A DNA stretch of 64,000 nucleotides. Origin: Raillietiella orientalis. Lineage: Eukaryota. The position numbers and the translations under genes are program-made. Under the pieces are notes generated by a model, which was not told the DNA's origin, made no database searches, and worked only from the letters and a program-made list of their open reading frames with translations. Below are positions 1-64,000 of this stretch, piece after piece. The stretch is from positions 310,001-374,000 of the forward strand of contig JAYWIR010000018.1 in assembly GCA_036172245.1 (NCBI GenBank). The letters are read 5' to 3'. Within the stretch, counting starts at the first letter, position 1; every line of letters starts with the position of its first letter.

Positions 1-2
1 TG

Positions 3-719
3 CGGTCCTGCAGGGCGGTCTCGGACCAGGGCATCGCTTATCTCACGGGGCGCTCCTTCCGAAGCTCCGGCGGCAACGCCCAGCTGAAGCAGCTCAGCCT
101 GCAGGACTGCCAGAAAATAACGGACGAAGCGTTGAGACACATTGCCGACGGCCTCGCCGTGCTGCACGCCATCAATCTCAGCTTCTGCGGCAACATAACC
201 GACGCAGGTATGAAGTTCATAGCCCGCATCCCCAGTCTTCAGGACCTGAATTTGCGTTCGTGCGATAATATATCCAACGTCGGTATAGCGTATCTCGTGG
301 AGGGTGGGTCGAGTGTCTCCTCCCTCGATCTATCCTTCTGCGATAAAATTAGTGATGAGGCCTTGGCACATATTGCTCGGAATGGATCATTACCTTTGCG
401 CTCCTTATCACTCAACGCTTGCCCCGTGTCGGATGATGGCATATGTCGTCTGTGTCACGGGGCCCCGCTGCTGGAAACCCTCAACATCGGCCAGTGCACG
501 AAGATCACGGATACCGGATTGCATCTCATAGGCGAGAGGATGCTGTGCCTGCGATGTCTGGATTTGTACGGTTGCACCAAGATCACCACGATCGGCTTGG
601 AACGCATCATGCAACTCCCTCGGCTTAGCGTACTTAATCTCGGCCTGTGGCAAAAGTTCTCTCCGCAAGGGTGGTCCTCCCCACCAGTTTCCACCTACAG
701 TGGCCCCATTACTACTTAA
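3..719 (+). CDS. FBXL14: F-box/LRR-repeat protein 14 (Partner of paired), C-terminal LRR part; the 5' end lies upstream of the window
   Basis: Frame is open from nt 3: RSCRAVSDQGIAYL...LSLQDCQKITDEAL...INLSFCGNITDAG...LNLRSCDNISNVG...LNIGQCTKITDTGL...LDLYGCTKITTIGLERIMQLPRLSVLNLGLWQ. This matches FBXL14 repeat by repeat. No introns in this part, consistent with the family. Confidence 0.93.
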   Translation, partial: RSCRAVSDQGIAYLTGRSFRSSGGNAQLKQLSLQDCQKITDEALRHIADGLAVLHAINLSFCGNITDAGMKFIARIPSLQDLNLRSCDNISNVGIAYLVEGGSSVSSLDLSFCDKISDEALAHIARNGSLPLRSLSLNACPVSDDGICRLCHGAPLLETLNIGQCTKITDTGLHLIGERMLCLRCLDLYGCTKITTIGLERIMQLPRLSVLNLGLWQKFSPQGWSSPPVSTYSGPITT

Positions 720-1179
720 TTGAGTTCTCTTCATTACATATCGAGAGTTGAGCTTATGATTCCCGGAATGCTGTGATATCCAACATTTGGTGCTCGTCCT
801 CAACACTAGAGAAAAAGTGATGCTGCGCTGCTAAGTTTCTGCGAACGGTCCCCCTCCGTATCCATGGCGATGCATTCCTCCTGTTCGACATGTGTTCTTG
901 ACGCGGTGTCGGAATTCAGCGGCGTTTCTGCTGGAGTGCTTTGTACAATCAAGAAAATGACAGAAGTGATGCGAAAATTATTATGACTAATCTCTTACCT
1001 AACGTTGTATTTTTTTTCCTGGAATATTTTAGCATCCAGAGATGTTCAGTGCTATTGTTTGAGAAAAATAAAGATCATTTATTGGCAGGATCATAGATTG
1101 GTCCAAATCAGTCGTTCGGAATCGGTTTGGGCGGGAAAAAAAAAAAAAAAACGACTCAGCAAAAACAAAAGAAGGAAAA

Positions 1180-1500
1180 GCGAGGAGCTCGTCATCGACC
1201 GTTTTTCCCGACTCCCTATTTACCTCGCACGTCAACCCACTTGGAATGCGGGGAGTTGGAAGCAGCAGCAATACAGCGAAGGAAGCCGTCGTAAGAATGT
1301 GGGGGTTGAAAACAAAGCGGGAGGGAAGGGGAACGGGGCGGATGGTTCCTTCTTGGTGTGCTTCCCGACGCGCGCTGAGAAGAATGGATTTTTCGGATCT
1401 GCTGGTATCGTCTTCCCTGGCCACGTTTTTGTGCCTCCGTCGCGTGACGGGGTAGACGGGAGCGCTTTCCGTGCCGCTGCCGTGCGTCCAGCGTGCCCCA
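1180..1500 (+). mobile_element. Decayed Ty3/gypsy integrase fragment
   Basis: LVIDRFSRLP (cf. LVVVDRFSRWP), then VRMWGLKT in another frame (cf. CKxWGIK), then DFSDLL...RVTG*TG. Motif order fits the rve domain; frameshifted. Confidence 0.35.
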
Positions 1501-2177
1501 CGCGAAGCCCTCACTTTCCTGCGGAGGGCCCGGCCCACGCGTGGGCGAGCGGGAGAGAGCATTGGGCCGCGGCGGAGGTTGGGAGAGCGAGGCAGGCTGC
1601 TCCTCCGGGACGTGCGGGAACGAGGATGGGAGCGGCCAGCGCGGTGTTCTAGGTGGGGCGAGGACCGACGCGAGATGACGACGACTTTGCCTGCGGAGTG
1701 CAGGGAGAGGCAAGCAAGGAAACCAGGGTCGTCGCTAACGACTGTTCCGTCCACCAGCGAGCTCCCCTCCGACGACTTCGCCACGTACGGGGGGAAGCGG
1801 AGGTCCATCCGCGCTGAGTGCGTCTGCTTTGGTGGTGACCCGTTCTTCGCAGGGCAGATACAAGGATGGGAAACTGGAGCGGCGCTGCTCTCGATGCAGC
1901 CTAGAACGGAGGAAAGGGGGGGTGGGAAGACCACGTTCGCTAGGGGAGCGGCGGCTCAGTCTAATGGGGCCCGGCAGGGCGGATCGTCTCCTCCTGTTCC
2001 CCCACCCCCTCGCTCTCACCGCGATTCCGCTTGCTGCCGAAACCCGCGTCGCGCGAGCAGCTGGGATGGATGCACACGCAGTCGGTGCGTGACCGCTGTT
2101 GCGTTCCTCGCCCGAGGCGAGAGCGGTTCCGCCTCGAGCGCGCGCAAGACGCCCTCGTATCGCCGCCGTGCCGCCGC

Positions 2178-2210
2178 CACCACCACCACCACCACCACCA
2201 CCATCACCAT
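2178..2210. repeat. (CAC)n microsatellite
   Basis: caccaccaccacc...catcaccat is seen directly. Confidence 0.9.
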
Positions 2211-2779
2211 GACTTGGGAATGCTCTCGCGCGCGCATTCGTTCCGTTCCTCTGACAGGCGTGACTTTTCTGGGCATCCCCCCTGGCTCCGTTAGGCCCGT
2301 GTGCGCACGACCGAGAGGTCCGTTGGCGTCCATCCACCCGTCCGTCCACCCAGCGCGCGGGTTACTTCGTGCTTCAGTGTATCACAATGTTGCTCGGCCT
2401 GCGGGTCGCGCCCGCTTGGGATTCTGCGCACGCGGAAGCAGGGAGGGGGCGACGCGGCCGGGGGTAGCCGGCTTTTCCCCAGCCAGCGGACTGGAGAGCG
2501 CAAGGGGAGTGAGCACCGCGGGAAACGAAGGCCGCCAGGACGATACGCCCTTGATTCCGTAGCCGCCCGGGTCCCTCCGCAATCGACGAGGAGTTCCTGC
2601 GTTCCCGGAGACGCCCCGCGGAAGCGTGGGGACAGCTCCGGCGGGGGTGCAAAGCGAGAAGAGGGAGGGCATCGCCAGCGGTGGGAAGGAGGACTGGAAA
2701 GGTCGGCGGTGCGCGTTGCTGCCGCTTCCAGGAGGAGGAGGAGGCAGAGAAATCCGGTCTCTCCCTGCGTTCCCGTAGG

Positions 2780-3750
2780 AACGGGGGTCGCGTCGCGAAT
2801 GTAGGGGAAGAGCATCAGGAGCGGCGAGCTCCGATTGATTTCCGGGACGGCGACGGCGCGGAGGTGCCGAACCCAAACGGCCGCCTCCGCCGCCGCCGCG
2901 CACGACCTCGTGCTGCAGGACGCGTGAAGCCCGCCGGATGGGGAAGGAGCCCTTTCGGCCCTCGCCGGGGGACCTGGGACGGCAGCGGATGACCCCGGGG
3001 AGGCGCGCGCTCCTTCTGACGGCGCCACCCTTACGTCCTCTCTCCAACGTGATCCTGTTCGTGCGACCTCGGGCGCGCCGTCGGTTTCCGGACTCCTTGC
3101 GGTTTCTCTACGCTTCTAAGCATCTCGCGCTGCAGTCGCCGGGTCTGGACGACCCTGGGGCGCAGTCATCTCGTGGGAAGGAAGTGCCAGCGGCAACGGA
3201 GGGAGCTGAAGTCGGTGGACGAAGACCTCCTTCACCCACCCATCACTGGAGAAACGGTGGGGGGCGCTCGGGATAGGATGCATTTCACCGCAAGGACGAG
3301 ATGCAGCTGTGTCCCCAAGATGGCGGCCTAAAACATTCCGTCATCTTGCGTGCCCCTCCGTTCCGCTGGCAGCTTCTCGTTTTTGCTTGGAATGAGGAAG
3401 GGGCGCAGCGGGCGGAGTGAGGGAAGAAGGGGGAGACTCCCGAGCGAATGCCGCGCCGGTCGCCCCTTCCGTAACGGGGAATCTGCTTGCCTGGCTCCTA
3501 CCCGACCCTTCCCGGGAAGGGCGACTCGCTCGAGGGGGTTCTCCGTCCTCGCCGTCCCGAGCATGGAGCCGCGGTCTCGTCTCTGGCCGATCGCGAGGGT
3601 CTCCGCATAGGTGGCGGCGCCCCGCACGGTTGCCAGTAAACCAGCGGTCGGCCGTCCGCGCCGGAATCTCCGGCTGCGGGAGGGTTCTCGCCGAGGAGAA
3701 CCGCTCAAGGCGGGTGGACGGAAGCGATTTCTTTCTTCTCACGCCCCCCC
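2780..3750 (+). mobile_element. Very decayed, GC-rich Ty3/gypsy RT-RNase H relic
   Basis: Collinear weak motifs: PGLDDP (YLDD-like, ~3140), SFSFLLGM (RSFLGM-like, ~3380), LAPTRPFPGRATRSRGFSVLAV (cf. PDxTRPFxLxTDASxxGIGAVL) and WPIARVSA* (cf. PIAYASR). Confidence 0.33.
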
Positions 3751-5049
3751 CCCCCCACACACACTCCCTCTCTTTCGGCGGCTGTCCTCGCGACGACTAT
3801 GCGCGCAGAGCTTCAGACGCCTCCCGTCGTTGCAGAGACACCCTTAGAGCGCCGCGGATGCGCGGCGGTGGGGGTGGGCGCCAAACGTACTGCCCGCGCG
3901 CGCGCCCATCGCCCGTCCGACGCTGCGAGTGCGCCGGGTGATTTCTCGGAGCCGACAAAGGTGCGCGCAGTGCGTCTCCTCATCCTATCCTGGACTTGCT
4001 CTTTGGATCCGTTCCCAGCCACGGTACTGGTGCTTTCGCGCTCGTGCTGCAAGCAGATCTTCCCTCCCCCCCTCTCCTTCGTCTTTCGTTTTCTCTCCCT
4101 CTCTCTCTGTCCTTCTGCCTGTGTCTACTTTTTCCATCGATTCCTTCGAACGCCCGAGTGCTCGGTACTCCCTCTGACGGGATAAGCGAGTAGGTCGAAC
4201 CGCTCGAAGAAATGGTAGGGGGGAGGAGGAGGAGAGGGATCCATCCCGCGGAAAATGCAAATGGCCGGCGAGGACGACTACAAGCAGTGGGGGGAAAAGG
4301 AAGGAGCTCGCCCGCCCTTCCCACGTAGGGCGCGCGCGCATCCATTTTGCGCGGCGATCACGTGACCGCCGCCGCGGCGGCGTCGTAGTAACGGCGCGCG
4401 ACTCGCTTCGCGCACAGCGGGGCGGGCGGCGATGTGGGCTGCGTGGAGGGAGGATCGGGGAGAAAGAAGAGCGTCGCCGCCCCTGCTCCCGGCTTGATTT
4501 TTCGGAATCCGGTTGCTTCCTCTTCCTCCGTTCCAGGGAGATTGTCGGGGCGTGCCTTCCTGTGTTGCTTGGGGGAAAGCGAGGCAACCTCGTCGTCACC
4601 CTCCGCTCGCCGCACCGGCTGCCATCTTGGGCTCAAAACGAACGCGCGCCTGCTCCGCCCGGAGCTCCCGGCTCCCACAGACTGCATCCCTAGCGTCGCA
4701 ACTAGGGGAAACCGAGAGAAGAAAACAACGACAAGAAAGGAAAGAAGAAGAAAAAGACTCGCGACGGTTCTTCGCGAAAGGTTTCCAGGGAGCCCTTGCA
4801 TTGCGATGCGCTCTCCTTCCCGGCGCCCGGGTGGAAGGCGGAGGCGGGTGTGTGCACTTTCGCTCCCAAGCAGCCTCCGGGGAGAGGAACGAGACGCAGG
4901 AAACAGGCGGATGTCGATGATCTGCAAGGAAGGGTAGAAGGGGAGGTGTGTGTGTGAGGGGGGGGGGGGAAGCTGCGAGCACCTCCGTCCCCCGGTCTCT
5001 TAACTCGCCCCATCCCTCCTCATACGGAACTCACCCTTTTACCTCCCCT

Positions 5050-7300
5050 TGATTTTTCATCCCCCCTCACAAGCCCCGTAGGCAGTGGCTGTCCTCAGGT
5101 GACCCCTCCAGCCAGCTCCCTGACTTCGGGGACCCCGCCCGAGTCGAGAGCACCCTGCATGCGCCTCTCGGTCCGCGGGTAGTCAGCGGACCGAGCCCGA
5201 GTGCCCAGAGGTAGCTTCCTCCACACACCTTGCGCACGACGCACGTACTTTCAAGAGCGGCGTTGGAGGATGCTCGGACTCTCCGAGCGGATTCGACCTC
5301 CTGGAAAACTGGGGGTATCCTCGCCCCCTCCTCTGGGGCGGGCACGAGCCCCCACCCACCCACCAAACCGACGACGACGTGGGAAGCGCTCGGCGGCCGC
5401 TAGGTGGCGCAGCTGTCTGAGGCGTCTCCCCTCCCAGCCTGACGACGCCGTCGCCTGCGCTGGCGGGTGGGAAGTTTGCGCGCTCGGAGGAGGAGGAAGG
5501 GAAGAGGGGAGCTGCGGGCCCTTCAAGCGACTTCCATGCGCCTCTCTTCCTCCGGCTGCGCAGACCCAGGGAAGAGCTCCTTAGGAAAATCGTGCGCCCG
5601 CCCGCCCGCCCTCCTGGAGGGAGAGCTCCTGCGCGGATTCCGCCGCTCTCTCGCCGGCGGCAGGTGGTTGCCGTAGGCGCCGCCCCAACCTCGCCCCTTC
5701 CAGGAACGGGCGATTTTTTCCAGGTCCGCGCCGCCACGCTCTCGGCCCTTCCCGCAGAGAGCGATCGGGGCCGCACATCCCTCCATGTGCGGGAAGAGCA
5801 GCGATCCGTCAGGACGCGACCTGGAGGCTTCGCGCTCTCTTCCTAGCTCCGCCCTCGGGGCAAAGGGAACGATGAAAGGACGCGGCTGGCCTGGGCCTCC
5901 GCTCTGCGCCCTCCGGCCGCGCAGCTGCCGCGATGCCCCCCGAGCGAGCGCATCTCCCTGCTGTAGCAGCAATCGCCGCCGTCTCCCACATGGCGGGCGT
6001 GACTTCGTTCCAGGAGCCAGGGAGCAAGGGTGAGAGGCGTTCCGCGAGGGCAGGGGGGCGGCAGACGTCCGGCCCGCCCTCGCGTGGGTTGATATGCACG
6101 ACGGTCCACGAGCGGCGTTCAGGAGGGTGGACTCCTCCTCCCGGAGGAAAGGGAGGTCCGCGCCGCTCTGCCTTCTTCCCGGGTCTCTCCTCCCCCAACC
6201 CTCGCTCCTCCGCTTTCGCCAGAAGCGGCAGCGGCGCGCTCTCATGCCCGCGGCGACCGCCGGGGAGGAGGGGGAGGAGGCGTGGGTCCAGGAAGGGCCC
6301 CCTGGGACCGTGCATATCTCGCCTTCGAGCGGCGCTGCGTCAGGGGAGACCCTTGGGACCGTCGATGCGCGAGGGAGCCCGTGCTTCGCGTCCCTCAGGG
6401 AACCCTGGCCGCCTCTCCGAGACATTTTCCGGAAGGCGGGGGTGGTGCCCCCTTGCGTACCTCGGCCTGCCGTTCGGCCTCTATCTCGGTACGTGGGGAG
6501 GAGGCAAGTCGCGGGATTTCCCTCCCGGCGGGGAGTCTGGGTAGAGACAGCGCCGATGGGGCTGGGACTAGGTCACGCGCGTGCTAGGCCTGCCCTGAAG
6601 GTCTCAGAAAGGCCTTGCGGCGCGGCGCGCGCAATTTTTCTTTTTGTCCTGCTGGGGCGGGCATTTTCTGCGCAACGCTAAAATCACCTCCGTGCGAGCG
6701 TAGCGGCGCGACCTGCGCCAGGTCGCCTGCGCTGCTGCCGGATACCGGAGGAACCGCCCGAGGCCACGGCGTGACCCCATCGGAGCGTCGCAAGACCGTT
6801 CGTGCAACCTTCCCCCACTTGGGGAAGAGGAAACCCCAGCGCGCGCGGGGACCGCAACCAGCCAGAAGCCGTTCGTCGCTCTTGCGATCGGCCCGCCATC
6901 TCGCGAGACTCAACGAAACCGCAACGCGCCAACGACGCGATCGCCAGGTGTCGCCACATTGCCAGATCCTGCGATCATGTCTTCCGTATGGCATTCCGCA
7001 CTTCTCGGCTACGCGCGTTGGCATGCTGGAGCGAGGACCAAGGAAACGGTAGTGAGTCGTCCGTCGCGGACGATTCTCTTCCGGTCTTCAGAATCGAAAA
7101 GTTTTCCATGGAAACTTTTTTCTCCTTCCCCCCGGTTTTGGGGTGCAGAGCCTCGTTCAGCGACATCATCACCGTCATCGCTATCGCTACCAAGGGCGTC
7201 GAAAGGATGGATCCCCGTGCAGCTGACGGGAAAAAACGCCCAAGGTGACCCGCCGATAGGGTCCACCTGGTTTCGTGTGAACGAGGTTGCCTCGGGAACG
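5050..7300 (-). mobile_element. Decayed, GC-rich Ty3/gypsy pol relic (RT to integrase zinc finger)
   Basis: Minus-strand motifs in pol order: LGRFFPSAA..ILSTPLVAI, SLNEALHP, ENFSILK, ERLLAG...RSDGVTPWPRAV (cf. DGVxPDPxKV), then KVRASCARCVEE (HHCC CxxC) near 5240. Confidence 0.4.
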
Positions 7301-8375
7301 CCAGTAGATATCGCAAAGCACCCAGGCATGTGTGCGCGTGTCACCTCGCTTACCCTCCCCCTCTCCTCCCCGACCCGAAGACTCTGCGTGTGCCTTCCCC
7401 GCTAGCCGAGCGACCTCGCTTTTTCCTGCAGGGTCAGCCGGCCCGACTCTTCGAGAACATCTGCTCCCACGTTTTTCCGAACTCCGCGAGGAGGAAATCG
7501 GATACTTCGCTCGAGAGGGAGGGAGGGTGGGAGAGGCGCAGTTGCCTGGGAAACCCAACCCCGGCTCCAGGAAGCGGGGAATGATCCGCGCCGACCACCT
7601 CCTGGAGGTTTCGTGATGGTCTGTGGCGAGAACAGCCGATACAGGTGGGGCATCCAAAATCCGAGCTGCTGGACCTTGCCATTCGCCGGACGACCGGCGG
7701 GCACGCGTGAGAGGGGATTCGCCCCGCGGCTGGCGCCGACCCGGGTCGCCAGCCGCGTGCCTCGCAACTCTTCTGGATGGGGAAGGTCGAAGGGATCATC
7801 TGGTGGACTGCGCTGCCCTCTTCCGTCAGAGCTCGCTGACTGGGCGTGAGGGCGCTGCTCTCCTGCGTCCGTCTGCCCCCTTGGACCCCGAGGTCCGTGC
7901 AGGAGAGGGTGGTCTGCGTTGCTCTCGGAATCTCAGGAGCGAAGGTAGGCGGGGTCAGTGCCACAACGGAAAAACTCCTTCGCGGCGCCGACCTCCCCTG
8001 CCTTTTCTCCACCTGCAGCTTCTTTCCTCATCCCCGGCATCATCGTCGTCGTCGTTGTCAACCCCCTTCTCGTTCCTCCCTCTCCCTTCACTCCCACCCT
8101 TCCATTCAAGAGGCATGTGGGACTCCCGACGGACTTCTCTCGAAGATGCCCTCGGGGGAGGTTTGTCTAGGAGCGCCAATCGGGAAAGCGGTTTGGTCCT
8201 TCTCTTCCCCCCCCCCTCTTTCCGTGAGAATCTGGACTGGACGCTCTGGAGTCGCTCGGCCACCTCTGCGCAGAGTTGCATCTTTCCCCCCACCCCCCCA
8301 CTCTTTCTCCTCATCTCTCCACCGCGGTTTCCATGGCAGCGCGGCATTCTTCTCCCTCGGTCCCTCTGACGGCAG

Positions 8376-9853
8376 GTGCGCCATGATCGAAGAGGCAAGT
8401 AGCTCCCGGGGTCCAGTCCGACCACCTCGTAGGGAGGGGGCTCGCATGACCCGGAGTATTCCAGCTTCTAAGGAAGGACTTCCTGGCTGCGATGCAGGAG
8501 GAGATCGTCGCCGAGTTGGGGATGGTGGCGAGGAACCACGGAGAGGAGCTTCCCTGCGCGCGCGCCGATTCCGAAGGTGAGGAGGAGGAGGCGAGGGAGG
8601 GGGTGGTTCGGGGGTAACGGAGGATGCTCTGACTTTCCTTCCTCCCTCCCCAAGACGAGGAGAAGCGCCACCAGAGAGAGAGGGAGCGCAGACACGTCAC
8701 CCCGGCAGAGCTGGCGCTGCCGAAGCCGTTGTCCCTGGGAATCCATGAGGGAGCCCCGAATTGGTCGGAAGGAGGGTTCACGGGAACGGCAGGGACCCCA
8801 CACTGCCCCCTTGTGGGGAACGGTGATCCCCGGGATGAAGTAGCGGTCCCAGGTAAGAGGAGGGGCCAAGAGGGGGGGTCATCCGGCCCAAATTCCCCAC
8901 GAAGGTGCGGAGCGCCAGATCCTGACTCCCACTCCAGCTCCCCTTCATCCTCCCCCTGGTCTGAGCTGCGACCCATCTGCTCTTTCAGGGAAAGGCTGCT
9001 TGCAGGCTGACGCTATCCTCTGCTGCCCCGGAGCAAGGGCTCCCTCCGCCCTCCGAAGGGATCCCGATCCGGAAGGATGCACCCCGGGACCAGAGAGGCT
9101 GGTGGTTTCAGCAGGCACGAGGGCACTGGTGGGGTCAGGGAGGGTTCCGGCCTCAAAGGGCGGACGCTTGCGTGCCTCCATTCCGGTGACGGGACAGAGA
9201 GAGGGTCGGCTCCGCTCTTGCCACCCCCTCCAGCCGCTCACCGACCGAAGAGGGTTCTGCCCGTATTCCGCGCACGAACGTTGCCAGGGAGACCGTGCTC
9301 TGGCAGGCGATCGCCCCCCATTCTCCCCCTAGAGTCCGCGCGAGGTCGGGCGGAAGGTGCAGGAGCTCCGCCGCCTGCCGATGGGGCCGCCGGGGAGTCA
9401 GTGGGGGGGGAAGGGCTGAACCTTCCTTAACTTGCAGGCTCACGCTCGGAACCGGGGGAGGAAAGCCTGGACGAAGAGGGGGAAGACGAGGAGGATGTCC
9501 AGGACGAGGAGGAAGGGGAAGATTCCATATTGGATCTCGAGAGCACCAGCAGCCTGGGGAGCAGCTTGTCCTTCTCCATCGGTGTGACTCGGGGGATGTC
9601 GCTCCAGCCAAGCCTCTCCGTGGGGATGCTGCGCCCTTCCCTGGTCTCCCCCAATCGGGCGACTCGGGAAGGAGGGTGCAGAGATGAGATCCCCTCAGAT
9701 GCTCAGCGCAACCTCTCTTTTTGACTTTCAGAGCTCTCCGACCCGGAGTCCCTGCCCAGCCAGCTCAACTCCGGCGTGGACCTCACTCAGATCGTGGGCG
9801 CCCGAGGCGACGAGGGGGATTACTCCTTCCACTTCATGGAACCCCACTTTTGA
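8376..9853 (+). CDS. Unidentified GC-rich multi-exon gene (3' part); upstream exons probably lie in 7400-8200
   Basis: Phase-compatible exon chain: 8376-8394, GC-AG intron (gcaagt donor), 8465-8576 (CAMIEE-LLRKDFLAAMQEEIVAELGMVARNHGEE), 8654-8851, further exons, an acidic exon from ~9438 (EESLDEEGEDEEDVQDEEEGEDS), and a last exon from ~9732 ending DYSFHFMEPHF-TGA. No family recognised; some internal junctions are uncertain. Confidence 0.45.
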
Positions 9854-10949
9854 CGAACAAAAACCCCTTGGACTTTCCCAGAGCTTTGGAGCGGATATTG
9901 TATCAAGGGAGGGGGGGGGGGGAAGGAGATCGATCGATGGATCGATCCTGGGGATGGGTTGGTGGGGCTGGGAAGGACTTTATCTGCAAGCGACTATCCC
10001 CAGAAGCGGATCGTTGTAGATTCCTTGGAGGGCGCTGCTGCCTCTTCCTGGAAGAGGCGGGACGACCCTCCGTGGCACAAGATGTTTTCTTCTTTCCGTA
10101 TCCAGACGCATCCTCACGAGGATCCTCACGCAACCTAGTTTCCCACGGCATGCACAGGGACGCCTGAGGGCAGGCAGTCCGGATGAGTTCCCGAAGATGC
10201 GGCCGTCCGGTCCGCCTCCGAGTCCCAAAGGCTGCGCAGGTCGGATGGCCAGGGGAGGAGGACATCCTTCTGCTTGGCGTCGCTCCTGGGATCTTCGCCG
10301 CACAGGCGCAGGAAGCAGCAAGAGGACGCGGGTCGGGTCCGCATGCCGGAGCACTCTTCCCGTAGCTCTGGCGCCGGGGAACGAAGGCTTCCCGAATCAT
10401 CTCGTCCGAGGGACTTATCCTAACTAGCCGGACCTGAAGAGGGACCTAGGAATTCCCCCGATCGGTCCTTTCCTGCTTCTGTAGTTTCGCGGAGAATCTG
10501 CACTTCCTGGAGGAGGCCGGTCCTCCTCCACCTTCCTCTTTCGCTCCCAGAGTAGCGCGAGCCCAGACCGGTACGCGTCTTCGCAGCGACAGCTTTCCCA
10601 CTGTCCATTGAGTTCAGAGATGGCTGCCCCTCAGGCTACTCTTTGATATCTTCCACCCAGTGTCCGGAATTTCTTCCACTTCATTTCTTCCGCTGCCATG
10701 TCAGAGGGCTGCAGGACATGCGTTGCCACGATTGTCTCTGAGATGGAATTCTCGGAGACACAGGTCGTTCAACCGACCCGTCCCGGCGTTAGCATGCGAT
10801 TATCGCCCTCATATTCCGAGGCCGTTTTCTCTATGTCTCCCTCAGGCAAAGTCAGCTGTTTGTCGCCCTTGCTGCCTGTGGAGCGGGCAATGGGAACACT
10901 CAAGAAGTTGCGAAATAGCAGGAAGCATTTCCAGAAAATTCTGCGGTAG

Positions 10950-12800
10950 CCGCTCAGCAAGGAGAAGCGAGGAGTTGGTGGTTCTTGCGAGGGATAAATT
11001 TGTGCAGCTTGTTCGAAGCCGTTGCTACCAGGTTGTGCTGGGTGCCGTCCAGCAGCGCCTAATCATCGCAATGAAAATGGCGTCAGCTACCTGGATGACC
11101 ATGAAGTGAGCGAGTACTTCAGGAGCGAGGATTCTGGAGAGGAGATGACTGAAGAGAAATAATGCCTTTCTCTATCACTTGGGAGAGATTGACAAATGGC
11201 TGAGACATTAATACTATCTGCGGCAGCCTTTAGAAGAAGGCTTTCATTAAAAGATAGGGTTCTGCGTTTTCTCGTCTCTGCTTTATGTATCGGCTCGGTT
11301 TCACGTACTAAATCATGTGCTTAGCTGTTTCCTGAAGCTGCCCATTGGAACAGCAAGGAAACCATCAACAGATTCCTATTCCTAATGCCATTGCTTTTTA
11401 CGAGCCTTTCAACTCTAGTTTAATGATGAGGGCAAGATCGGTGAGCAGGAGGAGTGTTTAAGTTGAGAAAGCCTCATATGTGCATTTAATCCAGCTATTG
11501 ATATTAAAAAAAAAAGCAAACAAACCAACAGACAAGCGTGATCTTTCATTTTTATGTATTCGACGAAATTAGTAATTTATTCTGCTTTCAGCTCACTCGG
11601 ATGAGAATACGTTTGCTGTGATTCAAACCATAAAAGCAGCCAAATGGTGATTTCGTTCGTGTCCAGAGAACACAGAGTGCTCGTTTCCGAACGATAGCTA
11701 CACACGAAATTTAGTTTACGGTCTCGCTTTCAGTGAACAAACTTCCTGAGGACATGGGTTTTTTTACTTGCTATCGAAGCCATTCAATTGCCTCTCCTTG
11801 CTTGCTTCCCTTACCTGTTGTTACCTCTTCTGGCTTCCCCCTAATCTTCCCTTTTCCCCCTTCTGCCTCTGCACTAGCAAAACCGAAGGAAAACAAACAG
11901 ATGGTGTCATGTAACTCGACTGAATGTTTTCCATTGCTTGTTTCTCTGCAGCAATTTTTCCACGATCCCATGCACCGAGTGCTGCTGAGTGGAAGGACAA
12001 AATATATCCTTCCGCCACTGTGGAGAGAGCCTTTGTGTCGCCGCTGCTTTCCAATCCTTTGCTGGGTAACAACAGGTTTGAGCAAGGATGTAAGAACAGA
12101 AGAACTGAGCCAACGTGGGTTTGACGGCGAAACTTTCGAAGGCCGGATGGCGGAGAGGAGAGATTTCAGATCCCAATCTTTTGCCCACCCAATAGGGACG
12201 TCGTGATCTGAATCAGGTTGCTTCTGGCTGCGGATTACGTACGCTGTTATTTTCGAACTCCCTCTTGTGTTCAGGCGGAGTACACTTCCGTACAGATTGT
12301 TGGTTTATTCCGGAACTCTCAAGTACCTAAAGAGTACCTATTCGTCGACAAGTGTGATCGCGGCCCCGTTCACACCGTCTTCGTGTACAACACGCCAGGC
12401 ATGGCAGCTTTCTTGTTCGGCGTCGGTATTCCGTGCTTGCTCCGTGCTCGTGCCGTTTAACCTGCACCCTATAAGAACAAAGACGTGTAACGTGAGAAGA
12501 CGATTTCCGTCTGCTGCTGCCACTGTTGCTTTCGGCTTCCACCATGATGACTTCGTCCCCGTGAGGGGTGGTTCGAATCCTCGCGTCGCGGAAAGCGTCG
12601 TTCGCGGCGGCGGCGGTGGTGGTTGCCAACACTTTCGAGGTGGAGCAAGCATGGGTCTTTTTCTTTGTTTTTTCGAAAAAAAAAAAAAAATGATTCGGGC
12701 CAACGGCCTTCGAACGTATCCGTTTTCAGACCTAAAGTACCGTACTTGTAAGTCGGCTTCATGTACACGACGTTAGGCAGAGAGCCTCTGCTTGCACCGA
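10950..12800 (+). mobile_element. Decayed Ty3/gypsy pol relic (RNase H, HHCC, integrase core)
   Basis: LGAVQQ; TEEK*CL/ITW/EIDKWLRH*YYLRQP (cf. [24 protein letters not shown]); PPLWREPL..., GLSKDVRT; VQIVGLFRNS..KEYLFVDK; FGVGIP; YRT..; TLGREPLL. Correct domain order with many stops and frameshifts. Confidence 0.55.
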
Positions 12801-13147
12801 CGGGTATTCGCGACCACAAATGTTGTGAATTGCTGTGTGAATGCTGCTCACGACAAAAGTGCCGAAGATTTCAGAGCTTTGAATCCCATCCTCTGTAGCA
12901 AATTGGAACACCCAGTTGTTCACAAAGTGAAAGTGGATGGATGAGCCTCTGCATGCTGCCCCAACTGTTGATCTGGTGTAATTGCAGGGTGAAACAGGAG
13001 AATCCAGACCGAAGAATTTTTACGTGTTTTCCTCTCCCAACGCATTCCCGTGGTTGATGTTGTGGAGATACAGAGTTTACGAAATCGCAGCTGTTTTGTT
13101 TTGCACCAACATTGTGAAATACACTGTGCTTAATAAAGCGTCCAGAA

Positions 13148-16133
13148 ATGGAAGAAACTAGGATAATCTATCATATTGACGAGGAAACAACTCCATATCT
13201 TGTGAAGCTTCCTATTGCACCCGAAAAAGTAACCTTAGGAGATTTCAAAAATGTCTTAAATAGACCGAACTTCAAGTTCTTTTTCAAATCCATGGATGAT
13301 GACTTTGGGTAATGATGAGCACCATTTTTTTCCTTGTGATGTGATTTCCCTATTCTTTAAAAGTTTTTAGTCAGTAAGATGCTTGGCCTTGTGAGGCAAT
13401 TTATAATTTTTCGACATGTTTAGTGAAGTATGCAAATAAATGGTTAAGGGGTTTTCCTGATTTGATTATAAGAAATAACTGTTCAAGTGTTTTGAATAAT
13501 CAGTCAGTTGTTGCCGTATTTTTTGTAAGGATTATGGTGAGAGCTATGGTTTTTTCAAGAATCATATTTCTCATAACAGATTATACAATATCTTCAATTC
13601 AAGTACTGCATTTGTAGATATTGTTTGGTAAAAGATGTCAGTTTATTCTAGTCGATATTGCTGCATCCTGTGTTTGTGTTTGCTTGTGATTGGTAATTTT
13701 TGCATCTCGTATTTGCCTTTCAATTGTTTTACTAGATTTAGTAATGCAGTCAGATCCATTGAAGTATGTGTGTGTGTGTATGTATATGTTGTACATGTTT
13801 CGATGCCGATATGTTACCAATGTAGCAAAGATAATGTGGAAGTTGGTACCAAACATGGTTATCACCCTGGCTTTATTGCGCCTTTGAGCTAAGCATTTGT
13901 GTTTTTGCAACATACGTTCATGTTCTGTTACATTGTACTCATTAAATGTTTTTTTTCAACAGAGTGGTGAAAGAAGAAATAGTAGAAGATTCTGCACATC
14001 TTCCTTGTTTTAACGGCAGGGTGGTATCCTGGGTTAGTAGTTTATATATATATAAATATATTTTTAACTTATTATTTTGATTGTCTTGAAAGTTGGTTCC
14101 TGTGGATTCTGGAAATATGTCAGAGACGCATTCTCAATCAGTGGATGGTGTTCCAAGTTCAGCAGGGAAAGCTCATGATCATTTGGCAGGTGGCCCCTTA
14201 ATGGAAAACAGAATTCCATTTCGGTATATATGAGATTCTTGTTTCTTTCCAACCATGTGATTTCAGTCCCAATCCTCCCCTAAGAACACATGGAGTCATC
14301 ATTGAAGGAGAAGTAATGGGAGACTGTAGAGGAAAAGGTACTTTCTGTTAGAGATTGGCATTCAGAACTGCTCTCGCATAGGAGTTGCTGGTCATCGTCC
14401 AAGAATCAATGATGGCTCTTCCATGATGAGTTCTGATTTGGAAGCTACTTCCTTCTTTGATTCTGATGAAGATGCATCCAGCCGTATTACAACAGCAACT
14501 GGTATTATTGAAACTGGTCCTTATACTTGGTTTTAACAGGACCATGGTTGTAGAGCACAGCAGCATCTCCCGAATTGTTGCTTCTCGTAATCGCAGGCAG
14601 AGGCGCAGAAGGCATCGGATGATGCCTGCTTCATGCACTTCCTCCATCTCCAGTGTTACAGATTCAACCATGTCTCTGAACATCATCACAGTGACTCTCA
14701 ATATGGACACTGTGAACTTTTTGGGAATTTCCATTGTGGGGCAAAATAATAAGGGCATGGATGGAGGAATTTACGTTGGCTCAATAATGAAAGGGTAAGC
14801 TGATATTGAAAGATAAGTGTACTATAGATTGTAGGGGTGCTGTGGCATTAGATGGACGCATTGAACCTGGAGACATGATTCTCCAGGTTAATGAAATCAA
14901 TTTTGAAAACATGTCCAATGATGAGGCAGTCAAAGTTCTGAGAGAAGTTGTCCAGAAGCCAGGGTGATTTGGTTCTTTTCAGAATGTAGCTTGCTATGCA
15001 TTGTTTTTGTTCAGTCCCATAAAATTGGTTGTTGCCAAGTGCTGGGATCCAAATCCTAAGGGTTACTTTACAATTCCCCGTGTGGAACCAGTTCGCCCTA
15101 TTGATCCTGGATTGTGGGTGGCCCACACATCTGCTGCAGCACGTGGGGAGTACCCTGGCCGACCTCCTTCTGTCAGTACCCTCACTTCAACCAGCTCATC
15201 CATTGCCAGTAGTTTGCCTGAAGCTGATCGTGAGTAAACGTATCAAGAAGTTTTTTTTTTTAATAAATGGCAATGTAGAGGACATGAGGCTCACTATTCA
15301 TAGTGATATGGCCACTGTGGTACGAGTCATGACCCGACCAGATTCAGGGCTGGAAGTGCGTGACCGCAACTGGCTCAAGATAACCATTGCCAACGCTTTC
15401 ATTGGTTTGCTTTATTTTGCAACTGAAGAGCAAGTGAACTAAGAATGGATGATTAGGTGCTGATGTAGTCGATTGGCTGCATACCCACGTGGAGGGACTT
15501 GAGGACAGGAGAGATGCCCGCAAATATGCTTCCAGCATGCTCAAGGCAGGCTTTATTCGGCATACTGTGAATAAGATCACCTTCTCAGAGCAGTGCTATT
15601 ATATTTTTGGCGACCTTACTTCTCGTAAGGAGTTGAGAAAAAAAAGTACAGCATGCATGTTAATTCATTAATCTTCAGGAATGAAGAGCATGAGACTGCA
15701 GGAAGAGGGCTCTATGGGAGAACCCGATAAATTCTCTCAGTTACCTTTGAATGCTAATTCGGCATGGCCAGCAAACCATATGTCTTATGATGGTGCATAT
15801 GGACCTCATGCACATGGATACATGCCAATGCCTATGGCTTACAGCAATGATGTTGCCAGTTATGGTTTTAAGGAAGGCAGTGGATCTGGAAGCAGTCCTG
15901 GTTCCCATCTAGAGTGGCTAGATAAGAACATCTCTCCTAGAGGATCAGGCAGTGACACAGAATCTCGACAAGGTGCAAGTAGTGGCAGTGATCATAGCAT
16001 GTCCACTGTAGCATCACAAATGAGGCTGGGAGCTTGTCATCATGAAACACCCTCTAGGGATGCCACAGGTAGTCAGCAGTCCCTTCGAATGGCCATGGGC
16101 AACCCATGCGAGTTTTTTGTGGATGTCATGTGA
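13148..16133 (+). CDS. dsh: Dishevelled (DIX-PDZ-DEP), multi-exon
   Basis: Exon 1 (13148-13308) [32 protein letters not shown]; exon 2 from 13963 [17 protein letters not shown] (DIX); [40 protein letters not shown] (PDZ); [32 protein letters not shown] (DEP); C-terminus [14 protein letters not shown]. Canonical GT-AG introns, e.g. 14795-14834 (40 nt). Confidence 0.97.
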
Positions 16134-16321
16134 GCTGTGGTACTTTTTTGGAATGAAAGGACAGACCCCCTGTGTAACTACTGTCTAGTCATTTAGAACT
16201 GTTACTCCTGATGTTCATGCCCAGAATCCTTCAATCTTTGTGTGCCTATGTATTATGGTAGTTTGATTTGAGCATTTGAAGACGCAGTGGTAAATCGTAT
16301 CTTCAACTGATATGTGACAGC

Positions 16322-16327
16322 AATAAA
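16322..16327 (+). terminator. Putative poly(A) signal of Dishevelled
   Basis: AATAAA about 190 nt after the dsh stop, followed by a T-rich tract. Confidence 0.55.
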
Positions 16328-16407
16328 GTTTCTTTTTTTCATTTTGAACTGTATTTTCACATCCATATCACAAGTGGGCATGACTTGTCCATAATAATAT
16401 TGTATCA

Positions 16408-17085
16408 TTAATATCTGTTGATTCCAAATAGTCGCACTTCATGAAACTGGGGCAATTTGGGAAGCAAAACTGTTACCAAGCTTATGAAGTTAACATAAAA
16501 ATGATACGTATCGTACTGGGTGTAAAAGCTTGTGATGACAAACCTAGTGAAAATACAAAGACTCTTCTTAAAAAGTAGAAAAACTTACAGTGAAATTGGA
16601 ATGATTGTTAAGATCTTTCTAGTTGACGTAAGTTGCTTTCCATAATCAATTTGTTCCCATTGTGTAAGTGCACGGTTCTTTCCCTGATCACTGGTTTCCC
16701 ATGGGACTCCCTTTACAAGATGCAAGAACACAAGCATGGCCTAAAGGGATTACAAGTTGCAAATTAATCAAGTGTACTTTTTAATGACGAACCCTAATAT
16801 GTTTGGATTTGGTTTACAGTAACGACTAGTGATACGTTATACATTAATTTCAAATTTCAAAATCTGTTTTTATGATTGCACCACTCAAGGTTAATCTTAG
16901 TATTCATGGCTCACCAAATTATGAATAATATTTGTTAATGTCCAGGCTATGGCGACGGAAAAAAACGGTATACTTAACAGAAGAAAATGTAAAGCAAGCA
17001 CGCCGATTAAGTAACTGAGCCAAAGACCTTTACTTTTCAACCATGTGGTATTTGGGTTCAGATCTTCATGTCCTCCGGGGAGCAT
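16408..17085 (-). CDS. ORMDL: ORM1-like protein (ORMDL), negative regulator of serine palmitoyltransferase
   Basis: Exons 17085-16915 ([35 protein letters not shown]), 16740-16589 ([29 protein letters not shown]) and 16543-16408 (..[17 protein letters not shown]). Junctions are in phase with GT-AG boundaries. Confidence 0.96.
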
Positions 17086-17711
17086 TTTTACATACTTCTC
17101 AACACTGTGTTATTTCTGCATCTGACTCCTCGCAAACACAGGCAGGCAACCTACGGATACGACGCAAACACGATCCCATTGCTACGCGTCCAATCAAGGA
17201 GCACACACCAACGTATTTTCGAAAATCCCCCGTGGATACACGGGCATCGTCTTCGGGGGGATCAGCTGCACTTTCGAAACGATCCGCCGTGGAAGATGGG
17301 AGTCGCCTGCAATTCTTCCACCCCCCCCCCCCCCACCATCCCCCCTCCCCTCCCCCGACCCCCGAGAATGGGACCACGAGCTTGCACGCCAGTTCCACGA
17401 CACACAAAATGGAATCCCCCCGTCGCTGCCAAATCGCGTGCAACCGGGAAATTCGTCAAAGGAGGTTGAACACCCGGAGGCTCTCTCACTTGGGTGGGCA
17501 GGTGGACGTGATCACGAAGGACGGGAAACGGCCCGTGCAGGTGGGGGGTGCCCGCGTGGCAGCAGCACTGTTCCCCCTGCACTGGGGTGGCTGGCCGAAG
17601 TGGCAACAATGCGACCACCGTCCATTTCGAATTGCGCGCAGACAGAGGTGATGACCACGGGCAGCCTTGGCTTGCGGTAGCCCCCGAAAGGGCCTCCACG
17701 CCTTTTTCGAT
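17086..17711. promoter_or_regulatory. Probable bidirectional promoter region between ORMDL (-) and DLEC1 (+)
   Basis: Divergent start codons are 626 nt apart; CpG-rich with C-tracts. Inferred from gene geometry only. Confidence 0.5.
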
Positions 17712-20700
17712 ATGTCGGATTCTTTTCTTCATCGGCCACCACTGATTCTGGCGAACGAGGAAGCATCCCAAGATGTAACCGCTGTTCTTCAGCAGCTTCT
17801 ACGTGGCGTGTACGCCCCCACGCTCTTATCTTCCAGGATTACTCGCCCACACTACACTTCTGCTTCTCCGGCATCTCGAAGCCGCTTCGAAGGGCCATAT
17901 CAGGTGAAAAAAAAGTCAAAAAGAGAAAAATGGTAGATTCGGAATGATGAATTCGCTCGTTTGCTGTTTGCGGGAATGCAGAAAGCTTTCCATCTCTGTT
18001 CGCTCGGGGGCTTCTGTTCTGCGTGCTGTCCGCATTCCCCACCACGTTTCAGGAAGTGCGCGTGCAGGGAAAGCGTGATGCGTGCTGGTACGAGGGATGA
18101 CGCGTGTCACCTTTTCGTCGACAAGTTCCATGGTGAAAAGGCCGCGTTACTACGAAACAAAGACTAAGGCGCTCCTCTCCACGCATTTCCGCCAAAGATC
18201 GCCTTTCCATCAACATTCCTGCCGAGGAATTGCGACTTGCTCGACTTTCCGAGTTGAAGCGGCTGCGCCAAAAACACGCGTTCCCACGTGTCGAACAGCG
18301 GAACGAGCACGTTTTCGTTTCTGCTTGTCTTTCTTCCGATTCGGAGATGCTTCCTTCTTCACGCTCCTCTCTTTTTCGAGAGCGAAACGCTCCGGTTTTT
18401 CAGCTCTCTTGGAAAGAAGGCGGCGAATTCGAGTCCAAAGTGTCCAGGGGTCCCACTCTTCCGTTGGCAACTCCTAGCCCGGACTGCTGCTAGGCATTTC
18501 TTGGCGTCTTGCTGCTTTCTGACCTGAGGGAACGGATGGCTGTCCGTCTTGCTGGCAAACACAGCCGCGAGCGCTGAGCCCCGTCTGTGTCTTACCGTAT
18601 TTCCCCGAGGCTGGGAGTCCTCCGCGTCCACCTGGGAGCAATCTATCCGTTGCTCCCACGTACCCGAGTCCCTTCGTCCTCCCAACCCTTAACTTCTGAG
18701 CGGTCCCATTCCCCGCCACCTAAGTTGAGATGGTAGCTGCTCAGTCCTTGCTGCCTCCGGGACAAAGAGCAAAGTCTCACGAGGCTTGACCCCCACACTG
18801 GTCTTCTACCCGCTAGGCTTCCTCATTCACCTTTCCCTCCCTTCCTTTAGGAAGTGAGATCCGTCGAAAGCTGTGGGAAATTTCTCCTCTGGCGGCCCTT
18901 GTAGGCAGAGGAGGGGGTAAGGACCAGGAGGGGGAAGGAAGGGACTTTCCCGAAGAGCGGATCTCCTGGACATCTGGCTCTCCTTCGTCCAGAAGGTCCT
19001 CCCTTGTCGGAGTGACGGCTGCTGATAAGGGAGATCCTTTTTGGGGGGACATCTTCCTCGATGCCGAGAGGTCATCTCCAGGACTTTCCCTGCTTGTCTG
19101 CGGGCTGTGGGGCGGGCAGACTCCCGCCACTCGGGGGAGCTGAACGATCCGCTCTCTTGCAGGTGCGCGACACGTGGGAGAGGCGCCAGCGCGAAGTCAG
19201 CACTCTGGAGGAAGCTGCTCTGAGGCTGCACGCGTCCCGGATGGAGGCCCTCAGGTCGGGAAGAGTTCCCGAAGACCTACAGACGACGAGAGAGACGAGC
19301 CAAGAGGCAAGTGCGGCGCGTAGTGGGACGGGAGGCGGTCGTTGTGGGCGCGCGTCCGCGGAAGATTTTCTTCCTGAAACGGCGGTGCCACCAGCCAAGG
19401 GGAAGGGAGGAGGGGGAGGGGAAGGAAGAGTCCTCCTTGACAACCGAGTGGCCGAACTCCTCAGGGGGGGAGCGTCGTCGCTCAGGGAGAGGAAGGGAGA
19501 GGAAGTGGAACTCCTCGGGATCACCCTCTTATCCCCTTGCAGTCATCTCCGTTCGGACCGGCTGAAGGGCTGTTGCTGGATGCCAGCAAGCTGCGTGACC
19601 AGGCGACGCAGGTGCTAGAGAGGAATGGGCGGCGGTGGCAGCTGTCCGTCAAGGCTCGTAGGTTCTGGAAGGGACGGCTCCGCCTTTCGCCCATCCTGGA
19701 AGGACGAAGGGTCGGGGTCCGGAGGGGCGGGGTCAGCACTGTCGATCCCTCCGCGCCCTTTCGCCAAAGATCGGCCCCTCCCAGTCCCGCACCACGTGTA
19801 CAGGAAGGACGGATGGGGGCCGGCGGCGCACCCGAGTCGCGAGCGCCTCGGGCGCGAGACCTGGAGGCGAGACGAGGCTTCCGACCCCTCCTGGTGCCCT
19901 TTTCACCAAAACCCAGGCGGAGAGGGACGGGAGGGCGGTCCCCCGCCCCTCAAAAGAGGAGGAGGAGGAAGGGGCGGGGAAAGGAGAGAAGCTCCACTTC
20001 TCGTGTTGCAGCAGCAGCAGCAGCCGAGCGGTGCGAGGGCAGCGGACAGCTCGAGGCCGTAGAGTCCCTAGAAGAGGACGGGCAGCGGACTGCCCCAGGC
20101 AGGCGGGCGGCTGCTGGCAGCGACGACAGGTGCGGACCGCTCCCCCTGAAACCTTGAGTCGAGAGAGGATAGATGTCGACTGCTTTCCCTTCACCCCACG
20201 CGTGGCTGGCGGAGGCGCCGGTGGGGATTCAAAGAGGAGAGCAGGGAAGGGAAGGACACGGCGCCTCCCTGGAAGGGAGCGAGCGGTGGGTCAGGTTCTG
20301 GACGGGCTCGAAGCTTTTTCCCCTGCCGCGGCGCTGAACGGAACACCTCCCACGCCTCCGCACTCGGTTGCGAGGCCCCTTGAACGCGCCGAGCCCCCTA
20401 CGCGTGCGGTCCCTGGCGAGAGTGTGCGGGTTTCGGACACTGTGGAACATTCTGAAAGCCACAGGGGGAGACCGCGCAGCACAGGCAGTGCCTGTCGGCC
20501 GTAGGGGGAGCAGTGGGGCCGGATGCTCCCCTTCGATGTTCCGGAAGGCACGTGGCGCAACCACCTGCGCGCGTGTCAGAGTGTCGGGCGACAGCAAGGA
20601 CGCTAGGCCACGCGACCCTTTTCCACCCGACACGCACGCGCATACACTTCGCGGTGCACCGGCCTCACTTTCGTTCCCTCCCGAAGCGTCCCCCTCCGGA

Positions 20701-23700
20701 CCGCGGGTGGCGTCCCCGCTGAGCAGGGTGAGGAGGAGGCCCCTCCCTGCCCGTTCCGGGCGGAGCCACAGGAGCTGGTCTTCAGGGATTACAAGCCGGG
20801 ACAGGTTCTGCAGGTACCGGGACTTCTTGACTCCGCCTGCACGCTGGACCTGCTCCCTTTCCTTTCCCAGAAGCGACTGACACTGAGGAACGCGAACGGG
20901 CGCACGCGGAGGATAAAAGTGGGAGGCCCCCACACGCGGGCGTTTGCGCTGGTAGCCGAGGGCGGCGGCGCCATCGCAGGAATCGACAGGCAGTGCCGTC
21001 TTGCTCCCGGATTGAGTGCCTCTTTCCTCGTGATCTTCTCCCCCGACCACCAGGGCGACCACTGGGACTGCCTGGAAGTGTCGATGGCCAAAGGCAGCGC
21101 CCCCCCCTCGTTGCGGGTGCCGCTGCGAGCACTGAAGAGCGTTCCCCGCCTCACGCGTGAGTAGGGGAGGGGGGGGGGCGGATGCGGAGAGGGGCAGCTC
21201 CGAGCCAAGGCTCGGTTCTGCTCGGAGCTGTTCCCTGATGACTTCTCGGTTTCCTCAGTGCCCCGCTGCATCGACATGCAGCACTGCCTGCTGGGCAGCC
21301 GCAGGACCGCCACGGTCACCTTTCGCAACCAAGGTGAGACCGCAGGATTCACCCTTCTGTTTCTCGGGCAACCGAGCGCGGCGGAGGCGGAGGTAAGGGT
21401 GGTCGAGGGGAAGCGCGGCAGCATCCAAGACCCCCCTCGAGTCAAGGAGAGGCAGGGAAGGCGATCCCTACCTCGCCGTCTAGAGGCGAGCCTCCCCCTC
21501 TCCCTCCTCCTCCTCCCCCTGCCTTTCCCTGCCCTGCGATTTCCCGACCGGAAGGTCGCTCCCCGGGGGTCCCAAGAGGGCAGTCAGGAGCGCCTGCGGG
21601 GAAGCGCTCGGGAGCCACCCGAGACCCTTGCCAGAGCCACCCGCCTGACTCTCTGATCAGTCCACTCCGAAGCTTCAAGCCGGACGTTTCTGCCTGTGCC
21701 CGAGGTCGTTCGAATTGGCCGCGGGAGCCGAGGGCGAGCTGACTGTGGAATTCGACCCGGGGGAATCCCTCGAGGAGGACCACTTCGCAGAGGTGCTGGT
21801 ACTGTGCAGCAACCGCTGCACCGACCGGATGCTACTCAAGGCCAGGGTCGTCCGTGACATCAGGGACGTGCTGCGCGTGGGCGTGGATCAGGTAGGGGCA
21901 GCGGCAATTGGAGGCGAAAGGGTGGCAGCGGGAGCGGCAGGGGCGAGCAGCTTTTCTCCCTCCGGAACAGGTGCACGCCCTGCCCGGGACCCCTCCTTCC
22001 TTCCTTCTTTGCCCGCTTGGTCGTCATGCCTCCTCCCTCCCCCCCACCCTCCCGGCAAGCGCTCTGGCAGGGAGGCGCTCAAGGGATGCTGCGGTGGGAG
22101 GCTGGCAGAGGCAGGGAAAGTTCAGCGTCCCTCCCTCCCGTTCTTCCAGGCGGAGGAGAGCAGATGGGGCGCCGACGGGGATCTCCTAGGAGTAGAACAC
22201 CTGCTGGATCTCGGTGACGTCATCTCCGGTGTGCCGAGGACGGTTGATCTGATCCTGGAGAATTCAAGGCAGGTGGAGATGGGCGACGGGAAGCGGAGGA
22301 AGGGAAGGGAAGGCAGTAAGTGAGTGCTCGGCGGTAGAGGGGGATGAGATCGACGACGACGACGACGACGACGACGAGGAGGAGGAGGAGGAGGAGGAGG
22401 AAGAGGGAGGGGATCAGGAACTCTCCACCCCCACCCCTCCTGACGTCGATCCCTTGCAGCTCCCTCGACTTCCCTTGCTGCTGGGTGCTGCGCGCCTTCG
22501 TCCCAGCGGAAGGCGCCGCGCTGCCGAGGGCTACTCCTGTAGGACGCAGCCTTCCCGAGGTCACCGTGGAGGGCCTGGAGGATACGCAGCTCATCAAGGC
22601 ATTCTGCAGGCATCGGGTTCATCTCAGGCTCTCCTGGGCATCCCCCGGGAGCGCGCGCGCCGTCCTGGCTCTGGTGCTCGTCGACGTGCCCGCGGCAGCC
22701 TGTGGTGTGTCGAGGGCGCTCACCCCACGGGATCCGTTCCGGGAGGGCCGCCGGACTGCCGCTATCCCCCTGCCCCCTCCGGCGGCTCCTGTGGTGGTCG
22801 AGAAAAAGCGCGCGGGCGAGAAGGGCAGGAGGAGGAAGTCTGGACCCCGAGCTCGTAGGGACCGGCTCGGTAGGAAGAAAGAGGAGGAGGAGGACTCTGG
22901 AGTGCCCACCCTGCGGCGGCCGTCGATGGGGGAGGAGGAGGATGCGCCGAATCTCCCACCGCTGTTAGCGGACGTCTTCCCACTCGTCGCCAACGTCGTC
23001 GCCTACGAGTGCGTCCTCCGGTGGCGCGCCGCGCCGCTCCCGGTGTTCCTGCTGCCCGCCCGGCTGGACGCCGTGCCCGCCCCCGTGCAGGTGCGCAGCT
23101 TAGCGCCCTGCGAGCTCCCCTTTCGGTGGGACTGCGATCTCCCGGCCGCCCTCGACGTCAACCCCCGGGAAGGGACTCTCCGGGCGGGCGACGCCGCCTG
23201 GTTCTGGGTGCGGCTCTCCGACGACCCGCCGCTTCCCGCTGGTGGAGTCCACCGGTTTTCCCTGAAACTCTTCGTCGGAGCCGCGGAACTCCCACTGGAG
23301 CTGCAGGTCAGCTTCGCGGTCCCCGAAGGTCCGGTGGTCTCCGTCGATCCTCCGGCCCTCTCCTTCGGGATCGTGACGAAGGGCCTGCGGAGCAGCAGGG
23401 TTGCTGTTCTGACCAACGTCGACGACCGACTCACCCGCTGGCACGCGCGCCCGTCGGGGCATTTCCCCACGGATTCGTCAGCTGGAGGGAATCTGAAAGG
23501 GTGCCCCTTTCTGGTGGAACCCAGCGAGGGCGCCCTGGCTCCCGGAAAGGCTACGCGACTGACGGTGGCCTTCCTCGCACGGGTGAGTGACTGAATGCCT
23601 GCGGGGGTCGCCAATTGGCGTTCGTTCCAGGAAAGCGGGCCCGCGTCCGGGGCCATAGAGTTTTACGTGGAGGGCCGCGGGGAGCGTCCCGAGGAGTCCC

Positions 23701-26700
23701 TCCGGATCGGGGGCATCTCGAGGTCACCCACGGTGTCCCTGCTGGACGGCAAACTAGCGTTTCCCGCCCTCTACGTGGGCGAGAGGGAGTCCCGGATCGT
23801 CTTCCTGCGCAACGAGCTGCCCCTGGATGCCCCTTTCCTGTGGGAGCGGCCCGTCTTTCCTGAGGAGGAACTATCAAAAGCCCTCAAGATTCGCGTGAGC
23901 CCCGAGGAAGGAGTTGTAGTCGCCGGGCGCACGCAGAGCGTCGATGTGGAGGTGGAGGCAAGCGGCCAGGTTAGAGGGCGCGGACCCGAGGAAGGAGTTG
24001 GGGAGAACCTCTCCCGGCTCCTCTTCACCCCACCTCCTGCTTCAGTTGGAACATCTCGGGAGCTTTCTCTCCAGGTGGGCGACACTGTGGACGTGGTCCT
24101 GCCCTGCCGGGTGGACGGGAGACAGCGCCGCCTACTCCTTCACGTGATGGTCCAGGTCGCCAACCCCAACGTCAGCCTTCACCAGGTGGAGGACGGAGGG
24201 ACACCGTTAGTGCGGGGAGCGCTCGTTCCTGGAGCCGGCACGCCCCTTTTCGCCAATCGTCTTCCACGCTTTCTCTTCTCCAGGGACGGCTTCTGCAGTC
24301 TTCCGCGCCTGAGGGCCGGGGACGCAGAGGACCGCAGTCGCGGAGGTCGAGCGTCGCCATCCCATCCGTCCCCACGGGAGGTCTCTCTGCCCCCGATCTC
24401 TGACCTCTCCGCCTCTCTTGACCAGGAGGAGGAGGAAGAGAAGGATGGAGAGGACCACAACAGCCTGCAGGTGCAGGTGGATGACTGGGACGTCGGCGAC
24501 CTGCGTTGTTTCGACGGCCAGGTGGACTCTCTGGACTTCGGGAGAATTGACACCGGAAACGGTGAGATCCGGTAGAACGGCGGGGAGAGCGGAGCGAGGA
24601 AGAAGGGAGGGAGGATCTGGGCAATCGGGGATTCTACTCTCGCTCTTCCGGTATGAACTTTGGGGAAGGTGAGGGTCTATAGGGAGAGATGAATCGCGAC
24701 TCACGCCTCTGGCCGGTCTGCCACCGTTCCGACGCTCAGCTTCTCGTCCTTTCCTCCCCTCCACCCCCCTACTTCTCCTGTTCCTTCTCCAGTGCGCCAG
24801 CGGTCCTTCCTTCTCTGCAACGACTCCCCGACTCGGCTGCGCTTCCGAACGTCTATCCCTGGGATGCCCGCCGTTTCCCCTGGAGACGAAGGTCTGGAGG
24901 GGACCATGCGCGGTGAGCGAGACCTGAGAGCGAAGGGGAGCCGGGTCTCCCTGGACGCGTCGGTGCAAACCGTCCTCCTCGCCACCTCCCTTGCAGGTTT
25001 CCTGCCCGAGGGTCGCCTGGGCATCTGCCTGACGTGTACGCCCCCCGAGGGCGACCTCCCACCCTGCTCCCGCATCAGGGTCGACGTGCTCCTGCTGGCC
25101 GATACCTGGGGCGATTACGCCTACCGCGTAGACGTCCACGTGAGTGAACGCGGGGGAGAAGGGAAGACGACGGGTTGCCACCTCCACTGCTGCTGCCGAA
25201 GGTCTCCCACCTGGAGCAGCCCATTTCTGTGCCCGTGTACGCCGAGGTCGAGGGACTCCCCGTGCGACTGGCAACTTTTGACCACCTCCAAGAAGGAGGA
25301 AGGAGTGCCCACAGACTGAGGTCAGAAGGGACAGGCGTCCTTGCGAGAGAGCTTTCCTCCTGCGACGCCAGGTGGGAGACCTGCGCCTACGGGAGCAGAC
25401 CTCAGCGCCGCTCCCTGCTCTTCCGGAATCCGGGATGCTGCCCCGTCCAGCTGAACCTGGAGACCTACCTTCGAAGGGACCGAGCCCCCGAAGGAGGTCC
25501 TGGAGCGCCCTTTCGACTGGAGATCGTCTGCTTGGCCTCTGACTTCCCACTGGAGGTCCCGGCCGCGCTCCCAGAAGAGAAGGTGCGCGGGCGCGGAGAG
25601 AGGATGGGTTTAGAGGAGGGACGGAGGAGCCGGAAATCAGCCGGTGGAGATTTTTCCTAGAGAGGATCGTGTCATTTCCAGGAACCTCCTCCCGGGGGTG
25701 AATCCTCCTGGGAGAGCATCGCCCTGCGTGTCGCCCCTGACTACGGTCCGCCCGGACAAGGAGTCTTTCAGGTGAGGAGAGTCTGCGGGAAAGACCGAAA
25801 GGAGGGAGGACGGACGGGAAGGGACGCATGTGTTCTCCTCCTTCCGCGTTCCACAGCCCCCTTCCATCCCGACCTCCATTCCCTTTGCCAGGTGACGCCG
25901 CAGGTGATCGCCGTGGACGCCTACGGGAAGGCCAAGGTCAACCTCGATTTCCTGCCCCCGGACAGCGAGGAGGGCAACCCCTACGCCTCCCGTATTATCT
26001 CCGGGACTCTCGTCGCCTACGCGACTCTGCTGAACCCTAGCCAAAGGTGTCCCTCTTTCTCGCGACCGGTTGGGTTGGCTGGCTGGCGGGAGGGGACGGG
26101 GCTAGGAGCTGGGTGCAGGCAATGGTTTGCGGGGGCATTGCGTTGTCACGTAGTCTTCCATTTCATGGGACGAAGGCAGGGCGAGAGGTTTCACCGACCC
26201 GATGGCTACCGCCTGTCGCCCTACGAGGTGACCCTGGACGCCCCGGTTGAATACGCGGAGGTGACCGTCCTGGGTAACGGCTGGGAACACCCCTATGAGT
26301 TTGGGGCCACGGAGGTCCTGCAGAGCGGTGAGCGGGGCAGTAAGGCTGGAGGTTGCGTGCGGGCGCGCGGCACCCGTCCAAGGCACCGCCCTCCCACGGA
26401 GGCGAGGTTTTTGCGCTCCGGGGCCGGAGACCAGAGAACATTTTCTGATGGTCCTTGTCCTTTCAGGATCTCTGGAGGAAGAGCGTCCCCTGAGGCTGTT
26501 CAATGCCGGGGCTGCCGAGGTCAGCGTCCTCCTAGAAGCCGACGAGTTCTTCTCCCTCAGCAAGGGCAGCGCCCTCCTCCGACCCCAGAACTGCGTCCAG
26601 GTGAGGCACCTTCCCGCCAGCACGCCCGCCCATCACCGCCGCCCCTTTGCAGGTGCTGCTGCGCTGCCGAGTGGGCGCAGGAGACATCCGAGAGGCTGCG

Positions 26701-27451
26701 GCGGCGGCGGTGGAAGTACGATCTCCCGCAGTCCACTGTCCAGGACGACCGGCTCGTCGGGGCACTGCCCGCGTCGCCTTGGACAGGGAGCTGCGCATCC
26801 GCACGCAGAGCGGAGAGCAGGTGGGTGGGAACAGCTGATTTGTGGGAGGGGGGAAGGCATAGGGGTGGAGCCACCTTCTCCCGGGAACTCCCGTGAGGCA
26901 CAGGGGAGTGCCCGGGGAGCGATTCTCCTTCCACTCAACTGTTTCCAGGTGTTCCCCCTGCGCGTAGAGCTCGCCTTTCCCGAATGGAGCGTATCGCCCC
27001 AGCGGGTCGACTTCATCATCCTGACCGCCTCGGGCGTTCTAGAGCACGAGCAGGTTATCCGGCTGGCCAATCTGTCCAGGACGGCGATCGCCTGGGAATG
27101 TCTCGACCTGGAGCCTGACCCAGGAGAGAACGTGAGTCGACAGCGTGTTTCTCTCTCGACCTTACTCCTCCTCCTTTCTTCTCCGAGGCAGGGCGACCTG
27201 TTCGAGCTACTTCCAAGCCGGGGTGACCTGCCGGCGTCGTCCACGGCGCTACTCCGCTGCATCTTCCGGCCGAGGTGAGAGGCGTGCGCGCGCCGAGGGG
27301 TGGAGGACACCCGACGGCGGTGACGGCTTGCCGTAGGCGCTCTGGACCTGCGAAGAAGACCTGCGTGCTGAGGGAGAGGCACGGGTTGGCGGGAGATCTG
27401 CGGGTCCAGATGCTGGCGTGCGTGGAGAACCCTGTCGCTGAAGGAACGTGA
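17712..27451 (+). CDS. DLEC1: DLEC1/CFAP81-like ciliary central-apparatus protein (ASH/Ig-like repeats), many exons
   Basis: Exon 1 (17712-17903) MSDSFLHRPP..ASQDVTAVLQQLLRGVYA (cf. SQDISHLLTGVFRNLYS); exon from 19163 VRDTWERRQREVSTLEE; PQELVFRDYKPGQVLQ/KRLTLRN..GPHTRAFAL..LAPGLSASFLVIFSPDHQGDHWDCLEV..LRVPLRA; PRCIDMQHCLLG..FRNQG; later ASH-type motifs (PFLVEPSEGALAPG, FELLPSRGDL). Last exon 27337-27451. Not every internal junction was traced. Confidence 0.8.
18200..18700 (-). mobile_element. Decayed gypsy integrase C-terminal (GPY/F-region) relic in DLEC1 intron 1
   Basis: ALAAVFASKT (cf. PAALFAYRT), then KRKRARSAVRHVGTRVF...*WKG (cf. YDKRARxxxFxVGDRV...WKGPY). Confidence 0.33.
22350..22400. 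repeat. Compound (GAC)n(GAG)n microsatellite in a DLEC1 intron
   Basis: cgacgacgac...gaggaggagg is seen directly, just after a gtgag donor-like site at ~22320. Confidence 0.9.
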
Positions 27452-29149
27452 GCATGCTAATAAAATTTCGGACCGGAGGAGTCCGGGTCTTCACAGCATG
27501 GGCGAGGGTCACTCGGAGTCTTCAAGGAGGAGGAGGTGGAGGAAGGAAGGAAGTATGCGCCGCCGATCGCAGGAGACGCAGTGCTCGTCGTCTCCACGCG
27601 ACCTTCGAGGAAGAGGGGGAGGGGCGCTCCCGGAAACGGAAAGCGCTCACGCGCTTCCCGCTTCCGGGCATTCGGGTGATGAGGGTGAGCTGAGCGTGAG
27701 CTCAGCCACCGCCCCCCGCTGACCTTCCGACGATCCTCATCGTAGCCGGGGTCGAGATTCCCTCTTCGCGTTCCTTTTCTGCTAACCACGGAAGCCAAGG
27801 ATGGAAACTCCCCAGCCCGATTCATCTCGCGCCCGAGACGGCGTGTCCCGAGGGCAAGAAAGCAATGCTGTCCTCGAGCAACCATTGCACCATCCATGGG
27901 AAGAGTGGAGTGGGGGGGGGGGGGACGTCTGGCGGAACCCTCCAGGCGAAACCCTCGGAGCGCGGAAACGTGTGGGTGCAGAGTTCCGAAGGCAGGGGGA
28001 CGAGTGACTCCATGGGGGACGAGTCTCTTGATAGTGCCTTCCTTCGATCACAGGACGGCGGTCGCCACCTGCCGAGACTTGGCATTCGTGTCTCGGGCAG
28101 ACTCCAGGGGTGTAGCAAATCTACAGGTCTACGCTCATCCTCTTGTTGCGCGCGATATGGCGACTGTCCCCGATCGCCGAGCAGCTGTGGGCGAGACAGA
28201 AGTGGTAGTGCCAGGCAAACAGAGGCTGCCGCCGCAAAGAGCGGTCTTGTGCTCCGCTGTCCTCACCAGTGACTGTTTATCTACAAGATTTCTTACTTGT
28301 ACTATAAAGATTTATTCTGTTATTGCTATCAACACTAGTTCTACTATCTATTTCACGAACCGTGAACTTTTCCCTGAACAGAATCTCCGAGATGACCCTA
28401 TATTGTGCTACAGCATGACTGTTATCCTGCTTAATGATAACTGACCGCGATAGACTAGAGTGTTTTTTGCTGGATAATTTACCTTGGAATCCATCGATAG
28501 GGCAACTATTTATGTGCACACTTCATGGACTTCATAGGGTCCACAACTAATTGGAAAGATGCTTCATTTCACATACAAGAGCCTTTGAATACTAGAAAAC
28601 CCGCAATTCAAAGAAATAGAAACCGAAAAAGAAGAATTAACAAACACGCAAAAGAGAAATCTGCTGTTTTTGATCTGAGTGTTAAAATTACTCTAATGGA
28701 AGGCAATCCATTGGAAAAACTTAATGAATTATCAGTAAAGAAAAACAAAGCACCATTTGGCATGATATTTATCCATGCTGATAAAGTTAGCCGTCTTAAA
28801 TAACGGGACCGAGCCATAAGCAGGCAACTAAGTGGTTTTAAACCACCGGTACAAATACCGGGCGCCATTCTAGGAGTAGGAATTCTAGGAATATGCTATA
28901 ACTTTTAATGCTGGCTAATTTCTAAATTGAGAATGCCCTAGGATCTGAAGTCGCTTCAGCAGAGTCTCTTGATGGGAGGTTTCTTTCTTGACGATGAAGA
29001 AAAGCATCTTAGGTGCATAGCGTCTAGAGATAATACCAGGAAGCAAGGAACCGTGGAACGAAGAAATCGCATCAATTAGACATTGCCTCGAGGATAACAG
29101 TGCGGAGACCTATGAAAGCAGAAGACGCTGAAAAGTTAAGAGCTGGCAG

Positions 29150-29340
29150 GATCTATGTGTATCAGATAATCCTGTACAAGTCATTCCTGAAAATAACTGG
29201 TCCATTCATGTATGGGAAAGAGGGAAGCATAGAAAGGAAACCGATGGAGAAAAGTGGAAACCAGGAACATGGAGGAATTATTCGAATGGGAAACTGTCAA
29301 CCATGAGGCCTTCAAAAAACTAAAAGCTCAACTTCACATA
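29150..29340 (+). mobile_element. Decayed gypsy RT C-terminal/connection fragment
   Basis: KSFLKITG followed about 31 codons later (one frameshift) by FEWETVNHEAFKKLK (cf. FxWxxxxxxAFxKLK). Confidence 0.35.
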
Positions 29341-30603
29341 CAGAATGTGTCAGCGGAAGCCGTTGGGAAGCACTCTGTAGAAGGCCAAACTGCCTCCCTA
29401 AGAATTGTTAAAGAACGCATTTCTCTTTTGCTATTCAGGCTTAACGTACGGAGACAAAGTCAAACATTGGACTCAAAAACGGGGCAGATCAGTTTTGTCC
29501 CGCCTCCGGAGCGACCGAGAAGCATCACTAAAACTGTAATCTGTTACACTTTGAAACTCTGGCTAGTGGCTGGAACCATGTGACACGCATAACGAACCCA
29601 ACAGGCGAAAACATACCGAGAGGGAGGAATGCTAGGACATCCCTCGGAATTCTCATGGCCCGCTAGCCAGAATGTACCATTCGGCGTCCTCCACCGCAGC
29701 AGTCTTAATCAAAAGGTGGAAAATTAAAACAGGAAAGCAGGCAGCAGCAAAGCAGGTAGTCCGAAGCCTGTGGAAGAAGGCTATCAGCCCTTCTCGGAAA
29801 TTCTCCAACGATTACTAAGGGGAAGCGTCGATTCTCAGCGCAAAGTTTGTTGCAAAAACAGACTTGACCCACGTAAAGTTTAGTGTACGTTCAACTTTTG
29901 TGAATAGTGTGATCAATATTGTTAAGTAAGAGTGAAAGCAAATGGACCCAGATGGACACGCGTCAGGGAAAGTAAAGGCATCCCCGGGCCACGCGACGCG
30001 GGGAACACAGAAACAAACGGAAGAACACTCTTCCAAGCAGCGAGACGCTCGGATTCAAGTTCAATTAGGGCGGTTGAGGGCGACTGCCCGGGCGAGGGGC
30101 ACCTGCTTGGGCAGGTCTTCCTCACTCACTGGAAGGGGCGCAGAGCCGAAGCGGTGAGCAGCCCACTCCTTTGGGAACGAATAAAAATCGTGGCAAAAGT
30201 TAACTGAGACTGCCGTGGAAGGAATGTATCCAAGAGGAGCGAGAGAAGAGGTGCCACTGCATGCTTGGATGAAGCACACCGACTGCACCGCAGAAAATGA
30301 GCGGATGGGAACTTCATTCATCGTATAAATAGCATTGCAGAAAGTTTGCAAAGTGCAAGTTTCTGTGTGTGCAGCCTCACCCTTAAAAGTTCCGCCTGCT
30401 AAACATACCCACCGTCAACAGATGTTTAACAAGTCAACAACACGGTGGATTCGTGTAAAGATTTTTTTTTTCTTTTTCTTTTCATGGATCATCAATGGAA
30501 AGTTGGGGTGAAAGAGCTACGTTCCTAAAGATGCAGGAAATGGTAAAATGCTCTAGGGTACGTGCACGACGACTTTCTATGAATGCGAAACACAGTGGGA
30601 ACT

Positions 30604-33600
30604 TTAGAGGAAATGTTCTGGCAAGATGTATGATATGTCGTCCCATGGATGGCGGTACAAGCCCTGCTTGAGGCGTTTCTGATCCAAGTAGTGACCTGCT
30701 CGGAGAAACCTGCAGAAATTCGGGAAAAAAGGTAATCCTTTACCAATGAATCCAATGCTCCGGCCCAGGACAAATAATCCGTTGATAGTGCCTATGTCAA
30801 TGTATTCTTGTGCTTCCTCCCTTGTAAAGCATCCACTATGGCGAAGCATATCAACAAATGTCACTCCAATGGCTCCATCGACATTGAGGATGAGATTAGG
30901 CTTTTTTGAAGTCGTGATTTTTTCTACTTCCAAAGCATACTCCAGCAAGGGGCATGAGGGAAAGTTATCCATAACAAACTTCTTGAGCAGATTGACACGC
31001 ACATCAGGGTTGTCAATCTGTTAAGATCACGAGCATGAGAGGAAAGATCGAAGACACATTCCTTACTGATTTGACTCGGTGGCCAATTCCCATTATTAGT
31101 TCGCCTTTTTTTTTCATTTCGTTCACAAACTGCATAGGATGCAGACCAGAATCATGGCCATAGCTGAATTGCCGGGCTGCTCCATCAATAGCACCTCCAA
31201 ATCTGTCTCCCTGCAAAGCACAGTTGCATTAGGCAGCAGCAAGCCAAGAAACGAGCTGCTATACAATTGTGAGTAATCCTGATGCTAGAGAAGACACTAG
31301 ATCCTTCCCAGCTCTGGCAGTAACAATGGTATTATGAGCACCAGCCACTGCCGGGCCATGGTCAGCTGTCAGCAAAAGACACATTTCAAAATAGCAAGTT
31401 ATGTATGCAGGCATGCGGCGTTGGAACCAGAGAAGAGATATGACACCGCCGATTCCCAAATTTTCTTTCAAAATCTGGAGATTGCACATCAAAAGATGCA
31501 GACCACTGGACAGGTTGCTGCCTACCTCAGTTATGGGAATGCCAGCATACAAGACCTCTTTCCCACGCTCATCACAGATGCTTGTCATGAAGGATGCAGG
31601 CTTACGGATGAGGCCTAGCTCCTAACCACTACTACTGAGCAAGCATCACATCCCAAGTACTTACCCTTGCCCATGCATAATCCATAGGCACCGTAGGAGG
31701 AGGTACCTCTGGTTCTACCACAATAACACCACTGTCTACTAACTGGCAATACACTTGCTGAATAAGTCGACCAAAACCATCAAAACTCTTTGGCACATAG
31801 GCACCAGCTGATGCAAGAGCTTGGTTTTTAGCCACTGCAGTCTCCTTTTCTGCATGGGCACATGCTCCTGCATGACCAAACTGCACTTCGGAAGCAAACA
31901 TGCCTGATGAAAAGGAAATCAACATTGGGGATCTTTTATACAAAGGCAAGTACTTGCACAGGTGCCAATGCACCATGCCACCAGTGGCTTGGTAAGTATC
32001 TTCTTCTGAAGAGCATTGCACACTGCATACTCTTCAATACCACCCACTTCTCCAAGAAGTACAAGCACTTTCACCTTTCTGTTCATTATTTTACCTCCAA
32101 AACTAAAAATGGATCTTACCTTTGGATCTTGCTGATATCGCAACAAATGATCTAGGAAACTGGATCCCGGATAACGGTCTCCACCAATGGCCACACCTTC
32201 ATGAACACCATTGGTACACAGACTAATGATATTGTTCAGTTCATTTGACATGCCTCCAGAACGGGACACATATGCTACACTAAGCATAACCATCAAAACT
32301 ATGCCATCACCTCCATAATTACCTTCCAGGGCGATACAATTTGCAGCTTAAAATATTATCCAGCATCCCTCCTGTGTTGCCAATTCGAAAGCAGCCTGGC
32401 TTTATGCCTCCCACAGTAGCTGGCCCAATGATAATTATCTCCTTTTTCCTGGCTTTGCCAATCAATCTTCGAGTCATGTTTTCTGGAATACCCTCGGCAA
32501 TGATGGAAATGCATTTGAACTGCTTATATTGCAGAGCCTCCAAGGAACTATCATAAGCAGAGCGCAGTGATGCAAAGTTCACCAAAACTTCTGCTTCAGG
32601 ATGCTTCTCCACACATTCTTTGAAGCTTTTGTAGACTATAATCCGGAAAAATGCATTGCTGCTGGTTATTATTGGACTATTCACCTGGAATTAGCATTTC
32701 CGCATGTCCCCAGTAAAACTTTTGCATGTGGTCCCCCATCATGGGGTAGACCAGAGCAACAACGGATGGATCCTTGCGTCGACACACAAAATCAAAATCC
32801 AGCATGCCCTGAATTTTTTTTTTAACTAAACGTAATCGTTCACAATAAACTGATTCACCTGCACGGCTTTGGTTTGTAAACCATAAACAATGGCCCTTGT
32901 ATGCTGGTGAAACAAAGGAGCTGCATAAGATTCATCTCCTTTACTAAGTCCATAACCTGCATCATGTACATCGCTGCAAGTCTGCATTCCTTCAGAAATC
33001 TCTTTATCACTTGATTCCTACAAATAAAATCTTTTCCCTCAGTTGGTGAAAAGTGGCATGATTTGTACCCCTCTTGCAGGCAACAGAAAGTTGGCTGTGT
33101 GACCTGCAAAATGCTCTGTTTCTACAATGGGCTTCTGACCCAAAGCCATGCTAACAATTGTTGTCATATGTGTCTCAGGACCAAATACGTAAATGGGAAT
33201 ATTCAGATTCTGGCCACATTCCTTAATTATCCTACAAACATACATTCACTGCAACATTCATTCTGATATGCAGCAAAACACACCTAAGTCCTTCTTGATA
33301 ATTGGGACCAGCCCTTCTCACAAAGATGCTTACTTTATGTTCCATCAAGACTTCTCGGAACTCAGCTAATGCTTTCACAATACCTTTGAAAGTGGTAGCA
33401 ACATTTGTGAAGTTGGCAATGCCTCCACCAATCAGAAGTATCTGAGCACATTACTGATGAATGCATTTGTGGGTTTACCTTGCCATCCGGATGAAAGTGT
33501 CTGGTTATCAGTTTCAGGATAGTTTTGGCATATTCGTAAGTCTGTTGCTCAGAAGGAGCACCCGAATATTCGCCATAATTGGCCAATTGATCAGCAAACC

Positions 33601-35246
33601 CCAAGTCGCATACTGTGTCACTGAACACTACAGAAGCACCTCCTCCTGCAATCATGGTCCAGATTCGTCCATATTCATTGAGGATTGTGAGCTGCATGGT
33701 ATCTTTGAAAGTTTCCCATAACAGAAGAATTCACCTTCAGAGAAGCACCAGTCATGGCATCAAGCTGGGCAATATACTGCTCTTCAGGAAAGGCTTCTCT
33801 GCCAAAAGCAGGTGGAAACTCGACTTCACCCCACTTGTGAGCACATAAAAAATTAGCTGCACTGTCCAGCTTAGCTGCAAAGTCTGCAACGTGAACTATT
33901 CCTCCTACTACAATAAGTGGATTGATTTCTAGGAAAGTGAAATGCAGTTCAACAAACATGCTGTAAAGTGCCTTCACGAAGACTGTCAAACTCCTGGAAA
34001 GTACAAAAGTCTTAACTATATGTTACTGATACTTTTCATAGAGATTTAGGGTAATCTGATTAATGACGAACATTTTAATTTTGTCATCAACATGTTTAAA
34101 CAAATGGTCCAAATCTCCTATTTCATAATCATCACAGATTGGAACTTCATGTTTCAAGGCTTTGTTTTCTACATTGCCTACATCTATTCCTCCATGATGA
34201 TGAAAAAGAATAACATCTACCTCCATTTGAGAATAAATGCATAAATAGAATTCATCCTCCTGATCAATGATTTCTTTTCAAGTTATGAGAGCATGAAAAT
34301 AAGTGCATACCTGAGAATGGCATACATAGGGCTCAATAATGAAATGTGTGAGTTTTCCAGATACATTTCCCACCTACATCAAAGGTCATCAAGGTCATGC
34401 TTTATATTTATATATATATATATATATTTCATACCTTGACAACCTTTCCTGAATATTCAGAAATCCACTGTTTCACTTCATCAAAAGTAGCATCGACTTT
34501 TATCAAGCCTAATTTACCTCTTCTTTTAATTAACTGATCAGATTTCACAACCAATCTCTGGAAAAGACAAGATAAAACACATACAGTACCAAGGTTACAA
34601 ATACAATATCTCTCATGTTGTAACACTATCACAAATCACTAAGTAAGAAAACCAGAATAAGAACTGCTCCTGGAAAATTACAGTCACTGCAAAATACACT
34701 GACATTTCAGTTTCTGAAACAATATTAAAGATTGCTTGAATGGATACCAAAAGTAAATCCTGGATGAAATGCTAAAAATCTCTCTGCCTAAGAGATGTAA
34801 AATACTGAAAGCTTTTACGATTTTTTTAAAATGATGTCTAAAACAATCATCAGATTCAACTTGAGAGCAAAAATAAATGGATGTGCGTTGGTATAACATG
34901 CACTAGATGTATATTCTTGCTCTGTATACACGCAACAAAAAGCACACACACAGAAAAATGCAGATTTTTGAACTCCAGGTTTACATAGAACAAACCATGA
35001 TCTGGAACAAGGAAACAGGGATAAGGAAATAAGGGATAAGGAATAAGGAAAACTGAACTTGAAAAAAATCAATAAATTTACCTCCTGCTTCAGCCAACTG
35101 TGGTCTTCGCATACTGAATCTAGATTCGTATCGGCATTCACAGAAATAAATCTTGGAATGTTTAAGTATAAATTGGAAGCTTGTTCGCACAAGGTACGTT
35201 TAAGAAATGTTTTCCCCGTCGATTCTCTGATAGCTTTGGCTGCCAT
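30604..35246 (-). CDS. ACLY: ATP-citrate synthase (ATP-citrate lyase), multi-exon
   Basis: MAAKAIRE start; [91 protein letters not shown] (catalytic His); [33 protein letters not shown] at the C-terminus. Confidence 0.98.
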
Positions 35247-36249
35247 GCTTAGGCTGAGAATGGGTAAGTAGTTGCTTCTGGTCTACGATTCCTTAATTCA
35301 CCCAATTGTTTCATCCACCCATCACGGGAAGCTCCGACTGAAACAAAATGTGAATCTCAATGTGGTGGTGGTGGTGATGTCTCACAATTTCACACGCTTC
35401 CTACTGGACAGTGCTCCGTGACACCCACGTTTGCACTCCACGCACAGCCCCCAAGACCAATGTATCGACCCGATTACCAAAACAGCTGTTTCAGGCATTC
35501 CAAATGTGTGTCGTGAAAAGGAAAAGGGAATTCGGTGGAACTTTCAAGGTTCTTCTAATCACAGGTAACTGGAAGAACAGATGTGAGTTCCGCATTACAA
35601 TACAGCCATTTCCTGGGTAATACATACATTCAAAAACATCGGTGTTTCCCGTGCTAGGCCTAAGATTGCCCAAAAGCACTCCCACCCTTTTAACACTGGG
35701 TTCATAAAAAAAAGTCATTAAAAGCAACAGCTAGAAAAACAAGCATTTTATTACAGATTTCCAGAAAAAGACCTTCAGAAAGGAAAATTTTGTAGTTAAT
35801 TCCAAGGCAGCAGTAGCTTGCCAGGGGGAGAAAAAAAAAAATGATAAAAACTGCAATAATCCCCTGATGGGATTTACGTTGCAGGGTGACACACAACACA
35901 TTACAGCATTAAACGGTCTTAAATGCTACTTCAATGATGATGCTTTTTTTTAAATTTTTGGAGTTCAAAATTTGCCATGCCAATTTGGAGAAGATAAACA
36001 GCCTTTGTCAGCTGAAGTTTGTATCGAGACGAATAAGAACGATTCAATTGTATGATGCAAACAATAACATCCAGATTGATTAGACTGCACTATGATTTCT
36101 TTTTTTTTTTTCCCCTTCCAATTTCCTTATGAAACTCTCCCATCTAGAGTAAAAATGGTGAACTTCAAAACTTGTAAAACAAGAATGAATTTCCTGCAAC
36201 TTCAACTTGGTTATCAGTTATTTTTCGTACGGCATGCATGTGTGCTAAC

Positions 36250-39200
36250 CGTGACCGTGAAGTAAACTCCATATTGTGACAGTCTCTTTCTTCGTCGAGA
36301 TGAGAAGTTTTGGGTTGCTAACACGTTCTCGATCTCGCCTGAATGGGTGCATTTTTTGTCGTCTGGCCTTGTAAATAATCAATATCGACAGCCTAGATGG
36401 GTTTTGTTTTAATGATTCCGTAAATGCGCTCAGAATGATTTTATAAACTTTCTTTAAACTCAACGTTTACACCACCAATTTCATAAATTCAGCCTTCCAG
36501 AATTTCTGGGTATCTGGTGAAATGATCCATGCTTCACGAGGAACATGCGGACTGATTTTCCACGATGATCGCTCAAATACTGTTTAGAAGTCCTGTGACT
36601 GTCCATTTTACAAGAAACACCACCATTCCTAATTGAGAGCTACTGACGTTCTGGTTCTACGAAACAGTCGCAAAAATTCGTAATCTGAAGTTAAGTGAAT
36701 AAAAAAGTAGCCTTGAACGAGAAGTGACTTTGTAAAAGTCTTTCTGTCATTTAAAGTGTTCAGTTTTTTGTATCCTCTTTGAACTTCAATTGCTTCCTAA
36801 ACAATACCAAGCTCTTATGGAAATCCTGTGTGGCACTGAGTGACCAGAAAAGCTATTCATAAAACATTGCTTCACTACATTCAAGGGTCTCCAAAGCCGA
36901 TTATCACAGGTCTACTTTAAAAATAACTTAATCATGCTGAATTCAGCACCCTCCCCAAACAGTCAGAGAACAAATAGTCAGAGAAAATGCACCTTTGAAA
37001 AGATGGCACTTTTTCGTGTTCGTGGGGTGGGTCGCACGCACATGGAACAACGTAGATTCTCTAAACTGCAAGTCCCTTGGAACATCCAGGAGGATTTCAC
37101 ATGTGCCTCAGTTGAGGAAGCTTTTGCCATCCGCTATGTAAGGTTTCAACTCGCAACCTTCTGATCCACAGAGGCATCTTAGCTTCGACTGCAGCATGGA
37201 TTCTCATTTCGCTAACTTCCATGCGAAACGAAAGGAATATTTGTCTACTTAAGGATTGCGAGCTCTGTATGGCCGCTGACTGGCCAACTTTTCATCTCAT
37301 CTATTTAGTTGAAGGTGGCGTTCCAGGATTATTCTATGAAAGCACTGGCAGCTACAGGAGATCTAGACGGTTCCGTGCTATACGAATTTGTCGGCTTGAG
37401 AACCCGTAACTTGTTTTCCAGGACATTTACCTCCAAGCAGTTGCGCCCACGTTGATGAGACTTGGGAGTTGCTAAGCTCTTTCTCACGCGAGAACCCATC
37501 GGGAATTTCTGGTTAGTTTTTCCGGAGATCTTGATAATGCGGCGAATGGAAAACACCCTCGCACGTAGTCCCACAGACATTCGGCTCTTGGTTCGGGCTT
37601 CGTTCATCCACCACAAAGTTGTCTCTACGCCAATATCAGTCCCTGGTAGTTGTGGACTGTCCCTTTGTTTCGGAAGTCCCCCATTCTCACTTCCTACATC
37701 CCGTATTCCATTCTCAGAGAGAGGGTACTCCTTTTTGTTCTGCAACGACCTCGCCACGGGAGCCGACGTGTTCGGTCTACCGGACCGGGCGTTGCGGATG
37801 GTTGTAATGTCCCGACCAGTTGCTGGAAGCACGCGCAGGGAAGTGGCGCCCTCCAGTTGCACTTGCAGCTTCTATTGCGTGCCAACAACGGGCGGCTGCC
37901 TCCGAGAAGATAATTAATCGGAAAATGAAAGGCATGTTACCCAAGCCATGCGTGATATCTCTTGGGGAAGAGGGAAAAAAATTTCGACCGAAGCATAGGG
38001 GTTGCACGGCAGCTTCCCCGCACGGATCGGAGTCTAGAAACTACCCCATGGTGCTTCTGAAAATGTGCGGCGGTAGCAGCGACCAAAAGTCGACGCTGGA
38101 GAAAGGGGGGGGGGGGAGAAGTGGCGAACGTATAAGCACGCAGTTGGAAACAACGCGGCAACAGATGCTTCCGATCTTTTTTCGGAAATAAGAAAAGGGA
38201 ACCTCCGCAGATGCAAGCGCAGGAAGCACTCAAGAAGCGGGAAAGGCGCTGCTGGACCGCCAGCGCGACGCCCTCGCAAACAAGTGCTAGCAATTGCCTG
38301 CTCGCCTCGCCTCGCACTTCAGGCCACGGGGGCGGAACGAAAGCACCGCTACTGAGAAGGGCCCACCTCGCTCAGCTTCCAAGTGCTGCAGAGCGAGGAA
38401 CGACGGGCGAAGAAGGCACCGAGCTCCGTCCAGGACTAAGAAATGGACGGGAGCACGCGTTCTGCGAACCATTTATCAACTCTAACGGCCACCAGGCTTC
38501 TCGCGCCGCACGGAAGAGTGGGGATGGCCCTTCCTGCTGGAACCGCCTCGCGTGATCGGAATCAGAGCGAACCAAGAACGGAGAGGCTGCGGGAGTCCCG
38601 TGACCTACTTCCGGACCTCCTCACCACATGGCTCAGCGAGCGAGCCGAACAAAGGATCTTTTCCAAGCTTGGGCAGGTGTCCACCGTTTCGTGATCCATG
38701 GAGGAAGATTCCCCTCGACACCGTCGCGTGGCCAGCGTTTCCTGAGTGGGATGCGGTCGCTCCCAAGGATGTGCGCGAGGCAGTGGAAAAAATTCCCGAG
38801 CAGTAGTGGTGAGCCAGCCGAGCGCTGCCTCATCTCGTGGCGCGACGGAAGCATGGGAGAACTGCAGCAAACGGTCGTTTGCTTCCTCCAGCCAGAAAGC
38901 GCGCCTCCCATCCCAGGAATCCACGAGTGGCAGCTGAATCGCGAACGGGCGCTACACGCCTTCCTCTGCCATTTGTACCGTGGAAGCGAAAGAACGGGAT
39001 ATGTCCACGGGGTTCCTTACACCAAAATGGAGGGAAGGCGTAAACGAGACGCTGAGGTAGGAAGAATCATGTTGCGACCACGAGGAGGGCAATCAACAGA
39101 AGGTGCACAGCAGATGGACGTCTGTAAGCAACATGTGCTTCCAAGGGGTCTGCTTAGAGGCCTCACGAGAGTCGCTACCCCTTCTCAACGGATAGGAAAG

Positions 39201-39600
39201 GCGTCTCTCGCTTCCCTTTGTCGACTCGTTTTTAAGAGGGCGTTTGCACGTGCGGACGAAATCTTTTAGTCGCAGATTCCAGAAGTGAACAGCCGTGCCG
39301 CTGGTAGGGAACCAACGTACTAGGAAATATCGACGTGCAGCAGTCGGGAGCGCGCAGGTGCGCCAGCGTGCGCGTGAAAATTCGCTGTGGAGGGGACGAG
39401 TCCACTCGTCGAAAACCAGGCGAGGATCCGATTTTCTCCTCCCCCCCCCCCGCATACAACCTCCCTTAACGCAGCTGCGAACGGCACTCCTGGAAAACGC
39501 TTGAACTTTGGAAGATGCAGGCACGCTGGCAGTAGCGAAAACGGGAGCTTCCAAGGCAAAGGGCCCCCCGCCGATGGGTGCACCCGTCCACAACATAGCA
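36250..39600 (-). mobile_element. Decayed near full-length Ty3/gypsy pol (protease-RT-RNase H-integrase)
   Basis: In order on the minus strand: AMLWTGA (DTG protease-like, ~39590); FLVLDG..RPRGLK; PSSPRDITHGLGNMPFIFRLIIFSEAAA (cf. FLGMxxYYRRFIxxFSExAAP); VARSLQNKKEYPLSE; TD..LWWM..SRM..IKISGKTNQ..SR; ETLHSG..PGCSK..YVVPCAC (HHCC); MDHFTRYPE (rve). Confidence 0.6.
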
Positions 39601-40107
39601 GATCAGGCGGCGGCGTCGAGACGTGCGCGAGGTAGCATGGAGGACCGATCTATCCCGTCGATGCTCCTCTTCCGCTTTGCCTGCAATTCGGGGAACCACA
39701 TGGCGCCAGCAGCAGCTGCCTCCTCCCTTCTGCCCCAAGGCATTCTGCCGCCGCAGTGCAGGGCGCGCGCGCGGCTCAAGAAGACAGAGGCGCAACAAGA
39801 GAAGAGATCGGACCACGTGCGCGAATCTGCGACGCACTCCAAGCCCCCGCGTTTCTCCACAGCCCCAGGCTGCCGCAGAAAAGAACGGTAGGGAGTTGCT
39901 GCGCAAACGCGCGGCACGGATCTTGGCTTTCTCCAGGGGAGAGAGAAAACGGAAGGGAGGGTCCGCTTCAGTGCCGTTCCCGGCATGACGGAGTCCAAAA
40001 GGGCAGCGGCAGACCTCGCTGCTAGCGTAACGGAAGAGGGGGAGGGGCGCTGAAGACCCTCCCCATCGGGTGCATCAGGTACATCGGAGAGTCGTCTATC
40101 CACTGGC

Positions 40108-40113
40108 TTTATT
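40108..40113 (-). terminator. Putative poly(A) signal of the reticulon gene
   Basis: TTTATT on + (AATAAA on -) about 50 nt beyond the stop. Confidence 0.55.
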
Positions 40114-40163
40114 GAAGCTAATCCGACAGCATGCAACGACGATGGAAGAAACCCCGTGCCTCC

Positions 40164-43100
40164 TCACTGCTCCTTCTTCTCTTCGTCCTTGGCTTTCTTC
40201 AAGGAAGGAACAGCTGCGACCAGCCTGAGAGGAGGAAACGCATGTGTTACGGACACTAGGGTGGTGTCACTCCGTGGGATTCACCTCGTTTTCAGCTTGC
40301 CCACTTCCTCGATGCCACGGGTCCATAGGTGATGCACGTGCTGCTTGTTGTTATCGTACGCTTTCGGCAGCGTGAACAGGCCCACGTATGCTGGAAGAAA
40401 AGAGGAAGGAAGGAGGACAGTGAGGAGGAGGGGCCCAGGCGCACGCTTACTCAAAGTCAGCAAAGTCAGTCCGTTGAACCAGTGTCCTATGTACGTGAGG
40501 CACCAGAGCAGCAGCATCAACCGGAACGAGTCCCAGTAGTTGCGGAGTAGAAACAGGTGTGTCCCTGCGCTCAAGGCTAAGTTCACCTTTTCCAGACAGA
40601 AATTCTTGAAGTTGTCGGCAACCTGCTCCGAGATGGATGGCTTGCAATCCGAGAGGAAACTGCCGGCCAATGTCAGGTTTTCCGCCTCTCCTGTGCAAAC
40701 TTACTGTAGGGGATCCTCGTATTCGGTCTTCTTCTGCACGGAGTGCATGATGTAATGGTAAGCTCTGATGAGTGCCACCAGGGTCAACGCCAGGAGACAG
40801 GAGTACGCAAACACACTGATGACCGAGAAGAACATCAATGACAGCAGCAGCACCAGGCCTCCAACCAGCAGGGTGGCACTGGTCCGGGGACAGCGCCAGT
40901 AGATGAGATCTAAAACTGCGGAAGAGAGGGAGGGAGAAAATGAGGTCACTGTAAGAACGGCATGGGCGGCCAGACGAAGTTGCAGGAAAGAAAAGAAGTC
41001 GAAGAGTTCTCAACCTCAAGGGGAAGTTAACGCGTGACTCCTGAGAAGTTGCAGCCGGACCCATGTTGCAGGGGCGCAGCCCTCCAAGTTTGTTCCAGTT
41101 TTCTCGGGGTCCCCACCACTGGCTGCTTCCAGCAGGCAGAGAGACAAACGTTCACAACGCCACGCTTGAGAAACCCAATGCACCATGGGTGAAACAAGAA
41201 ACTGCGACTATCCCCCAGTGGCCGAAGCTTCGAATAATCGGAAGTCAACGACGCCGGGGCAGACTGCACTTCTGCTGTGGAATCCACTCGTTCGCGGCGC
41301 GTTCTCGAAACACTCACTACGGAAGTCGGGCAGAATACCCAACCTCGCCGCATGTGCCTACTGAGAGGTTCTCCACCAAAGAGGGAATCGGACGCGAGAT
41401 CCCGAAACGGAATGTCTACTAATCAGAACGGTCTAGCCAACTAGAGATCCGTACGAAAAGAACCGAGTTATTCCAAGCTCAAAGGTAACAGATAACCAAG
41501 AGGCATCCAGCTAATCAGCCACTTCCAGCATCTCGTCCCGAGGCGAACCAACTCAATCGAAACGAAGGCAGCAACTCGACCGAATTACGGCGCTCCGGAA
41601 ACAAATTAATCTGCCACCACTTAATCCATGTTTCCAGGAAATCTTGTTTCGGTTTCTCCCCCTTTTTTTTTTTTTTTTTTTAACTGACTGGAAACCTGCA
41701 AGCACAACACAATGAAAACTCACCCGAGAGGGGAAAAGACATCTGTCAAAGCGTCACGGAAAGCAAGCGAAGGAAAGTTCACTTTGCCACTTTTGCATGG
41801 CTCGTGTGGTTTGATTTCCAAAGCATCACATCCGCAGAGAAATCCGAAATACGCATATCGTGGACGCTCGCTCGCTCGCTCCGCACATGCGTGCCGAAAG
41901 CACAATGCAGCAGCTTTAGGCTTCAACCTCCAACGCCGCAAACGGGCGGGCTGCGCATGTCAAAAATCGTCCTCCGGGACCCCATGAAGGGCACTACTAT
42001 AAACACACCTACCTGCCTGCCTTCCAACATTATGGGTGTGATAGCATTAGTCATATTTTGGGTGACCCCAACGCACATTCGCTTCCGCAGCAAGTTCATC
42101 AGAATTTCACTAAATTGGGGACCAGAAACGCGTGAAAAAAGAGTCTTATTTATTTCCTCCTTTATTCTCCCCATGGTGCATGGGAAAAAAGAAAGAAAGA
42201 AAAAAACTGTTATACAGATACAGAAAACAGACAAACAAACAAACAAAACAAGAAAAACACAAAGGGAAAATGTATGAAAATGCGTAGTGCTAACTCAAAT
42301 GCTTCCCTCATAAACACAGGTGGTAGCACCCTAGCAGCACAACACAGTGTCCACTACGGTCAAGCTGGTTTAGTAAGTGCATCCAACTTCCAGAGGTTGG
42401 CATACTTATTCAGCATTCTCTTTTAGTTTGAGCAACGAGCAAATTTACCAATCAAAAAAAACCCTTCTACCCTAATTTTCAAGTGCATTAAAAACTGAGT
42501 CACACTGTTGCTTACCCACAGTATCATGAAGGCATGAAGACCTAGCTGTATGATTTTTATCAGGGAAGCATTTCTGAAAGCAAGTCACACCAGCAAGTTC
42601 AAGCACCGAGCTCGAAACTAGTGTCAGTGAAATGCTCCAACTTGTGAACTGAGAGCAACCAACATGAAATAGCAAAGAACTCTGCTTAAGACAAGTCATT
42701 TCCTCCTACTAGGTGGTGATAACTTTCCTGTTGAAATAAATTCATGGTCATTTCAAAGTATTTAAGAATTTGGGCAGCAGAAATTTCTGGCCACTGGAGT
42801 GAACCAAACCGTTTTTCTGATTGGGATAACATCCTGTTTTCAAACTGGGCTTTTGCTTACAAAAAGGCAAGTCATTTGTCTATGGCAATCTCTGATGGAA
42901 TCATGCTACCAAGAACATCAAATCAAAGCTTAACTTGAACAAGGACTAGAGTTTTTGATTTATGTTGTTTTTCGTTTGTCCTCACACTGTAATTACATCA
43001 CATGAAACAAAAGCACTACTACTGAAGCATAACTTAATAAAATAAATAATGAAATGCTCAAGGCCAGACCCAAACACATTCACTGCTGTTACCTGGTTGA

Positions 43101-46100
43101 GGCAGAAACTGCAGGGACCAGCATTCTAAAAATTGCAAAGCATTCAATGTTAGTACCCAGGTATTATTAACGTATTAATACATAAGTTTAGCATGCAATG
43201 CATTCCAAGCATAAAATGTGGGAACCATCGGCTTTCAAATTTAATGCAAGCAAGGGTTCAAACTGAATGTTTTGAGTGAAGAAGCTCCCCCCGGATTAAT
43301 AGTTTTAATCAAAAATTCAAACCGATACAAACAAAGGAAAAAGCACAATTCAAGTCGGAATCATTCCAACTGAATTCCCATGTCAAATGATGGTCAACTT
43401 ATTTTTATTTATTTTTTTTATCTGAACTGTGAAAGCATGACGATATCAAATAGCTTCCATTACCTTTTTCACACATGAAAAGCATCTCTTTGCGTCGACC
43501 AGGAGAAGAAAAGAAAAGAAAAAAAAAAAAGAAAAAAAAAAAAAAAAAAAACAAGGAGAAGGGGGCTTGTTGGCTGCAAGTTTAAGTGCACCGCATCTTA
43601 CGACACAACTTCAAACACCTCACCAATGGGTATGCCGGAAAGAAGCCACTGCGCGGTTTCTATCTCTCCCTACCCACACCGCAGAGTTGTCATGCACACA
43701 CAAGGATCGCGGCGATCTTCCCAGCATCACGCCGAAGACCCAATCAGGTCCGACCCACGGCGCGGAAACACCTTGAGAAAAACGCGCGCTTCCAGCCACC
43801 ACCGCTCAGCGCCGAGGAAATCTGCAGTCCGACGTCGGTCCCCGGTGCGTTTCCAAAGTGGTGGTGGCAGCTTTCCGGTGGGCAACGCAGCAACGGGAAG
43901 ACGTTGCTCGGTCCTCTTTTTTGTCTCCTTTTGTAAATGCCCGCCGAGTCGCTCGCGTCGCAGTTCCCAGCCAAGGTGGGGGATAACCCATTACTCCACC
44001 GCAAATGTGGTTGCAGAAGGGGGAAAGCTCGCCTTTGAGAAAACAGCACCTGTGTTGGATCTGGAATCCCCCAAACATTTCCACACGGGAATCCCTCGGG
44101 CAGAGGAAGTGCCGTTTCTGATATCCTGCCCTGTGCATCAACCGCTGGTTCCCCATGTTACTGAGCCATTGGCCTGCTTGCATTTCTACTGCACCGTAAA
44201 TGCAATGAACGTGGATGTACACAACTTCATCGATTCGATTCTCCCTGATTGCACACAACTGCCACTTTTGTTCCGTGAAATGTTCGCCCCTAAGCATATC
44301 TGCATCCAACAGGCCACAACGTTGTTGCATGCAAGAAACGTATTTGTATGGAGTACAAAATGGGAAAACTACCATATTCTCTTCCAGTTGATGGGCAACA
44401 GGCAAAGCAAACGAATTTTTTTTTTTTTTTCTTTCCTCTTCCAAACGGGTGTGCACTCCTGTTCCAGCATTTTCCCCTTCTTCCTTTCAGCAGGCCATTC
44501 GAGTGACTCCTTTGCTTTACTCGGTTCTGTAGTCGGATCTTTCCTCCTACAGTACAACGAACGATCGAGAGCCACAGGGCGCACGGGTCCTATTCGGCAT
44601 GGGTCTCACTGAACTGGACCACGATCCCCGAAGTGACTTCCAATGCATACAGACGGATTGACCAGGAAGGAAGTTCTATTCTTGGGTTAGAGATCAACAC
44701 GATCTGAATCATCCATGCCAAGTGGACCAATAGAACACACACACAGTAAGGCTCAGCATATCTTGGAGCTGTTTGAAGATAACCGGTACGTAAATGATGA
44801 AAAGCCAGCTCGCCCCTGAATTTCCAACTTCACCCTTCGGGTGTTTCTTCCCGGTTCGTAAATTTACGACTAGTCATTTTTAATGTGCAACATCAGTAAG
44901 GTGTACTTAAACGATAACGTCAACCGCAAAGCTAACTCCGTGCACAGATCCCCTTATTGGGTACATAAGAAAATTCATCTTAAAGCACAGCAATAAATAG
45001 CTGGCCTTCGCTTATGATGTGGCTGCGAAATAATATATACATATATGTAAATGTATATATTATTCGGGAAATTCGGGAAGTAGGATTTGTGTTTCTCCTT
45101 AACATCTTGCCTGATTCCAGGCAAGGCATTAATGAGAAAATCAGACTTGTAATCTGTGCATGTACAATGAGCTGGAAAGATAAAAACGGGGGAAAACGAT
45201 CCTTGTGAGTCACCAGAGCCCGTGCTTGTTGCCGTTGTAAGAAGCACGCAAAGCTGTCCATGTGACCAGCTGCAGTGAAGCGGGTCCCTGCAGGCTGAGT
45301 GATTTGGAATGTGTTTTCTTCTCTCACGGAAGGCCCACTTCTCACTGCGTCATATATACATATATATATATGTATGTATAAAATTCTACTACATTAAATT
45401 TACTTCAGGAGCCACAGATCATGTTCCAACAAACACCTTTCTGCATTCCAGTTTCGTTTGCTGCGTTTCATCTTGTAATGTTCTTTCTATAAGTGTTTAT
45501 AAGAAATAAGAGCTAATCTTATACGAAGCACCCTCTATGAAGACTAGGTGCTTTATATTTGATTGTATAAAACGCTGTTTATAGAGGAAGGACTGGTACT
45601 TCTATGTCTTAATGTGTTATTGCAATCCCACAGCTACTTTTCTCGCTTTTTCTGAAGCACTACTTCACAAACGAAAGCAAGACAGAAGATGTTCCCTTCA
45701 GAGATACCTCAATAGGAGTCATGGAAGCACACTACTGTATAGGAAGGATACAGGTGCACATGTGATTTGACTTTGCCAGAGACGACCGGTTCTGTTTGTG
45801 CCACCTGGTGGCAATCAAGAGCTGAACTTCCAATTCGTTGACAATGATGACTCTTTTTCTCAAATAGACCCTGGGTTTCTAGATAAGTCTGGATTTCCGG
45901 CTCGTGGATTTCCATGTGTATGAAGCCAACAGATGCGGACGCCGAGCTTTTCTCAGCTCATCGGCAAACATGCACCAGTGGTGGTCACAAGTGTTCTGTT
46001 GAGGAAGGCGGGGGGGGGGGCACGGGAAGAAGAAGAAAAAAATCCGCTCATGAAGGAAAAACCTCACTCAGCCAGCTGACGGTAAATAACCAACACAACT

Positions 46101-49100
46101 GCTGAGTAACCCAAGCGTGGCTAGAGTCCACTCCCTTTACAAAAACATCCATTCTCGAAATGAGCGCAGAAGTATACTGCCTGTGAGAGTGTACCCCCGA
46201 AGAAAGTCTGCAGGAGGAGGGGGAGAACCGTACTTCCACGAATGTGCAAATACTCAAACCTGAAACTTCGTGAGCTGAGTGTTTCTGAGCCGAGTCCACT
46301 TTCTTTTCTGGTGACTTTTCATCTTTCTCGGAGTTCTTGTCCTCGGAAATCGATTTCGAGCACGGCGCGTCATTTTCGCGAGTCTGTGCCGAAGACTGCT
46401 CGGCGTTCCAGACAGAGGCATCAGGAGAACCGGAGTGCCGCACGCCGGAATCGGCAGGCGGCTGCGGAGAGATATTTGTGGCCTCCGCTTCGTAGGCAGG
46501 AGCGGAGGTGTTCATGTCTGTTACTTCGGGATGCACCTGGAACAAACAAGCAGCACTGAGCTCTTCCTGTGCAGATACTCCCGTGGAAGCGGCTGCATGA
46601 TAACAATAACTCATTGTTTGTACCGAGGGATCGAACATCCGCCCTTTTATTTGTTGACCGTGAGTCTGCGTCGAAAACTGTCGACGGTCGGTTTCCAGGC
46701 GCCGATTGTTACTTGTTTGCAAACGGGTGACTTGACGACCGGCGAAGAAACGGTGGAAAAACACACACATGCCTGCACACCGACGCAGGAAGACAAAGAG
46801 GAGCACTCCTCACGTATGGGTGCAACCATCCGGCCCGCAGGCTCAAGAACACACCGTGCAACATGCACGCGGGCCGAGGAGCTCGCAGAGCTAGAAATCG
46901 CATTCGATGCGAGACACCTCTCTGATTTGCCTCCCATCTGAGCATGAAACAGATGCCCAGCTGGCTGCAAGGAGAAGCGAATCGGAGGAAGCTGCGAAGA
47001 TGCGCTGCTAGCTAGAATAGGTGGGGACCAACCTATTCTGGTTGCCGTTCTACTCCTAGCGGTATCGAGAAATCCCCCAAATAAGATAGCAGGATTTGTT
47101 TTTTTGGCGGTTCGCTTCTAGAAAAACATGCCACGAAGAATTAAAAAATCTGGAAGAGTATGCAGATGCAGAACAGGATGATAGGGAAACATGGATCAGG
47201 TCCTAGAAGATGGCAAATGAGAAAGCAGTTACAAAACCAAAAATGTGGAAAAGCAAACGGTCAGAACAACAACTTCGTCCAGTGCTGCTCGGAGGGGTTG
47301 AAAGTGAGCTCGCTGAGGCTCCTCAAAAGGTTTGAAACAGATAGGAAAGAAGGTGAAAGTACTATAGACTAATATGGGGTGATGCTGCTCGCACCGTCAT
47401 TCGGATGCTTCGTATCCTAGTCATGGTTGTCAAGAACGAATTGGTCCCAGGGCAGATATTCATCGAAACGAACGAGAAGCCGGAAGGAAACGGATTAGGG
47501 AAGAGCCGAGATGGAATATCCAGAGAGGATGCTTTCTCCGTATCTCCACATGCTCGGACAACTCTCGACCAGGTCTATCATCCTCTTCGAAAAAATCGCA
47601 TTTTTCCTCTTATGTCACGACGCGCACTTTTCGGCAGAACAGCGAACAACGAAATCTTCCATTCTTTATCTCTGACCACTTCTGAATCGATTTGAAAGCA
47701 GCAGCTCCCAGTACTTCGATGCAATTGCCCGAATAAATTCTTCCCTCCCTTGATCGCAAGCGCAGCTCCAGCTCTCGCTGTGCTCTTCAAGAGTGCACTC
47801 TGGAAACAGCGCTGGCCAGGATGTGAGGCTAAATCTGGTTGCGAATTCGTCGAGGTTCTCCCGAAAGAAAAAAAAAGAAGACCTTCCTGGATCGACAGAT
47901 AGGAAGAATGAAGCAGAAGAAAAGGCCTTATTCGGGAAGCACACCACCTACTCTAACATTTCCTTGTTTCTTCTCAATATACTGTAGCTAGGCAACCCTC
48001 CGTCAGGAACAAATACAAGATCAGGAAGAGAATGGAGACTCCACCACGAGATCTCTACGCTTTTCGAGAAAGACGGTGCTACCACCGCATGGGCAGACTC
48101 CACTATGGCCCTCGTGCTGTCCTGCACGTAGCTCGACAGGAGCAGTTCATCCTCCCGCGGTGACTGATACGGGTGGCACACAATGAGAGCGAGATGAGTT
48201 CTCAACTTCCTCTCGTGCTACGTTAACATACTAGAAATGGATCCTGTGTCATTTCCGCGAGAATCAATCCTTCCTTTTTTCGAACTTTCCCGTCCGGAAG
48301 AAACCAAGTTTTGCCACACCTCTGTCATGTGACGCTTTCACTGTCAAATGCTGATGCTGCCATTCCCCGGGGACAGACCGGAAGAGGCGCTTTTCCCTTT
48401 AATACTTTCGTCGATGGAATTATCTATGCACCGGACGGATCTTTGCTATCCTGATCGCCAAGTCACGTATTCGACGTCATGCCGCGTCACGTCACGCAAA
48501 TGCCCGAAGACAACTAGTCGCCGTCGTTTCTAAAGGATCATGAGGTCTGCTCCAGAGAGTGCTTCATTATTTGGAAAACGATAGGGCTGTCTAATCGGAA
48601 GACTGACACGGACAGGGGAATCGGAATATGGAAAGCATGTGACTCGCTGGGAAAAGCACGCATCGACTGGCCTATGAGGAGATCTTTGGGAGTCCAGGAG
48701 AAACAAATGCATAGGATTTGACTCCAGGTTACAGGGAAGGAGGCGCCGCATTAGTTAGAAGCCCATGTGTGAATCCGAACCACCTGTACACTTCGAAAAC
48801 CTCAAAATGTGAAATGGAAGAGAAAACATCGAAAGGTAGCAGAGAGGAGGGAGGACAAGACGGCCGTCGACGAAATGGACTGGCCAGCTTTGACGGCCTG
48901 AGAAAAGCACAGGAAGCAGGTTCGTTTCTGGATTCTGGCTGCGTAAATGCACGCGGAAGAGCGCCACAGCCGAAGGAGTACAGGAGGAGTGGCCCCTGAA
49001 GGAAGGCACCACTTACTCCCACTCAGGAATCTCGCAAAGAGCGTAGAGCCAGCCGTCCTCCAAACCAGTGGACGTCGGCGGAGCTTGAGAACAAAGCCGG

Positions 49101-52100
49101 ACAAGACATTCTGACAAAGGAGCTTGCAGCATCGCGCTGTATCGAATTGCCTTCGCGTTGCAACAGTCTTGCAAGAACCAGGGAACACAACAGCAGAAGC
49201 ACTTAGGAATTCGAAGGGGGGCTTATCAGAAGCTGGAATGTCGCAAAAGGAGATCCTTTTGGGTTCTTTTCTCTTTTCACTGTTCCGGCGTTTTTTGTTT
49301 TTTTTTCTGGGTTTTCCTTTTTTTTGGTTCGCTAAGCACTCAAGAACGGTTCGCCTGACGACTCACGAAGCTCTTTAACACTGTTCCACGCCACCCAAGG
49401 GTGAGTGTTAACTCTTTAAGTTAGGGGATACCAGGGAGAGGACCACCCAATGAATCCAGGAAAAACTCCGGAGAAAGGAGCCTGTTCTTCTCTCTCTTGA
49501 GGGAGGGAGCCACTTCCTTATCTTCCCCGGAGGGGCCCCCGGGAGGGAGCCACCACTCCTTTCTTCTCTGAAGAGAACTAGGAAAGGATATGTTCCTGGA
49601 CCTTCTTCTCCGGAGGGCACCTGCAAGGGAACCGCTGCTTGTTTCCTCCCCGAAGGGACGCTTCCAAACTTGATCTGAAGGGAGCAGCGCATTTCTTCAC
49701 ACTCTGGAGAGGTATCAATCAACCAGCTCCGTGGCACGCGACAGAGGGTCTCACCTGAGAGAAGAAGGGGACGACTCCAATTTTCATAACTGGAGAGGAA
49801 CCCCGAAGGGAACCGACTCTTCGATTCCTGAAAGGAACACGGAGGGTCAACTTCCAATCCCAGCTACTCAACGGGGACATCCGGTTTCTGGCTTCCATCA
49901 GGGCCGCACCCGAATATGGGCCAACCAGCGTTATCTTGTGGAGGGAACTCGAATCCATGAGGCACCCATTTCTCTGGCGTCCCCACGTGGGGATTCGAAC
50001 CCGCAACGGTACCACGCGCAGAGACCGTAGCCACACGGTCTCCAATGCGGGGGCGTTATGAAGGTATCCAAAGGAGATCCTTTGGAAACGTTCAAAGCGG
50101 TGACAAAGCAGCAGCTACAGAGAACGCTGCAACTGCAACACGCGGCAACAACCTAAGCAACTCCTCGGAGCCCAGGGTGAGTGAGGGTGCTCACAGCACC
50201 TTCCCTCGCAGAAGGTTCACGAGACTCTTTAAGATTTGTCCAACGAAAGGTTACGAACTATTTGGTGTAGGAAGGAAGGCACTGAGAAAATCTCTTAGCG
50301 TTTCCAACGAGTGCGTGAGACAAATAAGAGAAGCGTTCCGGTGGTACTTCAAATGAAGCATTGGCGGGCGCGAAAGGCTGTCAGTGAGGGATGAATCTCG
50401 ATCAACTGTACAGAAATGAAGACGATACAATCCGCCCTTGAGTGGAAGAATTATTGCATGCAGTGGAACAGATAGAGTACGCCAGAGGAAGTACTAAGTT
50501 GACTCCCTGAGTGCATCTGCTGACAAGCAGAGGTGACTCCTCACTGTACTCAACCTGCCCGTGATTCTCAAAGATTTCTAATGAAAAGCCTATGGTTGTT
50601 GAACACCTAGTGACCAACATCGGCGGATGCTTCTGGTAACCACTGCGAACACAGTGCGACATTTTAAATAAACTTTCGATTCTCTCTTGGCCTGCAGAAT
50701 AGAGAACGAAGCGATAGACAGGAATGCCTGCAAAATCTCTTCATCCATAGCGAAAAGGCCAGGGAGATGATATGAATAGTATTTCTGCTCAAAAACCACA
50801 ATGGCTGTACAAAGTGCAATTCAAACGAGGGACTCCTCCCAAGATGGATCATCTAGACGTTAAAAAACGGGTGGGGGTAAGCGAAGCCTTCATAAGGTGC
50901 GCCGTTCTAAGCATTTCGGTGAAGTGCAACACAATGTATCCGCATTAGGGACGATTGCAAGTTTCCGTGCCAATTAGATGTTACCCCCCCCCCGAGAAAC
51001 AGAATCCAAAACACACTACGTGAAGGGCGAAACGAAAGCAATCGGAGACAAGAAAAAAGCTTCCAAACTTGGAATCCGAATTTCCCATACACGGCAGCGT
51101 GACTTTTGCATTCCTGTTGTTCAGACTGTTCCAAATCTTTGCACTCACCTACACTGTCAGCAAAGCTCTTGCTTTCGGTTCACGGGAAGCCATATATCAC
51201 TTCTTTCTGAAGCTTCTTCAGGCATTTATGACAATTCGCGTGCTCCCCAAGTTTGCGCAAGTTGGGAGAGACGGAAGATTCCCACCGATTCCCGTCGGCT
51301 CTCGATTCTGAGGCTCTCGATTCCCGTCGATGCACTGCTCGGTAACCTGGCACCGCCTCTCGGTTCATCTCAACGCAATCCATCTCCGGTCCGCAGCTTT
51401 CGCGATGGGGCCATCCTCGTGCACTCCTCAGAACGGTCACTCGACAAATGGATTCGCAGCGCGGCGATCGCCACGGGAGCTTCCAAGAAAACGTTCCCAG
51501 AGCAACGGATTGTTGGCTCAGTGGGGAACGCGCTCCGCTGCCACGCAACGGCGTGCATGCAAGCGTGAAAACTGGGAGCACGAAGAAGAAGAAAAGGGAA
51601 AAACAACTGGAAAAGGAGCGAAGACGAAAGGTTAGGAAGAGGACGGATCTGCTCTCCTTCGGGAAGAGCATCAACTGCTTCTGGACCACCGTGGGAATTC
51701 GCCAGCTCGAGAGCGCACTCCAGTGCCATAGGGAAAAAATCCCGGAAAAAGATCAAGGGGATTTTATGCATTCATACTGATAGTTGTACATATTGGTAGG
51801 ATAAAGGGCGATAATTTATTTGGCACCTTTATTCTGAAAAGAATTGAGAGATGTGGCAGGTGTAAACCCTGAAACACCGAAAGAACTCGAAGCTCGTTTT
51901 TCTCAGAAGAATGATCATAAAAACTAAAGCTCTCGACTTTTGTGTGCTGTCGCAAGGTCATCAGGACGCCCGATCCAGATGACTGCGCTGTCAGGAGGCG
52001 GCAATTTCATGCAATTAGCCATCCTTACCTCTCTGCGGAGGGGGAGATCTCTCGGATCTCACGCGCGATCTATATTACAAGCTTCCTGCTGCGAGACAAC

Positions 52101-55100
52101 ACGGCCTCATCCAGCACCAAAAGGACACAAACTTCGGATCTACCTGGGATTTACCGAAAGTTTCTATCGCGGCGGTGGCTCATGACGGAGGACCATTACC
52201 TGCATGACCACGACAGATCACTGAGAAGGAAGCGCTACCTCTCCCACTACCTGCTCCTGGACCGAGCTTCACGAGATCGCCGGTTGACAGCCGAGTCTAT
52301 AGCTTTCCGTTCTCTCTCTCTCCTCCATTCTCACTGCCACTATCGGCCTCGAGAAGCCTCCTAATTAGACCTGCTGGACTCCAGTCCCTTCTCGGTGTGA
52401 TGCTCGCTCGCTCTCATTTTCCTTGTTTTTTTTTTTTTGTTTTTCTCTCTCTCTCGGCATTGAATTCTTCCCGAGAACGGCACGCGCGCACGCGTCGGTT
52501 CTGAACACGAAGCAACTGAGAGAGAAAACGGTCATTCGTTTCCGCCCCCATCTGCTCGCTCCCCTCGTCGGGAAGGAGTCACTTACTTCTCGTCCTTCGA
52601 GACGATCCAAACTGGCTCCCTGGAAACACGGATGGGAAGATGCGATTGGATAACGATTCGAGGAGTCGCAAGCATTTAGCTAGGCGGGCGAGCACTTCTC
52701 GGAAACGCGACGAAGCAGAAGACGTCACGCACGTGGTACTGCAGCCGAAAGTTGTTCGTGCGCATCATGTGCGTTGCCCCGGACAACAGCATCAGCCTGC
52801 AACGCCGGATCCTCGCCAGAAGCAGCGCGTGTGAGAGAGGGATCCCGATCGCTCGCGGAAACCGATGCCGGGACGTCCTGAGCAGCCGCCGAGGGGGGAA
52901 GAGGAACCGCAGGCAGGACAGCGCTGCCGAACCGGACGCGTTTCGCGGTCAGCGCTCCCGGGCTGTCCTTGACTGGAAGGACAGCGAGGTGAGCACACGT
53001 GCACGTGAAGACAAGACAGAAAGCTACCTGCCAACAGGGGAGAATCGCGCGCGCCCCGGGGGAAACACGCACGTCCAGACCGGGAAAAGCTCAAGTTTCG
53101 AAGAACTTGCAGGGTCAAAAATCCCCGGTTTCTCGCAAAGGAATGAAAATTCAATTTTTGGAGAAGAGGGCCACATCGCAGTCCACCCCAGGAGATCGGT
53201 TCCTACCCTCATTTTACGTCCCCTTCCAGAGATAAGCACGGAAAACCCGATAAGCACGCAAAATGCTCCTTTGGATGGCGCAACTGGCGCCACGAACCGC
53301 CCTCGTGCATACTCCAATGACGGATCCCTTTCTTAGCATGACACCCACTTGCGAATTTTTTGTGGAAGTATCGGCTCCTCTCCTCCTCGCCACTTCCGGT
53401 CAAAATCCCGAAATGCCACAATCACCTGGGAGCCTTAGATATCAGTCTGGAAGGATATTCATCCAGCAAAACGAACCAACGGCAATGACGCTATTTTTAA
53501 TCTGTTTTTTCTTGCGCATGGCAATCGATGGAGCTCTGGTGTGGCCTCTCTCTCCCTCTCTTTCTCCAGTGCACACGCTAGCCTCGCATGCACGCGAATC
53601 CCGTTTTATCTCCCATGACTTATCCTGCCCGACAACGACCCCCCCTCCCCGCTCGACACGTTCAAAAATACAACAAAACAATGCTGCTGAGGTCACTGTA
53701 AATCATTTTTTTTTTTTCTTTCCCTCTTTCTTTGTTTCTGCCTTCTCCGCTGTTCTTCCCTTCCGTTACTTTCATCGCCTCTTCCGATGTCGCGACCTCG
53801 AAATATCCGATTCTTCCTACGATTTGAGCTGCGGCATTTCGTCAGTTCCAACTGTGGTCCCCCCCCCCTTCCCCCCCCCGCTGGGAGCATGTGGAAGCGG
53901 ATGCAAGGTCACGGAACCTGACTCGGGGAACTCGAATCGATAAGTTCACCGCGAATTTCGTTTTCTTTCAAACAGGTAAAAAATCGCGGCAGTGAAAAAA
54001 ACTTCCGGCAGCATCCAACACAAAATGAAGGAACGATACGTAAGCGACTTTTTTAAAAATCAGGGCTTCCGAAGCTTTCGCATGGAAGAAAAAAAAAAAG
54101 GAGGGATTACGACGAAGTAGGGGGATACAGGTAACAAGGAGGGAGTTTGCAGGGACCGATTAGCCGATGCTATCCACTGATAAAAATACTGGAAACTTTT
54201 AGTAGAGATGCCCTACGTAACGCAACTCTTCCAACAACGAACAGAAAAGAGGGGAGGGGGAAATGAGAATGACAATTCTTTCGTTACCTCAGCCTTTTCC
54301 GATGCATCACTCGTCTCGTGGGCATGATCTGGAGGAGTGTGTTGCTTCAGAGATGTATCCTCCGGACAGCCTTCCAGAGTGAACACACCATGCAAAGTAG
54401 GGCTTTCATTTGCTTTTACAGTGGCAGAAAGCTGAGACTCTTCAGCATAGATTGGACTGCGGATATCCTTAGAGAGGCAAGGCGATGTACCATAGATTAC
54501 CGACCGAACGTCCTCTTGGGAGCAATCGTCTTTATTTTCAGGTTCTTTATCTGTTTCATCAGCTTCAGTAAACTCAGTATTTGATTTGTCATTACGTGAA
54601 ATGGAAACGGATACACCCTCGTCAACATCTTGGTCACGATCGCAGGGTAGATCGTCGAATCGAACCTGTTTCTCTTCGGAGGAGCACGTGCCTTCAATCT
54701 GAGACGCAGAGGGTGTGGGAGCCGACGTCTGTGGCACGTCTTCGATGCCTGTGGTGGCTCCCGAATGCAAACCCGACGGCGCGCCTTGAACCGGGCTTTC
54801 CTGCAGAGCCACCGGCGATGACGCATCGCCTGCCTCCGCACTGCCCAGGTCGGACGGAGGGCTGAATTCTTTCAAATCTGCACGATCCTCACGTTTTCCC
54901 TTCTCCTGAAGTACATTTTCCAAAGCACGTTCGAGTTCGGCGTTTCCGGGTTTCCCAGGTTTTTCCGGAAGGATGCTGTCCGTGGCCAGGGGTTGCCCGG
55001 GTTCTCCCGTCTGCGGGCTCGTTTCACACACGGAAGCCTGCTCGCCGGAGACTTCCGAATTTTCGATTTTCACGAAGTCACTGGACGAATTCGAACTCGG

Positions 55101-55202
55101 GATGCTGCTCGTTTCCGCACCGCTGGTCACGGAAAAAAGATCGTCGTCTTTGCTCCTGTCGCCGTTGGGCGCTTCCGCGTTGTCTCGGAGGATCGTCGTC
55201 AT
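40164..55202 (-). CDS. Reticulon (RTN/Rtnl1-like), long isoform with an acidic disordered N-terminus and C-terminal RHD
   Basis: RHD exons 40915-40705 (VLDLIYWR..LLLSLMFFSVISVFAY..VQKK), 40659-40451 (LFL..DS..LLWCLTYIGHWFNGLTLL), 40390-40285 (LFTLPKAYDNNK) and 40224-40164 (..KKAKDEEKKEQ*). Upstream exons 55202-54288 (305 aa, phase 0) and 46536-46260 (phase 0 to 1) are frame-compatible with the RHD exon. The RHD call is firm; linking the upstream exons is inference. Confidence 0.85.
43093..43125 (-). CDS. 33-nt frame-preserving microexon of the reticulon gene
   Basis: ttttag|AATGCTGGTCCCTGCAGTTTCTGCCTCAACCAG|gtaac on -. Phase 1-1; gives ECWSLQFLPQP-V-LDLIYWR when joined to the RHD exon. Confidence 0.55.
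43503..43551. repeat. A-rich/poly(A) tract
   Basis: gagaagaaaagaaaagaaaaaa...aaaa is seen directly. Confidence 0.85.
47330..49250 (+). mobile_element. Decayed Ty3/gypsy pol relic (RT to integrase) in a reticulon intron
   Basis: ILVMVVKN..ISREDAFSV..TTLDQV..RIFP (RT N-terminus); PPRDLYAF..CYHR; VDGIIY; RECFIIW..KACDS (HHCC); HSDKGA..QQSCKNQG (cf. HSDQGxxF..xCKxxGI). Confidence 0.55.
49975..50003 (+). mobile_element. Primer-binding-site-like sequence (complement of a tRNA 3' end including CCA and T-arm)
   Basis: TGGCGTCCCCACGTGGGGATTCGAACCCG. Its reverse complement, CGGGTTCGAATCCCCACGTGGGGACGCCA, resembles the tRNA-Lys(CTT) 3' end; compare the Lys PBS TGGCGCCCAACGTGGGGC. Confidence 0.55.
50200..51750 (+). 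mobile_element. Decayed Ty3/gypsy RT end-RNase H-integrase relic
   Basis: LEWKNYC; LPVILKDF/NEKPMVVE..NIGGCFW* (cf. PVLxxPDFxKPFVVETDASxxGIGAVLxQ); PAE*R..ECL; QKPQWL..GLLPRWII; HCQQ; WER; IPVDAL; VPRATD; FWTTVGIRQ. Confidence 0.5.
52650..53320 (-). mobile_element. Decayed gypsy integrase relic
   Basis: VRGASCAIQR; FCLVFT..AVLPVKD..TAKR; VPASVSASDRDPSLT (cf. GVPESIVSDRDPRFT); LSAA/YH. Confidence 0.45.
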
Positions 55203-55875
55203 TTTCTCTCCACTGCCGGATCGGATTTGCCTGACACGGGAAAGGGCTGCGCCCGAAGGGGGTGACCGTCGTCGTCGCCTGAGCTTCCGAACGCAAACAA
55301 CAACAACAACGACAACACTCGGTACGGAAACAGCTGATCTGCCTGGCCAACGACGCACGAAACGCACCTACGAAAGAACGTTGCTGTGTGCTTACCCGTT
55401 CTTGGCGGCGGTAGGCAGCAGCAGCAGCAGCAGCCTCTTCTGCGCACAAGCAGTCCCGCGGATTGCCAAATCGGTCGTTCCGTGCCGGTTGGCGTGTGCA
55501 TCCGGTGTTACCATTTCCAGCATGGCCTCCCGCTGGAAACCGACGGCCGACTCCCGCGAGGACGCCCTGCCCCATGTAACTCCAATATAAGTATTATACA
55601 CAATCGGTCGCTCGCGGAAAAGAGTAGACGGAGATGGAATACAGTAATCACGAAATCATACCTTCCGTGATCCGTGTGCTCAGCCTCCCCAGTCTTACGT
55701 GTACGAACACAAGGGTTCGAAGACTGTATGTAAAATTGCAACTTGCGCAAGGCTATGCCCGAATAATAAGTTGCCCGAATGTAAATACCCACAGCTGAAG
55801 TAAACTTATTCTTAGGAATCGGAAAATGATTTGCGAGTCTTACGTATCCGTTTACGTGCATCGTTTCATACAAAA
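55203..55875. promoter_or_regulatory. Probable bidirectional promoter between the reticulon long isoform (-) and SPTLC2 (+)
   Basis: Divergent start codons at 55202 and 55876; CpG-containing spacer with short CAA/CAG repeats. Inferred from geometry. Confidence 0.5.
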
Positions 55876-57769
55876 ATGTTCGCTGATTTATTGTTTCTCA
55901 AGAGAATGAAAACAAATTTGTGCCGTTTCCATGAGAGTTTGTTTCAGAAGTCCGGGAGTTGCAGTCCACAGCATTCGGTCAAACAGAAACATGTTGAATC
56001 TTATGAAGAACCATCACTTTGGGTGGCATTCTTTACATATGTTGGTTATGGTGTTCTAGTCTTAGTTGGCTACATTTGGGAGTGCTTGAGAACTCTCCAT
56101 CTAGTATCTTGCCCATGTAATTCAGAAAAAAATCGTGAGGTCTGTTGAATATTCTTTCATACAATAAATGAATTCGCTGATTTCCAATCTCAGGGTTATA
56201 CACCCTTGTATAGTGGTTTCGAAAATTTCTATACTCAGTGGATATATCGAAGAGTGCAGGATTGTTGGAATCGTCCAATTTGTTCTGTTCCTGGTGGTGA
56301 AGTAGTGCTGCAAGACAGGATATCCCCTGATAATGGATGGACCCTATTTCCAACAGGGACCACAACTAAGTGCATCAATATGGCTTCTTACAATTATCTC
56401 AGTTTTGCTGAGCGTGAAGGCAGCTGTGCAGATAGTGTACAGGAATCCATTGCTCAGTATGGCATTCATGTAGGAAGTAGTCATCAGGAATTTGGTGAGC
56501 ATCATGAGGTTGCCTGATTTTGTGATTCGGCAGTGGAATAGGATGCCACAGCATTCATCAACAACTGGAGAAAAAATGGGCTGATTTCTTAGGTGTTGAG
56601 GATGCAATGATTTTTGGTATGGGATTTGCCACCAATTCCATGAATATGCCCATTCTGATGGGACCTGGCTCCCTTATCCTTAGTGATCAACAAAACCATG
56701 CATCTTTGATATTGGGTGCTCGACTTTCAGGTGCTTCCATCCAGGTTTTCCGTCATAATGGTGGGTGGAGCACATTAGGAAAACTGTAACTCTCTGTAGA
56801 CATGGCAAATCTGGAAAAAAAACTGAGAGAGGCGGTGGTACGAGGTCAACCACGCACAAGACGTCCATGGAAAAAGATTCTCATTGTTGTAGAAGGTGTG
56901 TACAGCATGGAAGGATCAGTGTGTCCTTTACCCAAATTGCTTGAACTTAAGAAGAAATACAAGGTGCGTTTTCTGTGAGGAAATCATTTCTAATGAATGC
57001 ATCAAGGCATATGTGTACCTGGATGAAGCTCACAGCATAGGCGCTATGGGTTCCACTGGTCGGGGAATTACAGAATATTGGGGATGTAATCCACGAGATA
57101 TAGATGTACTCATGGGTACATTTACCAAGAGCTTTGCTTCAGCAGGAGGCTACATTGCTGGGTCTAAGGTAAGGATTGAATGGAATCTGTTTTATTGTTT
57201 CTAGTCCTTGATTCAATATGTACGGACCCATTCACACAGTTCTTGCTATGCTACAAGCGTCAGTCCTCCAATAGCACAGCAAGCATTAGCTGCTGTCATT
57301 GCCATTGACAGTACAGAAGATGGGAAGAAGCGTTTGAAGCAGCTACATGACAATGTAACTTACTTTCGTACTAGATTGCAGAAGATGGGCTTTATTTTGT
57401 ACGGACACCCAGATTCTCCTGTTGTGCCCATTCTAATTTATATGCCAGCAAAGCTTGCGTATGCTATCTTTTCTTTGTTGTCTGTACTAATGTTTGCACA
57501 GAGCATTTGTCAGGATTTTGACACAATTAGGTATTGCCACAGTGTCTGTGGGCTTTCCTGCCACTTCCATCCTGGCTGGAAGAGCTAGATTGTGTTTATC
57601 GAGTGGGCACTCTTACCAGCAACTGGATCAGGTACTTGAAGCTTCAAATTATCTCAAGCTGACCAAACATTCTTAGGCCCTAGAAGCTCTGGACCACATT
57701 GGAGATCTTATTCAAATCAAGTACTCAGCGAAAAATCGAAAAAGCAAAAATAATGTTCACCGGAAATAA
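55876..57769 (+). CDS. SPTLC2: Serine palmitoyltransferase catalytic subunit LCB2 (SPTLC2/3; lace), multi-exon
   Basis: [123 protein letters not shown] (PLP lysine); VGFPAT; last exon 57677-57769 [19 protein letters not shown]. The start could instead be the ATG at ~55906. Confidence 0.96.
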
Positions 57770-57850
57770 TGAACTTTTGTGTGAAATTCTTGTTGGGGAT
57801 AAGAAAGGGGATAGTACCGAAAGGCATGCATTGCTTCATTTTTTTTTTAG

Positions 57851-60800
57851 GGTGTGGATGTTGGTATTCCCTCTTTACTGCAGAAGCTGTGTGACCAGCT
57901 GGTTGGCACTGGATTGCCACAAAGCAGGCAAAAACAGCTTCGCTCTAAAGCATTCGAGCTGCTATTTAGTCATGTGCGCATTTCAGGTATGCAAGCTTTG
58001 TTTTCCTAAATGAACCTGGTTTGCAGAAAATAGCAAGGATACATTGCCAGTATCCTGTCAACTGTTAGGCTGGATCTTAAAACTCCACATGCATGGATAT
58101 CAAATAGAAGCTCAGAAACTACAGACCTGTGTGAGCCACATGAGTCTCAGTGATGACTTGGAGCCAGTCTTGGTTCTTCTTCTGACCCTTGCTCACAAGA
58201 AGTTTATCGATCAAACTACTTGCACTCCAGACAAATATCAACAAACATTGTTTCAAAACAGCAAACAGACAGTCATTCAGTTTCCCATCTTCCCATCAAT
58301 TATCTTTGATCTCAGTTTGTCTCATCCAGAGCTCCAAATTAATCCCAGAGCAACTTTACCTGTTCTCTCACATCCCCAGTTTTTTGTGTCTTTTCAAAAG
58401 AGTCAGTTATTCTTTGCTGAAGATAATCCTTCCTTGTTTAGGCCACATGAGATTCCAGCTAGAAGCATTCCTTTTGGACATATAAAACAGCCCTGGGATT
58501 TTCCTCAGGATCCCATTAACAGTTTGACATCTCCATATTGCTCAGAAGTTGGAGAGAAAGTGGTGCACTGCTTATGGGCACTTGCCTCTTCAGTGCTCAC
58601 TCCTGAAAAAAGCCTTCCGCCACTCCACCTCATTTCTGAGAAGCATATGTTGCAGAGCATTCAGCATGCTTTGCTAGGTGTTCCATCAGTCTGCTTCTTT
58701 ATTAACAAGGTTGGTTCTTCTGCTTCTTGTGTATTAATACTTGAACCGATCAAGTCAGGAGAGCTGCAAAGTTACCATCGAATTACCCTCTCTTGTATTA
58801 GTCCAGAAGCAATAAAAGAACTGCTGAATGATGTTGCTACCGTTGGTAATGCGTATTTGCGCATTCATGCCAGTTTCAACAGTGTTGCATTTTTGAACTT
58901 AACCAGACAAGCATTTTGTCAAGCTTTGCGTGTAGTGATGGATGTTTATCATCATTTTCTCATCTTTTCCACCCAAGTGCCATCAGTGCTATGTTGGCCG
59001 AGTATCCTTGCCCCCATGAAGAACTTGTTGCATCCTTTGGCACGTTTATGTCGTAACAGCACACTTGTATCAAATAGCATTCAATTAATCAACCTATTAT
59101 ATGAGTGGGCTCAAGATATGGTGGATGAACCCTTGCAATGTTTGGCTCGGTTCCTCTTAACTGCTACCCTACAACCATATTTCAGGTTTGTGCTCTTTGT
59201 GCTGGAATGTAAATTTTGTAGATTCGTGGAAAAATGGATTTTCAAAGGTATCCTTGAAGATCCCCATCAAGAATTTGGGATTAAACAGTGTCAAGAGCAG
59301 CTGTCTGCTAGAGACGAAACATATTGGACAGCCTCTTTCCTGTTGGAGGAGCAGTTTGAGAAGGAGGCTCCAAACTTTTTAAAACCTCTTCTGACTGCTG
59401 TTCTCAACTGTGGAAAAAACATAAATTTTCTGCGGTGCTGTGACCTTGAGGTACTAATATTTCCTTACAGTGATCGTGATCGTTATGAGCTTTAGCATCC
59501 ATTGTGCCAAACAGATGGAATTAAACATCCTTCCTTAATTTTCCCACTTGAATTTGGGCAGTGCACTCAGTTGCAGATGAATACCACGCAATACTTCCAA
59601 AATATGAAAGCTGTTGCCTTCAAGAAACTGCTAAAATTAGGAGAAATACTAAAGGAAGAACGAGAGAAAGAGGAACAGAGATGCAAATCATTGTATTTAT
59701 GCCAGCAGGAGACACTCAGACGGCTAACAGGTGAACTGGATGACTTACATACATTGGATAATAAGAAAGAACAGAAAAGAAAAAGGAAGAAATGCTACAA
59801 AAGCAGAAAACCTATCAAAGACTGTGTAACCAGTTAAATGCGAGCAGCAAGAATGAATTGAGGATTAATGAAGTCTTCAAAACACTACGTGATTACAAAG
59901 CAAGAATGGAAAACGAGAAAATTCAGAAACAATTAGCAGCACAGGAGACACAAGATTTAATAACCAAGTAGGGCATGGGGAATGTATGTTTTCCACTAGC
60001 ATTTATTCAGATACAAATTAAAATTACATTATGACCAATTATTAATGGCAAGTGATGACACTCAGAAGAAAACGGAATGGTTACTGCAGCGTGCATGTTT
60101 ACATGAGAAAAGAGCCATGCTTTTACAAGAAGATATCCATAAGCTTCAAATGATCACAAATCCCATTATTGTAAATGAAAAAGAGAATGTCACCATGGAC
60201 ACTGAAGTTTATGTTGAGAGTTCTTTGAATGTGGTAGAAGTCCTTGAACAAGAAGAAACTTTTAGTTCCACTAAGGCTGCAGATGCAAAGCTAGAAGCAC
60301 AGATTTCAAATATTGATGCATCACCAAAACAAGTGAATTCAGCCAAAGGATTACAAAAAATAAATGATTCTTGCCAGAAAAATAATGTTCAGCTTGCTTG
60401 GCCAGTGGCAGAATGTGATGCACAATTGATCATGGAATCAGGTTTCCTAGGTGAGAAAGCAAGTTCTTAAATCAGATTTTTTTTTTTTTTTTGCTTTGTT
60501 TTTAGAACATCCCCTGTTCAAAGACAAAAGTAAAGGTCATTTCAACAATCTCCAAAAGCCACTATGCCCTCTGGATCCATGGTTAGGGAAGACACTGAGC
60601 ATTCCACTCATCAATCAGTAGGAGTTCCTTGTATTTAACATTTTTCTTTATGTCAGTCTTTAGGTTGGAAATGGCTAACTGTGGTGCTCTAGCTTATTTA
60701 TGGAAAGATTGCCAGCTCTTAAAGCAATTTCAAATGCTGCACAATTTTCTGCTACTTCAAGATGGCCCATTTGCTCATATGTTGATTGTTAGTTTGTTCT

Positions 60801-61731
60801 CTCAGGTAACATAAACAAGATCCTTCCTCTGAGTTAATCCCAAGTAGTTTCATCAAATACAATCCCCCAATGAACTACTCTACCCACCTATGCTAGCAGC
60901 TGTCTTGGATAAGGCATTGGATGCCTCCATTCACAAGCAAAGCCAGTACTGTCAACTGCTAGGCTTTCGGCTACGTTCTCAATCCCCAGAGCCAAACTGT
61001 ACCCAAATGTCCTTGTTAAATTATTTAGAACTAGTCTACATGCCACCTTGGCCAGTGAATTTAGTCTTGATTTCAGAAACAATAGAACAGTACAGCAAAG
61101 TTTTTACTTTTTTACTACAATTACACTATAGTTTGTTTTCCCTACAGCAAGCAGCATGCAAATTACAGCGACAACATGCAGCTAATATCATGTTGAAGCG
61201 TTTATCTCTATTTCGCTGGCATATGAATCATTTTGTAAGCACATTACTAAATTACACCCTGCAGCAAGTTGTGGAAGTCAAATGGGTGCACTTTCTTCAT
61301 CAGCTAACTGATCAAGTCCACAGTATAGATGATCTCAAGAAAGCTCATTCTATACACATTGCATCGATCAAAAAAGGGTAAACAAACAATATAGACAGCA
61401 TTCATAATTTTTTCTAGGTGCCTGCTTCATGACACAGCATCAGTGATCTCCAGACTTATCCTGTCTGCTCTTGAAAACATCCACAGCTTTTGTAATTACA
61501 TCTGTGGTACCTCAGAGTGGCCATTTGCATCCACTCACTACTCACATTTGCAGCAGTTGTATGTGACTTTTCATAAATACGTAGATTATATTTATAAAGG
61601 TTAGTATTAAAAATTTTCAATTTGCATTTTTTGCCTTAGTTTTAAGCAAGTTAAGTCATGATTTTGGTGAATTACTTGTGCAGTTGGATTTCAATGGGTA
61701 CTATTCATCATGCAGCATGCTTAATGATTAA
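57851..61731 (+). CDS. TUBGCP6: Gamma-tubulin complex component 6, multi-exon; start codon unresolved
   Basis: Exon 57851-57986 GVDVGIPSLLQKLCDQL..LRSKAFELLF (cf. GCP6 N-terminus ITQLFDDLCEAL..LKKVAYNALF) is in phase, via the 40-nt intron 57987-58026, with ..HALLGVPSVCF..; QPYF/FVEKWIFKGILEDPHQEF; SARDETYWT..VLNCGKNINFLRCC; coiled-coil insert; HNFLLLQDGPFA; LELVYMPPWPVNLVL..YSKVFTFLLQL; C-terminal LLVQLDFNGYY. Confidence 0.9.
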
Positions 61732-61826
61732 TGTGCCAGAGTGGAGAAAATTGATGTTCAAAGTACCTGAAGTTTATAATTATCTAATAGTCTACTGTGT
61801 ATATTAGCAATTGCCCTATTCCATGC

Positions 61827-61894
61827 AATAAATTCTTTAAGCTTGTTTGCTGTTTATCAATTACTTGTAATGCTCCTTGTATAAATCATTTATT
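61827..61894. terminator. Convergent poly(A) signals of GCP6 (+, 61827-61832) and NAA38 (-, 61889-61894)
   Basis: AATAAA on + and TTTATT in the ~305 nt between the two stop codons. Confidence 0.5.
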
Positions 61895-62036
61895 TCTACT
61901 AACTATAATTCAACTATCTTTGAAATCCAAGAGGTGAGAAACAGTAACAAAAAGAGAAATGCACAGCACTATATTGACAGCAAATAGAGCAGTCCATTAG
62001 TCTTCTATTTACACAAAAATAAATGGAATCTGCATC

Positions 62037-63496
62037 CTACACAGTGGCAGTGATCCCATTTTCAAAATCATTACTGGTGAAGTTAGGATCACGTAAACTG
62101 ATGGACTGAACATGGATGCCAGGAATCATGACAAGCCCCAAAAACCTTGGTTCTTCTGAAATAATCATTCACCTGAATTCTGAATAAGCCACCCACCATT
62201 AATTGAGACAATTTCGGTGCAGCTCCCTAATATGATATTTCTGTCTCTGTCAGTGCACAAAAAGAAGCCTATAAGAATTCGCCCATCACTCATTTCAATC
62301 TTCATGCTTTGATTCAGCCAGCTCATTAGTTTTTGCACACCTTCACTTCTGACATGACTTTGATTCTGAAATGCATAAACTTCACTAAACATATTCTGAT
62401 ATGACTATGTAAAACAAAAACTGGTTGTTAAATATGATTGAAATGGGCTTTACATAAATGTCAGTGATAGTTAAAATCACTGCTGAAAGATGCTAAACAC
62501 ACAAATCAGCAAAAAACAGATTCTTCAGGAAATGAATGTGCGAACAAACGTGAAAAAACTGTATGTTTAACAAATTTCCATCTACGTGTCTTCCATGCTT
62601 GTATTATGTATGTTATTGGTTATCTACTTTGGAGTATAGGTACACTTTAGTCATCTTTCCAGCTCTGTCACATGCCATGTGTAAGCACAATTCATTTCTC
62701 TGGCAAGCACATTTTTTCCTTACAAGCTGAAAGCTTCATTTTTGCTTTTGCTTCCAAACTTTTAAATTGGGATGCGCATTTTGTCTGCTTGTGGTATTCA
62801 ATTCTTGGCTTTACCAAGACAATTTCCAGGTGCAGAAGATCTTGTAGAAAGTACATGAAGTCACTTTATTTTGTCCTTCATCTAACAGGCAAACCTTGCT
62901 ACACTGCAAATGGTAATGCATGCTGCTAAATATTACCATTTCTGTGAACCACCTTAATACATTTCAGAAGCAATGGAAGTCCTCACTAATATAAACGTCA
63001 ATGTACTGGGTACATGCTCTTGTTTCGCACTTAATTTGAATCAACACACAGCACGGTTACTGTGATTCAGGCATGTTGAAATTACTTTTCAAAATGATAA
63101 ACCAGACAGAATTCTAAGCTCTAAACAAAATTGTTTATGCATGCAAAATTTTTGCAAAATATCTTTGCGGAATGGCACCAGCACTCCTATCAATATTTAA
63201 CGAATGGACACTACATTGAGCAATTACTCAGAGAAGTACTTTCAGGATTCTTTTAGTACTAACGACGTGCTGCCACCTGCAATGAACAGAATCCCCCCTT
63301 TTAATGTAAAACGTGATTGTTTGCCCCCCCCCAAAAAAGCTAATGTAATCCACATTTTTGTAGCACTGAGGATGCTTACTTTTTCCTCCTCTTCTTCTTC
63401 ATCGTCAATTTTGGCAAGGGGAGCTAAAATATCAGATGGTCGCTTCAGGAGTTCAGTCAAGGTATCCACAGATTCCGAACACGAATTGCAGTCCAT
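62037..63496 (-). CDS. NAA38: NatC auxiliary subunit NAA38 (LSMD1/Mak31, Sm-like)
   Basis: Exon 62365-62197 KLMSWLNQSMKIEMSDGRILIGFFLCTDRDRNIILGSCTE; 41-nt intron; exon 62155-62037 EEPRFLGLVMIPGIHVQSI. Probable first exon 63496-63380 (MDCNSC..DDEEEEEEK|gtaagc, phase 0). Confidence 0.9.
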
Positions 63497-63520
63497 TCAC
63501 TTGTGTATTGCTGGTGCGTT

Positions 63521-63646
63521 TTACTTTTTCCCCAGAAGCTGTATAAGTTTTGTTATTATGTAATCGTAAGTCAAGAGAAACGGATACGCCAGCAATAAAT
63601 AGAAAATCGAAACACCTGCCACAACAGAAATTCCGGCCTTCAGCAT
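63521..63646 (-). CDS. Candidate 41-aa hydrophobic upstream ORF / small membrane peptide
   Basis: ACC-ATG context; MLKAGISVVAGVSIFYLLLAYPFLLTYDYIITKLIQLLGKK*; ends just upstream of the NAA38 ATG. No homologue recognised. Confidence 0.25.
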   Translation of the reverse strand: MLKAGISVVAGVSIFYLLLAYPFLLTYDYIITKLIQLLGKK

Positions 63647-63745
63647 GGTGCAGCACGCAAAAACTGTGGAGATCCTTCTAAACTCTGTGCGCAGAGCCAA
63701 GGCGTAGCACGCACGGTAACGGGTTTTGAAATTGCATCCTCCAAG

Positions 63746-63755
63746 CCGCCATTTT
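63746..63755. promoter_or_regulatory. YY1/PHO-like motif in the presumed NAA38 promoter/5' region
   Basis: CCGCCATTTT matches the CCGCCATNTT consensus. Confidence 0.35.
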
Positions 63756-64000
63756 GCGGTTGTTTTGTACAATTGTGCATCCGAACTCAAAGTGGACTAC
63801 ACGTCAGCATGCACGAGTACGCACCAACAGGCAAAAAACGGCATCGACAACTTGGATGTACATAGAAATTCCACTCGAAAAACGAATGCATGAAACACGC
63901 AAATTCTTGTCAATAGGTGGATAGATGTTGCTGTTAGTAAAGCATCCGCACGTAAGAGTTTCCCCCTCTCCGTCGAAGGGAATTCGAAACCTGATTGATT

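Follow-up and report, generated by a model that had tools for sequence, protein, structure and literature searches.

The 64,000-nt stretch of DNA analysed here (the window) contains a GCP6 gene whose first coding exon closely follows SPTLC2, is homologous in a single reading frame to the conserved N-termini of GCP6 proteins, sits behind an exceptional splice acceptor and carries no AUG in its frame. The probable source of GCP6 is a polycistronic transcript that is trans-spliced: the 81 nt between the two genes are too short to hold a promoter, and no cis donor stands out as partner of the acceptor. Judged from the DNA, trans-splicing at position 57851 appears fairly likely. Since the exon opens at codon position 1 and lacks an in-frame AUG, its initiator methionine would come from an AUG in the spliced leader (SL). 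For the whole chain, which combines an operon-like gene pair and its presumed co-transcription, SL trans-splicing at 57851 and an SL ending in AUG, we put the chances at about even.

All coordinates of the SPTLC2/GCP6 junction given by an earlier sequence-only reading hold on the sequence, among them the SPTLC2 stop codon, the T10-AG acceptor and the 81-nt gap (Table 1). The two genes lie on the same strand, and the gap falls within the spacing of at most 300 bp that defines flatworm operon candidates in the accessible text of PMC12582326. The GCP6 exon had been described as lacking an in-frame AUG and being preceded by an in-frame TAG. Both statements are correct, and this TAG (57848-57850), the codon before the exon in its frame, is the acceptor itself. 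Five ATGs occur within 57600-57990, at 57753, 57769, 57826, 57858 and 57972, none of which shares the frame of 57851; GCP6 reaches its first in-frame ATG at codon 67 (58089). Directly 3' of the SPTLC2 stop codon stands a TGA. The claim that the gap holds no AATAAA is borne out over 57700-57900, where AATAAA and ATTAAA are both absent and only AATGAA (57768) and AAGAAA (57801) are found. A canonical AATAAA does occur about 96 nt past the GCP6 stop, and another about 170 nt past the stop of the reticulon gene.

Table 1. Features of the SPTLC2-GCP6 locus, in positions of the window
Feature	Position	Strand	Remarks
SPTLC2 coding region	55876..57769	+	8 exons, 529 codons; tblastn with trematode SPT proteins and Pfam
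SPTLC2 introns		+	seven, of 54, 47, 39, 43, 36, 43 and 45 nt; gene model
Last SPTLC2 intron, 45 nt	57632..57676	+	donor cag|GTACTT, phase 0, after 1494 coding nt; the donor of a putative SPT-GCP6 fusion
TAATG	57767..57771	+	SPTLC2 stop TAA (57767-57769) overlaps ATG (57769-57771)
AATGAA	57768..57773	+	sole near-canonical poly(A)-signal variant for SPTLC2 before the acceptor; presumed use
Spacer between SPTLC2 stop and GCP6 acceptor, 81 nt	57770..57850	+	would be 3'UTR and intercistronic region (outron end)
Candidate intron behind ATG 57769, 37 nt	57814..57850	+	donor ata|GTACCG
T10-AG acceptor, proposed trans-splice site	57839..57850	+	T10 at 57839-57848, AG at 57849-57850
GCP6 first coding exon, 136 nt	57851..57986	+	opens at codon position 1; encodes GVDVGIPSLLQKLCDQLVG...LRSKAFELLFSHVRIS; in-frame ATG absent; profile match
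GTG, codon 2 of the exon	57854..57856	+	G at -3 and +4; candidate non-AUG start
Out-of-frame ATG	57858..57860	+	7 nt inside the exon; 56-codon dead-end frame crossing the first intron
GCP6 intron 1, 40 nt	57987..58026	+	cag|GTATGC ... TTTGCAG
GCP6 exon 2	58027..59450	+	GRIP1 (GCP_N_terminal) domain
GCP6 C-terminal part	60848..61731	+	GCP_C_terminal domain; ends ...DFNGYYSSCSMLND; stop 61729-61731
Canonical AATAAA after GCP6 stop	61827..61832	+	sequence scan

The identity of both genes is well supported by domain and protein comparisons. Pfam finds GCP_N_terminal (E 2.1e-23; 58029-59492) and GCP_C_terminal (1.9e-28; 60848-61378) in GCP6, and nine of the best ten GCP6-like clusters carry the GCP6 name. 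Aminotran_1_2 is recovered in four of the five scanned stop-free segments of SPTLC2 (56526-57585), the segment 56149-56514 having no family match, and in tblastn the trematode SPT proteins align across residues 15-495 of SPTLC2. By sequence comparison, the predicted reading frame of the 57851 exon is proven by its homology to GCP6 N-termini with their conserved N-terminal helices. A profile drawn from 20 GCP6 orthologues (first 70 residues of each), searched against all 1781 stop-free segments that the six frames of the window yield, matches the 57851 frame only (E 2.8e-6; next best 0.27). Profile position 6 corresponds to exon residue 4, so that the consensus N-terminus starts within about two residues of the junction. 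The 20 orthologues were hand-picked from the 36 longer than 700 aa that were listed, and several of the 16 omitted carry the helix 20-60 residues in, so any argument from where the methionine lies is weak. Since some of those omitted have longer N-termini, a comparison of N-terminal lengths as grounds for excluding an extension read from ATG 57769 was dropped. Translation from the methionine at codon 67 would remove both conserved helices.

Other searches with GCP6 are less informative. The exon-1 peptide has no GCP6 match among PDB sequences and no match in Pfam at E up to 10; the Pfam family GCP6_N begins at residue 28-32 in two orthologues and has no match in the window protein. A word-based search found no longer GCP6 relatives, an exhaustive representative search gave 176 matches with a best identity of 30% and none at E <=1e-30, so that the library holds no close relative, and the 24-nt exon start has no exact match among JGI metagenome contigs. 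ACLY, ORMDL, the LSM/NAA38-like gene and Dishevelled, all located in the window, each have an ordinary ATG at the conserved N-terminus. The missing ATG is therefore particular to GCP6 and does not reflect a general quality problem.

The acceptor at 57850 stands apart from the local cis splice sites. The 20 nt before its AG are 85% pyrimidine with a T-run of 10, compared with 45-70% pyrimidine and T-runs of at most 4 in the eight cis acceptors of SPTLC2 and GCP6 intron 1. It lies in phase 0, and the exon can be read in frame from its very first base. The candidate cis donors that it faces are those at 57814 and 57632.

We propose that SPTLC2 and GCP6 are the two genes of an operon-like unit whose transcription would begin in the GC-rich region 5' of SPTLC2. 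The message of SPTLC2 would be cleaved and polyadenylated within the 81-nt spacer, probably by way of the AATGAA that overlaps its stop codon, and an SL would be trans-spliced at 57851, joining in phase 0. The 3'-terminal AUG of this SL would then provide the initiator methionine of a protein beginning M-GVDVGIPSLLQKLCDQL... The sequence-only reading had already suggested a polycistronic or trans-spliced origin of GCP6, which best fits the anatomy of the locus. Its three explicit solutions, a start at the ATG of TAATG, a start at GUG 57854 and a fusion with SPTLC2, are all frame-correct at the coordinates given and none is shown to be wrong, but the likeliest start, an SL ending in AUG, is missing from them.

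That reading also considered any such arrangement unusual for an animal nuclear gene, which is overstated: SL-resolved operons are known, as are SL-donated AUGs in Schistosoma. Operons of this kind are routine in flatworms, nematodes, tunicates, chaetognaths and rotifers. In C. elegans, SL2-type operons have intercistronic regions of about 100 nt with a U-rich element, and the locus resembles them in its short spacer and in the U-rich tract right before the proposed trans-splice site; it differs in that nematode SLs give no AUG and that SPTLC2 has no canonical AAUAAA. The flatworm systems provide a closer parallel. As far as the accessible text of PMC12582326 goes, every flatworm SL reported has ATG at its 3' end, and the Macrostomum SL ends in ...GCATG (PMC8629364, in the portion available). 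Among the trans-spliced transcripts of S. mansoni, 28% have the SL AUG in frame, and over 40 cDNAs depend on it, as given in the available part of PMC9851317, citing Cheng et al. 2006. Where the Schistosoma mansoni SL AUG serves as initiator methionine, the excerpts of PMC9851317, PMC12582326 and PMC5832876 indicate the same configuration as here, with a recipient exon in frame at its acceptor, no AUG and a conserved N-terminus at the junction; unlike in Schistosoma, trans-splicing of GCP6 is read from DNA. The SL operons of Macrostomum lignano (PMC8629364) and of parasitic flatworms (PMC12582326) likewise comprise, to the extent of the text available, two same-strand genes; the spacing seen here is well below 300 bp and near the main peak at about 100 bp in the repeat-adjusted distance between trans-spliced genes of Macrostomum (PMC8629364, same portion). 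The downstream gene, GCP6, is evolutionarily conserved and of housekeeping type as in the flatworm operons, which differ from the SPTLC2-GCP6 pair in being known from more than genomic DNA.

The favoured chain fails unless the organism is a flatworm, as the SLs outside flatworms that can be checked carry no terminal AUG. To our knowledge, none of the SLs of Ciona, Hydra, Oikopleura and rotifers ends in AUG. Chaetognath SL forms without a terminal AUG appear in the accessible part of PMC2481426, and Table 1 of PMC7986045, in the portion available, gives C. elegans SL1 and SL2 without one; like nematode SLs in general, they end in GAG or AAG. PMC3101182 contains no example of an SL-donated methionine, and the chaetognath and glass-sponge genome papers offer no likeness to the features of the window and no AUG-ending SL. 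A full-text literature search found no paper joining serine palmitoyltransferase, the gamma-tubulin complex and a spliced leader. Within the window itself no SL RNA gene was found: Rfam gives no match, and a pattern scan for an SL gene of the form ATG|GT...Sm-site and for the Macrostomum SL tail returned two chance matches only. The tRNA search found no genes in the window, and no tandem repeats were found.

Several genes of the window bear on the taxonomic question. A word-based search with SPTLC2 yielded seven significant proteins among 26 candidates; all three with a named organism are trematodes, and two further matches are 72-84% identical to the trematode proteins. The window SPTLC2 is 52-59% identical to the retrieved proteins. 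The corresponding ACLY search gave 4437 significant matches, mostly arthropods at about 70% identity, and is uninformative on the taxon; protein atlas look-ups yielded no useful taxon either. In an ACLY tree (75 tips, 1016 columns, no spiralian) the window sequence falls outside a 66-tip clade with all named arthropods, at a weak support of 0.59. In the GCP6 tree (38 tips, 516 columns) it pairs with an unrelated long-branch protein at an identity of only 24-27%, a pairing suggestive of long-branch attraction. Neither tree is informative on whether the organism is a flatworm. The DIX region of Dishevelled appears well conserved, and this is not typical of fast-evolving parasitic flatworms. If the organism were not a flatworm, the window would point to a second animal lineage with a start-codon-donating SL, or to a GCP6 made from a spliced dicistronic mRNA through a restart at TAATG; we regard this outcome as improbable. 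Only outside flatworms would the mechanism be new, and a restart at TAATG, if true, would give cells an intron-containing equivalent of the stop-start coupling of viruses.

If the SL does donate the AUG, a conserved gene is untranslatable from its own genomic sequence and its start codon resides in an SL RNA gene, a clean textbook case of the kind of SL-donated start already documented in flatworms. Automatic annotation would truncate such a GCP6 at Met67, with loss of the N-terminal helices, or would fuse GCP6 to SPTLC2. These helices are the part that binds MZT1. The combination of a phase-0 acceptor and a conserved N-terminus lacking an ATG could serve as a DNA-only flag for SL-AUG usage in unannotated genomes.

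Other origins of the GCP6 message have to be weighed against trans-splicing with a donated AUG. An ordinary monocistronic mRNA would require a promoter and a short ATG-bearing first exon, either within SPTLC2 or 5' of it, with a phase-0 cis splice from this exon to 57851. Several upstream phase-0 donors could supply such a junction, for example those at 56140 and 57632, and long introns do occur in the window, where ACLY has one of about 524 nt and Dishevelled one of about 650 nt, but SPTLC2 is compact (1.9 kb, introns of 36-54 nt) and leaves no free space for a promoter and an exon. The conserved N-terminus starts at the junction, so the extra exon would add little beyond a methionine, and the 57850 acceptor would be atypical among the local cis introns. 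We consider this explanation unlikely. A message with its 5' end at or just before 57851, perhaps bearing an SL without AUG, could instead start at GUG 57854 or another near-cognate codon. Initiation at GUG is generally inefficient, and the out-of-frame AUG at 57858, 4 nt downstream, opens a dead end that would catch most ribosomes passing the GUG. The same AUG is harmless if the start lies at the junction but would intercept ribosomes on their way to any start farther downstream. The favourable context of the GUG, with G at -3 and +4, is nevertheless as the sequence-only reading described it, its position suits the orthologue N-termini equally well as a methionine at the junction, and near-cognate starts in or beside SLs are reported for nematodes and Oikopleura in the accessible text of PMC9851317; overall, a non-AUG start remains doubtful, with a low probability. 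A productive SPT-GCP6 fusion, in which the donor at 57632 is joined to 57851, seems to us very improbable. It is in frame, but the match of phases is a one-in-three chance, the conserved C-terminal exon of SPTLC2 would be lost, and a membrane enzyme would be joined to a gamma-tubulin ring component; in flatworms, moreover, the acceptors that resolve operons are very rarely used in cis, and such use is likely deleterious, according to the available part of PMC12582326. It is just as hard to credit an assembly error near 57851-57866 that conceals an in-frame ATG. If one nucleotide were inserted or two deleted before 57866, ATG 57858 would come into frame, yet there is no homopolymer longer than 2 within 57858-57866, the sole long one (T10) precedes the AG and cannot shift the frame, the window is free of N, and all other examined genes read cleanly.

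A start at ATG 57769 recalls the termination-reinitiation that operates at overlapping UAAUG in influenza B M1/BM2 and in calicivirus TURBS, where UGGGA is the motif of the reinitiation sites. Translation would run for 15 codons to the GTACCG donor at 57814 and continue in frame after removal of a 37-nt cis intron, all as first described, and the mRNA would be a true dicistron or a message with its 5' end in the last SPTLC2 exon. The latter could arise, for example, if an SL were joined to the phase-0 acceptor 57676, which would create a 31-codon upstream ORF ending at TAATG. An A occupies position -3 of this ATG, 37 nt is within the local intron range of 36-54 nt and is about the length of one ACLY intron, and the donor resembles the GTAC-type donors in use at 57632 and 59451. 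Against this, the donor has C at +5 where seven of the nine verified donors examined have G, the T10 tract far exceeds the need of any local cis acceptor, and the 15-residue extension is hydrophobic and without counterpart in the orthologue profile. Eukaryotes are not expected to reinitiate after a 529-codon ORF unless a special element is present, and TGGGA does not occur in 57600-57770, which leaves the locus with neither a short upstream ORF nor a tethering motif; unlike in the viral cases, the downstream frame also still needs its intron removed. The stop codon of GCP6 is itself followed by TG (61729-61733), so that TAATG arises here without a role in reinitiation. Taken together, a start at ATG 57769 is quite unlikely. 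The predicted N-termini differ, being GIGVDVGIPSLLQK for a start at this ATG and (M)GVDVGIPSLLQK for an AUG donated by the SL.

An exon of gamma-tubulin complex component 6 (GCP6) opens directly after a splice acceptor ending at 57850, on the same strand as SPTLC2 and just downstream of it. Very small introns mark the window, which is animal DNA; those of SPTLC2 (n = 7) measure 54, 47, 39, 43, 36, 43 and 45 nt. The sequence-only reading had described a GCP6 exon lacking an in-frame AUG, and its coordinates all proved right when the sequence was read again: all five ATGs found from 57600 to 57990 are out of the exon frame, the in-frame TAG that it placed before the exon is the acceptor's own TAG, and neither AATAAA nor ATTAAA occurs between 57700 and 57900. 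Canonical AATAAA signals follow the stops of GCP6 and reticulon; SPTLC2 has only AATGAA, overlapping its own stop. The exon opens at codon position 1 and its earliest in-frame ATG is codon 67 (58089), where a start would cost the protein both conserved helices. ACLY, ORMDL, the LSM/NAA38-like gene and Dishevelled have an ordinary ATG at the conserved N-terminus, and the absent ATG is a feature specific to GCP6.

Features of the SPTLC2-GCP6 locus and of other genes in the window
Feature	Position	Strand	Description
F-box/LRR-type repeat protein	3-716	+	interrupted by window start
Dishevelled	13148-16130	+	DIX start, DEP domain, one intron of ~650 nt
Dishevelled start	ATG ~13148	+	
ORMDL start	ATG ~17085	-	
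O-methyltransferase-like piece	28501-28800	+	weak, E 1.7e-4, below Pfam cut-off
ACLY start	ATG ~35246	-	
Reticulon gene	40284-41009	-	
SPTLC2	ATG 55876 to TAA 57767-57769	+	8 exons, 529 codons
Spacer, SPTLC2 stop to acceptor	81 nt	+	closes with T10-AG, 57839-57850
GCP6 first coding exon	57851 to GTATGC donor 57987	+	reads GVDVGIPSLLQKLCDQLVGTGLPQSRQKQLRSKAFELLFSHVRIS
GCP6 intron 1	40 nt, after donor 57987	+	then 1.4-kb exon with GCP_N_terminal domain
GCP6 later exons	stop 61729-61731	+	GCP_C_terminal domain; canonical AATAAA at 61827
LSM/NAA38-like gene start	ATG 62392	-	

Homology places the conserved N-terminal helices in this exon, as had been claimed. A profile of the first 70 residues of 20 GCP6 orthologues, run against every stop-free segment of the window in six frames (1781 in all), matched the 57851 frame alone (E 2.8e-6; next best 0.27), with exon residue 4 aligned to profile position 6. 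The 20 orthologues were picked by eye among 36 listed proteins longer than 700 aa, leaving out 16 whose first residues show no visible helix (in several it lies 20-60 residues in), and the position of Met in this hand-picked set is therefore a soft argument only. An exhaustive protein search with exon 2 returned 176 relatives, none above 30% identity; nine of the ten best clusters in the GCP6 search bear the name gamma-tubulin complex component 6, the other being called only 'hypothetical protein'.

The acceptor at 57850 is exceptional for the locus. The 20 nt before its AG are 85% pyrimidine with a T-run of 10, compared with 45-70% and T-runs of at most 4 in eight cis acceptors (seven from SPTLC2 and that of GCP6 intron 1). 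Such a tract is clearly unnecessary for local cis introns, and would be needed by an acceptor that has to draw in the splicing machinery with no 5' splice site close at hand.

Probably, SPTLC2 and GCP6 are transcribed together and the GCP6 message is freed by spliced-leader (SL) trans-splicing at 57851; the leader itself would contribute the AUG, giving GCP6 the N-terminus (M)GVDVGIPSLLQK. We give about even confidence to the whole chain of co-transcription, trans-splicing at 57851 and a leader ending in AUG, which requires an SL of that kind. As judged from DNA, the locus would work in the manner of those flatworm operons in which the second gene needs the SL for its start codon: the spacing, phase 0, the missing ATG and the conservation of the N-terminus from the junction onwards are all found. 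These DNA-level features make the pair a candidate member of the flatworm SL-operon class, whose defining features at the RNA level are leader reads, an AUG-ended leader and an SL gene. No SL RNA gene was found in the 64-kb window, and an exact search of JGI metagenome contigs with the start of the exon gave no match. If the reading holds, the pair is a further case of an already known kind; something new, either an AUG-donating SL in an animal other than a flatworm or a spliced dicistron with stop-start coupling, appears improbable.

To our knowledge, the SLs of Ciona, Hydra, Oikopleura and rotifers do not end in AUG. The same is reported for several chaetognath forms in PMC2481426 and for C. 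elegans SL1 and SL2 as tabulated in PMC7986045 (Table 1). By contrast, the flatworm SLs reported so far all have ATG at the end (PMC12582326), that of Macrostomum finishing in ...GCATG (PMC8629364), and the Macrostomum genome paper places the start ATG probably within the SL (PMC10468722). For Schistosoma mansoni, 28% of trans-spliced transcripts are described as having the SL AUG in frame, and more than 40 cDNAs as requiring it (PMC9851317, citing Cheng et al. 2006). The repeat-adjusted distance between trans-spliced genes of Macrostomum has its main peak at ~100 bp (PMC8629364); in parasitic flatworms a spacing of ≤300 bp defines operon candidates, and operon-resolving acceptors are reported as very rarely used in cis (PMC12582326). 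No paper came up in a full-text search for serine palmitoyltransferase together with gamma-tubulin complex and spliced leader, the published flatworm operon-pair list being outside its scope.

This documented mechanism upholds the earlier proposal of a polycistronic or trans-spliced transcript, whose list of solutions missed the simplest one, an SL ending in AUG. The three solutions it did list are all frame-correct. One, of low probability, starts GCP6 at the ATG of TAATG (57769), overlapping the SPTLC2 stop, and reads 15 codons into a 37-nt intron (57814-57850), with GIGVDVGIPSLLQK or MNFCVK as the predicted N-terminal peptide. The intron length falls inside the local range, and two donors in use, at 57632 and 59451, are of the GTAC type, but a restart after a 529-codon ORF is not expected, and UGGGA, which we take to be the motif of viral reinitiation sites, is absent upstream. 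The donor has C at +5, against G in seven of nine verified donors, and the 15 extra residues are hydrophobic and have no match in the profile. A second TAATG stands at 61729-61733 (+), with TG directly after the GCP6 stop, so that the pentamer is not unique in the locus and arises here without a restart role.

Initiation at the GUG at 57854, predicting (M)DVGIPSLLQK without the leading Gly, is disfavoured because an ATG lies only 4 nt downstream. That ATG, out of frame 7 nt into the exon and opening a dead-end frame of 56 codons, does no harm with an AUG at the junction but is harmful if ribosomes scan into the exon for the GUG. Splicing from the SPTLC2 donor at 57632 to 57851 keeps the frame of an SPT-GCP6 chimera; an in-frame outcome has a one-in-three chance, however, and the chimera would destroy the ends of both proteins. 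An ordinary ATG-bearing exon joined in cis from further upstream may supply the start, but it is hard to see where the compact SPTLC2 gene would accommodate one. An assembly error near the junction is unlikely: homopolymers from 57858 to 57866 do not exceed 2 nt, and the T10 run precedes the AG.

The only pointer to flatworms among relatives of the window's genes is the word-based SPTLC2 search, in which 7 of 26 candidates were significant; all three with a named organism are trematodes, and two further significant ones are 72-84% identical to these. These proteins have an exact 14-residue run in common with the window SPTLC2; overall identity is 52-59%, an ordinary level between phyla. In the ACLY tree, which includes no spiralian, the clade uniting all named arthropods excludes the window, with a support of only 0.59, and long branches dominate the GCP6 tree. 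The ACLY search also returned proteins of ~1000-1040 residues without ATP-grasp domains (P0174-P0186), which score 184-217 bits against ~145 for normal animal ACLY despite being less identical (53-59%).

Two other genes have a pyrimidine-rich AG just 5' of the ATG, with the frame open from AG into the coding sequence. The LSM/NAA38-like gene (62390-62407, -) reads TAG followed by TCA TAT CAG AAT ATG, the ATG being 12 nt downstream and in frame; SPTLC2 (55806-55878, +) has TTATTCTTAG with its boundary at 55815, and from there to ATG 55876 the frame runs open for 20 codons. In ACLY, an acceptor-like TTTTGTTTCAG lies ~95 nt upstream of the ATG and would give an upstream frame of 9 codons with an early stop. 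These eye-picked sites, too few to test, are compatible with an AUG-ended leader.

No tandem repeats were found in the whole window. Its G+C content ranges from 0.36 to 0.67 in 2-kb windows, with GC-rich blocks at ~2000-10000 and 18000-28000 in which all six frames are open over hundreds of codons; a DLEC1/HYDIN-like gene with Ig-domain matches (20607-24572, +) lies within a 0.67 block, and SPTLC2, GCP6 and ACLY have ~0.40-0.45. ORMDL proteins are regulators of serine palmitoyltransferase, and the location of ORMDL (16900-17109, -) ~39 kb from SPTLC2 (55876-57769, +) may be a coincidence. Divergent from SPTLC2 is an open frame of 384 codons (54216-55367, -) without a Pfam match, starting around ...EKMTTILRDNAEAPNGDRSK; the GC-rich interval of ~500 nt between the two could be a bidirectional promoter.
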